Source of the DNA: Nitrospinota bacterium | GTDB lineage: Bacteria > Nitrospinota_A > UBA7883 > JACRLM01 | Length of the DNA: 52,612 bases | NCBI GenBank assembly: GCA_015231995.1 | Contig: JADGAO010000001.1 | Coordinates: 1-52,612 of the forward strand | Reading direction: 5' to 3' | Part shown: positions 1-52,612 of the stretch, in pieces | Numbering within the stretch: position 1 is the first letter of the stretch | Layout of the letters: the number at the start of each line of letters is the position of its first letter | Notes under the pieces: model-generated | The model's input: the letters and a program-made list of their open reading frames with translations, nothing else | Told to the model about the DNA's origin: nothing | The model's database searches: none | Position numbers and translations under genes: made by a program

Positions 1-56
1 GTGTTCAATCGTTGAGACGGGAAAATAAAATCATCGGTTTCGATAGACGATCCGCT

Positions 57-85
57 GTAGGGGCGACCCACCGGGTCGCCCCTAC
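57..85. repeat. GC-rich perfect palindromic hairpin (REP-like element or terminator of an off-window gene)
   Basis: 13-bp stem GTAGGGGCGACCC (57-69) / GGGTCGCCCCTAC (73-85) with a 3-nt loop. An A-run follows on the + strand, so it lacks a canonical U-tract for + transcription. The core GGGTCGCCC recurs at 2634-2642. Confidence 0.5.
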
Positions 86-432
86 AAAACAAGGATATAC
101 GTTTGGCGATGGGGTTCAACTTCGGAATTAGGGATTAACTATGTTATAAAAAATGTAAAAAGATACTTGACGTGTGCTGGGAATGGGAACAAGATTATAT
201 GAACAAAGTAAAATAACTTTGTCGGTGACTGGAGCTTAAACCCGATCACGGAGATTTAAGGTTATGCGTCCTCCAAGCCACACCGCTTGTTTGATAAGCC
301 GTTTTATTGGAATATCGCTTCTTGTCTTAACATTCTTCCTCACCGGTTCGCAAAACGCGATGGGCGTTGTAACGAATGTGATTACCGCTGATGGTTCGCA
401 CACCGTGTCTTTTGTAACTTTCTTAAGGAAAG

Positions 433-2559
433 GTGAGCAAAATGCGAAGATTATTATTTGGTTTTGCGATGTTGTTTTTGGTGGCAGGCGCCACGACTGC
501 CCAGGGTGTTGATAAGTGTGGTGACGTAGAATCACCGGGTAATCCTCAAGGCTGTTGCAACAATCTTACTGGTCAGTTTCCAGGCACCGACGGCAATTGC
601 ACATGGTGGGCTTGGGCGCAAGCAAAAACCAATTGGGGGATATCTTTGCCTATGCGGAAGCATGCCTCGACATGGGCAAACGAAGCGAAAAAGCCCGGCT
701 CCGGTTTGACCGTTTTATCCCCAACCAATCCTGCGGCAAACACTATCGCCGTAAAGCTTGTCGGTGATGGGTACCCAAGAGGGCATGTCGCATGGGTAAC
801 GAGTGTGGATGGCGACTCTGTTACATATTCGGAAATGAATTGCATAAAAGCCTTGCCTGGGAAGCCATTGCACAGAGGGGTAGAAGAAAAAACAAAACCA
901 TCCAGTTTTTTTACCGGGGGATTTATATATTTTCTGGAACTCAAAGATTTCTTGAAAACCCCCATGCCTGTATTCGCCGAAAAAGTCGATGGATTTGACG
1001 CCCAGTTCAAAATAAAAAATAACAGTTCTTCCAGCATAACAATCGAATCGAGAGCTATCGCGATAAATAAATCCAACGGAATCCATGCGTTCGATTGTTG
1101 GTTGGATTCGCAAAGCCATACCATTGCCGCAGGCGCAACTCTCGACTCTGGTGGCGCCCATGCCTGTACGATTAATTCTGTAGGGAACTACTTTGCGGTA
1201 GCCAAAGTTATGGTTAATGGCGCCTGGATGGATTTGGGATCGCTCGGTTTTGCTGTGACAGCTATCCCTTTTGAGCCTACTCACAACGTAAGTGGAACAA
1301 TCCGCGCCAACTCCAACAGCGGCCCGGTATTGCATGGCGTTACCGTTTATCTCGATGGGACTGCCAAGGCGACGACTGATGCCAGCGGAGCATATCGTAT
1401 TAACGATGTAAGCAAAGGTCGGCATACGCTCAAGTTCATGAAGGATGGGTTTGCCGATCGCTCTCAATCTATCAACGTGACAGGGAATCTGAGGGGGCAG
1501 AATTTCTATCTCTTATCAGCTCCAGTTCCGAAATTCACCTACTCTGGCTACATACATAATGGTAGTTTGACCGGCCCCGGATTGGGCGGAGCGACCGTAT
1601 CTCTCGCCGGGAAAACGGCGACAACGAGCTTTACTGGCTACTTCTCAATTCCTGAGATAACAAGAGGAACTTATCCCCTGAGCGTTTCCAAGTCCGGGTA
1701 TAATCCCAACCCTTTCACCACCTCGGTTCCCATCACTGGTGCTGTGACTAACGCCAATTGGTACCTTACGGCAATTCCAATTCCGAGATTCACTTATTCG
1801 GGCATTATCCATGATGGTAGTTTGACCGGCCCCGGATTGGCGGGAGCGACCGTATCTTTTGCCGGGAAAACGGCGACGACGAGCTCTACCGGCTACTTTT
1901 CAATCCCTGAGATACCAGGGGGAACTTATCCCCTGAGCGTTTCCAAGTCCGGGTATGACTCTATCCCCGCCCCCGGCTTTGCTCCTTTGGTTACAATCAA
2001 TTCCACTATAACTAACGCCAATTGGTGGTTGCCGCGCACAGTGGCGACATACAGCTTCTCTGGCTACATCCACGATGGCAGTTTGAGCGGCCCCGGGTTG
2101 GCGGGAGCAACCGTATCTCTCGCCGGGAAAACGGCGACGACGGACTATAGCGGTTGGTTCTCAATATCGGGCATATCGATAGGTAGTTATCCGTTGAGCG
2201 TTTCCAAGCCCGGGTATGACTCTATCCCCGCCCCAAGCTTTGCTCCCGTGATTCCCATTAATAGCAACCTGACGAACGCCAGCTATTGGCTACCGCGTCG
2301 GCGACCTATAGTCACATCGGTATCACCTTTGAGCGTAACATTAAATCTGTTAACCACGTTTACCGTTTACGGAACTGACCTTAGGGCGGGGATGGCATTT
2401 TACATACCAGATTGCGCGGGTGTTACGGACTTATCGGGCGGAACAAGTGTATGGTTATTTAGGTGCACCCCAAGCTACTCAAGAGGTTCAAAAACTGGCG
2501 TCATCAAAGACTCTGCTGGTGGAACAATATTGAAGAACTTCAGTGTTATGGTTAACTAG
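433..2559 (+). CDS. Secreted CHAP-domain peptidoglycan hydrolase with four CarboxypepD_reg-like beta-sandwich repeats and an IPT/TIG-like C-terminus
   Basis: 708-aa ORF. N-terminal signal peptide MRRLLFGFAMLFLVAGATTAQG. CHAP-like catalytic Cys/His context (GNCTWWAWAQAK ... GHVAWVTSVDGDSVTYSEMN). Repeated modules of the form GxIxxGSLTGPGLxGATVSLAGKTATT...G.YPLSVSK.GY. Confidence 0.8.
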   Translation: MSKMRRLLFGFAMLFLVAGATTAQGVDKCGDVESPGNPQGCCNNLTGQFPGTDGNCTWWAWAQAKTNWGISLPMRKHASTWANEAKKPGSGLTVLSPTNPAANTIAVKLVGDGYPRGHVAWVTSVDGDSVTYSEMNCIKALPGKPLHRGVEEKTKPSSFFTGGFIYFLELKDFLKTPMPVFAEKVDGFDAQFKIKNNSSSSITIESRAIAINKSNGIHAFDCWLDSQSHTIAAGATLDSGGAHACTINSVGNYFAVAKVMVNGAWMDLGSLGFAVTAIPFEPTHNVSGTIRANSNSGPVLHGVTVYLDGTAKATTDASGAYRINDVSKGRHTLKFMKDGFADRSQSINVTGNLRGQNFYLLSAPVPKFTYSGYIHNGSLTGPGLGGATVSLAGKTATTSFTGYFSIPEITRGTYPLSVSKSGYNPNPFTTSVPITGAVTNANWYLTAIPIPRFTYSGIIHDGSLTGPGLAGATVSFAGKTATTSSTGYFSIPEIPGGTYPLSVSKSGYDSIPAPGFAPLVTINSTITNANWWLPRTVATYSFSGYIHDGSLSGPGLAGATVSLAGKTATTDYSGWFSISGISIGSYPLSVSKPGYDSIPAPSFAPVIPINSNLTNASYWLPRRRPIVTSVSPLSVTLNLLTTFTVYGTDLRAGMAFYIPDCAGVTDLSGGTSVWLFRCTPSYSRGSKTGVIKDSAGGTILKNFSVMVN
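1534..2300 (+). repeat. Three near-identical tandem coding repeats (periods 255 and 261 bp) inside the CHAP gene
   Basis: Repeat units begin at 1534, 1789 and about 2050. Long identical DNA runs, e.g. ggtagtttgaccggccccggattgg...gggagcgaccgtatctct.gccgggaaaacggcgac. The protein units (FTYSGYIHNGSLTGPGL...) are about 85 aa each. Confidence 0.9.
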
Positions 2560-2593
2560 GATTTCTTCGCTTTTCATCCATACGCTCTATACT

Positions 2594-2622
2594 CTTAACG
2601 CCCCTATCGAAGGGGCGTTAAG
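2594..2622 (+). terminator. Strong hairpin just downstream of the CHAP gene (terminator-like, no U-tract)
   Basis: Perfect 12-bp stem CTTAACGCCCCT / AGGGGCGTTAAG with loop ATCGA, 35 nt after the stop at 2559. It is followed by AAGATG rather than a T-run, so intrinsic-terminator status is uncertain. Confidence 0.4.
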
Positions 2623-2651
2623 AAGATGCGGGCGGGTCGCCCGCGCTCCCA

Positions 2652-2662
2652 GGGGGGGGGGG
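2652..2662. repeat. Intergenic G11 homopolymer flanked by two short GC hairpins
   Basis: 11 consecutive G at 2652-2662. Hairpins GCGGGCG-ggt-CGCCCGC (2628-2644) and CGTGGTC-agc-GACCACG (2663-2679). Confidence 0.9.
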
Positions 2663-2805
2663 CGTGGTCAGCGACCACGGGGAAGCTAAAAATAGTTTTC
2701 ACCCGTCTAATTTCATGGTGACATTATTTGCCTCAACCAAAGTCTTTGCGCCTGGCAAGCAATTGTGGTAAATTCCTTCCCTCCAGCCAAAGACGTTAAT
2801 GAATT

Positions 2806-2907
2806 GGCGTCGGGTCTTACGCAATTGTTAACCGTGAACCCCGTCAGGCCCGGAAGGGAGCAGCGGCAACGGAGCTTTCAATGTGTGTGAATCGCCCGGC
2901 GCCTTTT
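2806..2907 (+). ncRNA. ffs: Small (4.5S-type) signal recognition particle RNA
   Basis: Contains the conserved SRP domain IV sequence GUCAGGCCCGGAAGGGAGCAGC (compare E. coli GUCAGGUCCGGAAGGAAGCAGC) with a GGAA tetraloop. The 5' end GGCGUCGGG (2806-2814) pairs with the 3' end CCCGGCGCC (2895-2903) to close a long hairpin of about 98 nt. A T7 run follows immediately (2904-2910). A possible promoter, TTGCGC-17nt-TGgTAAATT, lies at 2746-2774. Confidence 0.8.
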
Positions 2908-3084
2908 TTTGAAATGCGCGAAATCGTTTCACACCCCTCACCCGGTTATTCGCTATCGCTCATGGCTTTACCTTTCCCGCAAGGAGCGAGGATAAAGGCA
3001 GATAGGCCCGATAAACTTCTAAACATTTCGGAATGGAAAAGTTGGCATATCCTTCGACAATGAGTTAGAATGCCGGATGGTCTT

Positions 3085-3162
<78 letters not shown>

Positions 3163-3164
3163 TT

Positions 3165-3190
3165 AAATCAAGCAGTTGCAAGCTTGATTT
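3165..3190 (+). other. Hairpin immediately after the tRNA
   Basis: AAATCAAGC (3165-3173) / GCTTGATTT (3182-3190) form a 9-bp stem with an 8-nt loop. This could be a tRNA terminator or part of the att region. Confidence 0.4.
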
Positions 3191-3206
3191 CACCTCAAAA
3201 ACAGCG

Positions 3207-3256
3207 ACTGTCCACCAAACTGTCCACCTGCCACTGTCTTGAAGTGTCCTGTCCAC
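3207..3256. promoter_or_regulatory. Direct repeats ACTGTCCACC x2 plus CTGTCCAC: candidate integrase arm-type binding sites in attL
   Basis: ACTGTCCACC at 3207-3216 and 3219-3228 (12-bp phasing). A third CTGTCCAC lies at 3249-3256. All lie between the tRNA and the int stop codon. Confidence 0.45.
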
Positions 3257-3262
3257 TTAACA

Positions 3263-4390
3263 TCAACCTCTTTTGTCCAACAGCCCTACAACCTTTCTTT
3301 GCCGGTCAAGCGACGCATGGGTGTACTTCATCGTCATGCGAATGTCCCTGTGACCAGCGGCCTGCTGAATATCCGTAACCGTTGCTCCCCGTGCGGCGAG
3401 TTCGGAACAGAACCGATGCCGCAGATCGTGAGGTCTGGCGTTTTCGATTCCCGCTCTTTTGCACGCCCGCTTGAATATGGAATAGAAACCGCTTGCGCTG
3501 TACGGCTTGCCAAGACGGCTCATAAACACATATTCCGCCGACCGCATCGAAACCACGCTGGCGTTAGACCGCTTGGCCAATATATCGCGCAACATCGAGT
3601 AAACCGTATCGTTCATCGCCACGTCGTGCCGACGGCCATTTTTGTGATCGCCAGCGCCAATGGTGATGATCCGTTTATCCATGTCCACCTGATCCCACCG
3701 AAGGTTTATGAGATTGCTCTCTCTCAACCCCGTGTGAACGCCAAGCGTAACAATGGGCGCGACTTCATCCGGCAGGGCCATAAACAGGCGATTAAGCTCA
3801 TCATCGCTAAGATACCTATCCCTGCCCGGATTCGCGCTTGGTTTCTCGTATCTCGCAAACGGCGATTCCCGCAGATACCCCCACCGCTTGATGGCCAGGT
3901 TAAAGGCGTGGTCAAGCATGTTAAGCTCATGCCTAACGGTAGTGGCGCTGATCGGAGCGTCCCCCGTGCGCCGCTTATCCTTCCGCCTCGCGTCAGCGTA
4001 CTTGCTGAGGATTTCCGGATTAACCTCAGTAAGCTTCAACCCGCCCAATCTTACGATAAGGCTCCTGGCGAGATTCGCCTTGAAACCCAGCGTCTTCGGT
4101 CTGTTGGTTTCGGCTACGTATTCAACAAGGTATTTTTCCAAGAGAGCCTTAAGCGTTATGTTGGCTCCGCTTGGTTTTTCAAACCACCTCCCTTCACGAA
4201 GTTCCGTGGCGACCTTGTTTCGGATCGCCTCGGCTTCCCTGCGCTTCTCGGTTCTAGTTGAGAACGTGCTTTCCTTTCCATCCTTCCGGACAACAACAAA
4301 CCAATATCTGCTGTCCTTCCGGCGTTTGAGGAATACGGACGTGTTCATGATGGTTCCTTTCCATGAACGTCCGTTAGGCCGCAGGTTCAT
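3263..4390 (-). CDS. int: Tyrosine recombinase (phage integrase)
   Basis: 375-aa ORF. The C-terminal catalytic region is typical of this family: ...HDLRHRFCSELAARGATVTDIQQAAGHRDIRMTMKYTH (R..HxxR..Y signature). It has an N-terminal SAM-like/arm-binding region. An alternative start is M15 (MNTSVFLKRRKD), preceded by AAGGAA. Confidence 0.95.
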   Translation of the reverse strand: MNLRPNGRSWKGTIMNTSVFLKRRKDSRYWFVVVRKDGKESTFSTRTEKRREAEAIRNKVATELREGRWFEKPSGANITLKALLEKYLVEYVAETNRPKTLGFKANLARSLIVRLGGLKLTEVNPEILSKYADARRKDKRRTGDAPISATTVRHELNMLDHAFNLAIKRWGYLRESPFARYEKPSANPGRDRYLSDDELNRLFMALPDEVAPIVTLGVHTGLRESNLINLRWDQVDMDKRIITIGAGDHKNGRRHDVAMNDTVYSMLRDILAKRSNASVVSMRSAEYVFMSRLGKPYSASGFYSIFKRACKRAGIENARPHDLRHRFCSELAARGATVTDIQQAAGHRDIRMTMKYTHASLDRQRKVVGLLDKRG

Positions 4391-4701
4391 TATACATTGA
4401 GCCTTTCCAAAATAGCGTCCACGCGGCCAAGTTTTGGCGAAGCAGAATGCCTCTCCATGAACTCATCCAGCCATTCAAGCTTGAACCTGTATGCCCGCCC
4501 TGGACACGAGAACTTGATCTCACCGCTTTTCAGGTAGCGGTCAAAATTTCTTCGGGAAAATCCCAAGTATTGGGCGGCCTCCTCAAGGGTCATGTATCTA
4601 TCCGTAATTCTTTCCTGCTCCATATTTTCAATCTCCAGACTGCCTGGTTTAGAACCACCAACGGAAACCTTTGTCAGTTCAGCCGGTTCCCTCATGAACA
4701 A
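4390..4701 (-). CDS. xis: Excisionase / MerR-type HTH DNA-binding protein
   Basis: MTLEEAAQYLGFSRRNFDRYLKSGEIKFSCPGRAYRFKLEWLDEFMERH matches the helix-turn-helix_17/excisionase pattern. Its stop overlaps the int start by 1 nt (TAATG). The likely true start is the ATG at 4623 (MEQERI..., GGAG about 10 nt upstream), or M37. Confidence 0.8.
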   Translation of the reverse strand: MFMREPAELTKVSVGGSKPGSLEIENMEQERITDRYMTLEEAAQYLGFSRRNFDRYLKSGEIKFSCPGRAYRFKLEWLDEFMERHSASPKLGRVDAILERLNV

Positions 4702-4710
4702 ACGCCCGGT

Positions 4711-4990
4711 AATTCGCCAAATTCGCCGACAATTCGGGGACAGTTTTGTCGGCGAATTCTTTCGTTAGAAACAAAAGTAAAATCAAAGAAATATAAATAA
4801 AGAAATAAATTAGGGAAATTAGCCGACAGGGGTAGGGACAGTTTTCTCCCGTTCTTTTTTTCAAACCCTCTGTAGGGGTGCGTCGGCGAATTCGGCGAAT
4901 TACCTGAACGGACTCCCAAGGCGATATTATTCAGTTTGTTGCCCCTCTCAAAATCCGCCGACAAACGTGTCGGCGAATTGTCGGCGAATT
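4711..4990. repeat. Iteron-like field: 8 copies of (G)TCGGCGAATT in both orientations around an AT-rich tract
   Basis: Forward copies at 4748-4758, 4882-4892, 4892-4901, 4969-4979 and 4980-4990. Reverse copies at 4720-4730, 4711-4719 (imperfect) and 4952-4962 (1 mismatch). Perfect 13-bp inverted repeat AATTCGCCGACAA (4720-4732) / TTGTCGGCGAATT (4746-4758). An AT-rich stretch spans about 4765-4822. The field lies between the primase stop and the xis start. Confidence 0.85.
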
Positions 4991-5007
4991 TCCCGGATTT
5001 CTCGCGG

Positions 5008-7080
5008 TTAAACATTTTCGTCATCCTTCACCAGAAAGTAGCGAACCGTTTCCCGTCCTCTGGCCGGTTTGTGTTTTTCGATCCCGATCTCGCCGTTCCT
5101 GACGAGCCAGTTGATAAGCGAATCGAACGGCTTGTCTATAAGCCCACGTACCTGTTTCGCCAACTCCCGGTGAGTGACTGGCCTGCTGTGCTTCGCGGAA
5201 AGCTCGCCGATGGCTTTCTTGAGTTTCAACAGCCACGAGTCCATCTCGTTGGCAGAGACGTTGTTTTCGATCTGCCGAACCATGTTATTGACGGCGTGTT
5301 CGATGAACTCCATAGCCCATCGGACGTTCTCCACGTCCACCATCCCGCCGTTGATGAGCGCGTCCCCATGCTGGCTTACGGCGTGGATCAACGCCAGCTT
5401 GCTTGCGTGTTCGGCGGCGCGGTTGTATATGGCGGCCCGTCCGTCCGGCTCCTTGCGATAAATGATATGCAGTTCGTCCCACCGTTCCGCCCATGCGTTG
5501 AACATGGTCTCCGCGCCGGTTGTCTTGCTGATGACGAACGGCGCCGGGCGGAATATGTCTTCCCCTTTCATCGGCGGTGGCGTGATGCGGTACAGGGCGG
5601 ATAACTTTTCAACCAGAGAAGGCGGAATTTCCCTGTTGTGTATCCGGCGTTTCTTCACCGGCTCGTGGTCGCTTTCCAGAACGAGGCATCGGGCGATGAA
5701 CCCGTCCGTAACGTCGTTATGGGTGAGTTGATCCCAGAATCTCCCCGGAACCCCCGTCGCGTAAAACGAGAGATGATGCCACGCGATGATCCGGTCGTCT
5801 TCCTCTTTGGCGTAGCCTTTCTTGTGCGGGCGTTCCGTCCCGCTGAAAAGCGTCTTCAGTTCCTTTATAACCGATCCCATGTGCCGGTTGTACGGGTTCT
5901 TGAACTCCCGCAGGAAATCGCCGATTTCATCAAGAAGGAATAGCTGGCACGGATGACGGGCTAACCTCGATACAATGGCCGAATCCGACGAGAACTCATT
6001 CAACCCAAGATAATCTTCAGAGCCGGATTGGATGAACAGCGACGGAATCGCGTTAAGCGGCGCGTTTTTCCCCGTACCGGAATCGGCCAGAGCGATGATG
6101 TACATGTTGGTGCGAAGGCCAGTTTCCGTAATGACCTTCTGCCCAACCAATGTCCCCACGGCGCAAATGGCCGCTCCCAGGCTGAAATACTCAAACGACA
6201 CCGATGAGGAGTCCCGGACGTAATCCATAATCTCCTGAAGGATTCCACCAGGGCGGAGGATGGATTCCGGAACCGGATCGGATTCAACCGGCGCGGGGAT
6301 GTAAATATCGTTTATGGTATACCGTGGCAGTGAATTCTTTCTGGCGCATGTGGCGTAAACCGATTGAACCGTGCGTTCGATCTCGTTGAGGCCCAGCGGC
6401 GGTTTGCAATAGCTGTCGCTCCACGCTCTCGCCCTCTCTATCGCCCCGTTCAGCGGAACGCCTTCGTTTACCCAAATGCCGATAAAACTTGATAACGTCT
6501 GGTTGCGCTGTCCCTGGCTTACCGGTTTATCGAACGATACCTGCGATTGAGCGCCCGATAGATTCACGTTCAGGTTGCCGTTCCCGTTTGCGCGGGCTGT
6601 CGGTTCCCATTCCGTGAGTTCCTTCCATCCGTCGCCTATAAATATCCATTCGTACCGATGGCCGGATTTGTGGATCGAGGGGGGAACCACCACGTAACCG
6701 CCCTCACCCCGAACGTCCACCTCTGGCGCGAGCCTGGCGCGGTTTGGAACCAACGTGCCATTCGGGATGCGGTAGAAAGCGTGGACTCCTTTCCGGGTTT
6801 TGCTGTAAACGGATGTCTTTGGGGCGTTATCGGCTATCCACCGTTCCCCCTGTTTGCCGTCCGCATCCACTACGGCGATACCGGATATGGCGCCGGTGAC
6901 TATGGCCACGTTCGCTTCCGGCCATCGCTGGCGCCATGCGGATAGTTCGTCGTGGGTGGCGATGCGCTTTTGGAACTCCGCCCATTTGATGAGCGGCTTC
7001 TTGTCGCGGGAGACAGGGATGACGGAGAATCCCATTGTGGCGTATTCAACGGCGGCTTCGTGACAGTTCATCGTCATCAT
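5008..7080 (-). CDS. Bifunctional primase-polymerase (PrimPol N-terminal domain) fused to a DUF3987-type P-loop helicase
   Basis: 690 aa. The N-terminus FSVIPVSRDKKPLIKWAEFQ...VAIVTGAISGIAVVDADG...GGYVVVPPSIH fits the Prim-Pol motifs. The central region resembles a PriCT-like segment. Walker A is ALADSGTGKNAP, followed by LFLLDEIGD (Walker B). Confidence 0.85.
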   Translation of the reverse strand: MMTMNCHEAAVEYATMGFSVIPVSRDKKPLIKWAEFQKRIATHDELSAWRQRWPEANVAIVTGAISGIAVVDADGKQGERWIADNAPKTSVYSKTRKGVHAFYRIPNGTLVPNRARLAPEVDVRGEGGYVVVPPSIHKSGHRYEWIFIGDGWKELTEWEPTARANGNGNLNVNLSGAQSQVSFDKPVSQGQRNQTLSSFIGIWVNEGVPLNGAIERARAWSDSYCKPPLGLNEIERTVQSVYATCARKNSLPRYTINDIYIPAPVESDPVPESILRPGGILQEIMDYVRDSSSVSFEYFSLGAAICAVGTLVGQKVITETGLRTNMYIIALADSGTGKNAPLNAIPSLFIQSGSEDYLGLNEFSSDSAIVSRLARHPCQLFLLDEIGDFLREFKNPYNRHMGSVIKELKTLFSGTERPHKKGYAKEEDDRIIAWHHLSFYATGVPGRFWDQLTHNDVTDGFIARCLVLESDHEPVKKRRIHNREIPPSLVEKLSALYRITPPPMKGEDIFRPAPFVISKTTGAETMFNAWAERWDELHIIYRKEPDGRAAIYNRAAEHASKLALIHAVSQHGDALINGGMVDVENVRWAMEFIEHAVNNMVRQIENNVSANEMDSWLLKLKKAIGELSAKHSRPVTHRELAKQVRGLIDKPFDSLINWLVRNGEIGIEKHKPARGRETVRYFLVKDDENV

Positions 7081-8150
7081 GCCGCCTTTGGATAAACGGG
7101 CGTTATTTCAAGCGCCCTGCGTTCGGCTTCATATCTCGGCAATCCATCGTCCGCCTCGATGATTCCAGCCCGTTCTTCCCATCGCCAGACGTAATCTTCG
7201 ATAACGCCCGGATCGGCTCCCAGCTCTGCGAGAGTGTCGGCAATGGATTGTCCACCGTTCCACCATTGATACCGGGGATGCGAATCAAACGGCATCACCA
7301 GCGTTCCGTCTTCCTTTATGAATGGAGTCTTGACGAATAGCGCCAAACTCCAATCGTCGCACTTCCGGTCAAGATGATGAACGGGAAACGAGTGATTCCG
7401 ATGGGAGCAAATAGGGCTTAATCCATCCCACTTGAGCCACACGCAGTTTTTGCATTGGCCGACCGTCTGGATATGCTCCGTGGGATTCCAGCATAGAATG
7501 CGGTAATCGCAATACCGGCATTCCAGGCTATCTTGCGCGAACGCTTTCCCCGGAGCGTCATCCGCGATGATTATCCGGTAAGCCTTGCGCCTTAACTCCT
7601 CGAACTCATGCCGGTTGAAATGAATCCTCTCGCTGTAAATATCCGAATTGTCCTTGCAGTAAACTACGACGAGGGCGCGTTCCAGCCCGGCGTATCCCAT
7701 GTAACACTGAACCTGCGCCCAATAGACGGGGTATGTTTTTTGAACCCCGTCGCTTTTGAAATTGTCGAACTTCTTGCGGTTGGCGGACTTGATTTCGAGA
7801 ATGTGCGGGCGTTGTGTTATCCCATGAATCACGCCGTCGCAATGGCCGCGAAACAACCTATTGAAATCATCGAATGCAGTTTGTGTGGCTTCGATCCGGT
7901 AGCCGCTTTCCCGGAGATATTCGATCAAAATATCCTCGATCCTTTTCCCAAGCTCGAATATCATCAAGGCGCGTCCTTCCGGCGGAACCGGCGTGAACCC
8001 ACGGAACATATACCAAAGTTTCCGTTCACACGGATCACCAATGGAGGACATCCCCAGGTATCCCCGCGCTTCTTCGCGCCGTTTGGAGGCTGTCTCGAAT
8101 ATCTCGTTGGCGATGGTGTCCGGTTGAGGCAGACCAGCCATGACTACCAT
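7077..8150 (-). CDS. Cas4/RecB-family PD-(D/E)xK exonuclease with a 4-Cys cluster and a Cys/His-rich C-terminal extension
   Basis: 357 aa. First Cys at GDPCERKLWY. Nuclease motifs are HCDGVIHG ... ILEIKS ... QVQCYM (QxxxY). The C-x2-C-x5-C triad is CRYCDYRILC. About 130 extra C-terminal residues carry CKNC...CSH...H...C. The gene overlaps its neighbours by 4 and 7 nt. Confidence 0.75.
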   Translation of the reverse strand: MVVMAGLPQPDTIANEIFETASKRREEARGYLGMSSIGDPCERKLWYMFRGFTPVPPEGRALMIFELGKRIEDILIEYLRESGYRIEATQTAFDDFNRLFRGHCDGVIHGITQRPHILEIKSANRKKFDNFKSDGVQKTYPVYWAQVQCYMGYAGLERALVVVYCKDNSDIYSERIHFNRHEFEELRRKAYRIIIADDAPGKAFAQDSLECRYCDYRILCWNPTEHIQTVGQCKNCVWLKWDGLSPICSHRNHSFPVHHLDRKCDDWSLALFVKTPFIKEDGTLVMPFDSHPRYQWWNGGQSIADTLAELGADPGVIEDYVWRWEERAGIIEADDGLPRYEAERRALEITPVYPKAA

Positions 8151-9751
8151 CCCTCCACCCGCAGGAATTTCCCATCCTGCTTTACAAGAACCGATTGAGG
8201 AATCGCAATCTCGTTGGCGCGTTCCAACGCCTCGTCAACGCTGGCGGGAGGTTCGGTTCCCGCGAGGCGTTTCCATAACCGCCTACCGAAATATCCAGCG
8301 TTCCCGTCAAAGCTCATGTAATGTGGAACCAGCCCCGGAATGTTCCCGCCGTTCTTGTACATAAGGATTATTTTGAGCAGGCGGTTGCCCGCCTTGCTCA
8401 CATGCTCCACGACCTTGGCGCCGGTCACGTTCACCCGTGTCGGTTCAAGGTAAAGGTCGCTCATCCGGGGCGTTTCCTTGCCGGTTTCTTTCTCCGGCGC
8501 CGCTTGTTCAAAAACATGTTCGCAGACGGGACACTGTTTCACCTTCGCGTGAACTATTTCCTTGCATTCGGAGCAAACCTTGGACGGCGCATCGTGAAGG
8601 TTTTCTTTATCGTCTTTCGCCAGCTTGATTCGTGGTTTGTTCGGGTCTCCGTGTTCCCGATAGTTGTTGGCAAGATCAAGAACCAGCAGGTTATCCTTCC
8701 CCTCCGCCGGTCTTGTCCCACGCCCGATCATCTGGACGAACAGAACCGCGCTTTTCGTGGGGCGTAACATCATCACAAGATCAACCTTCGGACAATCCCA
8801 TCCTTCCGTCAGAACCCCGACGTTCGCCAGAATCCTGATATTCCCACCAGCGAATCCGGATAAGACTCTATCCCGCTCCGGCGACCGCATCTCCGAATGA
8901 ACACAGCCAACGGTGAATCCCGCCCGCCCGAACGCCGACTGAACCAGTTTGGCGTGTTCAATCGTCACGCAGAAAACCAGAACATGCCTCCGCTCTTCGC
9001 CGTAAGCCATGTACGATTTGACGGCGGACTCTATATGAGTCGTCCTGCTCATGAACTCCGACAACTGCCCGATGTTGTAATCGCCGGACACCTTGATCCC
9101 CGAAAGGTCAGGCTCGGAGGGAACCTTCGCCCTTATCTTGCACAGATAACCGAGGCTTTGTAGCTCCGCCATAGACACGCGGTAATGGAGTTTCGGGAAA
9201 AGGTTCGTGTAACCGGCCTTGCATTGGCCTCCATAGATATAGCCGTGCCCAAGCCGGTAAGGAGTAGCAGTCACTCCCAACACCCGGAGGCCGGGATAGA
9301 CGCTCTCCATCGCCGCTATTAGCGCGTTATATTGGCCGCCATCTTCTTTCGGCGGGATGTGATGCGCCTCGTCCACTATCAGCAGGTGGAAGACCTCGGT
9401 TCTCATGCGCCGGATAAGCGTCTGAACCGATCCTATGACAACCGGAGCGCCCAGGTTGCAGTCATCCGTTACCGACGCGCAGGCCGTGCCAATCCTGTTC
9501 CATGCCTCCGGCCATACGGCGACCAGTTTGTCCCGCGCCTGCGTTATCAACTCCCGCCGGTGCGCCACAATAGCTATCCGTAATGACGGATACTCCGTCA
9601 GCCAGCGTTTGATAAGCTCGGAAAACAGGATAGTCTTCCCTGCTCCAGTGGCGGCTTGTAGCAAGACGTATTTGTCCTCGCGCAATCCGGCCATAACCGC
9701 GTCAATCGCCTCGTGCTGATATGGCCGGAGTATCATCGCTATTTTTCCCAA
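8144..9751 (-). CDS. Superfamily-2 DEAD/DEAH (ResIII-type) DNA helicase with a C-terminal zinc ribbon
   Basis: 535 aa. LRPYQHEAIDAV; Walker A QAATGAGKT; motif II LLIVDEAHH; motif III TATP; motif VI QMIGRGTR; CSECKEIVHAKVKQCPVCEH. Confidence 0.9.
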   Translation of the reverse strand: MGKIAMILRPYQHEAIDAVMAGLREDKYVLLQAATGAGKTILFSELIKRWLTEYPSLRIAIVAHRRELITQARDKLVAVWPEAWNRIGTACASVTDDCNLGAPVVIGSVQTLIRRMRTEVFHLLIVDEAHHIPPKEDGGQYNALIAAMESVYPGLRVLGVTATPYRLGHGYIYGGQCKAGYTNLFPKLHYRVSMAELQSLGYLCKIRAKVPSEPDLSGIKVSGDYNIGQLSEFMSRTTHIESAVKSYMAYGEERRHVLVFCVTIEHAKLVQSAFGRAGFTVGCVHSEMRSPERDRVLSGFAGGNIRILANVGVLTEGWDCPKVDLVMMLRPTKSAVLFVQMIGRGTRPAEGKDNLLVLDLANNYREHGDPNKPRIKLAKDDKENLHDAPSKVCSECKEIVHAKVKQCPVCEHVFEQAAPEKETGKETPRMSDLYLEPTRVNVTGAKVVEHVSKAGNRLLKIILMYKNGGNIPGLVPHYMSFDGNAGYFGRRLWKRLAGTEPPASVDEALERANEIAIPQSVLVKQDGKFLRVEGW

Positions 9752-10227
9752 GGAAGCTTGTTAGGTCTTGCTACGGGAGGAACCTGGGCGGCTTTGGCTT
9801 GCGCGGTTGGAATCGTTTTGAGGCTGGCGCCGCCTTCAATCGCTTTGAACGACCGGATGACATTCTTTGGCTCGTAGCCCTCCCGTGTCTCCACCCCCAC
9901 GCGGATCATGCAGAAGAGGCCGTGAAACTCCTCCGTGTCCCGGACAAAATTCGGGTTCTTGTGGTTGCAGGCCACGGCCATAGCCTTGAGCCGGGATCGC
10001 CCCACCTCCACAGATTTGTCCGATCCGGAAAGCATTATCCGGTCGAACACCTTCTTGCCGTCGCACTGGCCGCCCTCTATCTCCCATGTCCAGTTAATCA
10101 TGTGGTTGCCGGATTTGGATTTCGTCACTTCGGAGTCAACCACCTTCGCCTTGTACGTGCCTTCCGGCGCAGGCTCGTAAACCGGCGCGTCCGGCGCGTT
10201 TGTCAAATCCATGTCCAGTTCGGCCAT
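9739..10227 (-). CDS. DUF669-family phage protein (putative ssDNA-binding accessory of the Sak4-type module)
   Basis: 162 aa. The N-terminal pattern ...PVYEPAPEGTYKAKVVDSEVTKSKSGNHMINWTWEIEGG... and the position between an AAA_24 ATPase and a helicase are typical of DUF669. Confidence 0.7.
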   Translation of the reverse strand: MAELDMDLTNAPDAPVYEPAPEGTYKAKVVDSEVTKSKSGNHMINWTWEIEGGQCDGKKVFDRIMLSGSDKSVEVGRSRLKAMAVACNHKNPNFVRDTEEFHGLFCMIRVGVETREGYEPKNVIRSFKAIEGGASLKTIPTAQAKAAQVPPVARPNKLPWEK

Positions 10228-10232
10228 CTCCG

Positions 10233-10934
10233 TTACCTCCAGTTGAAAATTTTTTGTTTGATAACCTGCAAGTCCGGTTTCTCCACAAGGTCAAGCCTGC
10301 CGCTCCGGTCTTTCGCCGGTCTGCGTTCATAAGGCTGGGTGAAAAATACCCGCTCCACCGTTCCGCCACTCTCCAGCGTGGTCATGTAAAACACCTCATC
10401 GAAATACGACGTGAGCCGTTCCTTGACCTCTTTCCCGGCCAGCGCTGGCATGTAGTAGATGCGGTTGATGTCGTCTTTATCTTTTTCCTCAAGGCAGGTG
10501 AAGACGACGTTGTACGGCGCCAAATCGCGGAACCCTTTAATCAGAACCGTCATGGAGTCCCGATACCCGCCCCAAAGGTTGAAACTGTCTTTTTTGTCCG
10601 GATATTTCGCCTGATACGCCTCAACGCAACGGCCAGCTATCTCGGTAAGCGAGTCTATGAATATCCAGCGGTAGCGTTCCCTGGCCTGATTGTCGTGCGC
10701 CAGAAAGTCGAACGCCTCCTTGAACTCCGTGAATGTCCCGATCTCGAAACCCTCGATATGCCCCGCCTGCACAAGGTCGCGGACGCATAGCAGGCCGCCT
10801 TCCGCCGACAGGACGCAAACCTTCTCATCAGCGGGGATGGTTCGTAGTAGGGATGTTTTCCCGATTCCAGCCGCGCCAATGACCAAGGCGGTGAACCGCT
10901 CCACGCTGTCCGGCTGGATGATCTTAAGAGGCAC
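10233..10934 (-). CDS. AAA_24 / Sak4-like RecA-fold ATPase (phage recombination/annealing protein)
   Basis: 233 aa. Walker A VIGAAGIGKTS; Walker B WIFIDSLTE. Size and synteny match phage Sak4-like proteins. Confidence 0.8.
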   Translation of the reverse strand: MPLKIIQPDSVERFTALVIGAAGIGKTSLLRTIPADEKVCVLSAEGGLLCVRDLVQAGHIEGFEIGTFTEFKEAFDFLAHDNQARERYRWIFIDSLTEIAGRCVEAYQAKYPDKKDSFNLWGGYRDSMTVLIKGFRDLAPYNVVFTCLEEKDKDDINRIYYMPALAGKEVKERLTSYFDEVFYMTTLESGGTVERVFFTQPYERRPAKDRSGRLDLVEKPDLQVIKQKIFNWR

Positions 10935-11163
10935 GGCTTTTTCCTTCGAGCGCCTTTAGCAAACTCTTGGCGTGATGCAGGCATACATACTGGTCAACCG
11001 AGGGGTTATTGGTTCCGCCCCGGTTGATGTAATTCCGTAAAAGTCTCATACGGCGTTTCGGTGTATGCAACGCCCTGACCGGTGTCCAGGTTCCAAGCTT
11101 GTCCAGAAACTTCTTTTCGTGAACCGTCGTCCAGGATGTCTCCTCTTTTCCATTTCCGTTCAT
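10924..11163 (-). CDS. Hypothetical early protein
   Basis: The listed ORF is 10924..11193. The ATG at 11163 overlaps the upstream gene's stop as ATGA (MNGNGKEETSW...). I recognise no motif. Confidence 0.5.
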   Translation of the reverse strand: MNGNGKEETSWTTVHEKKFLDKLGTWTPVRALHTPKRRMRLLRNYINRGGTNNPSVDQYVCLHHAKSLLKALEGKSRAS

Positions 11164-11546
11164 GTCAATGGCTCCTTGTTTAATACGGGACAATTGGCCG
11201 ACTTATTACAGTAGATCGGCATATTCTCTCTTTCCTTGGCCGGAATCAGCTCACGGGGCAATAAATGTCGAAACCGCGCTGGCCAGTATTGAAAAAGACG
11301 CTTTTTATATTTCTCTTTGATGTTCTCGCTTATCACCCGGTAGATGGCGGGCGAATGTCGTTCACCCTTGAATACCAAGTTCACCAGGGATTTATGGCAT
11401 CCGGCCTTGTCCGCTATCTCCGCTTGGGTAAGGCCGTTTAACTCGATGAGCTTTTTCAACGCCACCAGCTTCGGGTCAATCTTCTTTCTTTTTTCCAACT
11501 CCACTCCTCCTCTTGAGAGGTTCAACAGAGCCACCAACCACGCCAC
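11160..11546 (-). CDS. Cro/CII-like HTH regulator, first gene of the leftward early operon
   Basis: HTH segment LNGLTQAEIADKAGCHKSLVNLV. Divergent from the CI-like repressor. The start is uncertain: the ORF opens with GTG at 11546, but a strong AGGAGG (11504-11510 region) 7 nt upstream of the TTG at 11498 suggests a shorter product of about 112 aa. Confidence 0.7.
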   Translation of the reverse strand: MAWLVALLNLSRGGVELEKRKKIDPKLVALKKLIELNGLTQAEIADKAGCHKSLVNLVFKGERHSPAIYRVISENIKEKYKKRLFQYWPARFRHLLPRELIPAKERENMPIYCNKSANCPVLNKEPLT

Positions 11547-11628
11547 TAATTTATGACTAAATACAGTTTTTTATCAACAGTATCTTGCGGTATTCTGAAA
11601 AATAATGTAGACTGGTTGACATATAACA
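11547..11628. promoter_or_regulatory. Divergent intergenic region of the lysis-lysogeny switch (promoters/operators expected, not resolved)
   Basis: An 82-bp AT-rich spacer separates the divergent CI-like and Cro-like genes. A TTGACA hexamer lies at 11616-11621. I could not define convincing operator repeats by eye. Confidence 0.4.
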
Positions 11629-12312
11629 ATGGATGAAACCACAATGAAAAACAACACGTTCGCCGAGCGGATGCGACAGATAATGAACGACCAGAAAAGC
11701 GTGAACGATTTTTCGATAAAAACCGGCATCTCCGCGAGCCTGCTTAAAGCCTATTTGAACGGGAAATCATTGCCCGGAGTTGACAACCTGCTGAAAATAG
11801 CAAACTCTGCTGGGGTTAGAACCGGTTGGCTTGCCGAAGGCGAGGCTCCAATGTTAAAGGAAGAAGCCGTTCCATACATCGCAAACGCGGGCTTTGGCGA
11901 GGACTACGATCTTGTCAACGTGGTCTCCGGCAGGAGCGGCGCCGGGCCGGGATTTTTGCCCGACGACTCCGTTGAAATGCGGATAGCCTTCCGCAGGGAC
12001 TGGCTCCAGCGCAAAGGCGACCCTAGGCGGATGAGCCTGATCCGGATTCAGGGTGATTCGATGGAGCCGACTTTAAAATCCGGCGACCTTGTTATGGTCA
12101 ATCTTAACCTTAACTACCTAGACCCATCCGGTGGGATTTACGTCATCACAGTGGACGATCACGTGATGACCAAACGAATCCAGATGTTCACCCAAAGCGC
12201 CAAGGTTAAAATCATCAGCGATAACGAGGTTTACGAGACCGTGGAACGGCATGTTGACGATGTTATTGTCAACGGCAGGGTCGTATGGTTCGCAAGGGAG
12301 ATGGAGAGGTAA
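11629..12312 (+). CDS. CI-type prophage repressor (XRE HTH plus S24 LexA-like autopeptidase domain)
   Basis: 227 aa. N-terminal HTH FSIKTGISASLLKAYLNGKSLP. C-terminal S24 signature IRIQGDSMEPTLKSGDLVMVN ... VMTKRI (Ser/Lys dyad). Confidence 0.9.
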   Translation: MDETTMKNNTFAERMRQIMNDQKSVNDFSIKTGISASLLKAYLNGKSLPGVDNLLKIANSAGVRTGWLAEGEAPMLKEEAVPYIANAGFGEDYDLVNVVSGRSGAGPGFLPDDSVEMRIAFRRDWLQRKGDPRRMSLIRIQGDSMEPTLKSGDLVMVNLNLNYLDPSGGIYVITVDDHVMTKRIQMFTQSAKVKIISDNEVYETVERHVDDVIVNGRVVWFAREMER

Positions 12313-12347
12313 GGCAAATTATAGCGATTTATGTGAAGTATTTTGGA

Positions 12348-15300
12348 TCAGGCTCTGTTTTCTGCGTTTTCTTTCCGAATCTGCTCATACACCTCTTTAA
12401 GCAGTTGTTGGCTAACTACCTCGCGGAAACGATCTTCGTTCATGAACTTCGCGGTGATTTCCTCATTCTGCTCCATTCGGTCAATAAAAAGTCCTTCCAG
12501 AGTCTTACGGAAAACATAGCTGAAGTTTTCCATCGTATTGGCAAGAGCCGCCTGGCGGAGGCTACCATCGGCAACAGCGTCCTCACGTATCGACTCGAAG
12601 AACAATTGATCGCCGGGTTTGAACTCCGTACCAAATCGTTCGTTGAGGATATCAATCAGCTTAGATAGATCGATTTCATCTCCCTGGGTGATTCCGGTTC
12701 CGACAGATACGGGACCCGACACCTCGTTACGCTCACCCGGTTGCATGATGATTGATCCCTCGCTGATTTTTTGCAACCGATAGAATTTGAGCGCCACGTC
12801 GTCATCGAAGTTGTAAATCGGCCCCCGATTGCCCCTAGGCAATTTGGCTAGTAGGAACCTGATGTATGAGTAAAGTTTCTCCAGGTCTGAATCCTGAAAT
12901 GGAATTATTTGCGCCATGAAAGAGTATAGGTTCCGGAAAGCCACTAATGTCTTGCGAAACTCCTCGCGCGCCTCTTCGTCAAGGTTGTTGTATCGCCCCA
13001 CGGCGGGATCGATGCAGGCATTCATCCGGGCGTGGTCAGTGGGTGTCTGGTTGTGCTTTGGCTTAAAAAAGACTTTGCAGAACTCCTCAACCTCGGCTTT
13101 GAAGTACACCTGATGAACATCCAGTTTTGCTTGCAACTCATAGAGTTGTTTTGGTTCAGCCCGCTCCCCGATAATCGTCTGCTCATGGTACGGTTGGAAC
13201 GATTTGAGAATCTCCTCTGGGTCGTTCACGAAATCGAGAATGAAGGTGTCTTCCTTGCCGGTGTGCATACGGTTTAGACGTGAGAGTGTCTGAACCGCCT
13301 GGATTCCTGAGAGACGCTTGTCAACATACATGGTGTGAAGTAGCGGCTGGTCAAATCCAGTCTGGTACTTCTCAGCCACAAGTAGTACTTGGTATTCTTC
13401 GGAGCCAAAGCGTTCCGGAAGCTCTTTCTCACGAATTCCTTTGTTCATGCCAACTTCGGTATATTCAATGCCCGGCGCATCGGGATCGAATACCGTTCCA
13501 GAGAAGGCAACCAGAGTCTTGATCCCAGCATATTCCTTTTCAGTAATGTAATTGTCGAATGCCTGCTTGTATTTCACAGCATGGAGACGGCTCCCTGTAA
13601 CCACCATTGCCTTGGCCTTACCGCCGATCTTGTGCATGGTGAAATTACGGAAGTGCTCGACCATAATTTCGGTCTTCTGTGAAATGTTGTGCGGGTGCAG
13701 GCTCATGAAGCGTGCTAATGCCTTGGCAGCCTTGCGTTTCTCCACCTTGGGATCATCCTCGATGGACTTGATAAGCCGGTAGTATGTCTTGTACGTCGTG
13801 TAGTTCTGGAGCACGTCGAGGATGAATCCCTCCTCAATGGCCTGTCGCATACTGTAAAGATGAAAAGGTTCAGGCTTGCCACCAGAGTCCAGAGTGCCGA
13901 AGACCTCAAGCGTTTTATACTTTGGTGTAGCGGTAAAGGCGAAAAAGCTGATGTTAGGTTGTCGTCCGCGCTTGACCATTGTCTTGAGGATTTCTTCCTC
14001 AAAGTCAGCCAAACCTTCTTCCTCGGCTTTCACCCTTGCCTCTTCCTTAATGCCCGCACCTGCGAGAACACCCTTGAGTTCAGCCGCTGTCTCGCCGCCT
14101 TGGGAGCTATGGGCTTCGTCAATAATGACAGCGTACTGGCGCATGGGCAGATCGCCAATCTTATCGGTGACAAATGGAAACTTCTGCAAGGTAGTGATAA
14201 CGATGGGCACGTTTGATCCAAGAGCTTCAGCCAACTGGGTTGAGTTGAGATCAATTTTTTGCACAACGCCTTGTTTATGCTCGAACTGGTAGATCGTATT
14301 TTGAAGTTGCTGATCCAGGACGATGCGGTCAGTAATGACAATAACGGAGTCAAAAACTTTTTCGTCCTTACTGTCGTAAAGACTGGCGAGCCGATGCGCA
14401 AGCCAGGCGATGGAGTTAGATTTACCGCTTCCCGCCGAATGTTGAATCAGGTAGTTGGTTCCAACGCCACGCACACGAGCATCTGCAACGATGGCACGCA
14501 CACAATTGAGTTGATGGTAGCGCGGGAAGATCATTGCCTCGCGTTTGACCTTTTTGCCGCCAAGCTTCTTTTCCTCTATCTGTAGGTGAATGAACCGCGC
14601 CAAAATGTCTAGCAAACTGTGTCGTTCTAATACTTCTTCCCATAGATAGGCAGACTTGTAAGCGCCAGGATTCTCCGGATTACCCGAACCACCGTTACAA
14701 CCCTTATTAAAGGGCAAGAAATGGGTGCTCCTTCCCGATAGGCGCGTGGCCATATAAACTTCATCCGTATCGGCGGCAAAATGCACGAGTGCCCTCTTCT
14801 TGAACTGAAAGATGAGGTCTGAGGGATCACGGTCATTTTTATACTGCGTGATCCCATGCCGCCACGTTTGGCCGGTCATGGGATTCTTGAGTTCTACCGT
14901 AACCACAGGGATGCCGTTTAGCCCCAATGTTACGTCGAGGGTATTGCCATGCCTGGCCGCGTAGCGGAGCTGGCGTGTTATAGTGAGATGGTTTGACGCA
15001 TAGAGATTTTGCGTGTCTGGATTCATACCGCTTGCCGGGGCGAAATAGGCCATGCGGAAGAGCTTACCAAAGCATTTAAATCCATGCCTCAGGACTGAAA
15101 GACATCCTTCATGGTCGGAGTTGAGCGCCCGGCAGAGATCGTCCAGCAAGGTATCCTCTGCCTTATCCTTCTGGATATTTTCGAGGTACTCCCATTCCTT
15201 GGACTGTGTATTTTTGACGAAGGCAATCACATCGGATGGGAATAGACCGCGCTCCTGGTCAAATGCTTCACTGTCACCTTTCTTGTACCCGCCTGTGGTT

Positions 15301-15356
15301 GTCAGGTGGTGTTCAATGGCAGTCTCGAAGGCATGTTCAGTGTGATGACCAGGCAT
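12348..15356 (-). CDS. hsdR: Type I restriction enzyme R subunit
   Basis: 1002 aa. N-terminal nuclease region (ELK-type PD-(D/E)xK). Helicase motif I HSAGSGKS; motif II IIDEAHSSQ; TATP-like FTATP; QTLSRLNR (motif VI). GGAGAAGG lies upstream of the ATG. Confidence 0.95.
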   Translation of the reverse strand: MPGHHTEHAFETAIEHHLTTTGGYKKGDSEAFDQERGLFPSDVIAFVKNTQSKEWEYLENIQKDKAEDTLLDDLCRALNSDHEGCLSVLRHGFKCFGKLFRMAYFAPASGMNPDTQNLYASNHLTITRQLRYAARHGNTLDVTLGLNGIPVVTVELKNPMTGQTWRHGITQYKNDRDPSDLIFQFKKRALVHFAADTDEVYMATRLSGRSTHFLPFNKGCNGGSGNPENPGAYKSAYLWEEVLERHSLLDILARFIHLQIEEKKLGGKKVKREAMIFPRYHQLNCVRAIVADARVRGVGTNYLIQHSAGSGKSNSIAWLAHRLASLYDSKDEKVFDSVIVITDRIVLDQQLQNTIYQFEHKQGVVQKIDLNSTQLAEALGSNVPIVITTLQKFPFVTDKIGDLPMRQYAVIIDEAHSSQGGETAAELKGVLAGAGIKEEARVKAEEEGLADFEEEILKTMVKRGRQPNISFFAFTATPKYKTLEVFGTLDSGGKPEPFHLYSMRQAIEEGFILDVLQNYTTYKTYYRLIKSIEDDPKVEKRKAAKALARFMSLHPHNISQKTEIMVEHFRNFTMHKIGGKAKAMVVTGSRLHAVKYKQAFDNYITEKEYAGIKTLVAFSGTVFDPDAPGIEYTEVGMNKGIREKELPERFGSEEYQVLLVAEKYQTGFDQPLLHTMYVDKRLSGIQAVQTLSRLNRMHTGKEDTFILDFVNDPEEILKSFQPYHEQTIIGERAEPKQLYELQAKLDVHQVYFKAEVEEFCKVFFKPKHNQTPTDHARMNACIDPAVGRYNNLDEEAREEFRKTLVAFRNLYSFMAQIIPFQDSDLEKLYSYIRFLLAKLPRGNRGPIYNFDDDVALKFYRLQKISEGSIIMQPGERNEVSGPVSVGTGITQGDEIDLSKLIDILNERFGTEFKPGDQLFFESIREDAVADGSLRQAALANTMENFSYVFRKTLEGLFIDRMEQNEEITAKFMNEDRFREVVSQQLLKEVYEQIRKENAENRA

Positions 15357-15433
15357 CTAACCTTCTCCATAGGAATTGATTTGGCGGTAAGGGAGCACAA
15401 CTCTCACAAAATCTATTGTTTTTCCAACAAGCA

Positions 15434-18016
15434 TTATATTGCCCCTCCGCCTGTTACTGGAATGCGTATGCGGAGTCTGTCTCTGATTTCTTGATAAATA
15501 GGCAGAGCGATTCCCTCCGCCACTTCCAACGTTACGACCAATCCATAACGTACTGGCTCTGGGATATCTCCTGCTTCAGCCCGACAATTAACTTTGATCG
15601 TAATTTCATTGCCGTCCTGGAAGTCCACTGCACGGTTGCCTTCCAGTACTTCATGTTGCAACGTTCCTCGCGTGACTGCTCTAAAGTCAGCATCCATTCT
15701 GGTTGGCGCAAGATCGTTTTTTGGATCAAACCATAAATGTGCAACTCGGTAGCTCTGCCGTTGGCAATTCACAGGAGTAAGCCATGCGAGCGTGATTGTT
15801 AGACGGCGTTTTTCAGTTACAGCGGAAAGGCTTGGAGGGAGTGGAAAGTGGAATTCATCGGCTTCTCCATCCCCAAGACTGCCGATTCCTATCACGGTGA
15901 CACGTTGATCCGTACAAGTCCCCACCTTTGCTATATCAGCCACACCGTATCCTAGAAACCGTCCAACATGGTCTTTAAATGTCCTACTGGTCACAGAATC
16001 ACTCAGAATTGATTCGTAAAGCGACCATGCCTGTCCCCAATTCGCCCCATGCGCCAGAAGCGCCTTCAGCAGAACCGTGTTGTATCCCTCATGCAAGTTC
16101 GCGCCATGTTGTACACGCAGATCGCTCAAAACATCGAACAAAAAAGCGGCGGCACGGGAGGCCAAGGCGGTTGCGTCGCTTGTTCCCCTGGAATACCCTT
16201 TCCGGTTCAATTCCCCTGAAGGGCCGGGCGAGGCTACACATTGGCCAGGAGGCTGATTGGAGCCTTTGGGCTGTTGCAGGATAGCTTGGCTATGAGTGTT
16301 CCCCATTTTTTCGGTTAAAAACTGTCTACCGCCAGGGAAGAAAATATCTGGTTTTATCGAACGCCGATATCCTAGGCCATGCGCGCTGAAAGTAGAGGGG
16401 ATTCCCTGCCGCGTAAAGGGATCGATTTGGTTGGAATTGGGGTTTAGCGTGGACTTATCCGAATGACTTGCGCCGAGTGTGAGACCATTAATAGTTTCCG
16501 CTGGAGATAGTAGGCGGCGATGTCTCGTATCCGCTACAATCGCCTTTATAATCGCGCTCTCTCTTTCGTTTGCGGACAGATTTCTCAAATCGCTTCTTGG
16601 AATGTCCAATTCGATGTCTTGCGAATGATTGCCAGCGCTGACCATAAAAAGCACGTTGTACTTCCATGAAAGCCAATCCAGCAAACGCCCAAGGGGACTC
16701 ATCTCCCGGACGAACGGTCTGGAACCATCGCAAACAGACAAATTAATCACACGAACACTGGGAGCCACAGGATCGTTGCCATCTTCGATTTCAAATAGGT
16801 GGCGCACTGCGCGATGAATCAAATCCACAGGAAGAACATCCTCTGGTATCTGTTCAAAAAATTGGCCATCGAAACCTCGCAGAGGTTTCATTATTGGGCG
16901 GACATAAACAGTCCTTCCCAAAGGTTGACCGCCCTCGTCCAGTTCGCCATGACAAATGAGGGAAGCCATAGCCGTACCATGAACGCGCTCCTTCGCCTGG
17001 TAGGAGCTTTCATATCCATCTGGATCGTCCACGATCAGCCGTCCATCCAGTAGGCTATGCCCCGTCAAGGGTAAGCCGTCGAACAAAGCGATGATCGGCT
17101 CACTTCCTTTTGGAATGCTTGATTCTCTGTCTTCAAGAGTCTGCGTCTCTGATAAGTCTTCCGGCAGATGAACCGCGCATTGCCCGACAGGTCGCAGATA
17201 CCATATGTCCTCGCATTGAAGTAACCTGACCTCCCTTTGGGCGATAATTTCTTTAACCTGATCTGCCGGAATCCTCCCAAGTATCCCATGATAGGCAATC
17301 TCAGAAATTACGCATTTCTGAACGATTTCACCCCCCAGAGATGTTACGGCCTGGTTAAGGTAAGCTTCCGATTGCTGTCGGCGATTGGCATCTCCTCGAA
17401 ACCATAGTTCGGCCACGAAAGGAACCAGATTTTGCCCATGCGTAATCCGCATCTGCCAGTCTTCGAATAGGCCCGTATCACGGATGCGGTCTTGCGAATC
17501 CCAAGGACGAATAGTGTGCAGGTGTTCGAAGGCATGTTTCATTGGCGCCAATCTGTGAGGAAACTTCTGGTTTGGATTCTGTTTCCACCCACTGAAAAGG
17601 CTCTGCAACTCTTGGAGAGCGCGTTGATCTGTCATTACAAGGAAAAGCTGTCCCTTCAGCCGCTTTTGCGGATCGCTAACATCCTCGAAGCCATCAACAG
17701 GATCAATGTCATCGAGTTCCAATTCAACGAGCCATTCTAGTCCCTCAACCTTCTTCACAGCTTTGATGAAATCGTCGATAGGGCCGACAGTCTCAAGAAC
17801 TAGCGCCTGTTCTGGCTGAAGACCAAGCGTGTTGTTCTGCAAGGCGAGTCTTTGCCGATCTATGGCCTGTTGAAGACGTTGGAATTGAGGAGTTAAACGC
17901 TCGCCTTGTTGCTGAACCGCAGGCAAACGATATTTAGCGCCACCACCGTGGCGTTTGGCGCGTTCGGCTTTGGCCGTTTTAGGGAAAATAAGGATGGGAT
18001 ATTCTGCCATCTTCAC
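15434..18016 (-). CDS. ietS: S8 (subtilisin-family) serine peptidase, IetS-like
   Basis: 860 aa. Catalytic triad contexts ALFDGLP (Asp), HGTAMASLICHG (His), SAGN (oxyanion Asn) and GTSDATALAS (Ser). The 4-nt ATGA overlap with the upstream AAA+ gene implies translational coupling. The pairing matches the IetAS defence system of Gao et al. 2020. Confidence 0.8.
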   Translation of the reverse strand: MKMAEYPILIFPKTAKAERAKRHGGGAKYRLPAVQQQGERLTPQFQRLQQAIDRQRLALQNNTLGLQPEQALVLETVGPIDDFIKAVKKVEGLEWLVELELDDIDPVDGFEDVSDPQKRLKGQLFLVMTDQRALQELQSLFSGWKQNPNQKFPHRLAPMKHAFEHLHTIRPWDSQDRIRDTGLFEDWQMRITHGQNLVPFVAELWFRGDANRRQQSEAYLNQAVTSLGGEIVQKCVISEIAYHGILGRIPADQVKEIIAQREVRLLQCEDIWYLRPVGQCAVHLPEDLSETQTLEDRESSIPKGSEPIIALFDGLPLTGHSLLDGRLIVDDPDGYESSYQAKERVHGTAMASLICHGELDEGGQPLGRTVYVRPIMKPLRGFDGQFFEQIPEDVLPVDLIHRAVRHLFEIEDGNDPVAPSVRVINLSVCDGSRPFVREMSPLGRLLDWLSWKYNVLFMVSAGNHSQDIELDIPRSDLRNLSANERESAIIKAIVADTRHRRLLSPAETINGLTLGASHSDKSTLNPNSNQIDPFTRQGIPSTFSAHGLGYRRSIKPDIFFPGGRQFLTEKMGNTHSQAILQQPKGSNQPPGQCVASPGPSGELNRKGYSRGTSDATALASRAAAFLFDVLSDLRVQHGANLHEGYNTVLLKALLAHGANWGQAWSLYESILSDSVTSRTFKDHVGRFLGYGVADIAKVGTCTDQRVTVIGIGSLGDGEADEFHFPLPPSLSAVTEKRRLTITLAWLTPVNCQRQSYRVAHLWFDPKNDLAPTRMDADFRAVTRGTLQHEVLEGNRAVDFQDGNEITIKVNCRAEAGDIPEPVRYGLVVTLEVAEGIALPIYQEIRDRLRIRIPVTGGGAI

Positions 18017-19005
18017 TTATCCTCCTCGATTATATCCGAACTCTTTGGCGCGAATCGCTTCTTCCACTGCTCCAGGCATTGCTCTGCGAGCTTCTTTGCG
18101 TCTCCACCAGGCTGGCTCAAAGCGATTCTTCGTAACACGTCGGTTCCAAAGTCTTCAATCTCCGCAAAGCTAATTCCTCTCAAACTTTGGGACAGACTGC
18201 GCGGCGATAGCCCTAAAGCATGGCCCGTGCGTTTCTCGAACCGCCTAAACCATTCCTCTATCTGGCCTTGCTTGGGAGGTGGTAATTCCAGGCGAATTTG
18301 AAATCGGCGCCATACCGCACGGTCGAGCAATTCCGGATGGTTGCTGGCCGCAACCACGACGACGTAACTTGGAAGAGCGTCAACCTGAAGCAGTAACGAG
18401 CTGACAACCCGCTTGATCTCTCCAGTTTCATGGATATCACCCCGCTCCTTGCCTACCACGTCGAATTCATCGAAGAACAAAACGCATTGCCGCGACCGGG
18501 CATGTTCAAAGACTTGCCCTATGCGTTGCGCGGTTTCTCCGAGATAGCTCCCGATGACCGCTTCATAGCGCACTACAAGCAATGGAGCATTTATAGCGTC
18601 GGCGATTGCCTCAGCCAAAGAGGTCTTTCCATTTCCAGGAGGCCCCGCCAACAGCACCCTGTTTCGAGGCTCCAGATTGTATGAACGGAGTAGATCAGCC
18701 CGATGTTGCTCTTCAACCAGTTCACGCACGGCCTTTTCCGCCTCTTGGGGCAGTATCAAGTCCTCAATGTGCCGTCCGGGGATCAGCTCGGCTACAAGCG
18801 GAACAGAAAGAGGCCGGGCCTGCGGCGCGAGAGTCCGGGAACGACCGTTATTGCCCTGAAGTTGGGCAATGAGCCGATCAGCTAAAATAGCGTGGTTTTT
18901 TGCCCTCTCATCGGAAGCCAGCGCTTCCACGGTCTTTTGAAACTGAGCCATGTCTCCTTTGGCTCCAGCTCTTACCAGATTCAGAATTAAGTCCGAACGT
19001 GCCAT
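18013..19005 (-). CDS. ietA: Classical-clade AAA+ ATPase, IetA-like
   Basis: 330 aa. Walker A LAGPPGNGKTSLA; Walker B VLFFDEFD; sensor/arginine-finger region ASNHPELLDRAVWRRF. Confidence 0.8.
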   Translation of the reverse strand: MARSDLILNLVRAGAKGDMAQFQKTVEALASDERAKNHAILADRLIAQLQGNNGRSRTLAPQARPLSVPLVAELIPGRHIEDLILPQEAEKAVRELVEEQHRADLLRSYNLEPRNRVLLAGPPGNGKTSLAEAIADAINAPLLVVRYEAVIGSYLGETAQRIGQVFEHARSRQCVLFFDEFDVVGKERGDIHETGEIKRVVSSLLLQVDALPSYVVVVAASNHPELLDRAVWRRFQIRLELPPPKQGQIEEWFRRFEKRTGHALGLSPRSLSQSLRGISFAEIEDFGTDVLRRIALSQPGGDAKKLAEQCLEQWKKRFAPKSSDIIEEDK

Positions 19006-19019
19006 TATAGTTTTCCTGG

Positions 19020-19142
19020 TTAAACTTCCTGCGCCGCCACTTCGCTGGTTTGGCGCACATCAATCCCCCCAATAGCGGCGGAAAGAATAATTATATTGGA
19101 ATCGTTTTCAGGTTCGTCCCCAATGAAAGCGATAATATTCAT
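19020..19142 (-). CDS. Possible 40-aa ORF coupling hsdS to ietA
   Basis: The ATG at 19142 overlaps the hsdS stop as ATGA. It encodes MNIIAFIGDEPENDSNIIILSAAIGGIDVRQTSEVAAQEV and stops 14 nt before the ietA ATG. It is below the ORF-track cutoff and rests on position only. Confidence 0.3.
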   Translation of the reverse strand: MNIIAFIGDEPENDSNIIILSAAIGGIDVRQTSEVAAQEV

Positions 19143-21115
19143 TTAACACCTCGCACACGTGTTAGGCGGCCTTTCCCTCTTGGCGTTAGCCCCTTATCTC
19201 TCATCCAGTTTAAGGCTCTCTGTAACCTGTCTTCATCAAATCTGTTTTTGCTTTCGTGCCAGTTCTCCCGCACTTCTTTAATTATGTCGTTATCCGAGAA
19301 TCTGGTTCCATTAAGTAGAAGATCGTTCCACGCGGCGAAAAGCGTTGCCACTATTTCCACTCGCTCTGTATTTAAACTGCGAAGCAACTCAATGATTGCA
19401 TATATCTGATCCCGCATATCAGCCCAATATCTGTCGAAGTATTTGGCATGTTTCCCAGCTTCAGCCAACGGAATGTAATATGTACGCTCCCCTTCTTTCT
19501 TCGCCTTATACCATTTGGCTTTTTCCATCTGACTTTCGATAGATCGCAACATCTGGTTGTCAAAAGGCCCTGCGGCTTGACGCTGAAAATTCCCGTCCAA
19601 ATCTATCCCAAGATGGTTTTCGTACAGATAAATGATTTTCTCGAATTTAACGCGCCCGAACGTGGGTTCTTTGTGAAGTTTATGAACAATCTCCGCCCCC
19701 AGTACGGCTCTTTTAAACTCCGGCGGAGCTTGGCGTTGCGCATGATGCTCAACTAGCTTTAGACCGCTTCGCACATCAATTTTCCCAGTTACCGCCGCAG
19801 AGATGATGGCGGAGCGGTATTCCTTCAGCTTTTCGATGGATTCTCGAACCTTCTCTATCAATCCATCAATCCGCGCCGTCTCCCGGTCAAGAAACGCGGC
19901 AATGGTGCGCTGTTCGACAAGGGGCGGAACTCCAATCATAAGATTTGCATACTTATCAGCACTAACGTTCTGAATCGTGGCTTGGATAAAACTGTTGTTG
20001 AGCCAGTTCCAATAGACGCTTGAACGGGCAAAGTAGGCGGCAAATTGAGCAAACATTTGTTTAGGGGAAAATCGAGCGCGAATTAGATAACCAGCATATG
20101 CCGCACGCCCCCATGACTCCCGGTAGAGAAAGGTCTTGCCGACCGTGGCACCGCTTCTCGCAAAAAGCAAATCACCTTCCTTAAGTAAATACGGTCGCGC
20201 AACATCCTCTTGAAGAGATTTGAGTGTGTCCTCGCGGAGCAGACCTTCTTCGTTTACATCAGTGATGCGAACATAGCGAGGCAAGTCCGGGTCATCCAGT
20301 TCTGCAACCTCATTCGCCCCATATTTCAGTGGTTCGACCAAGAGAAACTTCAAACGTTTCGTCTCCCAATGCTCCGGTATCTCGCCCAGCCATTCAACGC
20401 CGGATGGTTTCATCTTGGCGCTAGGGTTGAGGCCTTTGGTGACAGCGTGGCTGATGAGGGCTGTGCGCTTTTCCCTCAACAATTCAATCTGCCGCTCTTT
20501 CTTCTCTATCAACCCATCAATCCGCGCCGTCTCCCGGTCAAGAAACGCGGCAATGGCGTGTTGTTCGACGAGGGGAGGGACAAGAAAGATTGCGTTTTCT
20601 AATCCATATTTGCCCAAACCATATCGAGTAATTCCCGTAGCTTCTACTCGAAATTGGTCATTTATACCTCGCGCCACAAAAGCACGAAACAAATACCTCC
20701 CATCCATGCAATCAGAATGTGGGCGAATATGGGCGAGGTGATATCCGCAAAGCACGTTATCAAAATGCTCATCGACATAGGCTGGAACTGCAATGTCTGC
20801 CCATTCTTCAGAATCCTTTGTGATAAGCACGTCGCCTCTCTTGATCGTAAAACGACGTATTTCTTCTTTTGTTGCCGTTGCATTCATGAAGTCAATATCG
20901 GAGGTTATGCTGTCGTTGTAGTAAACGTCAACGTAGTTGCAAAGGCGCACTGGAAGCTCGCCTTCCAGTGTGTGCTTATTGACACTGCTGAAGTTGACAG
21001 TGGCAATACGTTTCAGCCTGAGCACTTTCCAATGCTCCGGTATCTCGCCTAGCCATTCGATGGATGACCGCCCACGCTTTAGATACTGCAATTTAGGCAT
21101 AAAAAGAGCGGCCAC
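19139..21115 (-). CDS. hsdS: Type I restriction specificity subunit with two TRDs and an extra C-terminal domain of about 208 aa
   Basis: 658 aa. Duplicated conserved regions: EWLGEIPEHW (x2) and PPLVEQ.(A/T)IAAFLDRETARIDGLIEK (x2). The canonical HsdS end AAVTGKIDV falls at residues 441-448, but the ORF runs on for another 208 residues (19139-19765). The start is uncertain (GTG 21115 or ATG 21100). Confidence 0.9.
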   Translation of the reverse strand: MAALFMPKLQYLKRGRSSIEWLGEIPEHWKVLRLKRIATVNFSSVNKHTLEGELPVRLCNYVDVYYNDSITSDIDFMNATATKEEIRRFTIKRGDVLITKDSEEWADIAVPAYVDEHFDNVLCGYHLAHIRPHSDCMDGRYLFRAFVARGINDQFRVEATGITRYGLGKYGLENAIFLVPPLVEQHAIAAFLDRETARIDGLIEKKERQIELLREKRTALISHAVTKGLNPSAKMKPSGVEWLGEIPEHWETKRLKFLLVEPLKYGANEVAELDDPDLPRYVRITDVNEEGLLREDTLKSLQEDVARPYLLKEGDLLFARSGATVGKTFLYRESWGRAAYAGYLIRARFSPKQMFAQFAAYFARSSVYWNWLNNSFIQATIQNVSADKYANLMIGVPPLVEQRTIAAFLDRETARIDGLIEKVRESIEKLKEYRSAIISAAVTGKIDVRSGLKLVEHHAQRQAPPEFKRAVLGAEIVHKLHKEPTFGRVKFEKIIYLYENHLGIDLDGNFQRQAAGPFDNQMLRSIESQMEKAKWYKAKKEGERTYYIPLAEAGKHAKYFDRYWADMRDQIYAIIELLRSLNTERVEIVATLFAAWNDLLLNGTRFSDNDIIKEVRENWHESKNRFDEDRLQRALNWMRDKGLTPRGKGRLTRVRGVK

Positions 21116-21148
21116 AAGATGTTCTACGTGTTTGACGCAAAGTTAGCA

Positions 21149-21253
21149 TCACTCCCCCTTCGTAATGGTCTCATTGGGTGGAGGAGGTGGAGGAGGAGGC
21201 TTTCCAGCCTGCCCAGCATCGTTGCCAGATTGATTTCCATTCTTATGTGTCAT
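21149..21253 (-). CDS. Small proline-rich ORF (34 aa)
   Basis: MTHKNGNQSGNDAGQAGKPPPPPPPPNETITKGE. AAGGAG lies 7 nt upstream of the ATG. It is a paralogue of the next small ORF (shared DAG..GK.PP.PPPN). Confidence 0.45.
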   Translation of the reverse strand: MTHKNGNQSGNDAGQAGKPPPPPPPPNETITKGE

Positions 21254-21336
21254 TTCCAGACTCCTTGAATCGTTAAAATCTAACGGAAGAAAGCTTATTT
21301 CCACGCCCCGATCATGACAGCCGAAGCAAGCGACCT

Positions 21337-21510
21337 TTATTTGGCTTTATCGCCAGAAACATCCTTAATGATCGTAATGTTGTCCGAATTCGGTTTTTCC
21401 ACATAAGTTGCCATCTTATTTGGAGGCGGGGAGGGTGGTGTCCCTTTCCCTGCATCCTTGGTTGACGCAGTGCTTGTTGGTGGTGTAGGTTTATTCTTTT
21501 CGTCGGTCAT
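21337..21510 (-). CDS. Small proline-rich ORF (57 aa)
   Basis: MTDEKNKPTPPTSTASTKDAGKGTPPSPPPNKMATYVEKPNSDNITIIKDVSGDKAK. Its ATG lies 2 nt after the stop of the upstream membrane-protein gene. An AGGGGA Shine-Dalgarno-like element is present. Confidence 0.45.
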   Translation of the reverse strand: MTDEKNKPTPPTSTASTKDAGKGTPPSPPPNKMATYVEKPNSDNITIIKDVSGDKAK

Positions 21511-21512
21511 AG

Positions 21513-22136
21513 TCATATCCCCTGAACTTTCATAATGAAATAAAAGAAGGCCTGCATAGCTATTGCAACAAGTGCTATACCAGATGCCAGTACAGAGTCC
21601 TGAAAAGCCTTCCTTCGTCTTTCGTTGATTTCCGCATTTCTTGGTTGAGCTTCAACTAAACGCTCACAGAGATTATGGAGCATCGCTACATCCGGATCAA
21701 CGCGGTTACTGGACTCGCTGTTTTCTTTGTTGTCCTTCAAATAATTCTGATAACCCTTCTGCCAATTATGCCAAACGTCCATATTGGCCAAGGTCTTATA
21801 TTGGCGCGGGTAAATGCAATAAAAGAGAGAAGCTACGCTAACAAGCAACAATACTATCGCAACCAGTGAGGAAAAGAGGTAGGTAAATTTAATAACTGAC
21901 ATACAGCAATCAGCGCTCATAAAACAAGATTTCACAATATCTATCCGCCCCAAAGCAACGATAACGCCGCCAAGCAGTGGAACGGCTACCAACATGACAC
22001 CGGATTTTTGGTATATTTTATCAGCCTCATCCATATCGCGTTTATACTGGTCGTAACATAAATCATAGAAGATTCTGCTCATTCCGTGATTTCTCCCAGC
22101 ATCATGACAATTTACTTCTTGCTTATTTTCCATCAT
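21513..22136 (-). CDS. Uncharacterised three-TM membrane protein (candidate defence effector)
   Basis: 207 aa. Hydrophobic helices GVMLVAVPLLGGVIVALG, FTYLFSSLVAIVLLLVSVASLFYCIY and SGIALVAIAMQAFFYFIM, with a soluble linker of about 70 aa. The layout recalls SLATT/DUF5706-type effectors; this is from memory, not a search. Confidence 0.6.
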   Translation of the reverse strand: MMENKQEVNCHDAGRNHGMSRIFYDLCYDQYKRDMDEADKIYQKSGVMLVAVPLLGGVIVALGRIDIVKSCFMSADCCMSVIKFTYLFSSLVAIVLLLVSVASLFYCIYPRQYKTLANMDVWHNWQKGYQNYLKDNKENSESSNRVDPDVAMLHNLCERLVEAQPRNAEINERRRKAFQDSVLASGIALVAIAMQAFFYFIMKVQGI

Positions 22137-22281
22137 CAGGTTCCCCGGCTTGGTTGTCCAGCGTCATTTGTGAACGGGCAATAGCCTCGCATTGAACAGG
22201 AGCAACAGAGCACTGCTCCCGTATCTCTCCCGCCCATTTAGCGCCGGAGAGATTATTGGCTGAATAGGATTTTCGGTTCAT
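22123..22281 (-). CDS. Possible 52-aa ORF coupled to the Abi gene
   Basis: The ATG at 22281 overlaps the Abi stop as ATGA (MNRKSYSANNLSGAKWAGEIREQCSVAPVQCEAIARSQMTLDNQAGEPDDGK). It overlaps the start of the membrane-protein gene by 14 nt. The listed ORF extends to 22314. Confidence 0.35.
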   Translation of the reverse strand: MNRKSYSANNLSGAKWAGEIREQCSVAPVQCEAIARSQMTLDNQAGEPDDGK

Positions 22282-23192
22282 GAAACATCGCTCCAGATGG
22301 GCAAGGATTCCCACTTATCAGGAAATCCCATGTCGGATGGATTCACTCTCTTGAAATCCCCAATAAACGTTTTAACCCGCTGTGGCCAAGTGGTGGATGG
22401 GCTGATAATCTTGAGCAGATAGGCAAGCATCGTCAGCGTGTTGTAAATCCTATATTTCGCATCCTCATGCCTATTGAAGCATCCGCTAATATCGTTTGGG
22501 TGGTCAGGGATTTTCATCGTTATTGTCAAATGGCGGTTCCATAGGCGGCCATGATGCGCCGAAATATTCCTGACGTGGTTAAGGTGGTGAACGAAGGAGT
22601 TGAGCGCCTTTTCGTCCAGGTTGTACGTCTTTGAAATGGCCTGCCTATCGCTTCGCTGACGAATGACTTGATACCACTTTGCCAAGTCCCCGAAAGAGAG
22701 AATCTCGAAAGCTGACCAGATTGGCGGAAAAGCAGGCTCGGTGTACTTATTCCGGTAGTGTTCTATAAAAGTCTCTTTGCTTTCTCCAAGGTTCGCTTTC
22801 AGTTGCTCGACGCACTTTGAGTAGGTTTCAGGTTTTTTAAAAATGGTTTGGTTTAGATACGCATGGCTTCCATGTTTGGCCGCCAGGTGATTAACGAGCA
22901 TTGAACGGAAAGAAACCTCGAACCGCTCCACGGCCTCAAGAACCAGCAAGCGAAGTTTTCTATCCAGTACGTACAATTCCACCACATCGTCAAATGTGGA
23001 GCCTTCCGCAAACCTGTGGTCATCTTCTTCGCCGGAAGGCATTTCCAAAGTAAACCAATAAATCCTGAGCCTATAGTAGTTAATGTGAGTAAGATATCTG
23101 TAGGCTTTGGGCCGATCCGGGACGTGAAGACCGCGCCGCATGAGGAGGTCTATTTGTTCATCTATTGACAGGGGAGGCTTAGAGTATTTCAC
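22278..23192 (-). CDS. Abi_2 family (AbiD/AbiF-like) abortive-infection protein
   Basis: 304 aa. The N-terminus KYSKPPLSIDEQIDLLMRRGLHVPDRPKAYRYLTHINYYRLRIYW is the hallmark Abi_2 opening. Downstream are ...NISAHHGRLWNR (HEPN-like R-x4-H-type context). GTG start. Confidence 0.85.
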   Translation of the reverse strand: MKYSKPPLSIDEQIDLLMRRGLHVPDRPKAYRYLTHINYYRLRIYWFTLEMPSGEEDDHRFAEGSTFDDVVELYVLDRKLRLLVLEAVERFEVSFRSMLVNHLAAKHGSHAYLNQTIFKKPETYSKCVEQLKANLGESKETFIEHYRNKYTEPAFPPIWSAFEILSFGDLAKWYQVIRQRSDRQAISKTYNLDEKALNSFVHHLNHVRNISAHHGRLWNRHLTITMKIPDHPNDISGCFNRHEDAKYRIYNTLTMLAYLLKIISPSTTWPQRVKTFIGDFKRVNPSDMGFPDKWESLPIWSDVS

Positions 23193-23526
23193 AAAGCCCC
23201 CTGAAAAAAATAAACCCGCCTGGGTGCGCTTTCCAGCGTGAGCCGGTAGAGGCGTGGCGGGTGTTTTTCTGTATCCTTAAGGTTAAGTTAACAATCATTT
23301 TGAGTTTAGTCAATAGGAAAGGAATCAGGGCGGCGAGATTCGTCCAGCTCAATTGTCGTATCAGTGATACGACAATCCGCTTGTCGGAAAATACTTCGGC
23401 GAACTTGAGCATATGGGCTAAGGCGGCGTAGCTAAATCCGGAGCCGTAGTTTTGAGTCAATTCTTGCGACGGCGTGGCAAGAATCTGATCTCCGTAATCG
23501 GCGGGTTTAATTGGTTTCTGGCTCAT
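23179..23526 (-). pseudogene. 5' remnant of a DUF1016/YhcG-like PD-(D/E)xK nuclease gene
   Basis: The first 68 codons or so (…ILATPSQELTQNYGSGFSYAALAHMLKFAEVFSDKRIVVSLIRQLSWTNLAALIP) resemble the N-terminal domain of YhcG/DUF1016 proteins, common passengers of type I R-M loci. After that the ORF becomes unrelated low-quality sequence and no nuclease core is present. Its start overlaps the hsdM stop by 4 nt. Confidence 0.55.
23204..23268. terminator. Bidirectional terminator-like structure between the DUF1016 remnant and the Abi gene
   Basis: A7 run (23204-23210); outer stem ACCCGCC (23214-23220) / GGCGGGT (23256-23262) enclosing an inner GCGCT-ttcc-AGCGT hairpin; then G plus a T5 run (23264-23268). 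The large internal loop makes function uncertain. Confidence 0.3.
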
Positions 23527-25535
23527 TCCGTCACCTCCGCCAGCATATCGGCGATTTCCTTTTCAATCCGTTTAAGGTCAGTTTCGATCTCCTTCAACGG
23601 GCGTGGCGGCGTGTACTTGTAGAAATAACGGTTGACGTTGATCTCGTAGCCCACCTTTGTTTTGGACTCATCCACCCAAGCATCTGGGACATGGGGGAGA
23701 ACTTCGCGCTTGATGTATTCACCCACGTTATCTTTTAGCGGTACGTTTTCATAGTCGCGCAGTTCTACGTCTGGTTCAGGGTTGCCGTCCCTGTCGGCGC
23801 AGATATCGGCGGTATCATCGCGTTCGGAAAGCGCCATGAGGATGGCCTTGAAAAGCGGCGCTGGAACTTTCAAATCCGCATTCTTGAGTGCCTCTTTCAT
23901 CGCTTCGGAAAATTTGTCCCGGTTTTTGACAATTTCCAGCGTTGATAGCCCCTCAAGCGCTCTGATAATCGCTTCCTGAAACTCCAGCCCCTCTTCGACC
24001 TCCTTCTCGGCGGCTTTGGTGTCCTTCCGCTTCTTGCTGGTAGCGAGGTTGACGAAGGGCGTGGCCTCCTTCAGCCGTGCTATGCGTTCCTTGTCTACAG
24101 CGAAATTGAGGCGCAGGGGTCGTTCGACTGTTAAGCGGCGATAACCAAAATCGGCGTTATCGAAAATGCGTACATGCTCACCGCTCCTAAAACTCCCATA
24201 AAGCCGTGTAATGTCGTCACGCTGGCCATCGCAGATTTCGTTACGTTTATTGCCGAGGGACTTTCGCATTTTCTTGAAGAAACTCGTCCCGTCTACAAGC
24301 TGAATCTTGCCCCTGCGGTTCCGCTCTTTTCGGTTTGTGACGATCCAAAGGTATGTGTAGATACCAGTGTTGTAGAAAAGCTGGTCAGGTAGGGCAACTA
24401 TGGCCTCCAACCAATCGTTTTCGATAATCCAGCGCCGGATTTCGCTTTCGCCAGAACCGGCGGAGCCTGTGAAAAGCGGAGAGCCGTTGAAAACGATGCC
24501 GAGCCGAGTTCCACCCTCCTTCGGGTCTTTCATCTTGCTTATCATGTGCAGGAGGAAAAGAAGCGATCCGTCGTTGATCCGTGGAAGCCCGGCTCCGAAC
24601 CTGCCGCCGAAACCCTGTTCTTCATGCTCCCTCGCGATAAGATCGGCTTCAGGTTTCCACTCCACCCCAAAGGGAGGATTGGCCAGCATGTAATCAAACT
24701 TGTGATGTGGAAAATGGTCGTCTGTGAAGCTGTTGCCGAAGGCTATATGCTCGATGTCCTGCCCTTTTATCATCATGTCAGACCCGCAGATGGCGTGGGC
24801 CTGGGCGTTATAGTCCTGGCCAAAGACTTCTAGGCGGGCGTCGGGATTAAGCTCGCGCATGTACCCCTCGGCAACTGACAGCATACCCCCCGTTCCGCAC
24901 GCCGGATCGTAGAGGGTCTTGACGATCCCTTTAGTGGTGAGAATATCGCCATCGGGCATGAAGAGAAGGTTCACCATGAGGCGAATGACCTCACGCGGGG
25001 TGAAGTGGTCGCCAGCCTCTTCGTTGGACGCTTCGTTGAATCTCCTGATGAGTTCCTCGAAGATGTAGCCCATTTCGATGTTTGATACCGCGTTTGGGTG
25101 GAGGTCAATTTCACAAAACTTCGATACCACTAGATACAGGCGGTCTGCCTTGTCGAGTTTGGCGATGTGTTCCTCAAAACCGAAGTGTTCGACAATTTCA
25201 CGGGCGCGGGCGGAGAAGCCCTTGATGTAGTTGGTCAGGTTCGCGGCAATATTGTTGGGATCGCCTTTAAGTTTCTCGAAGGTGAAGCGACTGGTGTTGT
25301 AGAACGGCACACCCGTGGCGCGGCATAGAATGGGATCAACGTTCTTGACTTTTCCGCCAGCCAGTTTCTTCTGTTGTTCAAGCGCCTTTTCCTTTGTGGG
25401 TTCCAGAACACAGTCCAGCCGTCTAAGAACTGTCATGGGTAACATGATATCCTTGAACTGGTTCGGGCGATATGGCCCGCGCAGTAGATCAGCAACCGAC
25501 CAGATAAAGCTAACCTTTGCGCCGAAATTATTCAT
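23523..25535 (-). CDS. hsdM: Type I restriction-modification N6-adenine DNA methyltransferase subunit
   Basis: HsdM_N-like N-terminus (FIWSVADLLRGPY). SAM motif I LYDPACGTGGML; motif IV MLANPPFG. The ORF is open to 25607, but the ATG at 25535 (MNNFGAKV...) has AGAGG 5 nt upstream and matches typical HsdM N-termini. Confidence 0.93.
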   Translation of the reverse strand: MNNFGAKVSFIWSVADLLRGPYRPNQFKDIMLPMTVLRRLDCVLEPTKEKALEQQKKLAGGKVKNVDPILCRATGVPFYNTSRFTFEKLKGDPNNIAANLTNYIKGFSARAREIVEHFGFEEHIAKLDKADRLYLVVSKFCEIDLHPNAVSNIEMGYIFEELIRRFNEASNEEAGDHFTPREVIRLMVNLLFMPDGDILTTKGIVKTLYDPACGTGGMLSVAEGYMRELNPDARLEVFGQDYNAQAHAICGSDMMIKGQDIEHIAFGNSFTDDHFPHHKFDYMLANPPFGVEWKPEADLIAREHEEQGFGGRFGAGLPRINDGSLLFLLHMISKMKDPKEGGTRLGIVFNGSPLFTGSAGSGESEIRRWIIENDWLEAIVALPDQLFYNTGIYTYLWIVTNRKERNRRGKIQLVDGTSFFKKMRKSLGNKRNEICDGQRDDITRLYGSFRSGEHVRIFDNADFGYRRLTVERPLRLNFAVDKERIARLKEATPFVNLATSKKRKDTKAAEKEVEEGLEFQEAIIRALEGLSTLEIVKNRDKFSEAMKEALKNADLKVPAPLFKAILMALSERDDTADICADRDGNPEPDVELRDYENVPLKDNVGEYIKREVLPHVPDAWVDESKTKVGYEINVNRYFYKYTPPRPLKEIETDLKRIEKEIADMLAEVTE

Positions 25536-25754
25536 AAAACCTCTACTGTCGCGGATTCGCAGGATCACCAAGTCATTGCGCGAAGATAACCTCCCACACG
25601 CAATCATCTTTTCTCAACAGGAGTCGAACTAACCGTTGGCCAATTTTACGGGTTTTGAAAACCCTTTCCCTCATTGGCTAATGGTTGTATAGCTTACGTC
25701 GAACTCCCCTTAAGATACCCATGCTATTATGGCGCATTTTACGCCATTACCGCG

Positions 25755-25774
25755 AAAAAACTCCCATTGGGAAG
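25755..25774 (-). terminator. Weak intrinsic terminator candidate after the giant gene
   Basis: Minus strand reads CUUCC-CAAU-GGGAG (5-bp stem including one G.U) followed by UUUUUU, about 55 nt downstream of the stop at 25831. The stem is short. Confidence 0.35.
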
Positions 25775-25830
25775 TATAATGAGTGGAATCATGGCGAAAT
25801 GTTTTTCCCTTCAAGCATCCAACCAGTAAC

Positions 25831-28800
25831 TCATTGATATTCCGCCCAATCCTTCCTTGCCGCCCGGTAAAGCGTCTGTGCCTGCCGTTGCAACGATTGT
25901 GGCGTAATCAAGTGTTCCTCCGCCGGTGTTGCCATCGCGTTGTACCGATAGACTCTCTCAAGGAACTTCACCATATCGGATGGCGGCGCTCCACGGCTTG
26001 CGAGTATGCGATACTCGTCATACAATGCGTTCCGGCGGTCGGCGTAGTTTTCGGATTCTCGGCGCCCCTCGTACCGCCTTGCGAGAATCATTGATGTCCG
26101 TGTCGGCTGGAATCCCACGCCTTTCATAACGGCCTCGGCCAAGGTCGGTTTAACGATTCGTCCGCGCTCATCGAATATCGCCTTGTGGCGCTTCGTCGCC
26201 AACCCGTGCGTGTATTCCGAATACGCCTTAAACGGGGCGGAGAACGCCGTGGGTAACAGGGCTTTGGGAGCGCCAAGCATATCGCCTTTGGAGAGCGCGT
26301 CGAACCCTTCATGAAAGTCCTTGATAACGCCTCCGCCCGCTCCTAAAAGCTCCCACACGTTGGAGGGTATCCCCACGCCGATGTTGGGTTGAAGCGATCC
26401 GCTTAACTGCACGGGTGTAAAATACCCGACGGCTCCGTATCTCGCCGCCCGTTCGCCGTTTTCTCCAAGGTACTTGCGTGTCGTGTCCCACCACCACTTT
26501 TCAGGATCATTGTCTATTCCAATGGCGGACAGCATGGCGCCAGCCGCCAAGACGATGCCGCTCTTCATTGGGATGGCCATCCCCCCGCCCAGGACAATCG
26601 GCGCAAGAGATGCGTAAATCATGGCTTTATAGTTTTTCCGCCTGAATCCAAGCTCGTATAGCAACTGCATGTAGTTGTGACCATACTTGCTGAAAATCAA
26701 CATCGGCTGAAAAGCCCGTCCCATCGTCCCCTGCGCCCAGATGGGCAATGTGGCTTTGTTGTAGATTCCATGCGCCCGGTCGGACGCGAGCTTGGCGGCC
26801 TTGACCGCTTCGTCATGACTCATGCCGGACTGAACGGCGACACGATAGGCGGCCAGTATGGTTGAACCACGATTTATCCGTTCAGTGAACCCGAACGGCG
26901 CCATAGCGGTTTCGATGAGTTTCGCCCATGCGTTGGAGATTTGCCCCGTCCGTGTCCGGCTGTTGATGTGGGACAAGGCTTCCGTTGTGGCTTGTGGATT
27001 CGCCCAAGCTTTTTGCTTGAGTTCGTTCAGGAGTTTGCGCTCGTTCTCCTTGAGCTTTACATCCTTGCCTGCCATCCACAGGCCGAAATCCCGTACCGAT
27101 TTCGATAGATGGCGGACGATGGCGCCAGCGCCGACTATCTTGCCTCCGGCGTATTCGTGGATGGCCGCCGGAGCGGTTGTGGGGAGCGACAACAGGTTCA
27201 CCGCCGCCGACTTCACGTTGAATCCAAGATACTTGAACGCCGCCAGCGATTTGATAAACCCCAACTGTCCGTCAATGTGGTCACTATTCCGAAGCTGATT
27301 GGCGACGTAGGACACGGCCAGATCGTAGGTCTCCGCTTCCTTGCGGGAGTCTATTTCATTTATGGCGGAGTACATCTCCCTTGCGGCCTCAGCTTTGGCG
27401 AGGCCGGAGGATAAGGACGATGCGTACTGCAACAACGCAGTCTTGGGGTCGGTTTCATATCCATGAACCACCGGCATGTCCACATTCCTGGCGATGGCGC
27501 GGGAGCGGAACCCGCGAGCCTTGATAAGGTTGGCCATCTCGATTATCAGTGATTCGTAAACCTGTTTTGTGTTCTCGCCAAGTTTTGCCGTCCGGATGGC
27601 TTCTTCAATGGCTTTCTGCGTCATAGGAATCTTCAACTCCTGATAGACCGATTCAGCCATCCGCTCGGCCTCTTGAACCGGCTCTACCTTCCATCCTTTG
27701 GCTTTAAGCTCCGCATGAAGTTTCTCGGCTTCAACGCGATTGCGATGGTAACGATACAGATTGCCGCTTTTGTCCTTCGCCCGGACGACGTATTCACCGA
27801 TCCTCTGACGCGGAGCGTATGAGCCGCGCAGTTCGCCCATTTCATCCAAAGCTTCGCGCAAGGTCAGGCGGTGTTGTTTCCCAGCGTCGTCGGCTACAGT
27901 TATCTCCTGCGCCAGCATCTTTCGGGATAACGGGTCTTTCCCCTGAAACTCAAGCCAAGTGTCCAGCGCACGGTCATAAGCCCGGCGAACCGATCTCCAG
28001 GCGTCTATTACCTCTTTGGAATAGCCCCGCCGTTCCATCTCGCCGATTGTCTTGGCTTCTTTCCACGCTGATTTGTCCGTAACGTCTTTGGGCGGGTTCC
28101 AATCCTTCGTGTCCGCCCATACCAGGACATTTTCAAGCTGTTTGTATTGAGGTTTTTTGAGTCTGTCCAGTTTGCGGTAGATTTCCTCGCCGTCGTTATC
28201 GGTGAGGAACTTGTTCAGATGCTCATGCCGCGTGTCCTGCCTCCGTAGAGCGGTGTCAATGAACCTCTTGAAGACGGGATGGTTCCAGTATTCCGGGGAG
28301 AGTAGCGTTTTCTGCAAAAACCCAACCGCTCCCACCGGCTGGATGTTCACCTCCGCGTATCCAGCCTTCCGCAAGGCGCTGGCGGCTTTTTCCGCCGATT
28401 CCATTGATTGATGCGTGTCGCGTCGTTCCGCGCCGGTCGCCGGATCATATCCAGACACCTGATACTTCTTTATAGGGAACAGCGAGTTGTATATGGCGTG
28501 GCTATATGCCAGCGTTGTTTTAACGAAATCCTCCTGCGTAGGCTTTTCGGTCATCGGCTCCGATGCGTATTTGTCAGCCGTATCGTCCAAGCCGGTGAGT
28601 GATAAATTCAGCGCGGCGGAATCAGAAGTAGCGGTCTCCTTGTTACCAACCGGCGGTTGTGGCGGCGCATTCTGATTTTCCCATGACTGTTTTAGCGCTC
28701 GTATTGCCTCCAGCATGTCCGTATGGGAGATATTCATTTTCACGCCCAGGGCTTTGGCTATGCGCCGTAAGACCTGCCGCAGTTTGGCGATAATCCATCG

Positions 28801-31800
28801 GGTGAAGCTATGGTCTATATGCTTTTCCCCCATCCTGGCTATAAGCTCGCGGGCGATGGTATTCCGCCCTTTTTCCGTGCGCCAGTCGGCTTCCTTGTAG
28901 AGTTGTTTGATTTCGGCGATTTCCTTGCGGACAACTGGATTGTTAGACCAATGGCCGAACACGTTGTCCACGATCCGTTTCCAGTCGCCGCCGAACATGT
29001 CAATGAGCCTGTCCGTGGCGCCGTGGGTCGCTTCGTGGAACAAAACCTCAAGAACCGCCCGGTTCAAGGGCTGGCCTTTGGCTGTGGATTTCCGTATCAG
29101 CCCGTCCGCGACAAGATAAATCCGGTTCGCCTTCGGATCGAACAGTCCCGATACGCTAACCATCATCGGTTTGCCGTTGACGCTTTTATTTGCGGCCTGC
29201 TGTATGCGGTTCCGCAGATTGGGCGGTAAATCATTGATGCTGTCAATCACCGTAACCGGAGCTGGCAGGTTCGGGAACGCTTTGTTCAGCCGTTCGGCCA
29301 TCTTTCGGATTTCGCGGAACCGGCTGTCCTGATAGATGGATTTATCAAGGCTGTCAAAGCTCATCTCCGGCGGTTTGTCCTCGTCGGATTCCTCCTCGGC
29401 GATCATTGGCTCGTCGTTGCGTCCGATCTCAAGCTCTTTGTCCAGTTCCGCCTGCCGCGCCAGAGTCTCATTAAGCTTCGCCTCATGTTCAAACGGTTTC
29501 CCATATTCCCCGGTGACGGTCTTTAAATCCCGTTCGAGTTTTCCGATTTCCCGTTCTGCCCTGGCGTGTTCCGATTCGAGGTTCTTGACAAGGTTTTCAA
29601 GCCGAACCGTAACGTTGACGTTTTCGCTGTTGAACGGAACCGTGAAGTAATAATCCCGTTTCCCCCGAAGGTAGATTTCAGGGTCACGAAGCTCCGTCCC
29701 ATACCCTTTACCCGCGATGGCCAGCTTGAATCCGGCGTAATTTCCTATAACGTCTTTCTTTCCCTGGGTGTTCAATCCGCCGTACTTGGAGATGATCGCC
29801 CTTAATGCGTCGTTGGCGTCCTTGCGTTCGATGTAATCACTGCCTTGAATGGCCATCGCAAAATTGTCGCCGGAGACATCCTTTCTTGCTTTGATGTCCT
29901 CAGCCACATCGTCACGGTATTTGCCCCACCACTCGATGCTTTCGGGGATGCGCTTGGATTTGCTTTGCAGGCTCCTCTGCTCATCCTGCCACGCCCGTTT
30001 CAGGGTGGAGAGCCGCCGGGCTTCTGCGTCCACCTTGGCTTTTTCCATGACTTTTGGGTTGCCGGAAGCGATGGCTTTCACCTCTGCGTATGACAACGCC
30101 GCGCCCGCCACGTCGTCTATGTTCCGCAGGTAGTTATCTCCCCTCATCACCTGGCTGATGAACCGGGCTTTCGATTCCAATGTCTGCCACATGTAAGCGT
30201 CGAAACTGCCTTCCGTGACATACCGGTATATCTGAACCTCCGGATTCTCGTTACCCTGCCGGACTATCCTGCCTTCCCTCTGCTCGATGTCCGCCGGTCG
30301 CCACGGCGCGTCAAGATGATGGAGGGCGACAAGACGTTTCTGAACGTTGGTTCCAGCGCCCATCTTGGATGTGCTACCAAGCAGGATACGGACTCTCCCC
30401 TCCCGCACGTCATTGAACAGTTCCGCCTTTTGCTGATCCCTCTCGTAATCGTGGATGAACGCGATCTCCTCTTTCGGGATTCCACGCTGGATAAGTTTCT
30501 CCCGGATGTCGTCATACACGGAAAAAGCCCCGCTGTCCGCCAGAACCTCGTCCATGTTGACTTCTTTCTTTGAATCACCGTTCTCGCCGGAGTCGGTGGA
30601 ATCTTCAGCCTCTTTTCCCTTCTTTCTTTTTTTTGTTTTCTTCGGTTTCTTGGATTTCTTCTTCGGGGTGGAAAGGTCGCAAAACACCAACTGCGCCGCG
30701 CCGGAGGTCTTGCTTTCGGCGTAGGAGCTGTCTTTGGTCTCTTCCCAGACACGATAGATATTGTCCGCCGCCCGGTTGACCTTGCTGTTTGGCTCGTCCG
30801 GCAAGGATGGATCAATCAACCGCATGTCCAACGCCGCCTTCCGCCCGTCGTTGGTCACTTTGAGCATGTTGTCTTCACGGGGGTCAACCTGTCCGCTTCG
30901 TATCCGCTCGGAACGACGCACAAGGGTTTCAACGTACTGCTTCAGTATCCCGGAGGAAGAGGCGCTCACCGTTTGAGGTTTGCCGTTCTTTACCGTCGGA
31001 ACGGGAAGGTTGAGCATCTCCGCCGTCTGGATGTCCGACACCTGCCGGAACATGCCCATAAGCTCCGGCAGGTTCACAAACTTGCTGAATCGCGTGTTGA
31101 GCCGGTATCCGCTCCCGTCCGGGGCAAGCTCCATGCTAGTCACGGCCTCACCGAAACTGGCCGCCCAGGAATCGAAATGCAACAACCCCTGACGTTTGAG
31201 CGTGTCCAGTTGCAGATACCTCTGCATGGTGAACATCTCCGCCATCGTGTTGCTCACTGGCGTTCCCGTGGCGAACACCACGCCCCCACGCCCTTTCTGG
31301 AGCCGGTTGACGTGGATGGTTTTAAGGAACATGTCGTCGGATTTGACCGACTGGCTGTTGTTAAGCCCGGCCACACGGCTCATCTTGGTGGGGAATTGCA
31401 GGTTCTTGAACTCGTGCGCCTCATCCACGAAAAGCCAGTCAACGCCCGTCTCCTCGAACGTGACCGCTTTATCCTGATCCTTCTGGATATCGCTCAACCG
31501 TTTAGCGTATTTATCTTCAAGCTTCTTTCTGACGGCCTCGATCTGTTTTACGATCTTGCTGTCCCTGCCGGACTCCCGTTTCTCCTCCTCGATAAGGCGC
31601 GTGATCTCTTCAATCTGTTCCTTGTAATATTTCGATTGGGTTTCGGCGGACATCGGCAGGCGGCGAAACGACGCATGGGTGACAACCACCGCGTCCCAAT
31701 CGTTAGTGGCTATTCTGGACATGAGAAGCCGTCGGTTCTTCTTCTCAAAATCCTTTTTGTCCGCCACAAGTATGTTCGCCGTGGGGTATAGCTCCAATAT

Positions 31801-34800
31801 CTCCCGCGAAAACTGCTCCAACATGTGGTTTGGAACCACATACATAGGTTTCCTGGCGATTCCAAGGCGGCGCAGTTCCATACCCGCTCCGGCCATCGTG
31901 TAGGTTTTGCCCGCGCCCACCACATGAAAAAGACCGGTATTGCCGGTCTGCACGATGCGCCATACACCCGCCCGCTGATGCGGCTTGAGTTTCGCCACTA
32001 TCTGCGGATTCGCGCCGGGCAGGGTTAAATGGTCGCCGGAGAACGCCCGCAGGCGTGTATTGTTGAACTCCTCGTTGTATTTGCGGGCGAGCCTATCCGT
32101 CCGTTCCTCTTCCCGCCAAATCCAGTTTTTAAACTCGTCCTTTATCTTCTGTTGTTTCTCCCGCGCCGCCTCCGTCTCTTTCTGATTGACGATCTTTTTC
32201 TTGTTGTCATCCGGGGCGACATCCATGATGGTCGGGGTTTTCAGATTCAGCGCGTCCAGAACAGCCTGCAATGCCTCGTATCTTGGCGTGCCCCATTTCT
32301 GGGTGTTGGTCTCGATACGCCGCACATCGCTTTCCACCGACCAGAACCCAAGATTGGCCGCATGATTCACCCGGATGTTATGCGGGGCGATCTCCAGAAG
32401 GCTCGCCACAAAATCCCGCACATCATCGGTGGGTATCCAGGACGAACCCAGCCTTATGTCTATCTCGCCCGGTTTTAAATCCACCGGTTGCACCGCTTTT
32501 AACGCCTCGACGTTCTCATGAAACGACGGGTTGTCCTGGGCTTTCTTTGTGGCGATTTCCAGCTTGTGGCGAACGTTGCCGGAGAGATAATCGTCTTCCG
32601 TAACCCATTCCCCGGATTCAGGGTCTCTGTATATCGCTCCTTTGAGTTCGGCGATAATCTCTTTCTCCGGTTTACCGTATATCCGGCTCATGTGGTCAAG
32701 AGCGACTTTGCCGTTCTCGTTCAACGACACGGCCAAAGCCCCCTGCGCCGTATCAACCTTCGCCACAGGCTCATGCCGGTTCACGACACGTTTGCTGAAG
32801 ATATCCGCCTTGTACGCCGTGTTCTTTTTCTTGTTGTAGTTCCGCTCTATGGAGCTTAATAGCGGGTAGTCAGGGTCTTTCCCGAAAGCTGTGCGGTTAG
32901 CCTGCACATTGATGTAACCGAACTGGTCAATGAACTGGTCATAAATCCTGTTTAGCTTTTTCCGGACGGATTCGATCTCCGGCTCGCTGGCGGCGTCGAG
33001 TTGGGTTCGCAGAACATCCTTCACAACGTCCCGAAGGCCGATCATACCCTTGATCCGTTCGGCCACTTTGCCGGAATAGCTGGTTTCCACAAGCGTTCCG
33101 TTGTCATTTATCATGATCGCGCCATCCCGGAGCACGTGCGCCCCGTTCTTGATTCGTTCGTCAGGGGTTTCCGGTTGGCGATTGTCAATTTCGGGAACCG
33201 TTGATTCCGGACGCTCGTAAACACCTTCTGGCAGACGGTTGACCGCCTCCTCCAGCGCCTCGCCAATGTCCCTTCCGCCGGAAACAAGAGTGGCCTCGTT
33301 TTTCCGGTACATCTTCCCTTCGTAGGCCATCTGCCCCAGCATCATCTCCGGGCGGGACGCAAAATATTCGTTCACCATGAACGTGTCGCCGTCCTTACCG
33401 GTGATTTCCGCGAGGTCGCGCCATTTTGGTTCGGACTTTGGTTTCTCACCCTCGGCGTATTTGCGGAGGATGACTATATCCGTCGTAACTTCCGTGTTGG
33501 CGTTCTTCTTGAAAGCGTCGTTTGGAAGACGGATCGCGCCGATAAGCTCCGCCCGTTTCGCCATGTAATCGCGGACGTATGAGTCCTTCTTGTCCAATGT
33601 CCCTTTGGATGTAACGAACATGACAAGACCGCCCGGCCTTACAATGTCCAGGCTCTTGGCGAAGAAGTAATCGTGGATGCGAAGTTTCAGTTTGTCGTAT
33701 CGCGGATCATGAAGTTTGTAATCACCGAACGGGACGTTCGATATGGCCAGATCAAAATAGTTATCCGGAAACTTGACTTTCTCGAAACCCTGTATCCGTA
33801 TGTCAGCCTCCGGATAGAGTTTATTTGCAATGCGTCCTGTGAGGTCGTCTATCTCAACGCCGGTGATTCGAGAGTTGGATTTCATGGTAGGCGGCATGTG
33901 GCCTATGAAATGCCCCGCGCCCAACGCCGGTTCTATAACCCGTCCGCCAGTGAACCCCAACCGTTCGAGGGCGGAATACATCGCCTTGATAACCTTGGGG
34001 GATGTGTAATGAGCGTTCAGGGTGGAGCCTCTCGCCGCCTCGTATTCTTCTTTAGTGAAAAGGTCTTTGAGATCGCGGTATTCGTTCGCCCAATTCTTGT
34101 TGTTTGAATCGAACGCTTGCGGTATTCCGCCCCATCCGGCGTATTTGACTAGGAGAGATTGCTCTTCGGGCGTAGCGTTGCGATTTTCGGATTCGAGTGT
34201 TTTAAGGAGCCGGATCGCGGATATATTATTGCCGAACTTCTGGTTCTGCGACCCTTCGCCGATCCGGTCGGATTCGGTGATGCGATAGCTTAATACTCGC
34301 CCTCGGTCGTCTCCTCTTCCGGCTCTTCCCCTGTTTTCAGGCTCCGCAACATGGACTGCTGGCGTTTCATGAACAACGTCTGATCCTCCAGCCTGGCTTT
34401 CAGGCTGTCTATTTCGTCTATCAGGTCTCCGATCCTGGAATTGTCCGTCTCGTCTTCCAGTTCTTTCTCCAGACTCGCTATTTCGGACTTGATCTCTTTT
34501 ATCACCATCCGTGAATTCCGAATCTCGTCCACGATCTCTTCCATGTCTTCTTCCGCCGGTAGAAGGATGTGGTTCTCCATTGTCATCTCCCAAGCCCTGT
34601 CCGCCAGATAAGACAGATGCGCTTCGGTCTCCTCCGCCGTGGCGTTGGCTGGGATCGGGTCTTCCTTCAACAGGCTTTTCACTATCGCGTCCATCTCCTG
34701 TTTCGTGGCTTCCTGCGCCTGATACGCCCGTTCCAGAAGTTTCCCCTGTCTCTTGAGCCGTTTGAACATTTGCGGCCTGTTCTCGCGCCAGTGGGTTATC

Positions 34801-36990
34801 GCCAACTGGCCCATCTGATCGAGCTTGATTTGGGTTTGCGCCGTTTTGTTTGTCATGTTCCGATGCCTCCCTCGTAATAATATCGGCCTTTGTTCCGGAA
34901 TAATCAATGGGAACTACTGCGTATTTTCCATTTTCTTTTGGATGCTCAATCACCTTGCTGGGCGCGCCTGATTTCATTTTCCGGTTGGCCTGCATGATCG
35001 CAAGACCTTTGGGCAACGGTTGTGCTTCTGGAGTGACCGAAGAGCCGGGATTCACGTTTTGTGTAGCCTGATTGCCCGTAGAATCGGAAACATTCGGGGA
35101 TTCAATCTTCGCTTTCACCGTGTCAAGACGGCGATTAGGAAACACCATCCCACTCCGTTTATCGTTCCATATACCGCCCAACCCAAGAGATTTGATGGAA
35201 TCCTTGTCGCCTTTAAGGACAAACTCCTTATCTGAAATCTCCTCTATCCCGTAACCGCTGGCCGGTTGATTCGGGCTGGCGGAAACCGAAGATTCCGATG
35301 CGGCGCCGGTGGATGGTTTTCCCGGTCGCACGTATTCGATCTTTATTCCCGATTGGCGGATAGCTTCCTGCGTCTCCGCTCTTTTCTTGTATAACTTTTC
35401 AAGTTCAGGATCGGTTTGCGTTGTTGACGATTTAATGGTGGAAGGTGATTCCGTCGCGTCAACGTATCGTGTAGTGGGACTCGTTTTGTTTTCAGGGATA
35501 GCGCCGGGTATAACGCCAGTCGTGTCGTCTTTCTTGAGGATCGCGCCGGTTCCCAGTTGGCCGTAATTGTCTTTATGTTCGACTTGCGTTCCTGGCTTTA
35601 GAGAGTCCTCCGTAGGTTGAACGTCGGTGATAGCCGTGTCCTGTATCGTATTGCGTGTTTTGTTTTCGGCTTTGAGCGCCGTGGGTTCTTCAGGGGTATT
35701 GGCTTGAGGTTCTGGTTTCGAGGTTACAGGCTGTGTTTCTTGTGCGAAGCTATCCTCATTGACCGGTTCAGGCGTTGCCGCCTGATCGCTGGTTCCGGCG
35801 GATGAGGTTGGTTCTTCTAAAATGGATTTCGCGCCAGATATGGAGATACCGCCTGGTTTCCCGCTCTCGTCAGCCTGCTTTAGCTTTTCCTTTGAAACTG
35901 CGGGTTCTGGCTCGGCCTCCTGCGAAACCGCATCCTTCGCCTTGGCCAATCCCGATGGCGTGACATAAACCCGAAACTGGCCTTCTTTCCCTTTATGAAG
36001 CGGATTGATCTTCAGGTCTTCGTTGCGAAATCCCTCCGTGATGATCTTTTCCTTGATGAACTCCTGCGCGGCTCGCAGTGAATGAAACGCCCGGTCGTCA
36101 AAGCTCTTGAGGGAGTTCCTGGTGTATCGCCCAGCGCCTTGCGGAGATTCCCCTGATTCCGGCTGTTCCGGCGGCGCCTCGTTAGCTTTATCCCGCTCTT
36201 CCCCGGAAACAGCGCTAGTTTCCGTTTTTGGCTCCGGCAAGAGTTTTACGTTCCGTTCTGAACGTTGCGGCAATGCGCCCACCGCCAACGGCTCGCCACG
36301 AGTCATCCGCCACGCATACCTTATTGCGTCCTCTTCGTTGTATCCTCTTGAAAAAAGCTCGTTGAATATGCGTTCCGCCGTAGTATCCAGTGTCACGCCG
36401 TCATCCGCCGGATTAACCGCGCCCGCCGCCGATTCTTCGGCTACTTTTCTGGCAAGGCCAATCTTGGTCAATGCGGTGACACCGGATCGGTAGGGAACCA
36501 TTGCGTTGGATACCGCGCTTACAGCCGACTTCTCCGGCAGATAACCGGCTATTGGCGTGTTTTGCGGGGAGGGAATGTTCTCGGCGTTATTTCCAGTTTC
36601 CGTCCGCCTTGCTTTACCGTGCAATACTGCGCCGGTTCCGCCGCCCAAAAGACCTCCAGCCAACCCGCCAGTCACAGACTGGTTCAACACGTCTTCATCC
36701 CATTGTTTCGTGGGATCAACATACTTCTGTTCGGCGAGATTCTGGATGGCCTGTTCCGATCCGCTCTGTAAAAACTCCTGCGCCGATTCCGCTGTTAAAC
36801 CCTCCACGGCGGACGAACCTCTCCGCCCGATCTTCTGAGCCAGTTTCCCAACCGCCTCCTGCCCGGTCTTTCCCATGATCCGGCCATATACCGCGCCGGG
36901 AACCGCCCCCCAACAACGCAGTGGACGGAGCCGTTCTTGCGAACACCTCGTTTTCCGCACGTCTCGCCGTCTCTTCCCGCGCCTGCTCAT
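25831..36990 (-). CDS. Giant polyvalent virion-type protein (DarB-like): N6-adenine methyltransferase, SNF2-family helicase, HExxH metallopeptidase-like motif and C-terminal TM-rich region; the true 5' end is probably 37582 via a frameshift
   Basis: 3719-codon ORF. MTase motifs VIEPALGAGHF and ISNVPFGD. Helicase motifs LKPHQRAGV...VVGAGKT, LFVDEAHEFKN and QREGRIVRQGN. HEATH at 29023-29037. Hydrophobic segments lie near 26500-26640. The first 28 codons or so of the listed ORF (MSRRGKRRRDVRKTRCSQ...) look non-coding; sensible sequence begins just after the G6 run at 36906-36911. Confidence 0.9.
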   Translation of the reverse strand: MSRRGKRRRDVRKTRCSQERLRPLRCWGAVPGAVYGRIMGKTGQEAVGKLAQKIGRRGSSAVEGLTAESAQEFLQSGSEQAIQNLAEQKYVDPTKQWDEDVLNQSVTGGLAGGLLGGGTGAVLHGKARRTETGNNAENIPSPQNTPIAGYLPEKSAVSAVSNAMVPYRSGVTALTKIGLARKVAEESAAGAVNPADDGVTLDTTAERIFNELFSRGYNEEDAIRYAWRMTRGEPLAVGALPQRSERNVKLLPEPKTETSAVSGEERDKANEAPPEQPESGESPQGAGRYTRNSLKSFDDRAFHSLRAAQEFIKEKIITEGFRNEDLKINPLHKGKEGQFRVYVTPSGLAKAKDAVSQEAEPEPAVSKEKLKQADESGKPGGISISGAKSILEEPTSSAGTSDQAATPEPVNEDSFAQETQPVTSKPEPQANTPEEPTALKAENKTRNTIQDTAITDVQPTEDSLKPGTQVEHKDNYGQLGTGAILKKDDTTGVIPGAIPENKTSPTTRYVDATESPSTIKSSTTQTDPELEKLYKKRAETQEAIRQSGIKIEYVRPGKPSTGAASESSVSASPNQPASGYGIEEISDKEFVLKGDKDSIKSLGLGGIWNDKRSGMVFPNRRLDTVKAKIESPNVSDSTGNQATQNVNPGSSVTPEAQPLPKGLAIMQANRKMKSGAPSKVIEHPKENGKYAVVPIDYSGTKADIITREASEHDKQNGANPNQARSDGPVGDNPLAREQAANVQTAQETGETSGTGVSGAGSHETGDGRDSEKPVEGRPDPSQRHGGGDRSASVLSGGQGLGDDNGEPHPSTGGRRHGRDRGRDSEFTDGDKRDQVRNSESGERTGRRDGQFQDRRPDRRNRQPESQAGGSDVVHETPAVHVAEPENRGRAGRGDDRGRVLSYRITESDRIGEGSQNQKFGNNISAIRLLKTLESENRNATPEEQSLLVKYAGWGGIPQAFDSNNKNWANEYRDLKDLFTKEEYEAARGSTLNAHYTSPKVIKAMYSALERLGFTGGRVIEPALGAGHFIGHMPPTMKSNSRITGVEIDDLTGRIANKLYPEADIRIQGFEKVKFPDNYFDLAISNVPFGDYKLHDPRYDKLKLRIHDYFFAKSLDIVRPGGLVMFVTSKGTLDKKDSYVRDYMAKRAELIGAIRLPNDAFKKNANTEVTTDIVILRKYAEGEKPKSEPKWRDLAEITGKDGDTFMVNEYFASRPEMMLGQMAYEGKMYRKNEATLVSGGRDIGEALEEAVNRLPEGVYERPESTVPEIDNRQPETPDERIKNGAHVLRDGAIMINDNGTLVETSYSGKVAERIKGMIGLRDVVKDVLRTQLDAASEPEIESVRKKLNRIYDQFIDQFGYINVQANRTAFGKDPDYPLLSSIERNYNKKKNTAYKADIFSKRVVNRHEPVAKVDTAQGALAVSLNENGKVALDHMSRIYGKPEKEIIAELKGAIYRDPESGEWVTEDDYLSGNVRHKLEIATKKAQDNPSFHENVEALKAVQPVDLKPGEIDIRLGSSWIPTDDVRDFVASLLEIAPHNIRVNHAANLGFWSVESDVRRIETNTQKWGTPRYEALQAVLDALNLKTPTIMDVAPDDNKKKIVNQKETEAAREKQQKIKDEFKNWIWREEERTDRLARKYNEEFNNTRLRAFSGDHLTLPGANPQIVAKLKPHQRAGVWRIVQTGNTGLFHVVGAGKTYTMAGAGMELRRLGIARKPMYVVPNHMLEQFSREILELYPTANILVADKKDFEKKNRRLLMSRIATNDWDAVVVTHASFRRLPMSAETQSKYYKEQIEEITRLIEEEKRESGRDSKIVKQIEAVRKKLEDKYAKRLSDIQKDQDKAVTFEETGVDWLFVDEAHEFKNLQFPTKMSRVAGLNNSQSVKSDDMFLKTIHVNRLQKGRGGVVFATGTPVSNTMAEMFTMQRYLQLDTLKRQGLLHFDSWAASFGEAVTSMELAPDGSGYRLNTRFSKFVNLPELMGMFRQVSDIQTAEMLNLPVPTVKNGKPQTVSASSSGILKQYVETLVRRSERIRSGQVDPREDNMLKVTNDGRKAALDMRLIDPSLPDEPNSKVNRAADNIYRVWEETKDSSYAESKTSGAAQLVFCDLSTPKKKSKKPKKTKKRKKGKEAEDSTDSGENGDSKKEVNMDEVLADSGAFSVYDDIREKLIQRGIPKEEIAFIHDYERDQQKAELFNDVREGRVRILLGSTSKMGAGTNVQKRLVALHHLDAPWRPADIEQREGRIVRQGNENPEVQIYRYVTEGSFDAYMWQTLESKARFISQVMRGDNYLRNIDDVAGAALSYAEVKAIASGNPKVMEKAKVDAEARRLSTLKRAWQDEQRSLQSKSKRIPESIEWWGKYRDDVAEDIKARKDVSGDNFAMAIQGSDYIERKDANDALRAIISKYGGLNTQGKKDVIGNYAGFKLAIAGKGYGTELRDPEIYLRGKRDYYFTVPFNSENVNVTVRLENLVKNLESEHARAEREIGKLERDLKTVTGEYGKPFEHEAKLNETLARQAELDKELEIGRNDEPMIAEEESDEDKPPEMSFDSLDKSIYQDSRFREIRKMAERLNKAFPNLPAPVTVIDSINDLPPNLRNRIQQAANKSVNGKPMMVSVSGLFDPKANRIYLVADGLIRKSTAKGQPLNRAVLEVLFHEATHGATDRLIDMFGGDWKRIVDNVFGHWSNNPVVRKEIAEIKQLYKEADWRTEKGRNTIARELIARMGEKHIDHSFTRWIIAKLRQVLRRIAKALGVKMNISHTDMLEAIRALKQSWENQNAPPQPPVGNKETATSDSAALNLSLTGLDDTADKYASEPMTEKPTQEDFVKTTLAYSHAIYNSLFPIKKYQVSGYDPATGAERRDTHQSMESAEKAASALRKAGYAEVNIQPVGAVGFLQKTLLSPEYWNHPVFKRFIDTALRRQDTRHEHLNKFLTDNDGEEIYRKLDRLKKPQYKQLENVLVWADTKDWNPPKDVTDKSAWKEAKTIGEMERRGYSKEVIDAWRSVRRAYDRALDTWLEFQGKDPLSRKMLAQEITVADDAGKQHRLTLREALDEMGELRGSYAPRQRIGEYVVRAKDKSGNLYRYHRNRVEAEKLHAELKAKGWKVEPVQEAERMAESVYQELKIPMTQKAIEEAIRTAKLGENTKQVYESLIIEMANLIKARGFRSRAIARNVDMPVVHGYETDPKTALLQYASSLSSGLAKAEAAREMYSAINEIDSRKEAETYDLAVSYVANQLRNSDHIDGQLGFIKSLAAFKYLGFNVKSAAVNLLSLPTTAPAAIHEYAGGKIVGAGAIVRHLSKSVRDFGLWMAGKDVKLKENERKLLNELKQKAWANPQATTEALSHINSRTRTGQISNAWAKLIETAMAPFGFTERINRGSTILAAYRVAVQSGMSHDEAVKAAKLASDRAHGIYNKATLPIWAQGTMGRAFQPMLIFSKYGHNYMQLLYELGFRRKNYKAMIYASLAPIVLGGGMAIPMKSGIVLAAGAMLSAIGIDNDPEKWWWDTTRKYLGENGERAARYGAVGYFTPVQLSGSLQPNIGVGIPSNVWELLGAGGGVIKDFHEGFDALSKGDMLGAPKALLPTAFSAPFKAYSEYTHGLATKRHKAIFDERGRIVKPTLAEAVMKGVGFQPTRTSMILARRYEGRRESENYADRRNALYDEYRILASRGAPPSDMVKFLERVYRYNAMATPAEEHLITPQSLQRQAQTLYRAARKDWAEYQ
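29023..29037 (-). other. HExxH motif (HEATH) in the giant protein, metallopeptidase-like
   Basis: Context AVLEVLFHEATHGATDRLIDMFGG. This is compatible with the metallopeptidase modules described in phage/conjugative polyvalent proteins. The assignment rests on the motif only. Confidence 0.45.
30245..31989 (-). other. SNF2/strawberry-notch-like helicase domain of the giant protein
   Basis: Motif I is near 31900-31989, DEAH near 31404-31440 and motif VI at 30245-30300. A Lys-rich insert TPKKKSKKPKKTKKRKKGKE lies at about 30612-30668. Confidence 0.85.
33435..34289 (-). other. N6-adenine DNA methyltransferase domain of the giant protein
   Basis: Starts at SYRITESDRIGEGSQNQKFGNNISAIRLLKTLE...ATPEEQSLLVKYAGWGG. 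Motif I VIEPALGAGHF. Motif IV LAISNVPFGD is encoded at 33721-33750. Confidence 0.85.
34290..34856 (-). CDS. Nested 188-codon ORF in an alternative frame of the giant gene (TnpV-like N-terminal half plus acidic coiled coil)
   Basis: The listed ORF is 34290..34907. The ATG at 34856 is preceded by GGGAGG 9 nt upstream. The product MTNKTAQTQIKLDQMGQLAITHWRENRPQMFKRLKRQGKLLERAYQAQEATKQEMD...RAWEMTMENHILLPAEEDMEE... has natural composition. It resembles a widespread small-protein family (..HWRE.RP.M...L...G.L......A.......AWEM..E..ILLP.EED). The ORF ends exactly where the MTase domain starts. Confidence 0.55.
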   Translation of the reverse strand: MTNKTAQTQIKLDQMGQLAITHWRENRPQMFKRLKRQGKLLERAYQAQEATKQEMDAIVKSLLKEDPIPANATAEETEAHLSYLADRAWEMTMENHILLPAEEDMEEIVDEIRNSRMVIKEIKSEIASLEKELEDETDNSRIGDLIDEIDSLKARLEDQTLFMKRQQSMLRSLKTGEEPEEETTEGEY

Positions 36991-37582
36991 GGGTAAGCCC
37001 GCTTGTCCGCAATTCCTGATAGACAGGGCTTTTTGATAGGTCGGCTGGGGTCATCTTGCGGATGTTCATCCCAGTGTCAGAAGCGTTTTGCGCTCCGGCC
37101 TGTATGCCCTCCATAGCTCCGAACCCAACCGCCCCGGCCAACGCGGGCGCGATTTTCATCGCCGCTCCCACTTTGGTTACAGCCGCCCCAGGAATAGCAG
37201 TGGCCAGCATGGACGGGAGGGATTCAGCGGCGGATAACGCTATGGTGGATAATTTTGGATCGAACCTTATATTGCCCTGTTCGTCGTAATCCACAATCTT
37301 GTGCCGTAACGCTCGCTGGCCTTCATTGGACATTGCGCTCCGCCAGTATTCGGAGGTCTGGTCGCCAACGCGCTCGGCTCCGCCGCCTATGTTCTCCGCG
37401 CCGACCTTTCGGGCGAGCCAGCCTATCGGCTGAACCACGCCGGAACCTACGCCGGACGCGACAGCCTTGAAATAATCTGTAACGGCGGGAGACTTTTCAT
37501 CCAGGTCGTCCAGTGTGGCGGTACGCAACCCATTCGCCGGTTCATAACCCGCATCCTGATAAGTGGCGAGCCGCAGAGCCAT
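36716..37582 (-). CDS. N-terminal segment of the giant polyvalent protein, separated from it by a 1-nt frame change
   Basis: 288-codon ORF. The ATG at 37582 follows the upstream stop directly (TAGATG), with GGGAGG upstream. The sequence is sensible up to ...FARTAPSTALLGG, encoded at the G6 run, and R/G-rich nonsense after it. The giant ORF becomes sensible (AVPGAVYGRIMGKTGQEAVGKLAQ) at exactly the same point. Confidence 0.8.
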   Translation of the reverse strand: MALRLATYQDAGYEPANGLRTATLDDLDEKSPAVTDYFKAVASGVGSGVVQPIGWLARKVGAENIGGGAERVGDQTSEYWRSAMSNEGQRALRHKIVDYDEQGNIRFDPKLSTIALSAAESLPSMLATAIPGAAVTKVGAAMKIAPALAGAVGFGAMEGIQAGAQNASDTGMNIRKMTPADLSKSPVYQELRTSGLTHEQAREETARRAENEVFARTAPSTALLGGGSRRGIWPDHGKDRAGGGWETGSEDRAERFVRRGGFNSGIGAGVFTERIGTGHPESRRTEVC

Positions 37583-38845
37583 CTATTTCGCGCCTCCCAT
37601 AATCCGTTTAGCGTCGTCACGGGTTATCTCTGTCCCGTTATGGAAGAATTTCCCCGTCTTGTCGTCAATCATCACCTGCGGCGTTCTCGGCTCCGCCTCC
37701 TGCCCCGTCCAGGTGTCTATCCATTTCTGGCCGGTCTTCATGCCCATGTCATTGAACACATCCTGTTTCTGATACCGGCTCCGTAACGCCGCCTGCTCCT
37801 TGGCGTTCCCCTCGATAACGGCTTTGGCAAGTTCCGTCTCGTTGCGGGCGTTGAGCTTTGCGATCTCTGTCTGATTCGCCCTGTTCGATCCGGCGGTTAT
37901 CATCGGCGTGTATTCGTTCAATAACCCGGCGAGCAAATCTTGAGGGTTACGCGACGACCGGATTTTCTCGGCGAGAGCTGTTGAAGTTTCCTGCTTCTGA
38001 CCATTCCCAGGAACGACGTAGGTTTTGCCTTTGTCCGCGCCTTCCTCAACGGTGATATACCCGCTGACATTGGCGCCAGGCTGTTGTTGGGTTGATTGCG
38101 TATCCCCTCTGTTTCCGGAATATCCAACATGTTCCCAATCGCCACTATCGCTTTTTTTCAGGATCATGCCGGTTTTGGGATGAACGATCTCCGCGCCCGG
38201 TTTGTATAAGGCCAATGTTTCTTTGAACAAAGAGCCTTGTTGCGCGTCGCGCTTTTTCGCCAAACCTGTTTCGGTTTTATCTTGCGATTCCTGCTTCGCG
38301 TCGTTTCTTTTCGCTATTGCATCCGCTTTCTTTTGAGCCTCATACCTGGCGCGGTCGTTGATGATTTTGGCTTCCACCGTCGGAGACATCTCCGCGTCGT
38401 GCCCCAACATTCTCGCCATACCGATACCGGCTCCTCTGGCTATATCCTCCCCGCCTCCAGCGTACCTGCCGCTACCTGAGTAGTTGAACGGATTCAAATC
38501 GCCGGTAACGGTATCGGCAAAGGATTTTGCCCCTTCAGCCAGGTTTCCAGAGCCAATGGCCGTATCAACACCCTTAATAGCGCCGTGCGCCACGGCAAGG
38601 CCGCCCGCCACGGAAGGCGCACTACGGCCAGCTATCTCCGCTCCTTTCCCGGCGAATCTTGAAGTAATCTCCGGAACTTTCTCCGCCAGATAACTCCCCA
38701 GCCGTCCAGGTTCGTATTTAGGAGCGAAACGTTTCACCGTTTCCCACGCGGTGTTTCCGGCAGTTTCAACCGGATGAACGTATGGAACGACGGAGCGCAC
38801 AGGAGCCTTTACGACGTTACCGAACTCATCCACTACGAACGGCAT
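37583..38845 (-). CDS. Hypothetical Gly-rich phage protein (possible internal/ejection protein)
   Basis: The listed ORF runs to 38854 (GTG). The ATG at 38845 has GGAGG 10 nt upstream and lies 2 nt after the previous stop. No motif recognised. It lies between the tail fibres and the giant protein. Confidence 0.7.
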   Translation of the reverse strand: MPFVVDEFGNVVKAPVRSVVPYVHPVETAGNTAWETVKRFAPKYEPGRLGSYLAEKVPEITSRFAGKGAEIAGRSAPSVAGGLAVAHGAIKGVDTAIGSGNLAEGAKSFADTVTGDLNPFNYSGSGRYAGGGEDIARGAGIGMARMLGHDAEMSPTVEAKIINDRARYEAQKKADAIAKRNDAKQESQDKTETGLAKKRDAQQGSLFKETLALYKPGAEIVHPKTGMILKKSDSGDWEHVGYSGNRGDTQSTQQQPGANVSGYITVEEGADKGKTYVVPGNGQKQETSTALAEKIRSSRNPQDLLAGLLNEYTPMITAGSNRANQTEIAKLNARNETELAKAVIEGNAKEQAALRSRYQKQDVFNDMGMKTGQKWIDTWTGQEAEPRTPQVMIDDKTGKFFHNGTEITRDDAKRIMGGAK

Positions 38846-38847
38846 GA

Positions 38848-39486
38848 TTACCACCCCTCCATGTTGAGGATTTCGTCATCGGTGTACCGGCGGGGCGCGA
38901 GTTTTTGATTCTTTTCCTCGTTCGGATCGGATATCCCGCCCTGATGGGACATTCCGGCCACGCCACTGAAAATCCGTTCCGCCGTCTGGTAATCCATCGG
39001 CATCGGGAAATCGCTTTTGTTGCGCCAGTCCTGCATATAGCTCTTGTCCGAATAGTTGAGGTTCTGATCCATCTCTCCCTGCCGTTTGGCGAGGCCATAC
39101 TGGTTCTCAATCCGTAGCCTGTCCTCAAACGATGGGGCGAGCTGGCCGTATTTTTTCTGGAGTTCGTACTGGTTTTCGAGCCTCTGCCGGTCAATGTCGG
39201 CCTGCGTCTCGCCCATCCGCCTGGCTTTCATCGCCGAAACCGTTCCCCAGGGATCGGGATCAAGAGCCGAAGCCCCGGCCATTGAGCCGCCTCCATCGCC
39301 GTATCTGCCCGCCAGAACAGGACGGGTGGGACTCCCGGCTGTCCCTTTCATGAATCCCGAACCGCCCCCGTTCCGGAAAAGCAGGTTGCCTATTCGCGTA
39401 AACCCGCCTGCGCCAGCCGAGATACTCTCAACCGGGGTTCTTTTGTTCATCCGCGCCGACAGCATGTTGCTAAACGTGTTCCACAT
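38848..39486 (-). CDS. Hypothetical phage protein
   Basis: The listed ORF runs to 39513. The ATG at 39486 (MWNTFSNML) has AAGGAG 8 nt upstream. No motif recognised. Confidence 0.65.
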   Translation of the reverse strand: MWNTFSNMLSARMNKRTPVESISAGAGGFTRIGNLLFRNGGGSGFMKGTAGSPTRPVLAGRYGDGGGSMAGASALDPDPWGTVSAMKARRMGETQADIDRQRLENQYELQKKYGQLAPSFEDRLRIENQYGLAKRQGEMDQNLNYSDKSYMQDWRNKSDFPMPMDYQTAERIFSGVAGMSHQGGISDPNEEKNQKLAPRRYTDDEILNMEGW

Positions 39487-39519
39487 AATCCATTCTCCTT
39501 TAACCGGCCTCATCTACCC

Positions 39520-41334
39520 CTATGCAGACGCTCCACTGCCGATGCTACCGGCGTAGGTTATGTTCTGGTCAATCTGCCCGGCCAGGTTGGTAAGCTGGGA
39601 CGCGATGCCGATGATGTACGCCTTCAACGTCTCCGCTCCGGCGGAAGCCGCCCGGATGCGAAGATCGTTCACCGTCAGGGCGTTTTTCACGTTAGCGTCC
39701 GCCGCGCCGACTTTAGCCTTGGCGATTTCAGCTTTCGCCATGACGTTGGTTTTCTCCGATTCCGCCGCCGACTGCATGGCCGTTAAAATCCCGCTTCCCA
39801 GCGCCTTGATCCGCTCAATTTTCGCCAGATAAATCCTGGTCAAAGCGTCGTCGGACGCTTCCGCCGATTTGATTTGCGCTTCATACGCCCGAAGGTCGTA
39901 AATGAGCGCCTCAAGCTGGATTTTTCCGTTAGCTATGGCGATATTGGCGTTGATCTCCTCCACGCGGGCTTGCGCTTCCGCCGCTTTCACGCGGGACTCG
40001 AAAACCCGCGCTTCGGCCTCCAACGCCTGAACCTTGGCGGTCTCTCCCTTGATCTGCGCCTCGTAGCCCTGCCACTCAAGGGCGTGGGCTTTCACAAGCT
40101 CGGCGAAACTGGTCACTTTCAGGCCGTACTTCTCCAGTTCCATCTTCTGGATGGAGACCTCCATCTCCACCCCTTTCATCTTGGTGAGATAGAGGTTGTA
40201 TTGAGTCTCCACCGCCCGTAACTCGGCGATGTACTTCTCGACGATGGATTTGTTCACTTCCGATTTGCCAAGCTCCGCCTGGATCATGGCCTTGTATATC
40301 TCCACCTCGACAAGGAGAGAATCGGCCATTTTCTTGTAGCCATCCCATCCGGCCTGATAGCGGGCTACTTTGGCGTTGAAGGCGGATACGGACATGTTGA
40401 ACAGGGCGACTCCAAGATCGGCGACAGCTTTGGCCGCGTTCAATTGCCGTTCCCAGAAAGCGTTGTGGAACTCCCGTTTGAGATGTTCGTACTCAATCGC
40501 CTTTTCGGTGATGAACTTTCTGTCCTCTGTCTTCTTGAGATAAATCTCACGGTTAGCGTCGGCCACGGCCTGCCCCGCTTCCGTATATGCCTCCTCCTCA
40601 AGACGTTGCATGAATGGTTGTGGGAGAGGAAAGCCCGACGAGGCGCCAAACCTCCGCGCTCCGTCCACCTTTTGCCGGAACGATTTGAACGCCCTGTCCC
40701 GCGCCCGCCCTATGAGAAGTTTTTCGTCCGTCGAATCGGTGTTGTTGAGCGCGTCCAGCAGTTTTGTTTCGATAAGAGTGGCCAACGCCGATTCATACGC
40801 TGTCTCGGCGTATGTCCAGTTTGCGGTCGGCGGCAAGAGGTCGTCCGCCGGAAGAACGCCGTCATACGGCGTGATGCTGGTTGTGGCCGGTGGAGCCGGG
40901 AAGTTGAGCGTGTACATGCTGTCCATCACCGGCGTGGAAACCACCGGAGATTCCGGCAAAACAGGCGTTGAGAACTCCGGCGCGTTTGCCGGAGGCTCCA
41001 CCGTCAACGCCCCCGGTTTGCCGCTGGTGTCTATATCAACCGTCCTGCCGCTCCATTGGGGGATTTCGATGTTGGCCGGGACGTAGTTTATCTCCGGGGT
41101 CGCTTTTGGGTTCCACGCGGGAAACGACACGCCTATATCCGGCTCCCCCGGATCAAGACCCATGAGCATGGAGATCGCGTTCTGCGACCTGTCCGCCACG
41201 GTGGACACATCCTGCGGCTCCTCGATCACGCCGACCGAGAACCCGGTCGCAAGTTGCGACAGCGTGGATATGAACTGGTCGAGCGCCTGCAATACGCTAT
41301 CGGAACTGGCGGAGTCGGTTACGGGAAATGTCAT
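39520..41334 (-). CDS. Hypothetical virion-associated protein with a long C-terminal coiled coil
   Basis: 604 aa. Pro-rich N-terminal half. The C-terminal half is alanine/glutamate heptad-like (…AEARVFESRVKAAEAQARVEEINANIAIANGKIQLEALIYDLRAYEAQIKSAEA…). ATGA overlap with the upstream fibre gene. Confidence 0.7.
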   Translation of the reverse strand: MTFPVTDSASSDSVLQALDQFISTLSQLATGFSVGVIEEPQDVSTVADRSQNAISMLMGLDPGEPDIGVSFPAWNPKATPEINYVPANIEIPQWSGRTVDIDTSGKPGALTVEPPANAPEFSTPVLPESPVVSTPVMDSMYTLNFPAPPATTSITPYDGVLPADDLLPPTANWTYAETAYESALATLIETKLLDALNNTDSTDEKLLIGRARDRAFKSFRQKVDGARRFGASSGFPLPQPFMQRLEEEAYTEAGQAVADANREIYLKKTEDRKFITEKAIEYEHLKREFHNAFWERQLNAAKAVADLGVALFNMSVSAFNAKVARYQAGWDGYKKMADSLLVEVEIYKAMIQAELGKSEVNKSIVEKYIAELRAVETQYNLYLTKMKGVEMEVSIQKMELEKYGLKVTSFAELVKAHALEWQGYEAQIKGETAKVQALEAEARVFESRVKAAEAQARVEEINANIAIANGKIQLEALIYDLRAYEAQIKSAEASDDALTRIYLAKIERIKALGSGILTAMQSAAESEKTNVMAKAEIAKAKVGAADANVKNALTVNDLRIRAASAGAETLKAYIIGIASQLTNLAGQIDQNITYAGSIGSGASA

Positions 41335-44300
41335 AGGCCGCCTCCCTGGTTGGCGGCATCCGCCTCGCTGGGGGTGTAATAGGCGAGACTCATCCCTTTA
41401 ACGATAAAAAGGAGCCTCGGCTCTTTCCACCAGTATTGGTATTCCGGGACTTCCCCTTCGTACCGGCGGTCATAGGAATCATCCGGCCACGAGCTTATGG
41501 CTATATCCGCGACGTATAGAACCAACTCGATGTCCAGACCGGCGTTGGGCACTGGCCGCCATCGTTTAAAGGTTGCGCTGTTCCCGGCCAGACCCATGAG
41601 GCTACCGGCCACAGGAGAGTTGTTTGCCATCTGCGTCTCAACCCTGCCCGCGTAGGTTCCGGAGAAATCGTACTGGATAGATTTCCAGATGTCCCCGATG
41701 TTGAACAGCGAATGAGCGGAGACAAAGCCGTCCTCGCCCCATGAAAAGTTGGGATAGCAGATCAGGTCGTCGAACTTGAAATACAGCCAGCGCGTTACGC
41801 CTTCGGATGAATAGTATTTGCTTAACGGGAAGCTTTTATCGCTGGCCGACCGCACCTTGATGAATATGTGCGTCCGGACATAGGGCGTTTCGTATCTGTC
41901 CAGATACTGCCACGGGAGGTTCATGTAGGCGACGTGCGTCTGGATGGGCATTCCCCACCATCTCTGCCGGAAGAAGTTATACAGCGTTGGAATGGCCATC
42001 TTTTTCACGCCGTAATCCACGCCGGTATGATTGAACGAAACACGGATGTGAAGGCCGTTGTTGTGAATCTGGTATTTCCGAACCGACTTGAAAATCCCGC
42101 CGTCGGTCATGGAAGCGTCCACGTCTTGTTCGTGGTAGTTCCAGGGTACGTTCTCGAATCCTACATGCACCTTGGGCGGTTTGCCTTTTCCTGGAACGGG
42201 AACCATATCGCCGCCATCCCCGGCGCAGGCTTTGTGTTTTTTGTCCCACGGCCAACCCATGTGGTCGTTAAACCCGCCGTAGTATGGAACGCCAGGCCGC
42301 CAACCGTGTTCCGCGTCATAATCCCAAAGATATGGGCCGCCGTAAGCCACGGCGCGAAGCTGATCCCAGAAAGAGTTTGTGTCGTAAGCCCACGCGATAC
42401 GGTTGACCTCTGTTTCAGCGGTCGTTTCGGAATCATTGGCGGATTTGGAGATTCGGAAAGACTCGATGTTGCCGAAAAACCCGTTGACGCTCTGCTCGTA
42501 GGAGCCTACATCGGTTATTTCCGCTCCAATGACAAGATCGCCGGAGCCTTGCGGAATCGCTCCCGACTTGTCCACGCATGAAATCCCGTTGACGCTGAAC
42601 TTGATACTTGTCCCGCGTATCTCAAAAGTAATCTTGGTGAATTTGTTAAGAGGGATGACCACATCGGAGCCTTCGCTACCGTCGTCATTCTTGCTGACCG
42701 CCTTGGCGATTACCTCGCCGGACGGGTCGTATAGGGCAAGATTCCCAGAGTTGCTCAACGCGATTTTCCAACATCCGGAAACGGAGGCTATAACGCTTAA
42801 CTTCTCCTTTATCTCAAGGTCTTTTTCACGTTGCGTGAGAGCGGATGGATATTTGACTGGAAAGGCCAGGCATTCCAGCAGGAATCCCGATTCCAGCTTC
42901 CAGTCATTGGATGAGGAAACCAGGACGTGATCGTAATCCCTGTTCAACTTTATGGATGAGATGACATGATGTGTTCCGTAGGAACTGTCCAGTTTCGCCC
43001 GGTTCACAGGCTCCGGCGAATGCCGATGAACCGTGTCGGTGATACTGGCGGAGTTGTGCTCACCGAAGCAATCCAGTTGTAGAAACGTGTTCTCTACCTG
43101 GTTTTGCCCATCCCGTATGAGCCGTTTCACAACAACGTCCCCGATATTTCCACGCCAGAAACTTTGCGGGTTGGCATTGTTCGTGTCCAGTTCCGCGCCG
43201 ATAGTGAACCAGCGGGTGGATGAGTCCGTGAACACGATCCAGCTTGTGATTTGGTACGCAGGGTTGCCGTCTATGTAGAGGGAGTATTGGCGGTAATCAG
43301 CGTCATAGGCGATCCTGATGTCGTAACGGCGGTAAAACTCCAACGGATCGGCGTTCCATAATAGTTTCGTCCACGTATAGACTGGATTCGCGCCGACGGT
43401 GATAGTAACCCTGTCAAGAGTCGCGGTAGCCGGTTGGCTGATGGTGAGCGCGTCGGTTCCGTCTTTGGAGACAACCTTTGTCCCGCTTGCTATCCCCTGG
43501 CCGGATACTGCGTCGCCGATTTTCACTTTGGCGAAATCCGCCATGTTCAGGCCGGTGATTTGAGATTCGTTTCGTCTGATATTGCCGGTTATGTTGTTCA
43601 CCGTGTCATAAACGTAAAACCCGGCGTATCCCCCCGAATCCACGATGAACTTCCATAAACCAGCCCTGCATACGATTACGCCATCCGATTTGTCTATAAG
43701 CCCTTCGAGATGAATGGAGAAGGAAACCTCCCAACCCTCCGTCCCAAAATTAAAATCGGTCAGGTTGTCTTTCACCCGGACGTAATCGTAATCCCGGTTG
43801 AGCCTCAACGAGGCGGATGTTGAACTGGTGGACGATGACACGGGGTAACTCTGGGTAAGCGGCGTTCCGCTCTCTTCAGAGTAAGACCGGACATCCAGCG
43901 ACGCTTTTTCTTTCGCCGATGGGGAATGTCTCCCGATTTCGTCTTTGATGTTCGTGGTTCCATGCCTGCCGTCGAAGTACACCAACAGCCTTGATTCATC
44001 CTCCATCAGGTTCAGGCTGTCGGAATACCCGCCGTCATAACCCGTCCCCACGGAAACGAGGAAACACCCCTGCCTGTACCTATCGAGATTGATTCCTTCA
44101 ACGGTGTAATTGTTTAGGTCGCGGTCTCCGCCGGAGTCCATCCCGTCCGGTCTTGGCATGGCGCGTGGTATTGCCGATATGCAGGCTCTAACGTGCCCTT
44201 TCCGCGTGAAGCTGAACGTATTTTTACCGCTATCCTTCGCCGTGAACACGTTTCGTTTAAACTCAAGCCGCAAGGAGCAGGGTTCGCTCCCCCCGGTCTC

Positions 44301-44681
44301 ATCCTCCGGATTATGCGAATGTGGCCCGCCAACCCGTCTTGGGTTTTTCCCGTCGGCTTCGTCGGGATGATCCAGAACGACGTTCCTTCCATGATCGGGG
44401 TATATCTCCCCAGGTTTCGCCACGAGATAGAAATACCTGTTCGCAAGCTCCTCGAACGTCTGCGCCAACAGATACCCGCCTCCTTTCGGCAGGGTGAACG
44501 CTTTGCCGTAGAATGGAACGGATGAATCAATAAACTCCGCCCATTCGGGCATATGGGATTTTAGAAGCCCGCGAATCATGTTCACGTTTTCCAAAAGCCT
44601 GCCCGCCAACGCCGTGTTTGGAGCGGCTTTTGGATTGAGCGGGATGATATACCGCTGGATCGGCCTGTCTTCGTCCATCAT
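41331..44681 (-). CDS. Large tail fibre / receptor-binding protein with LamG (concanavalin-like) domains
   Basis: 1116 aa. LamG_3-type endings FWRGNIGDVVVKRL and FFGNIESFRISKS. It contains the shared module ...VKIGDAVSGQGIASGTKVVSKDGTDALTISQPATATLDRVTITVG (about 43391-43570). Confidence 0.75.
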   Translation of the reverse strand: MMDEDRPIQRYIIPLNPKAAPNTALAGRLLENVNMIRGLLKSHMPEWAEFIDSSVPFYGKAFTLPKGGGYLLAQTFEELANRYFYLVAKPGEIYPDHGRNVVLDHPDEADGKNPRRVGGPHSHNPEDETGGSEPCSLRLEFKRNVFTAKDSGKNTFSFTRKGHVRACISAIPRAMPRPDGMDSGGDRDLNNYTVEGINLDRYRQGCFLVSVGTGYDGGYSDSLNLMEDESRLLVYFDGRHGTTNIKDEIGRHSPSAKEKASLDVRSYSEESGTPLTQSYPVSSSTSSTSASLRLNRDYDYVRVKDNLTDFNFGTEGWEVSFSIHLEGLIDKSDGVIVCRAGLWKFIVDSGGYAGFYVYDTVNNITGNIRRNESQITGLNMADFAKVKIGDAVSGQGIASGTKVVSKDGTDALTISQPATATLDRVTITVGANPVYTWTKLLWNADPLEFYRRYDIRIAYDADYRQYSLYIDGNPAYQITSWIVFTDSSTRWFTIGAELDTNNANPQSFWRGNIGDVVVKRLIRDGQNQVENTFLQLDCFGEHNSASITDTVHRHSPEPVNRAKLDSSYGTHHVISSIKLNRDYDHVLVSSSNDWKLESGFLLECLAFPVKYPSALTQREKDLEIKEKLSVIASVSGCWKIALSNSGNLALYDPSGEVIAKAVSKNDDGSEGSDVVIPLNKFTKITFEIRGTSIKFSVNGISCVDKSGAIPQGSGDLVIGAEITDVGSYEQSVNGFFGNIESFRISKSANDSETTAETEVNRIAWAYDTNSFWDQLRAVAYGGPYLWDYDAEHGWRPGVPYYGGFNDHMGWPWDKKHKACAGDGGDMVPVPGKGKPPKVHVGFENVPWNYHEQDVDASMTDGGIFKSVRKYQIHNNGLHIRVSFNHTGVDYGVKKMAIPTLYNFFRQRWWGMPIQTHVAYMNLPWQYLDRYETPYVRTHIFIKVRSASDKSFPLSKYYSSEGVTRWLYFKFDDLICYPNFSWGEDGFVSAHSLFNIGDIWKSIQYDFSGTYAGRVETQMANNSPVAGSLMGLAGNSATFKRWRPVPNAGLDIELVLYVADIAISSWPDDSYDRRYEGEVPEYQYWWKEPRLLFIVKGMSLAYYTPSEADAANQGGGL

Positions 44682-45211
44682 TTCTCCTTTCGGGATAATG
44701 GGAAGACCTCAAGCGTCATGTCCCGAAGATCGAACCCGGCCCCGTTCTGGTTGGCCAACCCAAAACTCCACAACCGGGAACGGATTCCCCTGGCGCTCCG
44801 GACAAGCGTAAATACCCGCCTCTGCCGTAACCCAAAGTAACCTCTGCCAGTGATCTCATGGCTTTTCTCGGCTCCATCGCCGGGATATGTTTTAAACGTC
44901 ACCGCTCCGCTCGCCCGCATTCCGATATGAGCGTCGGTGATCCTTTTCAGCGAATGCGGCTCTACTCCTTCGATCTCCGAAAAATCGGTCATCCCGGTCT
45001 TCATCTCCGCATTTATGGGAGCGCCGTTGTCGGAATCGCCGCGTAGAATGTGGATTCCCGACGAATTGGCCGCCATATAATGCCGCCCCACACGGCACAC
45101 GGAATTGAAGTTAAACCCAGAGTATTCGGAGACGGCCTTGTTAGCCGTGTTCATCACGACCGTTTCACAGGTTTCCGGCGATATTGTGTCCGCTGTTATG
45201 TTGATACTCAT
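44678..45211 (-). CDS. Hypothetical virion protein
   Basis: The listed ORF runs to 45265. The ATG at 45211 overlaps the upstream stop as ATGA and has GGAGGTG 9 nt upstream (MSINITADTISPE...). Confidence 0.65.
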   Translation of the reverse strand: MSINITADTISPETCETVVMNTANKAVSEYSGFNFNSVCRVGRHYMAANSSGIHILRGDSDNGAPINAEMKTGMTDFSEIEGVEPHSLKRITDAHIGMRASGAVTFKTYPGDGAEKSHEITGRGYFGLRQRRVFTLVRSARGIRSRLWSFGLANQNGAGFDLRDMTLEVFPLSRKEK

Positions 45212-48200
45212 ACGCCGGACACCTCCATGAAAGCTGTGGCTCCGCTGACACGGAACGCAGTACAAAACATGTCCACGTCAACGTCCATGTGTCCAGTGGC
45301 AGGACGCGCCACACCATCGGAGGTGACAGTCATGATGATTACGGAGGGCAATTCACCAGTGGCATCGGGAATGACAGTGCATTCCGCTAGAAGGAAGTCA
45401 TCGGTGTAGAAGCGATCCGCCATCGCGCCTTTTATCTGCATACCGGCGGTCATCATGGAAGTTTCGGAAGGAAATTCCGCATCCGCTTTGCCAACCGGCC
45501 ACGCCTCGCAAGCCATCACGGATTCGACATCAAATCCCGCTTCGCTGGCGCCGCATAGAATGTTAAAACCGGATTCCACGTCGAACACGTTGATAATCCC
45601 GGAAGGGATTACAACGCCTTCGCCAAAGAGAACCGGGTCAACGCTCATTGCGCCATCAAGGGTGTTCACAGATTCGCCTTCACCGTAAACATCCGTCTCA
45701 GTCGAGTAATCGGAGGCGAAACCGTCTCCCTGTTCCGCCAACCCGAATTTGAAGCTATGCGCCATGCCAAGTTTCGCGCCTCCATCGGGAAACAGCCGGA
45801 TCGGATTCAGCCGGAGCGCTATCAACCCACCGGCTATCGCCGATCCTTCAGCCTGAAACCGCGCCGGAGCCAGCCGCACCCCATCCAATACGGCGAGTTT
45901 CACACCGCCGATGGCGGTCATTCTCAGTTTGGGAACCAGCGTTGGATTGTGCGACGCGCCGATAATGGCCGTGGAGCCGCCTTTCCCTCTTAACGGGTTA
46001 AACCGGAACCCATGAGATGTTCCACCAATAACTCCGCCCTCGGCGGTTATGAGAAGCTGGTTCTGCGAGTCATACGGCGCGGACGGAATGGTGTAAGCCG
46101 CTTCCCAATCCACCGTCGGGTTGCCTTTGGAGAAACGCAATTCCTCGATATTCCCCTGAAAATACCCGCCTGGACTGGCGTTATTCGTGTCCACCGAATA
46201 CCCGATGGTGAGCCAGCGTGTGGTGGAGGTCATAGTCCATCCAGCGGTAATCCACGTCAGCCCCTGAAATTTCCCGTTTATCCAAAACGTCATCCGATTG
46301 CCGGAAAGAACGCCCCTAAAATGCGACCACTGGCCGATGGAAACGGAAGAGCCGACAATGGAGAACTGCCCATTTGCGGCGGTGTTTATAAGGAATGTGA
46401 CCTGCCCCGAACTGTTGATGGTCACGTTCCATAACGACGCTCTGCCGATAATCACAACCGACGTGGAATAACCCCGTGAATCCAACGCTGGATACGCTGA
46501 AGGGCGAATCCATCCATCAATGACCACGTTATTGGCGCTGTCCAGATCGAAATCAGCTAGGTTGTCCGTCACCTTAACGTTGTCGTACCCGACATTGAAA
46601 GTGACTCCCGTCTGTGTCGCCGTGGTCTGCTGGCTTATCGTGATGGAGTCCGCGCCAATGGATGTGATTGTGACAACGCCAAGGTTCGATGGGATGGAGC
46701 CGCCCGATATGGTAGCCCCAACGCGGCATTTGGCTATATCCGTGGCGGAAACGCCGGAGATAATGTAACTGGCCGGAGTGGTATTGCCGGTTATTGTCTG
46801 GGCATTGGTGTAATAGGAATGCGTCCCGAACATCTTGTTCGTTCCATCCCAGGTCAATGTCCCACCGCCGATGAGCGTGGGATTGTGCCGTCCCATCGCG
46901 TCATTCACGTTCCCGTCAAAATGCAGAAGCAGTTTTTGATACGTATCCGTGACGTTGAAAGGAGCGGATGGGACTTGCCGCGTCAACGGGTACGGATTCT
47001 TTCTCTTGGCGAAACGGAACTCGTCAACCCACCCTTTGAACCAGCCGCTTCCCGGATTACCCGCGCCATCCTGCCCGGCTCCGACAACAAGATTCTTGTC
47101 CGTCCGAAGCCGCGCATGTGGGCTTTCGCTGTAAATGGAGGCTTCCAGCTTTCCGTTAAGCCATAAGTTGTACCGTCTCGATTCCTCGTCGTAGGCTATG
47201 GCGGCGTGGTTCCATTGCCCCACGGACACAAGCGTGACTGACGCGGTTTGGGTGGTTATGTCCTGTATGAACATGTACAGTTTGGAATCGGTTCCGATGT
47301 AGATGGCGAAACACTCTTGCTTGTAAAACAGATACTGGTTCGCCGCCGTAATAGCTTGCGGCCTGAACCGCAAATCGGCGATCCAGCTTTTATGGCCGAG
47401 GAAAAAGTCTTCCAGGGAGCCGGATACCACAAGGCAATCGCTCGTCCCATTGAAATAGCACGAAGACGATCCGAAGACCGCCTGCGCCGTATCCAATTGA
47501 ACCTGCCCCATAGGTATGACGGTATGCCTCTTTGCGTCGTCAACGATGGACGGCGATCCATCCGAACCGTTGAAGTGCATCAGAAGACAAGTGATCTCAG
47601 GAAGGGTATAAGGTTCCGCCGGAAGGGTAAAATCCTGCGTATGCCCCGTTTCGCCGCTGGTAATTCTTAGCTCGTCAATATAGCCGTTGAAATAACTCCC
47701 CGGAGCGGCGTTAGAGGTGTTGAACGAACATCCGATGGTAAGATGACGGTACAATTCCGCGATGGGGTTGAACCTCGCCTGGATGGACGCTTCCAAAACC
47801 CCGTCTATGAATAAATACCACATCGCGGAACCGGCCACGCGGTTCACCTCCACGTGATACCACCGGTTGACCGACAACACCGTCAGGCTGGTGAGCGTGA
47901 TCGTATAGTAAACGCCGTCCTGCGAACACCGGAAGCTTATTGTTCCGTCGGCGTTCATGTTGATTATGAAGACAAGTTCCCTGGCGATGATGGTGGAAAG
48001 CCCCACAGTCAGCAGATATACCCACAGGTCAATGGAGAAATTCGCCTCGCCGAAGTTCAACAGTTCGAGCCGCCCGGACGTGGCTATGTAATCACCCGTA
48101 CCGTCCACAACCAGCGATGTGTAACCGAACTTCTTCTGGACGGTGGACACCCTCTGCGACTGATACGACGGTTCGGTGAAAGTCCGCATTCCGCTGTCGT

Positions 48201-48258
48201 CGCAGAACACATGCTGGTCGTTCGCGCCGTTGAAACTCATCAGCAGAAGGACGGACAT
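45208..48258 (-). CDS. Large tail fibre / receptor-binding protein with at least three LamG repeats
   Basis: 1016 aa. Repeated units LLMSFNG...YFNGYIDELRITSG, LLMHFNGSDGS...WFKGWVDEFRFAKR and LLLHFDGNVND...YFQGNIEELRFSKG. The shared module is ...CRVGATISGGSIPSNLGVVTITSIGADSITISQQTTATQTGVTFNVG (about 46590-46770). Confidence 0.8.
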   Translation of the reverse strand: MSVLLLMSFNGANDQHVFCDDSGMRTFTEPSYQSQRVSTVQKKFGYTSLVVDGTGDYIATSGRLELLNFGEANFSIDLWVYLLTVGLSTIIARELVFIINMNADGTISFRCSQDGVYYTITLTSLTVLSVNRWYHVEVNRVAGSAMWYLFIDGVLEASIQARFNPIAELYRHLTIGCSFNTSNAAPGSYFNGYIDELRITSGETGHTQDFTLPAEPYTLPEITCLLMHFNGSDGSPSIVDDAKRHTVIPMGQVQLDTAQAVFGSSSCYFNGTSDCLVVSGSLEDFFLGHKSWIADLRFRPQAITAANQYLFYKQECFAIYIGTDSKLYMFIQDITTQTASVTLVSVGQWNHAAIAYDEESRRYNLWLNGKLEASIYSESPHARLRTDKNLVVGAGQDGAGNPGSGWFKGWVDEFRFAKRKNPYPLTRQVPSAPFNVTDTYQKLLLHFDGNVNDAMGRHNPTLIGGGTLTWDGTNKMFGTHSYYTNAQTITGNTTPASYIISGVSATDIAKCRVGATISGGSIPSNLGVVTITSIGADSITISQQTTATQTGVTFNVGYDNVKVTDNLADFDLDSANNVVIDGWIRPSAYPALDSRGYSTSVVIIGRASLWNVTINSSGQVTFLINTAANGQFSIVGSSVSIGQWSHFRGVLSGNRMTFWINGKFQGLTWITAGWTMTSTTRWLTIGYSVDTNNASPGGYFQGNIEELRFSKGNPTVDWEAAYTIPSAPYDSQNQLLITAEGGVIGGTSHGFRFNPLRGKGGSTAIIGASHNPTLVPKLRMTAIGGVKLAVLDGVRLAPARFQAEGSAIAGGLIALRLNPIRLFPDGGAKLGMAHSFKFGLAEQGDGFASDYSTETDVYGEGESVNTLDGAMSVDPVLFGEGVVIPSGIINVFDVESGFNILCGASEAGFDVESVMACEAWPVGKADAEFPSETSMMTAGMQIKGAMADRFYTDDFLLAECTVIPDATGELPSVIIMTVTSDGVARPATGHMDVDVDMFCTAFRVSGATAFMEVSGV

Positions 48259-48270
48259 CCGGCGCTCCTC

Positions 48271-48699
48271 CTACGATTCGGAGTAGAGGTTGAACCGTGG
48301 CGAAATCAGGATTGATGCGTTGGGGCCGTCCACGATATGCGGGCATTGCGCCGATGGGAACCGTTCCACGAAAAGAAGTTTGGACGGGTCTGAGGCGTAA
48401 ACCGCGAAAAACCCGTAAACGTTCACGTTGCCGCTGATCCCATCGTTGATGAAACTCCAGAGAATATCCGGAGCGAACGCTTCGCCCTTGCCGGTAGATG
48501 TGTTGGTCTGGATCGTCCAGTTGGCCGGTGTGATGGTCTTGCGTGAATAGCCGTGTTTGCCGGTCATCTCGGTCAAATCCGTCACAACCGTAGCGTCGGA
48601 CGGCGTAACGTCGTTTATATAAAGGCAGTAGAGGATGTCTTCAGAGAATATCTTCCGCAACATCTCCACCTCGCCGATGTTCACTATCTTGAAAGCCAT
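48271..48699 (-). CDS. Hypothetical virion protein
   Basis: 142-aa ORF packed tightly within the structural operon. No motif recognised. Confidence 0.6.
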   Translation of the reverse strand: MAFKIVNIGEVEMLRKIFSEDILYCLYINDVTPSDATVVTDLTEMTGKHGYSRKTITPANWTIQTNTSTGKGEAFAPDILWSFINDGISGNVNVYGFFAVYASDPSKLLFVERFPSAQCPHIVDGPNASILISPRFNLYSES

Positions 48700-48711
48700 G
48701 TCATCCGCTCC

Positions 48712-49332
48712 CTATTTGATTCCAAGGTTGAACACGGAAATCTTCACCTCTTCCCCAGCGGTGACGCTGGTTCCCTTCTGGAAATTGATATCCTTGCCGC
48801 TCTGGGCGCATTCGCCGTCCTTGCGGAATTTCACCGTCGTGGAGGATTCAGGGGAAAGGTCGGACGGGTCGAGCAACCGCCCCCAGGCCACTGTTCCGTT
48901 CGCCGTGGCCGTGGCGCGGATAGGGGATTGCAACGGAAGATACCCATCAACGGGAACCGCGTCCCATAGAATGTTCGTATACCTTAAAACCTCAACCGCC
49001 GTCGAAGGTTTTGAGTCATCGGCTTTCTGGGGTTTGTTGCCAGCGTAGATGACCAGCGTAGCCCCAAGCGTGAGTTTCACGCCCGCCACCGTAACAGTGG
49101 CGGACTGGCTTAACGTGATCGTGTCGGCGGTCTTCCCGGTCACAGTGGTTCCAGCCGGGATGTTCGCGCCGTTGATGTACGCCCCAACGGACACTTTCGA
49201 CGTGTCCACCACGTTGGTTACGACGTTCGATCCGGCGGTAAGATCGCCCGTCACCGATGGGTTGAACGCCGACAGCAAAGAGCCTTCGCTGGCTAAATAG
49301 TTCTTTAACGCCGTGGAATTGTTCGTGGCCAT
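48712..49332 (-). CDS. Hypothetical virion surface protein carrying the shared fibre module
   Basis: 206 aa. ...VSVGAYINGANIPAGTTVTGKTADTITLSQSATVTVAGVKLTLG (about 49062-49221) matches the module in both LamG fibres. Confidence 0.65.
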   Translation of the reverse strand: MATNNSTALKNYLASEGSLLSAFNPSVTGDLTAGSNVVTNVVDTSKVSVGAYINGANIPAGTTVTGKTADTITLSQSATVTVAGVKLTLGATLVIYAGNKPQKADDSKPSTAVEVLRYTNILWDAVPVDGYLPLQSPIRATATANGTVAWGRLLDPSDLSPESSTTVKFRKDGECAQSGKDINFQKGTSVTAGEEVKISVFNLGIK

Positions 49333-49411
49333 TCATTATTCCTTTATCCAGAAACGTATTTACGGGGCGGGGCCATGTCATAGGCTCCGCCCCCGTTATG
49401 CAATCGCTCTT

Positions 49412-49912
49412 CTATGGGTTTACGCCCATCGGATACCGCACGGCGCGAACGTCGAAGTTGTTCGTCGCGGTGACAAGCAGACGCACGTTGCCGCTTGAGA
49501 TATCCACCGAGACGCGCAATCCGGCGATTTTGGAGCCAAACCGGTGAACTATCTCGTTGTAGTCCGCCGTCGTTCCATCCCAGATCGCCGTGACCTCGCT
49601 TACGCGGTAGTTGGCCTGGCCATTCTCTTTTACCCAGAGAGTCCACTTGGCCATGCTGTGATCGGCGATGGCCAACTGATCCACCGTGGTGGAGGCTCCA
49701 CCGGTGTTGTTGTTGCTCCCGTTTTCAACGTTGGCCTCGGCGATCTTCTTCCACGCGCCGCCCTGCCGAATCCAGGGAACGCCGTTGAGTTTGTCAACGT
49801 ACACGGAACCGTCTGGAGAGACCGCCACAGGCGCGCCATCCCCACCGATGATCTCGAAATCACCGTCGTAAAGGGTCAATCCTTCGCTCACAATCACGTT
49901 CTTTTCAGCCAT
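49412..49912 (-). CDS. Hypothetical virion protein
   Basis: The listed ORF runs to 49951. The ATG at 49912 (MAEKNVIVSEG) has AGGAAGGA about 10 nt upstream and avoids overlap with the preceding gene. Confidence 0.6.
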   Translation of the reverse strand: MAEKNVIVSEGLTLYDGDFEIIGGDGAPVAVSPDGSVYVDKLNGVPWIRQGGAWKKIAEANVENGSNNNTGGASTTVDQLAIADHSMAKWTLWVKENGQANYRVSEVTAIWDGTTADYNEIVHRFGSKIAGLRVSVDISSGNVRLLVTATNNFDVRAVRYPMGVNP

Positions 49913-49928
49913 TTTCCGTAAGTCCTTC

Positions 49929-51563
49929 CTAAATGAGAGTTGATTTGACAATGGCGAGAATATTCACGGAGCCTAAATTCGACAGGGTAAGCTCCATATT
50001 TCCGCTGTTTACCGACACATCAATCGAATAGGGGACGGATAACGTCCCTATCCGGAAACTTTTCACGAAATCAGCCGATAAGCCGCGCCGTTTGGCCCGA
50101 ATCTCGAAATATTCGTCATCGCCGGAAGCCGGATCGGACAGGTAAACCCGCCATAGGGATACCAGCGACGCGGATGTTCCGATGACGAATGTCTGGCCGG
50201 ACGGGACAAGCGTTGTGACGGAATCGCCGTCCGCGTTTATCACGCCTGCGTACCCGCCAGACCCACCACCATAGAAATGCGACGTAACGCCGATTTTAGG
50301 AGGCTCCGCCGTGTTCCATGCTTTACCAGAGCCGCGAAGCATGGTTATGTAACGCCTGCTTCCGCCAGACTCGCGGATGAACGAGAATCCCCGGCGGGCG
50401 ATTGGCGGGTGGTACGCGCCCTTTGTCAAAGGTATGGCCACACCGTTGTCCGCTCCGATCCATACGCCGGATTCCGATGTCCAGACGGCCACTGTCCCGG
50501 TCGCCCCGTCCATGTTGAAAATCGAAGCGTCGGCGGTCGTATAGCAGTTTTCCATGACCGGCTCCGCGCTCAATGGCGTGGCGATGAAAACAACGCCGGT
50601 CTCTTTCTCATCCACACGGATGAAATAAACCCGTTCGCTGTCGCTGACATACATTCCGCCGCCAACGGACGCGATCATGGTTATTCGGGAGCCAAACCGC
50701 ATGGATGCGAATATGTCGAATAGCTCGTAGTTGTGCGGGTCGCTTGCGTAAATGAAGTTATCGCAGGCCACATAGATACGCCCGTTGTGATAGACAGCGA
50801 TATGGCCGGAGGGTGGGTTGGTTTTGTACGCGGTGGTCAGAACATCGCCAAACGTCTCCGTTCCGTCCATAACGAGGCAAGAGGCCACGCTTGCCGACAG
50901 TTCCTGGGCGAGGTATAGCTCATGCCCGTCCTGATCGGACACGTAAACATTTACCGTATCCACGCCGGAATCTGTGGATTGCGGAATATCGGAAATAGCA
51001 AAACCATCGAATCCTTCCGGCAGGTCGAAAATCCGTATCCTGGACGCTCCGGATTCCCTCCCGTCTCTATGCGCGTAAGTCAGCGCGATAAGGTATTGCC
51101 CCGGAGAGAGCGCCCCGCCCGCGACGGGTTCAATCTTGAAACTATCCAATGGCGGGATGATTCCCCAGAGCCGAACCGCCCCGTCTTTATAAACCCTGCT
51201 TTTTGTCCCCTCCGTGAAATAGACCCCACCGGCCACTTCGCAGTAAGTTATCGGCTCTTCCCAACCGGAACCGGCGGTTTCGAGAACCTGAACGGAGGGA
51301 ATGATGGACGCGCCGGATTCCTTGACCGCAAGTTCCTTTATCTCTTTGCCTTCGGCGTAAATAACAGTGTCTTCACCCACTGGATAAACGCTGTGAACTC
51401 CGGAACCAGCCTGGACAAGCTCGTAACCATCTCTGCGCGACACCTTCATGCCAGCGTCGTCAATATCCACGTTCTTCGCCGTGACAAGCCACGACGCGCC
51501 GATTTCCGATGGGTCGGCCACATTGTTAATTCCTTTCCATTCGCGCAAGAAAGCTGTCGGCAT
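49929..51563 (-). CDS. Putative tail / baseplate-type structural protein (beta-rich)
   Basis: 544 aa. The N-terminus LREWKGINNVADPSEIGASWLVTAKNVDIDDAGMKVSRRDGYELV, followed by repeated beta-strand-like segments, is reminiscent of phage tail tube/nozzle proteins. The assignment is tentative. Confidence 0.5.
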   Translation of the reverse strand: MPTAFLREWKGINNVADPSEIGASWLVTAKNVDIDDAGMKVSRRDGYELVQAGSGVHSVYPVGEDTVIYAEGKEIKELAVKESGASIIPSVQVLETAGSGWEEPITYCEVAGGVYFTEGTKSRVYKDGAVRLWGIIPPLDSFKIEPVAGGALSPGQYLIALTYAHRDGRESGASRIRIFDLPEGFDGFAISDIPQSTDSGVDTVNVYVSDQDGHELYLAQELSASVASCLVMDGTETFGDVLTTAYKTNPPSGHIAVYHNGRIYVACDNFIYASDPHNYELFDIFASMRFGSRITMIASVGGGMYVSDSERVYFIRVDEKETGVVFIATPLSAEPVMENCYTTADASIFNMDGATGTVAVWTSESGVWIGADNGVAIPLTKGAYHPPIARRGFSFIRESGGSRRYITMLRGSGKAWNTAEPPKIGVTSHFYGGGSGGYAGVINADGDSVTTLVPSGQTFVIGTSASLVSLWRVYLSDPASGDDEYFEIRAKRRGLSADFVKSFRIGTLSVPYSIDVSVNSGNMELTLSNLGSVNILAIVKSTLI

Positions 51564-51566
51564 CGG

Positions 51567-52238
51567 CTACACTCCGTTGTAGGGAACCCTGATCTCGCCC
51601 AGATTGGCGAAAAGGTTCACGCTGGCGACGCTTAACGGTCTGCCGAACGCATCGGAGAAAAGGCCGTCGTAATAGTCGGCCTTCTGGAGATTTCCGGATT
51701 CGGCGTCATCCTTCCGGTAAATCCAAGCTAATGCCCTGTATGCCAGATGGGGGTGATAAACCTCGTCTATCTCCGGAATGTCCGTATCCAAAGCCAACCG
51801 CGCCAATGGCCGCCTTATAACGTCGAACCAAATAGCGTCATCAGCATTCGGAATAGGGACAAGACGTAATTTTTTAGTCTGAAGCCCCAAAATGAAATAC
51901 ATCGGAACGCCCACTGGCCTGTTCCAGTAAGGATCGAGCTTTTCAAGGGTCGTTACGCTCGCCGGGGTCAAAACGCGGTTGTTCGACCTCAACACGGCGC
52001 GGTTAATCGAGATGATCCGGTTATCCAGAGGGACGTAAGGCTGGTCAAACGTCACCACCGCGCTACACACCGCGCCAGTCGTTCCATCCGCTATCAACCC
52101 GGCTCGGATACACGCCTGATTCACAGCCTCGTTTAGAAACCGCAGAATCTCCGCGCTGGACACGAACCGGTCGCCCGCGTAAGGCGATTCGTCAAGAAAC
52201 AACTGACGAACCATCGCCTCCAACTCACCAACGGTCAT
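51567..52238 (-). CDS. Putative head-tail adaptor-like structural protein
   Basis: 223 aa. Position and the N-terminal helical pattern (SSAEILRFLNEAVNQACIRAG) suggest a connector/adaptor. Weak evidence. Confidence 0.45.
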   Translation of the reverse strand: MTVGELEAMVRQLFLDESPYAGDRFVSSAEILRFLNEAVNQACIRAGLIADGTTGAVCSAVVTFDQPYVPLDNRIISINRAVLRSNNRVLTPASVTTLEKLDPYWNRPVGVPMYFILGLQTKKLRLVPIPNADDAIWFDVIRRPLARLALDTDIPEIDEVYHPHLAYRALAWIYRKDDAESGNLQKADYYDGLFSDAFGRPLSVASVNLFANLGEIRVPYNGV

Positions 52239-52459
52239 TTCTTAGCCTTATCCCTCTGCGTTTCCACGGGGGTGTCCTGCGCCGCGTATTCCCTGTAATG
52301 GCGGCCTGCATGTTTGAGGAACCTTTCGACATGCGATGGCTCCGTCACTTCCGCCACATGATGTCCTTTGGAATTGGGCGCGAATATGTATATGGTGTCC
52401 GGATTCGTCATCTGAACCTGACTGCCGTCTTTTCGTCTAATCAGTGATTCGATAAGCAT
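52235..52459 (-). CDS. Hypothetical small phage protein
   Basis: 74 aa. AGGAGG lies 7-8 nt upstream of the ATG. ATGA overlap with the next gene. Confidence 0.6.
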   Translation of the reverse strand: MLIESLIRRKDGSQVQMTNPDTIYIFAPNSKGHHVAEVTEPSHVERFLKHAGRHYREYAAQDTPVETQRDKAKK

Positions 52460-52473
52460 GTTTCAATGACCTC

Positions 52474-52612
52474 CTATTTGTTCGAGTATGTGACCTGGAG
52501 GGTGAGTTTCCCCGGCGCGGCGCCCGCCGGAGCCATTGCGATTTTCGCCGCAATTATCCGGTCATGCGCTGTTGGAGCGATCCGGTATGCGTTCGGGGAG
52601 TTCATCTCCATA
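52474..52612 (-). CDS. 3' end of a structural gene truncated by the window edge
   Basis: The minus-strand frame is open from the window edge to the TAG at 52474-52476 (...IAAKIAMAPAGAAPGKLTLQVTYSNK*). It lies directly upstream of the 74-aa gene. Confidence 0.4.
   Translation of the reverse strand, partial: MEMNSPNAYRIAPTAHDRIIAAKIAMAPAGAAPGKLTLQVTYSNK

Follow-up and report, generated by a model that had tools for sequence, protein, structure and literature searches.

The window (the whole 52,612-nt stretch of DNA that was analysed) carries the left part of a temperate prophage and, within it, a block of genes in which a type I restriction-modification (R-M) system is interspersed with other ORFs. 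The probable integration site and left prophage end is a tRNA-Pro(GGG) gene (3085..3161, plus strand; ARAGORN), whose 3' end is covered by a 46-bp match to a Paraburkholderia phage and which is adjoined by a tyrosine integrase gene (3263..4390, minus strand; Pfam Phage_integrase, 5.4e-39). PrimPol, helicase, Cro/CI and structural PHROGs are also encoded in the window, and the element thus has the integrase at a tRNA, the CI/Cro switch and the replication and virion genes of a temperate prophage. No repeat of the tRNA 3' end that could mark the second attachment site was found within the window, and the right prophage end lies beyond it.

As the first-pass annotation had proposed, Pfam and PHROG matches place the block between a CI-like repressor gene (HTH plus S24 peptidase; 11629..12312, plus strand; Pfam Peptidase_S24, PHROG transcriptional repressor 6e-41) and the last gene of the late operon, which encodes a giant DarB-like methylase-helicase (25831..36990, minus strand; Pfam Helicase_C, ResIII and weak methylase matches). 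The repressor gene is convergent with the hsdR stop at a spacing of 35 bp in the sequence, and an ORF adjoining the giant gene matches the PHROG "DarB-like antirestriction". A weak terminator-like hairpin followed by T6 (25760..25775, minus strand; pattern scan and sequence) separates the giant gene from hsdM; a pattern scan found no sigma-70-like promoter upstream of hsdM, and its consensus may not suit the promoter type of the host. Both edges of the block recur elsewhere: the independent NCBI contig L086, 100% identical over window positions 8013-19810, joins hsdR to the CI and replication genes, and L001 joins the 3' end of the giant gene to hsdM.

The type I R-M backbone

An ORF check found hsdM, hsdS, hsdR and all other ORFs named in the first-pass annotation where it had put them, on the minus strand. 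The intact hsdM gene (23523..25535; 670 aa) matches PADLOC MTase_I (983 bits), Pfam N6_Mtase (182 bits) and HsdM_N and encodes NPPF286; its start at 25535 is supported by the MTase_I alignment, which begins at residue 26 of the 694-aa ORF. In HsdS (19139..21115; 658 aa), which has two target-recognition domains (TRDs) and a C-terminal extension, PADLOC Specificity_I matches residues 10-450 (401 bits), Pfam Methylase_S is found in two stretches, and the conserved segments are duplicated. hsdR (12348..15356; 1002 aa), also intact, encodes a restriction subunit with the Pfam domains HSDR_N, SWI2_SNF2 and T1R_D3 and the motifs D141-x13-E155-x-K157, GSGKS309 and DEAH413, and it aligns over its full length with relatives at 79-87% identity. 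Judged by the NPPF motif of HsdM, the two TRDs of HsdS and the PD-(D/E)xK and SF2 motifs of HsdR, the type I R-M gene set is complete.

The HsdS extension (about 208 aa, coordinates 19139-19765) aligns with the MTase_I, Specificity_I and DarG models in their C-terminal parts, and its AF2 model (pLDDT 79.9) has its best fold match in the DarTG complex of M. tuberculosis (7yk3 chains B/D, TM 0.50-0.58 for the predicted model). It was rejected as a DarG antitoxin because the PADLOC DarG model is matched at positions 163-327 only and profile scans of the block gave no match to the N-terminal macrodomain of DarG.

Cargo genes at the two hsd junctions

All nine ORFs that had been reported between the hsd genes are present, and we count about six of them as real genes, one as a gene fragment and two as junction ORFs. 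Next to hsdM lies a YhcG/DUF1016 fragment (23179..23526, minus strand; a 115-aa ORF with 64 homologous residues), in which Pfam DUF1016_N matches positions 40-102 only, that is, 63 residues, and which corresponds by alignment to residues 59-122 of a 360-aa YhcG that L089 encodes at the equivalent position. Because it is a fragment, in which Pfam found no YhcG_C PD-(D/E)xK nuclease domain, it was rejected as a YhcG/PDC-S02 nuclease. The following gene, abiD (22278..23192, minus strand; 304 aa), belongs to the Abi_2 family (Pfam Abi_2 184.6 bits over 184/184 profile positions; PADLOC AbiD 250 bits), and its product carries the HEPN-type sequence RNISAH at 208 (Rx4H motif). Just upstream of the abiD start, folding places a stem (CCCGCC/GGCGGG) followed by UUUAUUUUUUU (23203..23262, minus strand) in both the MFE and centroid folds, the z-score of the whole stretch being not significant (energy no better than shuffled). 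This stem and U-run between the YhcG fragment and abiD may be an internal terminator.

Downstream of abiD, a small cassette encodes a PycTM-like protein with three transmembrane segments (3-TM; 21513..22082, minus strand; 189 aa from M19). M19 (22082) was taken as its true start because the alignments of its homologues, which comprise 119 cluster representatives, begin at residues 19-23. The protein matches PADLOC PycTM (3.4e-5), and precomputed Pfam annotation gives PF18967 for it and for most of its homologues, whereas our own Pfam scan gave no PF18967 match at E<=1. It is accompanied by a Pro-rich mini-protein of 59 aa (21337..21516, minus strand) that is conserved in three other loci, L134, L135 and L136; these share the pattern PPxPPPNTxSTK..Q.IsKPSAPlNK, and their TM proteins are only 51-57% identical to that of the window. 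A second Pro-rich mini-ORF (21149..21253, minus strand; 34 aa from ATG 21253) is, by alignment, a paralogue of the N-terminal half of the first and is probably a real gene; L136 likewise holds two such ORFs. On these comparisons, the PycTM-like protein and the conserved Pro-rich mini-protein form a recurrent, unnamed cassette.

On one side the cassette is flanked by a decayed relic of an hsdM 3' end (22079..22120, minus strand; KK*IVMMLGEITE*), identified by DNA and protein alignment to the hsdM end of the window and to L136, which abuts the PycTM-like ATG via ATGA; L134 and L136 keep this junction intact, and in L135 it is a relic. Next to the hsdM relic lies a 52-aa ORF (22123..22281, minus strand), which had no family match in profile searches and is missing from the sister prophage L001. 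A 30-nt repeat (D3) connects 22210-22239 with both hsdS TRD starts, and the peptide KWAGEIREQC resembles EWLGEIPEHW with a local score of 43.5, reached by 0/500 shuffles (maximum 43.0). The repeat and the peptide resemblance suggest that this ORF is probably no gene but what is left of the 5' end of an hsdS.

The cargo between hsdS and hsdR consists of ietA (18013..19005, minus strand), which encodes an AAA+ ATPase of 330 aa (PADLOC IetA 476 bits, full length; Walker A GPPGNGKT121, Walker B VLFFDE175), and, directly downstream, ietS (15434..18010, minus strand), which encodes an S8 subtilase-like protease of 858 aa (PADLOC IetS 1084 bits, 850/855 profile positions). The residues D313/H346/N463/S613 of IetS stand in canonical contexts and include the Asp-His-Ser triad. 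We preferred ATG 18010, 2 nt past the ietA stop, as the ietS start because the profile and the relatives favour it; a GTGA junction arises only with GTG 18016. Between hsdS and ietA, a 40-aa ORF (19020..19142, minus strand) overlaps the hsdS stop (ATGA). This junction ORF is of doubtful coding status: it had no family match in profile searches and is missing where hsdS abuts ietA, and it stays open in L001 in spite of a 27-nt in-frame indel. IetA, IetS, AbiD, the 3-TM protein and the first mini-ORF are the solid genes among the nine, and the coding status of the 52-aa and 40-aa ORFs is unsupported.

The overlapping junctions had been taken to suggest co-translation of the block as one unit. 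The four ATGA overlaps (hsdM/DUF1016 fragment, abiD/52-aa ORF, 3-TM gene/first mini-ORF and hsdS/40-aa ORF) are real, but co-translation as one unit does not follow from them, since (A/G)TGA is found at the hsdM stop in 59/81 loci of the HsdM family with or without inserts, and therefore any gene placed 3' of hsdM would re-use it. Two of the four overlaps lead to the unsupported ORFs and one to the gene fragment. Across the family, then, they are a property of hsd gene ends and no proof of one translation unit.

Relatives, origin and working of the block

Insertion into this R-M operon is common in the family. Among 58 complete loci with the same HsdM family, 39 have inserts of more than 300 bp in the gap between hsdM and hsdS (M|S) or between hsdS and hsdR (S|R), and 18 have them at both sites; the inserts include PIN, Fic/SoFic, DUF4411+M78, Schlafen/AlbA_2, RhuM, YhcG, AbiEii, DarT, HipA, GmrSD and TIR. 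The sister prophage L001 carries the same block at 94% nucleotide identity with the ORFs kept. Its only departures from the window are the cassette after AbiD and the hsdS TRDs, which shows cassette turnover. A Hydrogenedentes-type chromosomal locus, L089, has the order hsdM-YhcG(full)-DUF4145-hsdS-Abi_C-IetA-IetS-hsdR, with 81/81/68/79% identity to the HsdM/IetA/IetS/HsdR of the window. Because this chromosomal locus is already assembled, the phage probably took up a ready-made island. A foreign origin of the block is also indicated by its GC content (0.496 vs 0.54-0.55 for the phage), together with an HsdM that is >80% identical to proteins from many phyla. A search of 50,697 deposited phage genomes gave no relative for this branch of IetAS. 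IetAS relatives lie within type I operons in three of four sampled contexts, and in all three loci sampled the PycTM-like cassette comes after an hsdM end. This recurrence fits functional dependence on R-M too, and not mere hitch-hiking, and so speaks against the reading that we prefer.

We consider it probable that horizontal transfer brought in the 13-kb block as a composite anti-phage island, which is built on a type I R-M backbone and carried as prophage cargo. The backbone is a complete R-M system, and its family is widely exchanged between phyla. The junctions past the hsdM and hsdS stops would serve as docking sites, where cassettes would be exchanged by recombination between versions of the operon. 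The M|S site contains the YhcG fragment, AbiD (HEPN-type abortive infection) and the PycTM-like membrane protein together with its one or two Pro-rich mini-proteins, and the S|R site contains IetA/IetS, in which the AAA+ ATPase would restrain the S8 protease. The YhcG fragment, the hsdM 3' relic and the probable hsdS 5' relic are, on their alignments, recombination scars of such cassette swapping. In the lysogen, HsdM2S would methylate host and prophage DNA and HsdR2M2S would cleave incoming unmethylated DNA, and AbiD, IetAS and the membrane protein may provide, through abortive infection or toxin release, an independent back-up against phages that evade restriction. As phage cargo, the block sits where the late operon ends and converges on cI, and it probably has its own promoter. 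A multi-layer, prophage-borne defence island had been proposed from the first reading, and the profile matches, the prophage context and the relatives support it: PADLOC and Pfam runs matched IetA, IetS, AbiD, MTase_I and Specificity_I, and no insert was found to be a housekeeping or morphogenesis gene.

A rival explanation, which we think unlikely, follows the PrrC/EcoprrI paradigm, in which an anticodon nuclease encoded between hsdS and hsdR is held latent by the R-M enzyme. The modules would here be tied physically or regulatorily to the R-M complex and stay latent until a phage anti-restriction protein disables it, with the DarG-like C-terminal domain of HsdS as the tether. The recurrence of IetAS and of the PycTM-like cassette in type I operons would fit this, as would the docking of cargo start codons on hsd stop codons and the predicted fold and DarG match of the HsdS domain; PrrC itself has been labelled as occurring almost only within type I R-M systems (Payne et al. 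2024, 10.1101/2024.01.29.577857). However, cargo varies widely among loci with nearly identical HsdM, and IetAS occupies S|R here but M|S in L087, and it stands by itself in L088. The genes 3' of extension-bearing HsdS differ as well, being Schlafen-like in L027, a helicase plus GmrSD in L030 and hsdR directly in L102. Moreover, ietAS cloned alone has been assayed without any R-M context, and TgvAB, which is embedded in a type I R-M system, works without it (10.1101/2024.04.04.588119). Like PrrC/EcoprrI, the block has an effector gene lodged inside a type I R-M operon, but it encodes no PrrC-like protein and gives no sign that its cargo relies on the R-M complex.

It is very unlikely, in our view, that the block mainly stabilises the prophage, with IetAS, and perhaps R-M and the membrane toxin, killing cells that lose the element and phage defence being secondary. 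IetAS was first described as a plasmid-stabilising toxin-antitoxin (TA) pair, according to the passages of PMC13069673 that cite that work, and TA-type genes (PIN, HipA, AbiEii, DarT, Fic) make up many of the inserts in relatives. Yet these cassettes are also found in R-M loci of chromosomes that have no mobile context, and IetAS, AbiD and the type I R-M match anti-phage defence library models at full length; stabilisation and defence are, in addition, not mutually exclusive. Still less likely is a decayed passenger, in which a defective prophage carries along a silent or non-functional block, since the gene fragments and relics, the possible internal terminator, the lack of a recognised sigma-70-like promoter upstream of hsdM and a right prophage end outside the window are set against full-length hsd, ietA, ietS and abiD genes with catalytic motifs in HsdM, HsdR, IetA, IetS and AbiD, and against the conservation of the block in the sister prophage.

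Comparison with known systems

The composite-island reading places the block in an already documented pattern, guilt-by-embedding, in which defence genes lie inside type I R-M, BREX and DISARM operons (Payne et al. 2024, 10.1101/2024.01.29.577857). As in those loci, co-oriented non-hsd genes lie between hsdM, hsdS and hsdR, the cargo consists of known defence or PDC families, and the YhcG fragment matches their PDC-S02; unlike them, at least three modules fill both junctions here, the block as a whole rides on a temperate phage as cargo, and the scars of serial recombination are still visible. TgvAB of Vibrio cholerae VPI-2 is likewise an independent defence nested in a type I R-M system (active there) on a mobile element, and it has been read as layered defence, but its cargo is GmrSD-like and its carrier a genomic island, in contrast to IetAS, AbiD and the PycTM-like protein on a prophage. 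IetAS is a protease/ATPase TA-type defence of unknown mechanism (PMC13069673), cited in passages of the same source as an Agrobacterium Ti-plasmid TA pair and as an anti-phage system of Gao et al. 2020. The pair described here has the same order of AAA+ ATPase then S8 protease, full-length profile matches and the catalytic residues, but its branch lies usually within type I R-M operons. The 3-TM protein resembles the PycTM effectors of Pycsar (PF18967), weakly by PADLOC; in contrast to Pycsar, it has no cyclic-nucleotide-binding domain, no pyrimidine cyclase gene (PycC) was found among the block ORFs or beside the homologues in L134-L136, and it is docked on an hsdM stop codon and has a conserved Pro-rich mini-protein of about 60 aa as its partner.

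New here are the cassette swap between sister prophages, the pre-assembled precedent in L089, the hsd relics, the family-wide reading of the ATGA junctions and the PycTM-like/Pro-rich cassette. We also speculate, at rather long odds, that the type I R-M complex is a physical scaffold as well, in which the HsdS-fused DarG-C-terminal-like domain and strict docking on the hsdM and hsdS stops would make the embedded effectors respond to the state of the restriction enzyme. These effectors would be IetAS and the PycTM-like protein with its Pro-rich mini-protein, a pair not described previously, and they may fire once a phage anti-restriction protein disables restriction. If true, this would generalise the PrrC paradigm, here on a phage with a DarB-like anti-restriction protein of its own.

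Gene content and prophage setting of the block

The block is one co-oriented gene string on the minus strand (12348-25607), and its genes were identified by Pfam and PADLOC profile searches. It opens with hsdM (23523-25535; N6_Mtase and HsdM_N, MTase_I 983 bits), for which the start at 25535 is correct because the MTase_I alignment begins at residue 26 of the long ORF. Then come, all on the minus strand, a 115-aa ORF matching DUF1016_N at positions 40-102 only, an AbiD/Abi_2 gene with a complete domain (185 / 250 bits), a 207-aa membrane-protein ORF with a weak PycTM match, hsdS (19139-21115; Specificity_I 401 bits, residues 10-450), ietA (476 bits), ietS (1084 bits, full length), and hsdR (12348-15356; HSDR_N, SWI2_SNF2, and T1R_D3). 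A 40-aa ORF 3' of hsdS stays open in a sister prophage contig (L001) despite a 27-nt in-frame indel and is missing at loci where hsdS directly abuts ietA; its status as a coding gene appears doubtful.

On the left side of the prophage, a tRNA-Pro(GGG) gene (3085-3161) is followed by integrase, PrimPol, a Cas4-like nuclease, an SF2 helicase, AAA_24, a Cro-like HTH gene, and a divergent CI/S24 repressor gene. The block's right-hand side is occupied by a giant methylase-helicase gene coding for 3719 aa and by genes that match baseplate, head-closure, and virion PHROGs; the right end of the prophage is beyond the window. GC content is 0.496 in the block vs 0.54-0.55 in the phage. The 3' part of the tRNA gene (3117-3162) has a 46-bp match to Paraburkholderia phage IPK at 97.8% identity, probably an attachment core common to an otherwise unrelated phage, and the early region of the window matched no deposited phage beyond this stretch. 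Searches of IMG/VR and JGI metagenomes with CI and the C-terminus of the giant gene found no sister prophages, and an exact-sequence look-up of CI gave no match. The giant methylase-helicase gene is DarB-like (25831-37582, minus strand) and stands directly upstream of the R-M block; therefore, an anti-restriction weapon and a restriction system are adjacent on one phage. The interval separating it from hsdM contains a weak hairpin with T6. At the other end, hsdR and cI are convergent with stops 35 bp apart, and no recognisable terminator was found in this spacer (12313-12347); in the lysogen, transcripts of cI could extend into hsdR as antisense RNA. This junction is not an assembly artefact, because a separately assembled NCBI contig (L086) agrees with the window at 100% identity over 8013-19810.

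Inserts in the HsdM family and in close relatives

HsdM relatives number in the thousands, with more than 80% identity in MAGs of many phyla. We sampled 80 species-representative loci, 58 of which have M, S, and R in order, and counted as an insert more than 300 bp between neighbouring hsd genes. Among these 58 loci, inserts occur between hsdM and hsdS in 24, between hsdS and hsdR in 33, at either site in 39, and at both in 18; the inserted ORFs of at least 100 aa number 100. The families include PIN, DUF4411 with Peptidase_M78, Fic/SoFic, Schlafen-AlbA_2/HATPase_c_4, RhuM, and YhcG (PDC-S02), as well as AbiEii, FRG, DarT, HipA, GmrSD, and the TIR domain. Since inserts are this widespread, the scaffold role is a trait of the entire HsdM family; the first-pass annotation of the operon as a scaffold for nested defence modules thus holds beyond the window (39/58 loci), and the idea is already published. 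Embedded genes are frequent in type I R-M, BREX, and DISARM, and the PADLOC PDC families were derived from them (Payne et al. 2024, 10.1101/2024.01.29.577857); among embedded systems, TgvAB of V. cholerae has been tested by experiment (10.1101/2024.04.04.588119). At one locus (L015, 12113-14004), an IS200-type (Y1_Tnp) transposase gene splits hsdS. In two chromosomal relatives (L089 and L003), hsdM is immediately preceded by a small HTH gene (HTH_3 or HTH_17) that may be a controller; the phage hsdM has no upstream HTH gene, and 295 bp of phage-specific sequence stand there.

The sister prophage L001, on a metagenome contig from ENA, is about 94% identical to the window at the nucleotide level and carries the 3' end of the giant gene, hsdM, the same YhcG fragment, Abi_2, hsdS, ietA, ietS, and hsdR. 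Its gap between Abi_2 and hsdS holds a 220-aa ORF (4918-5580) in place of the window's 52-aa ORF (orf52; 22123-22281, minus strand), PycTM-like gene, and mini-ORFs, and its hsdS recognition domains differ from the window's, so the inner junction varies even among near-identical phages. The 220-aa ORF belongs to no family in Pfam or PADLOC, proved unrelated to the PycTM-like cassette on comparison, and is a further unnamed embedded candidate. A JGI contig (L089), whose IetS is also found in a Hydrogenedentes MAG, reads HTH-hsdM-YhcG(360 aa)-DUF4145-hsdS-Abi_C-ietA-ietS-hsdR, with identities to the window of 81% for HsdM, 81% for IetA, 68% for IetS, and 79% for HsdR. Because it has the same kind of layout, the composite arrangement is older than the phage capture. 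The window's DUF1016 ORF is the remainder of a YhcG gene, residues 59-122 only. A 4533-aa gene adjoining the L089 operon was compared with the window's giant gene and found unrelated. Three of four IetS relatives examined are in type I operons (one between hsdM and hsdS of another HsdM family, two between hsdS and hsdR), and one stands alone.

On phages, 44 IMG/VR contigs carry HsdM relatives. The full set of M, S, and R is present in about 31, of which roughly half contain inserts, with gap sizes that are rough because inferred hsdS starts are distorted by second-TRD matches. AbiD stands between hsdM and hsdS on one contig, and another carries both the HsdS extension and a YhcG N-terminus. 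No IetS relatives were found in IMG/VR or among 50,697 deposited phage genomes, where HsdR-like matches occur in 12 records only, two near full length. By these counts, complete type I systems with nested cargo are uncommon on phages, not unique, and the island as phage cargo seems rare among deposited phage genomes.

Candidate cassettes and junction overlaps

HsdS residues 451-658 (about 208 aa; 19139-19765, minus strand) match PADLOC models of some HsdM, HsdS, and DarG proteins in their C-terminal parts, and this extension is kept in L001, L027, L029, L030, and L102. A sequence search against the PDB gave no match; the AF2 model (pLDDT 79.9) has one convincing predicted fold match, to M. tuberculosis DarTG (7yk3 chains B/D, prob 1.00, TM 0.50-0.58). 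The extension is fused likewise in planctomycete loci and one IMG/VR locus. Because the downstream genes differ each time, no fixed partner is evident, and DarT and IetAS were both rejected in that role. The fusion of HsdS to a DarG-C-terminal-like domain is a candidate for testing. L086 breaks at 19810, next to an 81-bp near-identical hsdS repeat (19850-19930 / 20501-20581), which may reflect assembly ambiguity or population heterogeneity via hsdS domain shuffling.

The 3-TM protein (21513-22082) has 15 homologues by word index and 119 cluster representatives, most of which are assigned to PF18967 (PycTM) in precomputed Pfam data. With nearly all of them, which measure about 183 aa, the alignment begins at residue 19, so the start is M19 at 22082. 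At two loci with homologues (L134 and L136), the start codon overlaps the stop of hsdM as ATGA, and one or two Pro-rich ORFs separate the gene from hsdS; at a third (L135) it is not part of an operon, and the upstream "66-aa ORF" is an hsdM C-terminus relic, YTPPRPLEEIESDIKTIERDILRMLAEVT. The mini-proteins align in all four loci (PPxPPPNTxSTK..Q.IsKPSAPlNK..T..E..SD) though the TM proteins of the three are only 51-57% identical to the window's, so mini-ORF 1 (21337-21516) is a real gene; mini-ORF 2 (21149-21253) appears to be a paralogous half. Neither a cyclase nor a cNMP-binding domain was found beside these genes in the window or L134-L136, and a Pycsar identity was rejected. The PycTM-like protein and Pro-rich mini-protein are a recurrent unnamed cassette and a second candidate for testing.

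Four ATGA overlaps were confirmed in the sequence; the proposal that they mark nine ORFs co-translated as one unit did not follow, as ATGA or GTGA stands at the hsdM stop in 59/81 family loci. It is common both without an insert between hsdM and hsdS (25/34 loci) and with one (16/25), indicating a feature of the hsd gene end that is re-used by the next gene. The stretch from the YhcG fragment to AbiD contains a 7-bp GC stem and, after it, UUUAUUUUUUU; this element may split the block into transcription units, although the stretch has a fold energy no better than that of shuffled sequence.

Recombination scars and proposed assembly of the island

Directly upstream of the PycTM-like ATG, the window has AAGTAAATTGTCATGATGCTGGGAGAAATCACGGAATGAGC, which aligns with the end of its own hsdM (AAGGAAATCGCCGATATGCTGGCGGAGGTGACGGAATGAGC; at the protein level, KK*IVMMLGEITE* vs EKEIADMLAEVTE*) and, judged from sequence, is a decayed hsdM 3' relic that carried the ATGA junction along. 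orf52 contains KWAGEIREQC, similar to the EWLGEIPEHW opening each HsdS half, and a repeat finder independently picked up its DNA similarity to hsdS. Its local alignment score of 43.5 was reached by 0/500 shuffles, a narrow margin over the shuffle maximum of 43.0, and we regard it with moderate confidence as a probable hsdS 5' relic. Together, the two relics suggest that the insert arose when 'hsdM-YhcG'-AbiD-hsdS'' was joined to ''hsdM-PycTM-mini-hsdS'.

The reading we consider likely is that of a layered, modular defence island: a temperate phage would have captured it pre-built, as one unit, after which it would have been remodelled by the exchange of cassettes, its modules working independently of one another. 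A PrrC-like guard coupling of the modules to the R-M system seems unlikely, and a chiefly addictive role of the block more improbable still. We give hardly any credence to an inactive remnant; catalytic motifs were found in HsdM (NPPF286), HsdR (D141-x13-ExK, GSGKS309, and DEAH413), IetA (both Walker A and Walker B), IetS (D313/H346/N463/S613), and AbiD (RNISAH208). Embedding as a general phenomenon is already known, and the window's block leaves that picture unchanged. The captured and remodelled island would be a clear, well-resolved case of defence-island assembly, in which the conserved type I R-M backbone offers two docking sites, cassettes are swapped through recombination between versions of the operon, and the scars are still readable.

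Follow-up and report, generated by a model that had tools for sequence, protein, structure and literature searches.

Genes embedded in type I restriction-modification (R-M) operons are mostly defence genes, and one of them, the gene encoding PrrC, is almost exclusively found in such operons (Payne et al., 2024, 10.1101/2024.01.29.577857). Another precedent is Ronin, in which hsdMS is linked to a small membrane effector that is toxic alone and is released by anti-restriction proteins (Silas et al., 2023, 10.1101/2023.04.06.535777). The mode of action proposed for Ronin is that of a latent membrane effector, which kills upon attack on the R-M module. PycTM, the membrane effector of Pycsar (PF18967, formerly DUF5706), is thought to disrupt the membrane in abortive infection.

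The window analysed here (the whole 52.6-kb stretch of DNA) is a temperate phage and carries, on the minus strand, a gene for a three-helix membrane protein followed by two mini-ORFs for proline-rich proteins. The observation is largely confirmed, and the pair is conserved and previously undescribed. The original prediction had grouped these genes with a 52-aa ORF into one cassette of four ORFs. The four ORFs do exist at the coordinates given for them, all on the minus strand, but comparison with other loci separates them into a stub of hsdS (the 52-aa ORF) and a distinct conserved module made up of the membrane protein and the mini-ORFs.

Genes and gene remnants around the module

Among the type I R-M genes of the window, all read from the minus strand, hsdM (23523..25607) shares 75-82% identity with those hsdM genes that lie immediately 5′ of the membrane protein gene at other loci, hsdR (12348..15356) is 82-84% identical to the hsdR of loci L007 and L011, and hsdS (19139..21115; PADLOC Specificity_I, E 2e-120) encodes a C-terminal extension of ~200 aa. 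IetA and IetS, recognised by PADLOC, sit between hsdS and hsdR. A truncated DUF1016_N (PDDEXK nuclease) fragment (23179..23526, minus strand) is ATGA-coupled to hsdM; its Pfam match (E 1.4e-14) covers residues 7-69 only, and PADLOC PDC-S02 also matches it. Scanning positions 20900-23700 for promoters and terminators gave counts no higher than the shuffle expectation, and no minus-strand terminator was found inside the operon in this interval.

The Abi_2/AbiD gene (22278..23192, minus strand; Pfam Abi_2 E 3e-54, PADLOC AbiD E 7e-75) is preceded by a match to the abiF RNA motif (Rfam RF03085; 23214..23261, minus strand) that spans the full model length with 33.5 bits, just under the gathering score of 37, and E 0.0014. 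As had been noticed, the stop codon of Abi_2 overlaps the ATG of the 52-aa ORF as ATGA, and this overlap, together with the adjacency of the genes, would speak for the suggested alternative of the cassette as an accessory to Abi_2. The comparative data contradict this reading, which was rejected and retains virtually no credence: a tblastn search with the Abi_2 of the window found no Abi_2 in any of the 18 other loci with the membrane protein gene, where the usual partner of the module is hsdM. Furthermore, the ORF coupled by ATGA is the hsdS stub, an hsdM remnant lies between both cassettes, and the sub-threshold abiF RNA match 5′ of Abi_2 is of the kind usual for Abi_2 family genes. Judged by this context, the Abi_2 gene is a separate inserted cassette that lies outside the module.

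The 52-aa ORF itself (22123..22281, minus strand) had been regarded as a real gene of an unnamed family. BLASTP comparison with HsdS N-termini identifies it instead as a decayed 5′ stub of hsdS, a pseudogene fragment and not a functional HsdS member. It aligns from residue 1 with eight out of eight HsdS N-termini over 26-30 residues; the best of these matches, obtained in a small database (E 9e-4), reaches 40% identity across 30 aa. Key residues differ from those of HsdS, with WLG changed into WAG and EHW into EQC, and the part of HsdS beyond approximately residue 30 is missing. A search of 5.8 billion proteins gave no free-standing homologue of the ORF. A second remnant, the decayed 3′ end of an hsdM gene (22079..22129, minus strand; KISKK*IVMMLGEITE*), was recognised by frame translation and DNA comparison. 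It is 54-59% identical over 30-45 nt to the hsdM 3′ ends of nine loci, compared with 26% at random positions of the window, and its stop codon overlaps the ATG of the membrane protein gene as ATGA. On this evidence, the region 22079-22281 is a leftover and not a gene. Two R-M loci recombined in the window, with stubs of both hsdS and hsdM left ahead of the membrane protein gene, and the module of the window has lost its direct coupling to a full hsdM. The stubs show how cargo builds up between hsdM and hsdS, through recombination at the conserved 3′ end of hsdM and 5′ end of hsdS.

The membrane protein

The core of the module is the gene for the three-helix membrane protein (21513..22082, minus strand; 189 aa), for which a length of 207 aa and a start inside the 52-aa ORF had been proposed. 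Because the homologues start at Met19 of the longer ORF and the sequence upstream is the hsdM remnant, the start inside the 52-aa ORF is not the true one, and the length of 207 aa was rejected in favour of 189 aa. Every homologue begins at this methionine, and the N-terminus MSRxFY is shared by 15 out of 15 homologues and by the copies derived from the loci; the 18 additional codons at the beginning of the 207-aa ORF read the hsdM remnant out of frame. Proteins of the family measure 183-189 aa, and the membrane protein of the window has the layout that had been noticed, three hydrophobic helices plus a soluble linker of ~70 aa. The structural and homology check that had been suggested gave an all-helical AF2 model (pLDDT 78.7) but no significant fold match: Foldseek against PDB and BFVD returned generic long-helix (BAR-like) matches only, with E values of at least 0.05, and the PDB sequence search returned nothing meaningful. 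GC3 is 45% in this gene versus 63% in hsdM.

The topology had also been said to recall SLATT/DUF5706. The second half of this likeness recurs, as PADLOC PycTM matches the membrane protein with E 3.4e-5 and 10 out of 16 members match PF18967 (best E 0.0035). Nevertheless, all these matches are sub-threshold: the top scores, ~20-22.5 bits, stay under the gathering score of 27.2 bits, which no member reaches, Pfam found none of the distant family members over the PF18967 cut-off, and the protein of the window has no Pfam match to PF18967 at E<=0.1. The similarity of the family to PycTM (PF18967) is therefore consistent but below threshold. The likeness to SLATT did not stand, since only one of 16 members matches SLATT_1 (E 0.053), and SMODS, SLOG or CBASS neighbours were seen in none of the loci. 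No PycC cyclase gene adjoins the membrane protein gene in the window or at any locus examined. The only Guanylate_cyc protein among these loci, a GAF-PAS signalling protein at L001, is encoded ~4.8 kb upstream, and it is not conserved elsewhere. Nothing relevant turned up in the literature searched on DUF5706/PF18967 and on polyproline antitoxins.

The polyproline mini-proteins

Mini-protein 1 (21337..21510, minus strand; 57 aa, MTDEKNKP…GTPPSPPPNKMATYVEK…) has a Shine-Dalgarno-like CAGGGG within the final codons of the membrane protein gene, 7 nt 5′ of its ATG, and a second possible ATG at 21516 that overlaps the stop codon of the same gene. Mini-protein 2 (21149..21253, minus strand; 34 aa, MTHKNGNQSGNDAGQAGKPPPPPPPPNETITKGE) is preceded by the Shine-Dalgarno sequence AAGGAG, again 7 nt 5′ of the ATG, so that the good ribosome-binding sites attributed to both mini-ORFs are indeed present. 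Mini-ORFs of this kind are frequently left uncalled in annotation. The two proteins have DAG..GK.PP.PPPN in common, and mini-protein 2 contains the run of 8 consecutive Pro codons that had been noticed; the corresponding stretch of mini-protein 1 is PPSPPPN, and runs at other loci reach up to ~11 prolines. When the whole window is translated in six frames, PP.PPPN is found at only two places, both in the mini-ORFs, and it did not arise once in 100 shuffles.

Alignment with other loci assigns mini-protein 1 to the type A mini-proteins and mini-protein 2 to type B (NGNQSSG…PPPPPPN…TITKGG). The core motif PPxPPPN-x3-T is present in 26 of the 27 mini-proteins, in whose composition hydrophobic residues make up only 9.6%, and conservation extends beyond the prolines to N-x3-T, TITKGG and an N-terminal MAEDKK or NGNQSSG. 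PPN and PPP are strong EF-P-dependent stall motifs. Since both mini-proteins contain three or more consecutive prolines in such a context (PPP/PPN), the proposed dependence of their synthesis on EF-P is plausible.

The mini-ORFs are very short and of low complexity, and they match no profile library (Pfam, PADLOC, PHROGs, NCBIfam), as chance ORFs or decaying sequence also would. A non-functional origin is nonetheless extremely improbable, given that the motif, its reading frame, the start context and the position of the mini-ORFs have been kept at 19 loci whose membrane proteins have diverged to 41-68% identity, and that the motif is absent from shuffled sequence. These data support the view that the membrane protein gene and both mini-ORFs are real coding sequence under selection at the protein level, as originally suggested.

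Conservation of the pair and genomic context

The prediction would have failed if homologues of the membrane protein lacked the mini-ORFs. In 19 out of 19 independent loci, one to three mini-ORFs with PPxPPPN-x3-T follow directly 3′ of the membrane protein gene. The gap between them is -4 to +3 nt (0-3 nt after the stop codon, or overlapping), and AAGGAG or a one-off variant of it, encoded by the conserved terminal QGV codons of the membrane protein, is found at all 18 intact junctions. This arrangement shows, at the level of gene order and start signals, that the genes are kept together and translationally coupled. The resulting two-part module of ~0.9 kb is small, adjacent, co-directional, coupled and patchily distributed, as a toxin-antitoxin-like pair is expected to be.

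The family is sizeable: a profile of the membrane protein retrieved 260 clusters (50% identity) at E<=1e-3 among 1.84 billion representatives. Its distribution is patchy, and mobility of the module is supported by its presence in only two of the 33 genomes of the phylum, by one conserved peptide pattern that found only two relatives among 185,579 species genomes, and by the lower GC3 of the membrane protein gene compared with hsdM. With the membrane protein as query, tblastn gave no homologue in 50,697 phage records or in plasmid collections, a scan of IMG/VR gave none either, and near-identical DNA was absent from the plasmids and E. coli genomes searched. PHROGs and NCBIfam have no family for the membrane protein or the mini-proteins, and the PADLOC PDC candidate models do not include the membrane protein family. 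Because it is absent from all these resources, and from Pfam above threshold, routine annotation misses the family.

Where the context is informative, hsdM or its remnant lies directly 5′ of the membrane protein gene in 13 of 15 loci, with overlapping stop and start codons, and hsdS lies immediately 3′ of the module in 12 loci. The module thus shows the tight linkage to hsdM and hsdS of Ronin- or PrrC-type cargo but not an exclusive association with R-M, because two modules stand alone and fused relatives occur elsewhere. One of these modules (L030) has no hsd gene within 18 kb, and the other (L017) has a PHP-domain gene on one side and a SASA esterase gene on the other; the pair of membrane protein and mini-protein is therefore self-contained.

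Polyproline motifs are classic elements for protein docking. Together with the coupling to hsdM and the position immediately 5′ of hsdS, this would fit an accessory role in type I restriction itself: binding to HsdM, HsdS or HsdR by way of the polyproline peptide, the membrane protein would tether the R-M enzyme to the membrane or regulate its assembly, and might thereby bring it to the sites where DNA enters or moderate restriction while the system becomes established in a new host. We regard this role as quite unlikely in view of the stand-alone modules, the fused relatives outside R-M loci and the fact that most type I systems, close hsdM relatives included, do without the module.

The position directly 5′ of hsdS in 12 loci, combined with runs of 3 to ~11 prolines followed by Asn, also raises the possibility that the mini-ORFs are cis-acting polyproline leaders, whose EF-P-dependent stalling would tune the translation or stability of the hsdS message while the peptides themselves were irrelevant. 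Such a function is very doubtful. Mini-ORFs are retained without a following hsdS at six loci (L004, L017, L021, L024, L028 and L030), their distance to hsdS varies from 22 to ~200 nt, residues other than the prolines are conserved, and other lineages have peptide and membrane protein in one fusion.

Split and fused forms

Distant relatives carry the Pro-rich peptide as a C-terminal extension of the membrane protein. A tail of at least 20 aa after the third helix was found in 19 of 124 full-length cluster representatives, and 13 of these tails have at least five prolines, several of them terminating in …PPSGTMTKGG or …PSGPPNxVFKG. One subfamily mixes both forms, P0157 with the L035 mini-ORF being split and P0171-P0176 fused, and L023 is a natural fusion of membrane protein and mini-protein. 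The AF2 model of the naturally fused homologue P0169 leaves the Pro-rich tail as a low-confidence coil (pLDDT 50-70) and thus does not indicate docking of the tail.

According to the positive-inside rule, applied to 123 members, the membrane protein is predicted to be N-in and C-out, which would put the fused tails outside the cytoplasm. This topology is one reason to consider a non-suicidal role in the envelope, where the membrane protein would display or anchor a Pro-rich, Lys-terminated tail on the periplasmic side, for example in prophage superinfection exclusion, injection block or as an envelope tether, with the split mini-proteins as a form of this tail that is derived or placed elsewhere. 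Many tails and mini-proteins do end in Lys, the fused homologues are single stand-alone genes outside R-M loci, and temperate phages, of which the window is one, often carry membrane exclusion proteins. On the other hand, the split mini-proteins have neither a signal peptide nor a hydrophobic segment, no homologue turned up in the 50,697 phage records or in IMG/VR, and such a role would not account for the strong preference for the slot between hsdM and hsdS, so that it is considered unlikely. The C-out fused tails and the export-signal-free split mini-proteins are at the same time difficult to square with the mini-protein as a simple antitoxin in the cytoplasm, if the predicted topology is right.

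Possible function of the module

A membrane-acting defence or addiction role is our best guess. More specifically, and tentatively, at somewhat under even chances, we favour by analogy with Ronin and PrrC a latent membrane-disrupting effector that is controlled by a co-translated polyproline partner. The parts of the module, an inner-membrane protein of 189 aa with three helices and between one and three small, disordered proteins rich in consecutive prolines, would be translated from one mRNA with tight coupling. The membrane protein would be a latent membrane disruptor of the PycTM/SLATT/RonA kind, and the Pro-rich peptide its obligate regulatory partner, which keeps it inactive or sets its threshold; toxicity or pore formation would reside in the former and neutralisation in the latter. 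Located in the hsdM-hsdS cargo slot of one type I R-M lineage and co-expressed with HsdM via the ATGA overlap, the module may add a layer of abortive infection or addiction on top of restriction. Points that weigh against this reading are the sub-threshold PycTM scores, the lack of an adjoining cyclase gene and of a significant fold match, the coiled tail in the AF2 model and the predicted topology. Moreover, the hsdM of the window stems from a locus that lacks the membrane protein gene, yet its identity to the hsdM genes linked to that gene (80-82%) is as high as theirs to one another, which argues against a co-evolved interaction between HsdM and the membrane protein. Candidate triggers are the loss of a labile, EF-P-dependent partner when translation is disturbed and, as in Ronin, anti-restriction proteins acting on HsdMS. 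A stricter version of the first, in which the mini-proteins are short-lived, EF-P-dependent sensors of the translation state, and elongation disturbed by the phage depletes them and unleashes the membrane effector, is decidedly improbable; if true, it would describe a defence that responds to how well ribosomes work and not to molecules of the phage.

Should the module prove to be a pair of effector and regulator, the disordered polyproline peptide, split or fused, would be a new kind of partner for R-M-embedded abortive or addiction systems, and the pair would offer a tractable two-gene system of ~0.9 kb for understanding how latent membrane effectors are restrained.

Comparison with known systems

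The module resembles PycTM in size, helix layout and recurrent weak profile matches. It differs from it in that its members score below 27.2 bits and have no adjoining PycC, whereas PycTM has no Pro-rich partner. Pairs formed by a membrane toxin and its antitoxin, or by a holin and its antiholin, are similar in consisting of two small, co-directional and coupled genes, one of them for a membrane protein, with a patchy and mobile distribution. In contrast to these pairs, the partner may here be fused to the membrane protein, and toxicity is only hypothesised. To our knowledge, there is no case of a disordered polyproline peptide acting as an antitoxin or antiholin. Like PrrC and the embedded Abi genes, the module is cargo within a type I R-M operon and has the same orientation, but PrrC is a soluble anticodon nuclease. 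With Ronin, it shares a gene for a small membrane protein tightly linked to hsdM and hsdS. Compared by description, RonA has 61 aa, one transmembrane helix and no polyproline partner, and Ronin lacks hsdR, whereas the module combines a protein of 183-189 aa and three transmembrane helices with one to three Pro-rich partners, has hsdR present, and occurs also away from R-M loci.

Chimeric origin of the locus

The window is one complete contig out of a 3.2-Mb metagenome-assembled genome and carries, besides the restriction-modification (R-M) locus, temperate-phage genes (integrase, primase, helicase, Cas4-like exonuclease and structural genes). All genes of the R-M locus lie on the minus strand, in the order hsdM (23523-25607), a truncated DUF1016_N fragment (23179-23526), Abi_2/AbiD (22278-23192), a "52-aa ORF" (22123-22281), the 3-TM protein gene (21513-22082), mini-ORF 1 (21337-21510), mini-ORF 2 (21149-21253), hsdS (19139-21115), IetA and IetS (15434-19005) and hsdR (12348-15356). 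All features that had led to the original prediction of a four-ORF cassette between the Abi gene and hsdS are present, from the ORFs with their ATGA overlap and Shine-Dalgarno sites to the three hydrophobic helices and the common Pro-rich motif. Nevertheless, the conserved module comprises only the TM gene and the mini-ORFs; the remainder of the cassette consists of recombination scars.

A search of 5.8 billion proteins gave no homologue of the "52-aa ORF", proposed as a gene of the cassette. From residue 1 onwards it aligns with the N-terminus of each of the eight HsdS proteins tested (for example, MNRKSYSANNLSGAKWAGEIREQCSV against MKLRSYSEYKPSGIEWLGEIPKHWEV of HsdS). The conserved HsdS residues are degraded and the match ends after about 30 codons, so that the ORF reads as a leftover hsdS stub. 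Directly downstream, the 30-45 nt preceding the TM start codon correspond to a decayed hsdM 3′ end, which reads KISKK*IVMMLGEITE* in one frame, compared with KRIEKEIADMLAEVTE* at the hsdM C-terminus. Its DNA identity to the hsdM ends of nine loci is 54-59%, as against 26% at random window positions, and its stop overlaps the TM ATG as ATGA, an arrangement that is identical in other loci. The 18 extra N-terminal codons of the membrane protein, first called as a "207-aa" ORF, are an out-of-frame reading of this remnant; Met19 is the start in every homologue.

The hsdS stub, the hsdM remnant and the homologue starts at Met19 show that the locus is chimeric and combines two type I R-M loci: hsdM, the DUF1016 fragment, Abi_2 and the hsdS stub are joined to an hsdM stub followed by the TM gene, both mini-ORFs, hsdS and, further on, hsdR. 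GC3 fits this reading, with 63.5% in hsdM and a lower 44.7% in the TM gene. Along 12348-25607, GC3 also takes values of 55.7% (Abi_2), 40-43% (mini-ORFs), 49.9% (hsdS) and 57.3% (hsdR), a sharp variation consistent with mosaic assembly from different sources. An abiF RNA motif match (Rfam RF03085; 23214-23261, minus strand) lies directly upstream of the Abi_2 GTG start and scores 33.5 bits, below the gathering score of 37 (E 0.0014); if real, it would make the Abi_2 cassette a separate unit, which also fits a chimera.

Elsewhere in the operon, hsdS has at its C-terminus an extension of about 200 aa (19139-19780, minus strand) that is without a Pfam match and resembles the C-terminal parts of the PADLOC models PDLC03039 (positions 481-700), PDLC03088 and PDLC03196, which are some of the type I methyltransferase and specificity models. 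These matches suggest a recurrent, unnamed add-on domain of type I subunits. The slot between hsdS and hsdR, occupied here by IetA and IetS, holds in related operons, between or after the two genes, a Peptidase_M78 gene with a DUF4411 or HTH gene (L007, 8102-9777; L001, 11241-12432).

A conserved two-part gene family

A profile search of 1.84 billion cluster representatives returned 260 TM-protein clusters at E<=1e-3, 43 of which reach E<=1e-30; homologues at 33-66% identity are 183 aa long. Nineteen independent loci were examined: the window, nine from look-ups and genome or metagenome scans, eight more from the metagenome scan and one from a genome belonging to the same taxonomic order. In all 19, one to three Pro-rich mini-ORFs, frequently missed by gene callers, directly follow the TM gene, a co-occurrence for which the original note had advised a search. 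TM stop and mini-ORF start are -4 to +3 nt apart. The last TM codons, CAA GGA GTx (conserved QGV), give AAGGAG or a sequence one base away from it in 18 of 18 intact junctions, so that the TM C-terminus also serves as the mini-ORF ribosome-binding site; these codons (21513-21530 in the window) are under dual constraint, as coding sequence and as signal, at all TM-mini junctions. Conservation decreases from hsdM (mean 68%) to TM (59%) and mini-proteins (49% over aligned columns). Together, the TM gene and mini-ORFs constitute a genuine gene family of two parts, conserved and so far undescribed, and an artefact is very improbable.

When the 52.6-kb window is translated in all six frames, PP.PPPN occurs only twice, each time inside a mini-ORF, and it is absent from all 100 shuffles. 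Across loci, PPxPPPN-x3-T is found in 26 of 27 mini-proteins, often in two copies. Two types exist: type A, usually first (MAEDKK…PPPPPPPNKxxTAGGE…), with which mini-ORF 1 aligns, and type B, usually second (MAExNxNQSSGS…PPPPPPNTESTRDGG…PPxAPxNVTITKGGSGGK), with which mini-ORF 2 aligns. With only 9.6% hydrophobic residues, the mini-proteins are probably disordered. Many of them, and many fused tails, terminate in one or several lysines (…DKAK, …GGKSK, …GRKK, …SPKK; for example, window 21149-21510 and cluster representatives P0145 and P0172-P0175).

Natural fusions connect the two parts. Tails of at least 20 residues past the third helix occur in 19 of 124 full-length cluster representatives, 13 of them with at least five prolines, and several end in …PPPSGTMTKGG, …PPEETIKTADDKKK or …PSGPPNxVFKG. 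In a Methylococcales-type subfamily the mini-protein start (…QMSNQSSG…) is still visible within the fused P0171-P0176, while in P0157, closely related to them, the two parts are split and the mini-ORF is separate (locus L035, 6586-6726). Split and fused states therefore interchange, which classically marks two parts as belonging to a single functional unit. At L023 (4001-4669), a frameshift near the TM-gene end creates an in-frame fusion with the first mini-ORF (…ILKIPRSMKMADDKKEETPTPPPPPPPNKNKT…), and a different frame shows the canonical …KYQGV* end; either a sequencing error or a natural transition from the split to the fused state would explain this.

Genomic context

Where upstream sequence suffices, hsdM or its remnant lies directly upstream of the TM gene in 13 of 15 loci, usually overlapping its start; in 12 loci hsdS comes next, at a distance of up to about 1 kb. 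The mini-ORFs might on this arrangement be pure leader peptides for hsdS, but this is improbable, being weakened by the fusions and by loci that keep mini-ORFs with no following hsdS (L004, L021, L024 and L028). The hsdM-hsdS slot can be shared with other cargo, for example a 126-aa ORF (L009) or Abi_2 (window); that the module is an Abi_2 accessory is the least probable reading of all. Stacked cargo is also seen at L025 (349-1908), where a DUF4357 protein and a 220-aa ORF without known family, ATGA-coupled to the TM gene, lie between hsdM and the TM gene.

The pair is also found by itself: in L030 it is flanked by housekeeping genes and the nearest 18 kb contain no hsd gene, and in L017 its neighbours are PHP-domain and SASA esterase genes. 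A role as an R-M accessory, to which the frequent hsd neighbours would point, is rather unlikely. The fused relatives, each a single gene, have diverse surroundings, some of which look defence-like (TIR_2 with nSTAND1, a Gp49/HI1420 pair, Uma2). One fused homologue lies near both of these pairs (L038, 1-4141) and another near an HSP70-like ATPase with DUF6998 (L032, 841-4971); both regions may be defence islands. The distribution is patchy: of 33 genomes from the phylum two carry the module, a scan of 185,579 species genomes with one conserved peptide pattern brought up two relatives, and no TM homologue was found in phage records, plasmid records or IMG/VR.

Possible functions and known systems

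The sole recurring similarity of the TM protein is to PycTM. The PADLOC model matches nearly full length (E 3.4e-5) and PF18967 matches 10 of 16 members, with precomputed matches for most homologues, although no member reaches its curated cut-off of 27.2 bits and no locus examined has an adjoining cyclase gene; "PycTM-like" is thus a lead on mechanism and not membership. The structure prediction advised for the membrane protein gave a confident, all-helical AF2 model (pLDDT 78.7) with no significant fold match. Positions conserved across the family form three clusters, in the N-terminal helix (QY), just after TM2 (PRxY…W..W) and before TM3 (EAxxxNxxxNxxR). The K+R distribution near the membrane in 123 members (N-flank 2.1, loop 1 1.1, linker ends 2.6 and 3.6, C-flank 0.7) predicts an N-in, C-out topology, which would place fused tails in the periplasm, yet the free mini-proteins have no export signal. 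The tail is undocked in the AF2 model of one fused homologue. This conflict keeps an envelope-side function as the main rival, though an unlikely one.

The best-supported reading, still tentative, casts the TM protein as a latent effector acting on the membrane, whose obligate partner is a polyproline protein; such a partner is unprecedented as far as could be found. The module, carried as cargo in the hsdM-hsdS slot and presumably co-expressed with HsdM, would supplement restriction with a layer of abortive infection or addiction; we infer the toxicity of the TM protein, its neutralisation and its trigger. A role in defence or addiction is strongly suggested by the genomic context. In function, the nearest precedent is Ronin, in which a small hsdMS-linked membrane protein is lethal alone, silenced by HsdMS and triggered by Ocr or ArdA (bioRxiv 10.1101/2023.04.06.535777). 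A specifically Ronin-like trigger is less likely, because the module is a stand-alone pair in some genomes and because the hsdM of the window, which derives from a TM-less locus, is as close to the TM-linked hsdM genes as these are to one another. R-M-embedded genes are generally enriched in defence functions, PrrC being a case (bioRxiv 10.1101/2024.01.29.577857), and this enrichment points, as Ronin does, to an abortive-infection or addiction function.

Follow-up and report, generated by a model that had tools for sequence, protein, structure and literature searches.

Giant proteins related to the DarB protein of phage P1, with lengths of 3,700–4,600 amino acids, are already annotated in many phages at the genomic position that is described here. 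In podophages with genomes of about 55–65 kb, they are carried by Klebsiella phages LASTA and SopranoGao (Lastavirus), Ralstonia phages Gamede and Cimandef, Erwinia phages PEp14 and Pavtok, Serratia phage Parlo and Burkholderia phages Bcep22 and JC1, so that Lastavirus, Cimandefvirus, PEp14-like and Bcep22-like podophages are represented. A single gene of 11–14 kb, accounting for approximately one fifth of the genome, ends the structural module of these phages and encodes an Arg/Gly-rich tract, a core of an N6-adenine methyltransferase (MTase) and an SNF2-type ATPase, and an HExxH module after the core. In LASTA and related proteins a C-terminal PLxRFG module follows the HExxH module. The LASTA homologue (4,433 aa) is named ‘PLxRFG domain-containing protein’ and the Gamede homologue (4,639 aa) ‘DarB-like antirestriction’. 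For gp69 of JC1 (4,515 aa), 51 unique peptides were recovered by mass spectrometry from CsCl-purified virions (PMC9144972). DarB of P1 (2,255 aa) is located in the phage head, protects incoming DNA from type I restriction and presumably enters the cell (PMC9024508; PMC5512222). Its packaging requires Hdf, DarA, DdrA, DdrB and Ulx, in addition to a 30-residue N-terminal targeting signal (PMC9144972; PMC9024508). Another giant virion protein, gp50 of phage N4 (3,500 aa), contains an HELVH sequence at residue 2228, is packaged in one piece and later enters the host by ejection (PMC5512222). The combination of an MTase–SNF2 dyad with an MPTase is a theme of the polyvalent proteins (Iyer, Burroughs, Anand, de Souza and Aravind, 2017; PMC5512222), which join at least two unrelated effector or enzymatic domains in one polypeptide and are encoded among phage late/packaging or conjugation genes.

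The window analyzed here, a stretch of 52,612 nucleotides, contains a divergent further example of these giant DarB-like proteins, a kind already known in several phage groups. The ORF list and the translations show two overlapping minus-strand ORFs in different frames, 36716–37582 (288 aa) and 25831–36990 (3,719 aa), which are a single gene split by one frame change. The whole gene (25831–37582, minus strand) encodes 3,916 aa once one G is removed, as the initial annotation had proposed when it described one gene of about 11.75 kb with one frame change. All parts listed in that annotation were retrieved, i.e., a Gly/Ala-rich N-terminus, low-complexity linkers, an MTase, an SNF2 helicase with a Lys-rich insert, an HExxH module and a C-terminal module. 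The start codon ATG (37580–37582) immediately follows the TAG of the upstream gene, with GGGAGG about 10 nt upstream, and the stop codon lies at 25831–25833. A run of 3,719 codons without a stop at about 54% GC has a probability of (61/64)^3719, or approximately e^-178, which rules out a chance origin. A consensus scan indicates a terminator-like hairpin with a T run at 25760–25775 (minus strand), 55 nt past the stop codon, which is likely the end of the late (structural) operon. The giant gene is the final member of a same-strand run of structural genes, and its upstream neighbours comprise head-closure, structural and baseplate-like genes; gene order is shared with podovirus MW202615. The element also carries replication genes and encodes an integrase and a cI-like repressor; the giant gene closes the virion structural operon of this temperate phage. 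No DNA-level similarity of the window to phages was observed among 50,697 phage records.

The sole break in the gene is a +1 frame shift at a six-base G run (minus strand, 36906–36911; C6 on the plus strand). The switch could be placed within about ten codons: sequence supported by homology runs up to ‘...NEVFARTAPSTALL’ in the upstream frame and resumes with ‘GAVPGAVYGRIMGK...’ in the downstream one. The switch point reads ‘GTTGTTGGGGGGCGG’, the G6 run of which corresponds to window positions 36906–36911. Deleting one G from this run gives a continuous repaired translation of 3,916 aa, and the proteins of MW202615, Ralstonia phage Gamede and the N4 virion RNA polymerase (vRNAP) align with it without a gap in continuity across the frame-change point. 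As sequenced, the giant gene thus requires a one-base correction at G6, which may be due to faulty sequencing or to inactivation of this copy. A real mutation would leave a pseudogene or split gene, from which the 288-aa fragment is made alone or together with a poorly initiated large fragment, and anti-restriction would be lost or altered. The same G6 run is present in metagenome-assembled genome (MAG) contig JADFWQ010000130.1 in GenBank, which is 5.8 kb long, 100% identical to the window and covers everything from the upstream gene to the MTase, including the N-terminal module and the middle region. No further broken gene is found nearby (the genes that meet at 45208/45212 overlap normally, by ATGA), which argues against an error-prone assembly. 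On reading the sequence, no Shine-Dalgarno-like ribosome-binding site was seen upstream of in-frame ATGs in the large ORF, so that the sequenced allele might yield the 288-aa product only. However, no more than two contigs are listed in the database for the giant protein, and the MAG contig probably stems from the same sample as the window and hence gives no independent confirmation. Moreover, indels in homopolymers are a frequent sequencing artefact, and the other 3,690 codons are fully open with intact catalytic motifs, which is unexpected unless inactivation was very recent. Inactivation is therefore considered rather unlikely. Very unlikely is a functional frame change, by which either a programmed +1 slip on G-GGG-G or phase variation of the G tract would toggle between the short product and the full-length protein. 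A tRNA-Gly on GGG would re-pair perfectly on GGG after a +1 slip, the peptide produced in this way, ‘LLGAVPG’, is the one that homology supports, and poly-G tracts are classic sites of bacterial phase variation. Yet, the region is uninterrupted and without a frameshift in relatives, six Gs are short for slipped-strand phase variation, and neither a slow or stop codon after the slip site (GGC comes next) nor an obvious stimulator was seen.

The repaired protein contains a DarB-like core (residues 1100–2740; 29362–34284, minus strand). It consists of an N6-adenine MTase (residues ~1100–1420), an inter-domain region, an SNF2-type ATPase (~1851–2500) and a helical extension. The match to PHROG 10089 (‘DarB-like antirestriction’) has an E-value of 0 and 1,976 bits. 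Pfam matches are weak, with Helicase_C above the cutoff, ResIII just below it, and Eco57I; DrmD/SNF2 models also match the core, and the TaqI MTase matches weakly among PDB sequences. Degenerate MTase or helicase motifs, which the initial annotation had named as a reason for doubt, are absent. The SAM-binding MTase motif I reads ‘EPALGAGHF’ (residues 1217–1225) and the catalytic motif IV, of the (N/D)PP(Y/F) type, ‘NVPF’ (1282–1285), for which P1 DarB has the variants ‘EPSAGTGVF’ and ‘NVPF’, and the ATPase motifs GAGKT (Walker A, 1889), DEAH (DExH, 2053), TGTP (motif III, 2105) and QREGRIVRQG (motif VI, 2434) are intact. In the comparison with P1 DarB that the initial annotation had suggested, the core aligns in three colinear segments with 25–40% identity (E = 3e-20, 1e-19 and 6e-17). 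Both proteins have the N6A-MTase and SNF2 dyad with the motifs EPxxGxGxF, NVPFG, GxGKT and QRxGRxxRxG, of which NVPFG and QRxGRxxRxG are the same variants. MTase motifs I and IV, C-terminal SNF2/SF2 ATPase motifs and significant colinear similarity place the core in the DarB family. Over about 1,800 aa, identity amounts to 40% with LASTA and 36% with Gamede, and the core is conserved in 70 IMG/VR loci. A Lys-rich insert (residues 2305–2345; 30547–30669, minus strand) lies just past the first strand of the second ATPase lobe. According to the alignments this position is variable, since the insert of LASTA differs and Gamede lacks one; an insert at the corresponding position was described for polyvalent SNF2 ATPases (PMC5512222). 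Unlike the prophage described here, P1 is a myovirus, and its DarB lacks the vRNAP-like N-terminal, HExxH and PLxRFG modules (profile searches gave E-values of at least 1 or nothing). Conversely, partners of the Hdf, DarA, DdrA, DdrB or Ulx type were not found here.

The core is followed by a zincin-like HExxH module (residues 2753–2993; 28603–29325, minus strand), with HEATH at residues 2849–2853 (29023–29037). A HMMER search of 1.84 billion proteins retrieved 13 matches to this module, and H2849, E2850, H2853, E2912 and E2919 are invariant in an alignment of 12 sequences. The module thus has an HExxH on a helix and a downstream Glu as third ligand, as expected for a zincin. Most of its relatives carry the HExxxH variant, which is known from the survey of polyvalent proteins (PMC5512222). 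An AF2 model (pLDDT 79) orders the elements as a helix, three strands, the HExxH helix and the Glu helix, and this predicted order fits a zincin core, which has a helix at its N-terminus, a sheet of three strands and two helices at its C-terminus. Foldseek gave non-significant matches to the PDB, among them three zincins, namely PPEP-3, anthrax lethal factor and YbeY (E = 0.6–2). A profile search of PDB sequences with this module found nothing. The module has no Pfam match, and the MPTase-PolyVal model does not match it at E ≤ 0.1; its homologues show weak Pfam matches to Peptidase_M76 and DUF6782. The HExxH profile matches the corresponding HExxH regions of Gamede, LASTA, MW202615 and others, and in relatives the module adjoins ART-PolyVal. 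A proteolytic role of the HExxH module of polyvalent proteins is a prediction in the literature (PMC5512222). With an MTase, an SNF2 ATPase and an HExxH module, the repaired ORF joins unrelated enzymatic domains in one polypeptide, encoded among phage late genes at the end of a structural operon. Together with the PHROG 10089 match and the colinearity with P1 DarB, this bears out the earlier view of the gene product as a polyvalent protein. The comparison with the PolyVal and LPD families of Pfam, likewise suggested earlier, turned out negative, as none of these models (MPTase-PolyVal, LPD36 and others) matches the giant protein at E ≤ 0.1 and ART-PolyVal occurs only in relatives.

The N-terminal module (residues 1–335; 36577–37582, minus strand) is Gly/Ala-rich with GxxxG-type amphipathic/hydrophobic segments; hydropathy indicates a single weak hydrophobic segment (residues 138–156). 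It matches phrog_2206 ‘virion RNA polymerase’ (E = 4.5e-12) and also phrog_10089. By BLASTP, residues 126–321 align with residues 265–440 of N4 gp50 (32% identity, E = 3e-12), and the module is also similar to a 2,166-aa protein of MW202615 (26–29% identity, E = 6e-20). Besides the virion RNA polymerase of the N4 type, further giant virion proteins share this module. N4 gp50 is alike in plan, with a homologous N-terminal module, an enzymatic cargo, an HExxH module and a C-terminal region, but its cargo is a T7-like RNA polymerase instead of an MTase–helicase. Its HExxH region is hit by the profile from this locus in the correct place, though non-significantly (iE = 1.5), and its C-terminal region has no detectable similarity to the C-terminal module found here. 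Proteins of the Parlo/Bcep22 type carry an N-terminal transglycosylase and an acyltransferase, neither of which was detected here with Pfam. In addition, no SLT/lysozyme family, as would be expected for the N-terminal lytic transglycosylase domain of the T7 gp16 class, was found in Pfam, NCBIfam or PHROG scans of the giant protein.

The mostly helical C-terminal module of about 840 aa (residues 3079–3916; 25834–28347, minus strand) belongs to NCBIfam NF032893 (PLxRFG, ‘tail-700’), with 169.1 bits against a cutoff of 100 and model positions 2–668 of 681 aligned to ORF residues 3057–3713; it also matches phrog_11358. The transmembrane-like helices that the initial annotation had reported in a region of about 900 aa correspond to a hydrophobic helical hairpin in this module (residues 3654–3687; 26521–26622). 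A putative, degenerate PLxRFG motif occurs in ‘YAPRQRIGEYVV’ (residues 3254–3266; 27784–27822): in the motif alignment with LASTA its position reads ‘PRQRIG’, in which P, R and G are kept while L is replaced by R and F by I. The closest clade has ‘YAPRIRxxG’ at this position. The module always stands at the C-terminus, in proteins of 887–5,868 aa (E down to 1e-157), and relatives of the HExxH and C-terminal modules include proteins with ART-PolyVal, Acb1/2H and RadC-JAB domains. An AF2 model (pLDDT 69, pTM 0.64) resembles terminal segments from numerous giant phage proteins as well as proteins named ‘internal virion protein D’, with E-values down to 5e-21 in BFVD, and also matches podovirus proteins of similar size. 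The entries labelled ‘internal virion protein D’, a name given by the depositors, include proteins of Roseobacter phages CRP-4 and CRP-5 (E = 4e-8 and 1.5e-6). The T7 gp16 class that goes by this name is likewise large, mostly helical and encoded late in the structural operon. T7 gp16 itself shares only a weak 43-residue motif with the C-terminal module (hmmsearch E = 0.003 in a two-sequence test; hhalign probability <1%), and no solved structure in the PDB, T7 gp16 included, was matched. The relation to T7 gp16 is hence a lead, not a membership. It does raise the alternative of a mainly structural ejection or tail protein, equivalent to T7 gp16, a tape measure or a needle, in which the MTase–helicase would serve the phage otherwise than by anti-restriction, for example in marking DNA for replication/packaging or in DNA uptake. 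Consistent with this alternative, the BFVD matches are proteins of about 1,400–1,500 aa named ‘internal virion protein D’ (E = 4e-8), the N-terminal module is common to the N4 vRNAP, which has a role other than anti-restriction, and an SNF2 translocase could in principle assist DNA entry. We nevertheless deem it unlikely, as the solved T7 gp16 structures are unmatched and the sequence signal is marginal, whereas the core falls in the DarB family, for which the demonstrated function is cis protection against type I restriction. Both readings are moreover compatible, given that the end modules are assigned a structural or ejection role in either.

We therefore consider that the element is probably a temperate podovirus-like prophage and the gene product its giant internal virion (ejection) protein, i.e., a delivery scaffold that carries a DarB-type anti-restriction cargo. 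This proposal combines the domain content, intact motifs, module homology, gene position and single-ORF relatives computed here with the virion association of homologues and the function of DarB as known from the literature. The protein would be expressed from the last gene of the structural operon and packaged into the capsid, where the Gly/Ala-rich N-terminal module and the helical PLxRFG module may mediate incorporation and, later on, passage through or insertion into the envelope. It would then be ejected together with the DNA or before it. In the cytoplasm, the SNF2 ATPase may track on the entering DNA, while the fused N6-adenine MTase would modify or shield this DNA in cis and, by analogy with P1 DarB, could blunt type I (EcoK-like) restriction. 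The zincin-like HExxH module would probably cleave the polypeptide, either while still in the capsid or once inside the cell, thereby releasing or activating its parts. The N-terminal, HExxH and C-terminal modules look like a packaging/delivery scaffold rather than effectors; the N- and C-terminal ones were, as far as checked, not found among the domains named in PMC5512222. More tentatively, these three modules could form a general ejection scaffold, related to podovirus gp16-type core proteins and the N4 vRNAP framework, on which anti-defence cargo is interchangeable. If so, the cargo would be DarB here and an Acb1-like 2H phosphoesterase, an ADP-ribosyltransferase or a JAB domain in relatives, and the scaffold could be used for delivering chosen proteins into bacteria.

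Features that set the protein apart from the podophage giants include, besides the degenerate PLxRFG motif and the frame change, a unique middle region of 764 aa (residues 336–1099; 34285–36576, minus strand). The region is mostly of low complexity (G, S, E, A, P and T), with short hydrophobic islands near residues 352–373, 408–426, 502–535 and 787–816. Homologue searches gave no match anywhere, and a search for internal repeats found none. A linker with a small alpha/beta island predicted from reading the sequence (residues 2994–3078; 28348–28602, minus strand) had no match in the HMMER search of 1.84 billion proteins either. The initial annotation had regarded about 1,700 residues outside the MTase/helicase core as a reservoir of possible new anti-defence domains, which is overstated: about 1,400 residues belong to three conserved, recurring modules (N-terminal, 335 aa; HExxH, ~240 aa; PLxRFG, ~840 aa), and low-complexity sequence rich in G/S/E/A/P/T makes up most of the remaining ~850 aa, interspersed with three to four short hydrophobic islands. 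Should the ejection-scaffold reading be true, the orphan region could still conceal at least one short anti-defence element of a new kind. The GC3 of the middle region (0.49) is lower than that of the core (0.68) and the flanking modules (0.66–0.68), as might be expected if unrelated genes had been joined by assembly. Such a chimera, which had been raised earlier as a concern, is extremely unlikely, because the second (MAG) contig is identical all the way from the upstream gene to the MTase, N-terminal module and middle region included, and a low GC3 suits a low-complexity linker of unusual amino-acid content. Moreover, the order of Arg/Gly-rich tract, MTase, SNF2, HExxH and PLxRFG is the same in LASTA, including the module order after the core, and is found in part in Gamede and many IMG/VR loci. 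The Arg/Gly/Asp-rich tract with which the middle region ends (residues ~950–1095) keeps its position upstream of the MTase in relatives and aligns with LASTA and Gamede.

Two ORFs in different frames, 36716..37582 (288 aa) and 25831..36990 (3,719 aa), overlap on the minus strand and together cover 25831-37582; an open stretch of such length cannot be attributed to chance. Translation of both frames across the overlap shows that the upstream frame is meaningful up to '...NEVFARTAPSTALL' and the downstream frame from 'GAVPGAVYGRIMGK...' onward, while each frame turns into Arg-rich nonsense past the switch point. This switch is located at 'GTTGTTGGGGGGCGG', a run of six G residues (G6; window 36906-36911). 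Deletion of one G from this run yields an uninterrupted protein of 3,916 aa, to which all residue numbers refer, with the peptide 'TALLGAVPGAVYGR' bridging both frames at the junction. The gene starts with the ATG at 37582, which abuts the TAG of the upstream gene, and a GGGAGG sequence lies around 10 nt upstream. Three relatives align across the junction: the 2,166-aa protein of podovirus MW202615 (residues 37-331; E 6e-20), gp42 of Ralstonia phage Gamede (residues 141-310) and N4 gp50 (residues 126-321; 32% identity, E 3e-12). All three alignments (3/3) show similarity on both flanks of residue 225. As these relatives cross the junction in a single frame, the 288-aa and 3,719-aa ORFs constitute one gene. 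The ORFs, their translations and the one-G repair thus bear out the initial annotation of a gene of about 11.75 kb (about 3.9 k aa) with a single frame change.

The extra G may have arisen as a sequencing or assembly error or by mutation, or it may serve a function. Among public contigs, just one other contains this stretch: the 5.8-kb JADFWQ010000130.1 of MAG GCA_015234085.1, which corresponds to window 33422-39273, is 100% identical, with the G6 run, and probably derives from the same sample or data as the window. IMG/VR offers no relatives closer than 53% identity to test the G6 run, and a scan of GTDB genome contigs with the repaired N-terminus gave no match. The genes neighbouring the giant gene are intact. 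An assembly chimera was rejected, given that the order is colinear with relatives and that the second contig is identical. A candidate second frameshift at 45208-45265 was likewise dismissed, being an ordinary ATGA start/stop overlap. The public gene calls on JADFWQ010000130.1 miss the giant ORF and comprise small spurious genes instead, one of them with a weak 'TnpV' match. A frame change in a homopolymer is a warning that annotation pipelines split or miss such genes, as happened on this MAG contig.

The DarB-like core (residues 1100-2740), an N6-adenine MTase followed by an SNF2 helicase, matches PHROG 10089 'DarB-like antirestriction' with 1,976 bits. Over approximately 1,800 aa, it shares 40% identity with the protein of Klebsiella phage LASTA and 36% with Gamede gp42, and it is kept in around 70 IMG/VR loci, many of which carry ORFs of 2,000-5,600 aa. 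Compared to P1 DarB, three segments (MTase, ATPase lobe 1 and ATPase lobe 2) are colinear at 25-40% identity, and the motifs EPxxGxGxF, NVPFG, GxGKT and QRxGRxxRxG are common to both. DEAH and TGTP are intact as well, so that none of the MTase and helicase motifs, which had been flagged for a check on degeneracy, is degraded. A Lys-rich insert (residues 2305-2345) comes after the initial strand of ATPase lobe 2, a position known as a variable site (PMC5512222). The PHROG score and the colinearity with P1 DarB confirm a polyvalent, DarB-like identity, and the earlier assignment to the polyvalent class was right.

Upstream of the core, two regions can be distinguished. The N-terminal module (residues 1-335) is Gly/Ala-rich; its amphipathic segments are of a GxxxG-like type, and it has a single, weak hydrophobic peak. 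It matches phrog_2206 'virion RNA polymerase' and phrog_10089 and is homologous to residues 265-440 of N4 gp50. In a word-indexed protein search, whose index is swamped by low complexity or blind to distant relatives, the repaired N-terminus matched nothing but the ORF of the window itself. The adjoining orphan middle region (residues 336-1099; window 34285-36576) is rich in G/S/E/A/P/T and contains three or four short hydrophobic islands, among which no internal repeats with z > 3 occur. No homologues of this region were found in any search, including those against 70 loci, 52 large proteins, P1 DarB and N4 gp50, and residues 385-560 had no match in the word-indexed protein search. Its last 150 or so residues form an Arg/Gly/Asp-rich tract, and LASTA, Gamede and 15-22 IMG/VR loci likewise have such a tract upstream of the MTase. 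The third-position GC of the middle region (0.49) lies clearly below that of the rest of the giant gene (0.64-0.68), which could stem from a skewed amino-acid composition, from relaxed selection or from a separate origin.

Downstream of the core, an HExxH module (residues 2753-2993) was delineated by a HMMER family, a 12-sequence alignment and an AF2 model. An exhaustive HMMER search across 1.84 billion representatives identified 13 proteins that match this stretch. H2849, E2850, H2853, E2912 and E2919 are invariant in the 12-sequence alignment; most relatives of the module have an HExxxH variant, which was also noted by Iyer et al. (PMC5512222). The AF2 model (pLDDT 79) consists of a helix, three strands, the HExxH helix and the Glu helix, in that order. 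With the family profile, positionally equivalent regions are found in Gamede (9e-6), MW202615 (6e-6), LASTA (3e-3) and several IMG/VR giants, and N4 gp50 has a non-significant match at the right place. Pfam and the word-indexed protein search gave no match for the module, the PDB sequence profile search returned nothing meaningful, and Foldseek against PDB found nothing significant, with PPEP-3, anthrax lethal factor and YbeY among its matches.

The C-terminal module (residues 3079-3916) corresponds to phrog_11358 and to the NCBIfam model NF032893 'PLxRFG domain' (169 bits, cutoff 100), although its eponymous motif is degenerate in the giant protein ('YAPRQRIGEYVV'). According to HMMER, the conserved unit begins around 175 residues before the start of the NCBIfam model and is always located at the C-terminal end, in proteins of 887-5,868 aa and with pairwise E-values down to 1e-157. 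A hydrophobic helical hairpin is present at residues 3654-3687. The AF2 model (pLDDT 69, pTM 0.64) consists mostly of helices, with a small beta subdomain surrounding the motif, and nothing significant was found among the solved structures in PDB. Strong BFVD matches (E to 5e-21) are terminal pieces of many giant phage proteins, with names including 'large polyvalent protein-associated domain', 'DNA methylase' and 'ART-PolyVal-like'. Weaker matches are podovirus proteins of approximately 1,400-1,500 aa, two of which bear the name 'internal virion protein D' (E-values of 4e-8 and 1.5e-6). Compared directly with T7 gp16 and gp15, the module gave only a marginal 43-residue match. A conserved spot adjoining the hydrophobic hairpin has the motif 'LG(D)DxDPEKxxWDxxRxxLGxxxExAxRYG' (residues ~3603-3645; window ~26650-26780). 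It aligns with residues 511-556 of T7 gp16 (hmmsearch E 0.003 in a two-sequence test; hhalign probability <1%), a match that is too weak to be usable evidence.

Relatives with the same C-terminal or HExxH module carry a 2H/Acb1-like phosphoesterase (anti-CBASS type), an ART-PolyVal ADP-ribosyltransferase or a RadC-like JAB domain. The C-terminal module is thus the constant end of proteins with quite different anti-defence enzymes, and its recurrence behind different cargo supports a scaffold-plus-cargo organisation, in which a variable cargo is set apart from three recurring non-cargo modules (N-terminal, HExxH and C-terminal PLxRFG). Such a division can guide the reading of further giant phage ORFs and points to the parts in which packaging and ejection functions could be sought. 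P1 DarB resides in the phage head, shields incoming DNA in cis from restriction of the EcoK/EcoB type and is believed to pass into the cell (PMC5512222; PMC9024508). JC1 gp69, a 4,515-aa homologue encoded at the corresponding genomic position, occurs in abundance in purified virions (PMC9144972). The N-terminal module is also present in N4 gp50, which is packaged intact and injected (PMC5512222). Judged by homology, there is a good chance that the giant protein is a virion-packaged and ejected polyvalent protein as well. The N- and C-terminal modules would then mediate packaging and passage of the envelope, the SNF2 motor would carry the MTase along the entering DNA, and the HExxH module may process the polypeptide.

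The polyvalent protein class was analyzed by Iyer et al. in 2017 (PMC5512222), and comparable genes are annotated in Lastavirus, Cimandefvirus, PEp14-like, Parlo and Bcep22-like phages. Compared to these annotated relatives, the giant protein is strongly divergent, without a DNA match (the complete gene had no megablast hit among 50,697 phage records). The transglycosylase and acyltransferase domains of Parlo/Bcep22-type relatives were not found in it; it has a unique low-complexity middle region and a degenerate PLxRFG motif, and the frame change further sets its gene apart. The giant protein is a divergent case of a recognised class, the virion-borne DarB-like polyvalent proteins, and mainly an additional data point for it. 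The large unexplored content presumed in the initial annotation was overstated: recurring modules account for around 1,400 of the approximately 2,275 non-core residues, and most of the remainder is of low complexity.

The giant gene is the last of a structural operon and is followed by a terminator-like hairpin. Head closure, structural and baseplate-like genes run on the minus strand from 52,238 down to 37,583, and two structural genes (window 39520-41334 and 49929-51563) occur in MW202615 (10558-12417 and 2724-3995) with their order relative to the giant gene preserved. Of the phages found, this uncultured 65-kb podovirus from Manatee Spring comes closest in the structural module; its 2,166-aa 'DNA repair protein' has the N-terminal and HExxH modules but no DarB core. 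Terminase, portal and capsid genes were not found in the window. A tRNA-Pro(GGG) (3085-3161) adjoins a tyrosine integrase (3263-4390, minus strand), likely marking the left prophage end and attachment site, and the right end is outside the contig, all 52.6 kb of which are covered by the window. The integrase is followed by genes for replication and recombination as well as a cro-like gene and a cI-like repressor. Among the replication genes are an SF2 helicase (8144-9751, minus strand) that weakly resembles type IV restriction and PbeA models and an exonuclease with a Cas4 domain (7077-8150, minus strand), both probably ordinary phage recombination/replication genes.

A defence island (12348-25607, minus strand) separates the giant gene from the cI-like repressor and comprises hsdM (23523-25607; PADLOC MTase_I, 983 bits), AbiD (22278-23192), a weak PycTM-like gene (21513-22136), hsdS (19139-21115), IetA (18013-19005), IetS (15434-18016) and an hsdR-like gene (12348-15356), all on the minus strand. 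In effect, the island is a type I R-M system with other defence genes, AbiD and IetAS, placed between its own. With this system adjoining the giant gene in the same prophage, restriction and putatively virion-delivered counter-restriction would be combined in one compact element. A 708-aa gene on the plus strand (433-2559), flanking the prophage and probably a host gene, has no PHROG or PADLOC match. Its relatives, which cover only the first 165 or so residues (one domain) at no more than 46% identity, are scattered across Myxococcota, Planctomycetota, Chloroflexota and some Gammaproteobacteria.

Follow-up and report, generated by a model that had tools for sequence, protein, structure and literature searches.

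The window analysed here, a stretch of DNA of 52,612 nt, carries a giant ORF inside which a second, far shorter ORF lies on the same strand in another frame, and the question this locus raises is whether these nucleotides encode two proteins or whether one of the two readings is an accident. Judging from comparisons with related loci, we put a probability of roughly 0.85 on the segment 34856-34290 (minus strand) being a true dual-coding segment of one mRNA, which would be read both as a frame-0 spacer of the giant protein and as a TnpV-like protein in frame +1. A preliminary description of this DNA had reported a complete gene nested out of frame and had offered, as one of three options, the overprinting of a small gene and a disordered linker; this option is supported by the substitution, homologue and open-frame tests given below. 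We refine it in that the small gene appears to be the conserved, older reading, and the giant linker an unconstrained reading laid over it. The features discussed are as follows.

25831-36990, minus strand: giant ORF, 3719 aa, a DarB-like polyvalent protein.
36716-37582, minus strand: 288-aa ORF, the true N-terminus of the giant gene, in another frame.
36906-36911, minus strand: run of six G (G6) at which the frame changes from that of the 288-aa ORF to that of the giant ORF.
34290-34857, minus strand: giant-frame spacer, approximately aa 712-900, frame 0, rich in G, R, D, E and P.
34866-34871, minus strand: Shine-Dalgarno (SD) sequence GGGAGG, read directly, followed by a 9-nt spacer and the nested ATG.
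34290-34856, minus strand: nested ORF, 188 codons plus TAA, frame +1 relative to the giant ORF.
34542-34856, minus strand: N-terminal TnpV-like domain, approximately aa 1-105, with motifs HWRENRPQMF and AWEM..ENHILLPAEED seen in alignments.
34293-34541, minus strand: acidic helical tail, lineage-specific, approximately aa 106-188, net charge -13.
32491-34289, minus strand: start of the methyltransferase (MTase) module, SYRITESD...GWGG...NAHYT...NVPFG, matched at 35-59% identity by 70 viral loci and 99 phage records.

The giant ORF encodes an N-terminal module that the spacer links to an N6-adenine MTase and an SF2 helicase, together with a long C-terminal region. Its product matches Pfam Helicase_C and ResIII, weak MTase models, phrog_2206 and the DarB-like phrog_10089, is 42-45% identical to annotated DarB-like proteins, and is encoded among structural (virion) genes. 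It thereby qualifies as DarB-like, having an N6-adenine MTase and an SF2 helicase in a single very large polypeptide within a virion module, as do P1 DarB and the DarB-like/PLxRFG proteins of multiple thousands of residues in Bcep22-like and PEp14-like podophages, for which the name 'polyvalent proteins' is in use (Iyer et al. 2017, PMC5512222). The DarB-like homologue of phage JC1 was found in virions by mass spectrometry (PMC9144972), and from this and from P1 DarB we infer, by analogy only, that the window's giant protein may be packaged in virions and protect incoming DNA from restriction. Unlike the window's giant gene, P1 darB has neither the N-terminal extension nor a nested TnpV-like ORF, so the feature is not universal to DarB.

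The N-terminus of the giant gene is itself interrupted. The 288-aa ORF has matches to the PHROG DarB-like family and phrog_2206 that are contiguous with those of the giant N-terminus, and homologues align in frame 2 down to 36887 and in frame 0 from 36897 on. Deleting one G from the G6 run yields a continuous 3916-aa ORF from 37582. Given this frame break, the N-terminal module may not join as drawn, or the assembly may contain homopolymer errors. A second long +1-frame ORF within the giant gene (30264-30815, 183 aa) is rich in R, K, S and T, has no protein-like features, and was judged to be due to chance.

The nested ORF runs from an ATG at 34856-34854 to a TAA at 34292-34290. Inspection of the sequence confirmed what the preliminary description had said of it, namely a 188-codon ORF on the same strand as the giant ORF, in a different frame, with GGGAGG 9 nt before its ATG and a stop abutting the first residue of the MTase homology (SYRITESD); the extent given there is correct, but plus-strand numbering was used for minus-strand features. 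The low-complexity linker read by the giant frame over the same 567 nt, rich in G, R, D and E, was also found as described. At the equivalent position, 29 of 40 lineages have an SD core of 5 nt or more, versus 7.6% of background positions, and the nested start is ATG in 30 of the 40. We would like to note that the SD enrichment is somewhat inflated, since the strongest SD was taken from a few candidate starts and the sequence there is rich in purines. In the window and in the cultured phages that were checked, frame +1 is closed by a stop 2-17 codons before the nested ATG. Independent translation signals for an embedded gene (SD, spacer and ATG) are thus present at the level of sequence, and the small protein is probably translated independently from that ATG, for which there are no expression data. 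No internal promoter or RNA element was found for the nested ORF, and there was no Rfam match.

The product of the nested ORF matches the Pfam TnpV family (PF14198) over profile positions 18-88 of 111 with E=5.2e-6 and 26.9 bits, 0.1 bit below the gathering cut-off of 27 bits, which is in line with the TnpV-like N-terminal half proposed earlier. The corresponding nested ORFs of relatives score 144.9 (L010), 97.9 (L037), 44.1 (L072), 30.9 (L005) and 28.7 bits (L024) against the same profile. An exhaustive phmmer search with the nested protein retrieved 78 homologues, mostly 85-130 aa long (P0003, for example, at E=1e-12), and some of these are free-standing genes; the homologues that the preliminary description proposed to look for therefore exist. 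A word-indexed homologue search with the 188-aa protein returned only the protein itself, tblastn with the window's TnpV domain found nothing in plasmids and one unannotated record among annotated phages, and neither PHROGs nor NCBIfam has a family for it. The hallmarks of TnpV are present in the alignments, that is, a small all-helical protein of approximately 85-125 aa with an N-terminal H(W/L)+E.(R/H)P and a C-terminal AWE..(R)E..(I/L)LLP motif, on top of which the window protein carries an 83-aa tail.

AlphaFold predicts a fold of five helices for the first 110 residues (pLDDT 91.8, pTM 0.78), and the whole nested protein is modelled at pLDDT 92.1. The tail, whose acidic character had been pointed out before, is modelled as two long helices (102-135 and 139-175), mostly at pLDDT 91-97, with the last 20 residues at 62-80. 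A codon model favours the nested frame in the tail region too, and the nested protein of phage Mwe-JY07 has a comparable tail. The family as a whole is only mildly acidic (median net charge -3), a strongly acidic tail being found only in this phage, and the idea of a DNA mimic was rejected on these grounds. Foldseek found no significant match to the model in the PDB (best E=2.8), and its sole and best match in BFVD is a 1093-residue viral protein fragment, Q8W6J4_2, which we presume, without having checked, to be orf33 of phage PBC5. No function can be inferred for the nested protein from these structural searches.

The arrangement is not peculiar to the window. We found 53 loci (40 clusters at 70% identity) with an ORF nested in frame +1; all 44 related viral loci with a match have it nested in this frame, and a broader profile adds seven more, all likewise in frame +1. 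Among cultured phages the nested ORF occurs in PEp14, Itty13, SopranoGao, VvAW1, DC1 and Mwe-JY07, the hosts of this group being Erwinia, Klebsiella, Pseudomonas, Burkholderia, Vibrio and Microcystis. When a collection of genomes was scanned with a single classical TnpV sequence as the query, 78 of 80 loci in Firmicutes genomes were nested, 69 of them with an MTase homologue downstream in the matching frame. The giant frame upstream of the nested ORF is the same as that downstream in every locus, both frames remain open in the homologous giant genes, as the earlier description had asked to be checked, and none of the 53 nested loci analysed has a nested frame decayed by stops or indels beside an intact giant frame. 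The hidden gene is nevertheless mostly unannotated across dozens of phages and mobile elements of gut bacteria, and the embedded ORFs of PEp14, Itty13, SopranoGao, VvAW1 and DC1 are absent from a collection of 15 billion proteins. There are variants: in L006 and L081, which have short N-termini, a start belonging to the giant frame precedes the nested ORF (with an SD in L006), and a frame-0 NQLDLF motif before the overlap is common to these two and L066.

These comparisons bear on whether the TnpV-like domain might instead be part of the giant protein through recoding, by a +1 shift in and a -1 shift out, or by a start at the nested ATG followed by a single -1 shift, an explanation that we regard as very unlikely. 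The domain does sit exactly between two modules; in phage PBC5, the annotation of which has two ORFs here, the upstream ORF and the TnpV domain share a frame, this ORF being the presumed source of the best BFVD match; and L072 lacks a canonical giant-frame start ahead of the nested ATG. However, a bypassed frame 0 need not stay open, yet it is stop-free across the ORF in all nested loci, while the +1 frame is closed shortly before a conserved SD and start. No slippery heptamer was seen on reading the junctions (no dedicated scan for motifs or structures was made), no Rfam element was detected, and two efficient shifts in a single gene would, as far as is generally known, be unprecedented. The locus resembles programmed frameshift sites such as those of lambda G/GT and dnaX in that two frames of one stretch are used, but the products of those sites share an N-terminus and their zero frame may close past the site, whereas in the window a stop closes the alternative frame just before the SD and ATG that belong to it, with the zero frame open throughout, so that it does not qualify as such a site. 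The two recoding events proposed as a further option in the preliminary description are thus not needed and fit poorly.

How the giant frame stays open can be stated precisely: a stop arises in it only when T is the last letter of a nested codon and AA, AG or GA are the first two of the codon after it. In the window, T is found at 0 of 71 such stop-prone junctions, compared with 14 of 117 other sites and with 13% of such junctions in control genes. Given the nested protein and the codon usage of the phage, the probability of the giant frame being stop-free is approximately 1.8e-6, which places the pair beyond chance as a same-strand embedded pair; it is 0.0068 when the ORF's own synonymous codons are permuted. 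Across the 40 lineages, with GC contents of 0.35-0.71, T is found at 0 of 1452 stop-prone junctions and at 326 of 3155 other sites, whereas seven free-standing TnpV genes have T at 45 of 294 and each contain 1-14 stops in that frame (0/1452 versus 45/294, Fisher P=8e-37). We would like to note that combined P-values overstate independence, since the lineages have common ancestry. Nevertheless, selection appears from these counts to maintain the enclosing frame across the overlap, as stop avoidance only.

This depletion is one reason why we give hardly any credence to the view that two or three separate genes lie here, with the giant frame open by chance through purine richness and the MTase starting alone or by re-initiation. 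The nested stop does adjoin the MTase domain, purine-rich acidic coding does lower the number of stops in other frames (in control genes T stands at 13% versus 21%, some depletion), and gene callers have split the copy of this sequence in an NCBI metagenome-assembled genome (MAG) in just this way, as PBC5 was annotated. Against this stand the probability of 1.8e-6 and the 0 of 1452, and the called MTase start at 33981 cuts off the conserved MTase N-terminus. Moreover, no usable start precedes the MTase, as the preliminary description had said: the giant frame between 34953 and 33981 has no ATG or GTG, and its only TTG (34593) has no SD. The GTG codons placed there some 30 codons upstream of the MTase do not exist, the valines being encoded by GTT and GTC. 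With the frames on either side also being the same in every locus, the option of a fortuitously open frame is rejected.

Which of the two readings is constrained was addressed with L169, a metagenomic relative (JGI contig) that aligns without gaps at 91.1% nucleotide identity and keeps both frames open. Within the ORF, substitutions fall at nested codon positions 1, 2 and 3 in the numbers 15, 5 and 29; the changed codons are 24 synonymous and 17 non-synonymous in the nested frame versus 0 and 39 in the giant frame, with amino acid identities of 0.91 and 0.79, respectively. Directly downstream of the nested ORF the numbers change to 5/46/8, the giant frame now having 41 synonymous and 14 non-synonymous changed codons, and 46 of the 59 substitutions in the MTase region are at giant codon position 3. 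The N-terminal domain gives 18 synonymous and 9 non-synonymous changes in the nested frame versus 0 and 25 in the giant frame, and the tail 6 and 8 (mostly conservative) versus 0 and 14. In more distant pairs, identity is 0.70 in the nested, 0.50 in the giant and 0.53 in the third, stop-filled frame, and under the codon model the giant-frame reading over the overlap scores best as an off-frame shadow. The frame-specific substitution patterns that the earlier description proposed to look for are thus seen at both distances. Since the frame-0 amino acid sequence evolves like that of a non-coding frame, it is the nested frame that constrains these nucleotides; by these patterns, the embedded frame qualifies as being under purifying selection, and the giant-frame overlap would have no constraint at the amino acid level other than the avoidance of stops.

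For the same reason we find it scarcely credible that the ORF is a relic, a captured TnpV gene that is untranslated and merely not yet decayed. There is no evidence of expression, the function is unknown, and the nested ORFs of the five phages missing from the protein collection have never been called as proteins; but substitutions gather at nested position 3, nested identity exceeds that of both other frames, and start, SD and stop are kept across lineages whose MTase is only 35-59% identical to that of the window. A sequencing or assembly artefact, in which compensating indels shift an in-frame domain, can be practically dismissed despite the G6 frame break 2 kb upstream on the same contig, as the identical sequence is found in the NCBI MAG contig and the same two-frame layout in the 91%-identical JGI contig and in more than 50 other assemblies (IMG/VR, ENA, Logan and GenBank isolates).

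What remains is the dual-coding segment, of which sequence analysis shows that both frames are maintained and that the arrangement is ancient and widespread. In frame 0, the segment would serve as a spacer linking the N-terminal module to the N6-adenine methyltransferase-helicase module of a DarB-like virion/anti-restriction protein, with selection acting on continuity only, so that the amino acid sequence may drift while stop codons are excluded. In frame +1, ribosomes are predicted to start at the internal GGGAGG and ATG and to make a separate 188-aa protein, putatively a TnpV-family helical domain with an acidic helical-hairpin tail under ordinary purifying selection. Because giant-frame stops need a T at a nested third position, synonymous avoidance of T can keep the giant frame free of stops without any cost for the small protein; stops could not be removed as cheaply from the other alternative frame, which may explain why the phase is always +1. 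We infer that a pre-existing TnpV-like gene lay beside or between the methylase-helicase parts and that the large frame came to cross it, which would make the linker the younger, overprinted reading. The function can be inferred only with low confidence: the small protein may be co-expressed and act with the giant protein, possibly as a partner, chaperone or regulator of the MTase-helicase module or its packaging.

Same-strand embedded genes are known in phages, with lambda Rz1 inside Rz, and phiX174 B within A and E within D, as the familiar cases. The window's pair is like these in that a whole gene, equipped with its own start, is contained in another frame of a larger gene on that strand, that both frames are maintained and that one mRNA would give two unrelated proteins. 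It differs in that the enclosing frame encodes only a low-complexity, unconstrained spacer within a protein of 3700-3900 aa, in that the embedded gene carries the amino-acid-level constraint and belongs to an older family that is also free-standing, and in that the pair has been conserved in phages and bacterial mobile elements alike. Overprinting usually places a young gene of de novo origin within an old one (PMC8227390, PMC3494269), and here this polarity is reversed. Embedding of the Rz1-in-Rz type has been noted for Bcep22-like phages (PMC9144972). Our literature search (TnpV with overlap, DarB, polyvalent proteins, PLxRFG, Bcep22-like phages) found no description of the gene embedded here.

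The small protein shares its sequence family, and its small helical nature, with TnpV of Tn4451/Tn4453 (PF14198). The founding TnpV is, however, free-standing, downstream of the TnpX large serine recombinase, while the window gene is nested, its protein has the extra acidic helical tail, and the window phage has a tyrosine integrase (3263-4390). The classical context of a free-standing TnpV beside a serine recombinase was found in L166, and the same layout occurs on a Campylobacter plasmid. No serine recombinase was found among the window ORFs scanned, and a role as the recombination directionality factor (RDF) of a serine integrase was rejected given the tyrosine integrase. TnpV has been proposed to be Xis-like (PMC3158075); without a structural match in the PDB, the model gives no support for such a role.

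A broader suggestion, which we offer tentatively and think may well not hold, is that the TnpV-family genes of the sampled lineages are mostly embedded in giant methylase-helicase (DarB/SNF2-type) genes as a conserved two-protein module. The module would then be shared by phages and Firmicutes conjugative/integrative elements, the small protein would be an obligatory partner in packaging, folding or the control of activity, the giant's linker would be the product of a frame extended through the older gene, and free-standing Tn4451-type TnpV genes might derive from the module. TnpV-carrying integrative mobilizable elements (IMEs) are reported to insert into snf2 giant genes of Streptococcus suis integrative conjugative elements (ICEs; PMC9815147), and this could be connected with the embedded module.

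The finding means that a gene has been missed in DarB-like giant genes to which several papers on phage genomes draw particular attention. Annotation is affected as well: a gene caller will overlook the small gene or, where it retains it, shorten the methylase-helicase gene. Each frame can be inactivated through substitutions that leave the protein encoded in the other unchanged. The overlap is an unusual one, in which the old folded protein is the embedded one and the enclosing spacer drifts, held open only by synonymous codon choice, and it suggests a way for adjacent reading frames to become fused, by being read through the gene that separates them. TnpV genes are common near resistance genes, and with the giant methylase-helicase gene this protein of unknown function gains a genomic partner.

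The embedded gene is real, and it extends more broadly than the preliminary description could see. The claim of a complete ORF nested out of frame, on the strand of the giant DarB-like methylase-helicase gene, was confirmed in its coordinates, Shine-Dalgarno sequence and spacing:

36990 to 25831, minus strand: giant ORF, 3719 aa
34856 (ATG) to 34292-34290 (TAA), minus strand: nested ORF, 188 codons, frame +1 of the giant ORF
34871-34866, minus strand: Shine-Dalgarno sequence GGGAGG, 9 nt ahead of the nested ATG

As had also been described, the nested stop adjoins the first residue of methyltransferase (MTase) homology (SYRITESD), and the giant-frame reading of the nested-ORF nucleotides is a linker rich in G, R, D and E. 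No GTG codons stand where they had been placed, about 30 codons ahead of the MTase domain; the valines in that region are encoded by GTT or GTC. Between 34953 and 33981 the giant frame contains no ATG or GTG, and its sole TTG in this interval (34593) has no Shine-Dalgarno sequence.

The nested frame encodes a real protein, per Pfam, phmmer, AlphaFold, and a codon model trained on genes of the window's phage. The suspected TnpV-like character of its N-terminal half is borne out by a Pfam TnpV match (PF14198, E=5.2e-6, 26.9 bits, 0.1 bit under the curated cut-off) and by phmmer, which in an exhaustive search against 1.8 billion representatives retrieved 78 proteins at E<1e-3, mostly 85-130 aa long and aligned to residues ~10-105 of the nested protein. 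When run with a homologue alignment, AlphaFold yields a helical fold for the N-terminal 110 residues (pLDDT 91.8, pTM 0.78); the model of all 188 residues (pLDDT 92.1) places two long helices in the acidic tail (102-135 and 139-175), in keeping with the earlier view of the C-terminal half as an acidic coiled coil. Foldseek retrieved no significant match to the nested-protein model in the PDB. The codon model scored the nested reading as in-frame and the giant-frame reading as an off-frame shadow, in domain and tail alike. By sequence, though not by genomic context, the product is a divergent member of the TnpV family. The only other case found with a similar tail is the nested ORF of Microcystis phage Mwe-JY07 (locus L077, 6555-6951), whose C-terminal extension is rich in E, R, L and I and looks helical.

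It had been considered that the nested domain might be part of the giant protein through two frameshifts. Frameshifting finds some support in Sinorhizobium phage PBC5 (AF448724; locus L076, 5900-7133), where the giant ORF upstream (orf33, stop at 6474) and the TnpV-like domain share a frame and the MTase frame does not open until 5900. This phasing, shifted by one base relative to every other phage, reflects either an error in an old sequence or a variant that is truly split. However, two frameshifts would leave unexplained both the openness of the giant frame (frame 0) and the closure of the +1 frame, which comes 2-17 codons ahead of the conserved Shine-Dalgarno sequence and ATG in the window and in those cultured phages that were checked. 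A minor additional frameshift product cannot be excluded.

Another option raised previously was that two separate genes are masked by a fortuitously open giant frame. A giant-frame stop requires a nested codon ending in T followed by a codon beginning with AA, AG or GA. At such stop-prone junctions the nested ORF has T in 0 of 71 cases, versus 14 of its 117 other junctions, and T is present at 13% of the stop-prone junctions in other genes of the window's phage. Given the nested protein sequence and the phage codon usage, the probability of an open giant frame is ~1.8e-6; permuting the nested ORF's own synonymous codons gives 0.0068. When counts were pooled over related nested ORFs, with one representative for each of 40 clusters at 70% identity, T was found at 0/1452 stop-prone junctions versus 326/3155 others. 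Seven truly free-standing TnpV genes have T at 45/294 stop-prone junctions (Fisher P=8e-37, nested versus free-standing), and each of them has 1-14 stops in the corresponding frame. The giant frame is thus not open by chance across the nested ORF, and these statistics, along with the missing start before the MTase domain, exclude the separate-genes option.

Using the MTase domain as query, we fetched 70 related viral loci (35-59% amino-acid identity) and searched their stop-to-stop segments in all frames with a profile of the small homologues. A match upstream of the MTase domain was found in 44 loci, in every case (44/44) in frame +1 and wholly within an open giant frame, with segment GC content ranging from 0.35 to 0.71; a profile built from the nested ORFs recovered 7 further loci, all in frame +1. 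The nested ORF either adjoins the MTase domain, as in the window, or lies 0.8-3 kb upstream. In 29 of 40 lineages a Shine-Dalgarno core of 5 nt or longer stands ahead of the nested start, versus 7.6% of background positions, an enrichment that is somewhat inflated because the start was picked as the best of a few candidates. Among cultured phages, the nested ORF is found inside a gene annotated as DarB-like in Erwinia PEp14, Pseudomonas Itty13, Microcystis Mwe-JY07, Klebsiella SopranoGao, Vibrio VvAW1 and Burkholderia DC1, and the exact products from PEp14, Itty13, SopranoGao, VvAW1 and DC1 are absent from a collection of 15 billion proteins. On sequence evidence, then, this is a conserved embedded gene that is unannotated in the cultured phages examined; its expression and function remain to be shown.

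Whether the 188-aa protein has homologues, a question left by the preliminary description, is answered by the phmmer matches and the seven free-standing genes. Three of five seemingly free-standing database matches, all on short contigs, are actually nested (L072, L081 and L083), with the -1 frame continuing directly into the MTase motif. In L072 (Logan contig SRR21511348_328234, 1580-2186), the MTase frame is open from 1580 and spans the nested ORF, with no ATG, GTG or TTG ahead of the nested ATG; its sole ATG, at 1955, falls within the nested ORF and lacks a Shine-Dalgarno sequence. A truly free-standing homologue (P0004; L073, 926-1495; 189 aa, 40% identical) has a single stop in its -1 frame, which is G/R/E-rich over the first 124 codons, and this copy may have recently left the nested state. 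A classical TnpV is nested in the gut-phage locus L010 (145 bits on PF14198), the NCBI name for this protein being 'TnpV protein [Bacillota]'. Used as a query, it retrieved 80 Firmicutes genome loci, whose TnpV proteins are 85-100% identical to that of L010. Of these loci 78 are nested in a giant ORF; in 69 of them the MTase homologue lies 1.4-3.2 kb downstream in matching phase.

That the nested ORF is a decaying relic is contradicted by its substitution pattern. The 1.3-kb JGI contig L169, which encodes P0079, the second member of the nested protein's 90% cluster, gives an ungapped alignment to the window (91.1% identity) that begins shortly before the nested ATG and ends ~690 nt inside the MTase domain.

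Table. Substitutions between the window and L169 (positions 1/2/3 are nested codon positions; changed codons are synonymous/non-synonymous)
Nested ORF (564 nt): positions 15/5/29; changed codons 24/17 in the nested frame, 0/39 in the giant frame
MTase part (692 nt): positions 5/46/8; changed codons 6/48 in the nested frame, 41/14 in the giant frame

Amino-acid identity within the nested ORF is 0.91 in the nested frame versus 0.79 in the giant frame, and 46 of the 59 substitutions in the MTase part fall at giant codon position 3. The frame-by-frame comparison of synonymous variation that had been proposed therefore indicates that amino-acid-level selection passes from one frame to the other exactly at the nested stop, the nested frame being constrained inside the ORF and the giant frame after it. 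Despite 49 substitutions in the nested ORF, L169 keeps both frames open and retains the nested start, length and stop. For related locus pairs at 75-96% identity, the asymmetry matches that of L169, with identity of ~0.70 in the nested frame versus 0.50 in the giant frame, and 0.53 in the third, stop-filled frame. An assembly artefact is excluded by independent assemblies. P0079 (L169, 46-612) is labelled 'cobalamin biosynthesis protein CobT' in JGI/IMG, probably wrongly and on account of its acidic tail.

The window appears to be an entire 52.6-kb temperate phage contig, with virion genes, a primase, helicases, a tyrosine integrase and a CI-like repressor. Its giant gene encodes a DarB-like polyvalent protein with an N6-MTase, an SF2 helicase and a long C-terminal region. 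The following features lie in and beside this gene:

37582-36716, minus strand: ORF of 288 aa, the true N-terminus of the giant gene per homologue alignments
36911-36906, minus strand: G6 run at the junction of the 288-aa ORF and the giant ORF; deleting one G gives a single 3916-aa ORF
30264-30815, minus strand: second long frame +1 ORF inside the giant gene, 183 aa, TTG start
23523-25607, minus strand: HsdM-type N6-methylase (N6_Mtase, E=2e-53)
22278-23192, minus strand: gene with a match to a PHROG family whose annotation is 'abortive infection resistance protein'

Homologues align in the frame of the 288-aa ORF to ~36887 and in the giant frame from ~36897; the G6 junction represents one of three things, a homopolymer error in the sequencing, a genuine frameshift mutation or a site of slippage. 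The ORF at 30264-30815 was rejected as a gene, its product being R/K/S/T-rich without protein-like features, and was judged to be open by chance, probably as an off-frame shadow cast by a lysine-rich insert of the giant protein. The HsdM-type methylase and the PHROG-matched gene lie directly downstream of the giant gene, and this region (21513-25607, minus strand) suggests a defence/counter-defence cluster beside an anti-restriction gene. An NCBI MAG contig (L001) is 100% identical to window 33422-39273. There the gene caller retained the 188-aa ORF, began the methylase-helicase at an internal ATG (L001 5293, window 33981), which removes ~100 conserved MTase-domain residues, and left the N-terminal module uncalled (L001 2558-4418). 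Embedded genes can thus harm the annotation of the gene that encloses them.

We propose a double reading of one mRNA stretch. Its frame-0 product would be a spacer that holds the N-terminal and MTase-helicase modules together in a single polypeptide, with continuity alone selected; in frame +1, ribosomes would initiate at the internal Shine-Dalgarno sequence and ATG to produce the small protein (expression has not been shown). The spacer reading rests on the lack of a start before the MTase domain, on the homologous giant protein being a virion component in phage JC1 (PMC9144972), and on short-N-terminus variants in which frame 0 starts upstream of the nested ORF. The start in one such locus, L006, has a good Shine-Dalgarno sequence, and L006, L066 and L081 have a common frame-0 NQLDLF motif before the overlap. 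We attribute the constant +1 phase to the fact that only synonymous changes are needed in that phase to clear the enclosing frame of stops; the third frame has 15-24 stops (L018-L030 group of comparisons). Since the small gene is the constrained reading and belongs to a family with free-standing members, the younger of the two readings is most likely the linker. We infer, without having shown it, that the linker arose once the large frame read through a small gene that was already there.

The arrangement is similar to embedded same-strand phage genes such as Rz1 in Rz and the phiX174 overlaps, but it differs from these in host gene, in breadth of conservation and in polarity, in that here an old folded protein is embedded and an unconstrained spacer encloses it. 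P1 darB has no nested ORF. The embedded gene is not mentioned in a survey of polyvalent proteins (PMC5512222), in the JC1 paper, or in the other literature searched. Integrative mobilisable elements that carry a TnpV gene are reported to target the snf2 giant gene of Streptococcus suis ICEs specifically for insertion (PMC9815147). As TnpV genes are nested in such giant genes, there may be a link between the place of insertion and the 'cargo' TnpV. The constant linkage of the small gene to the methylase-helicase gene suggests, with low confidence and with function only inferred, that the small protein works together with the methylase-helicase protein.
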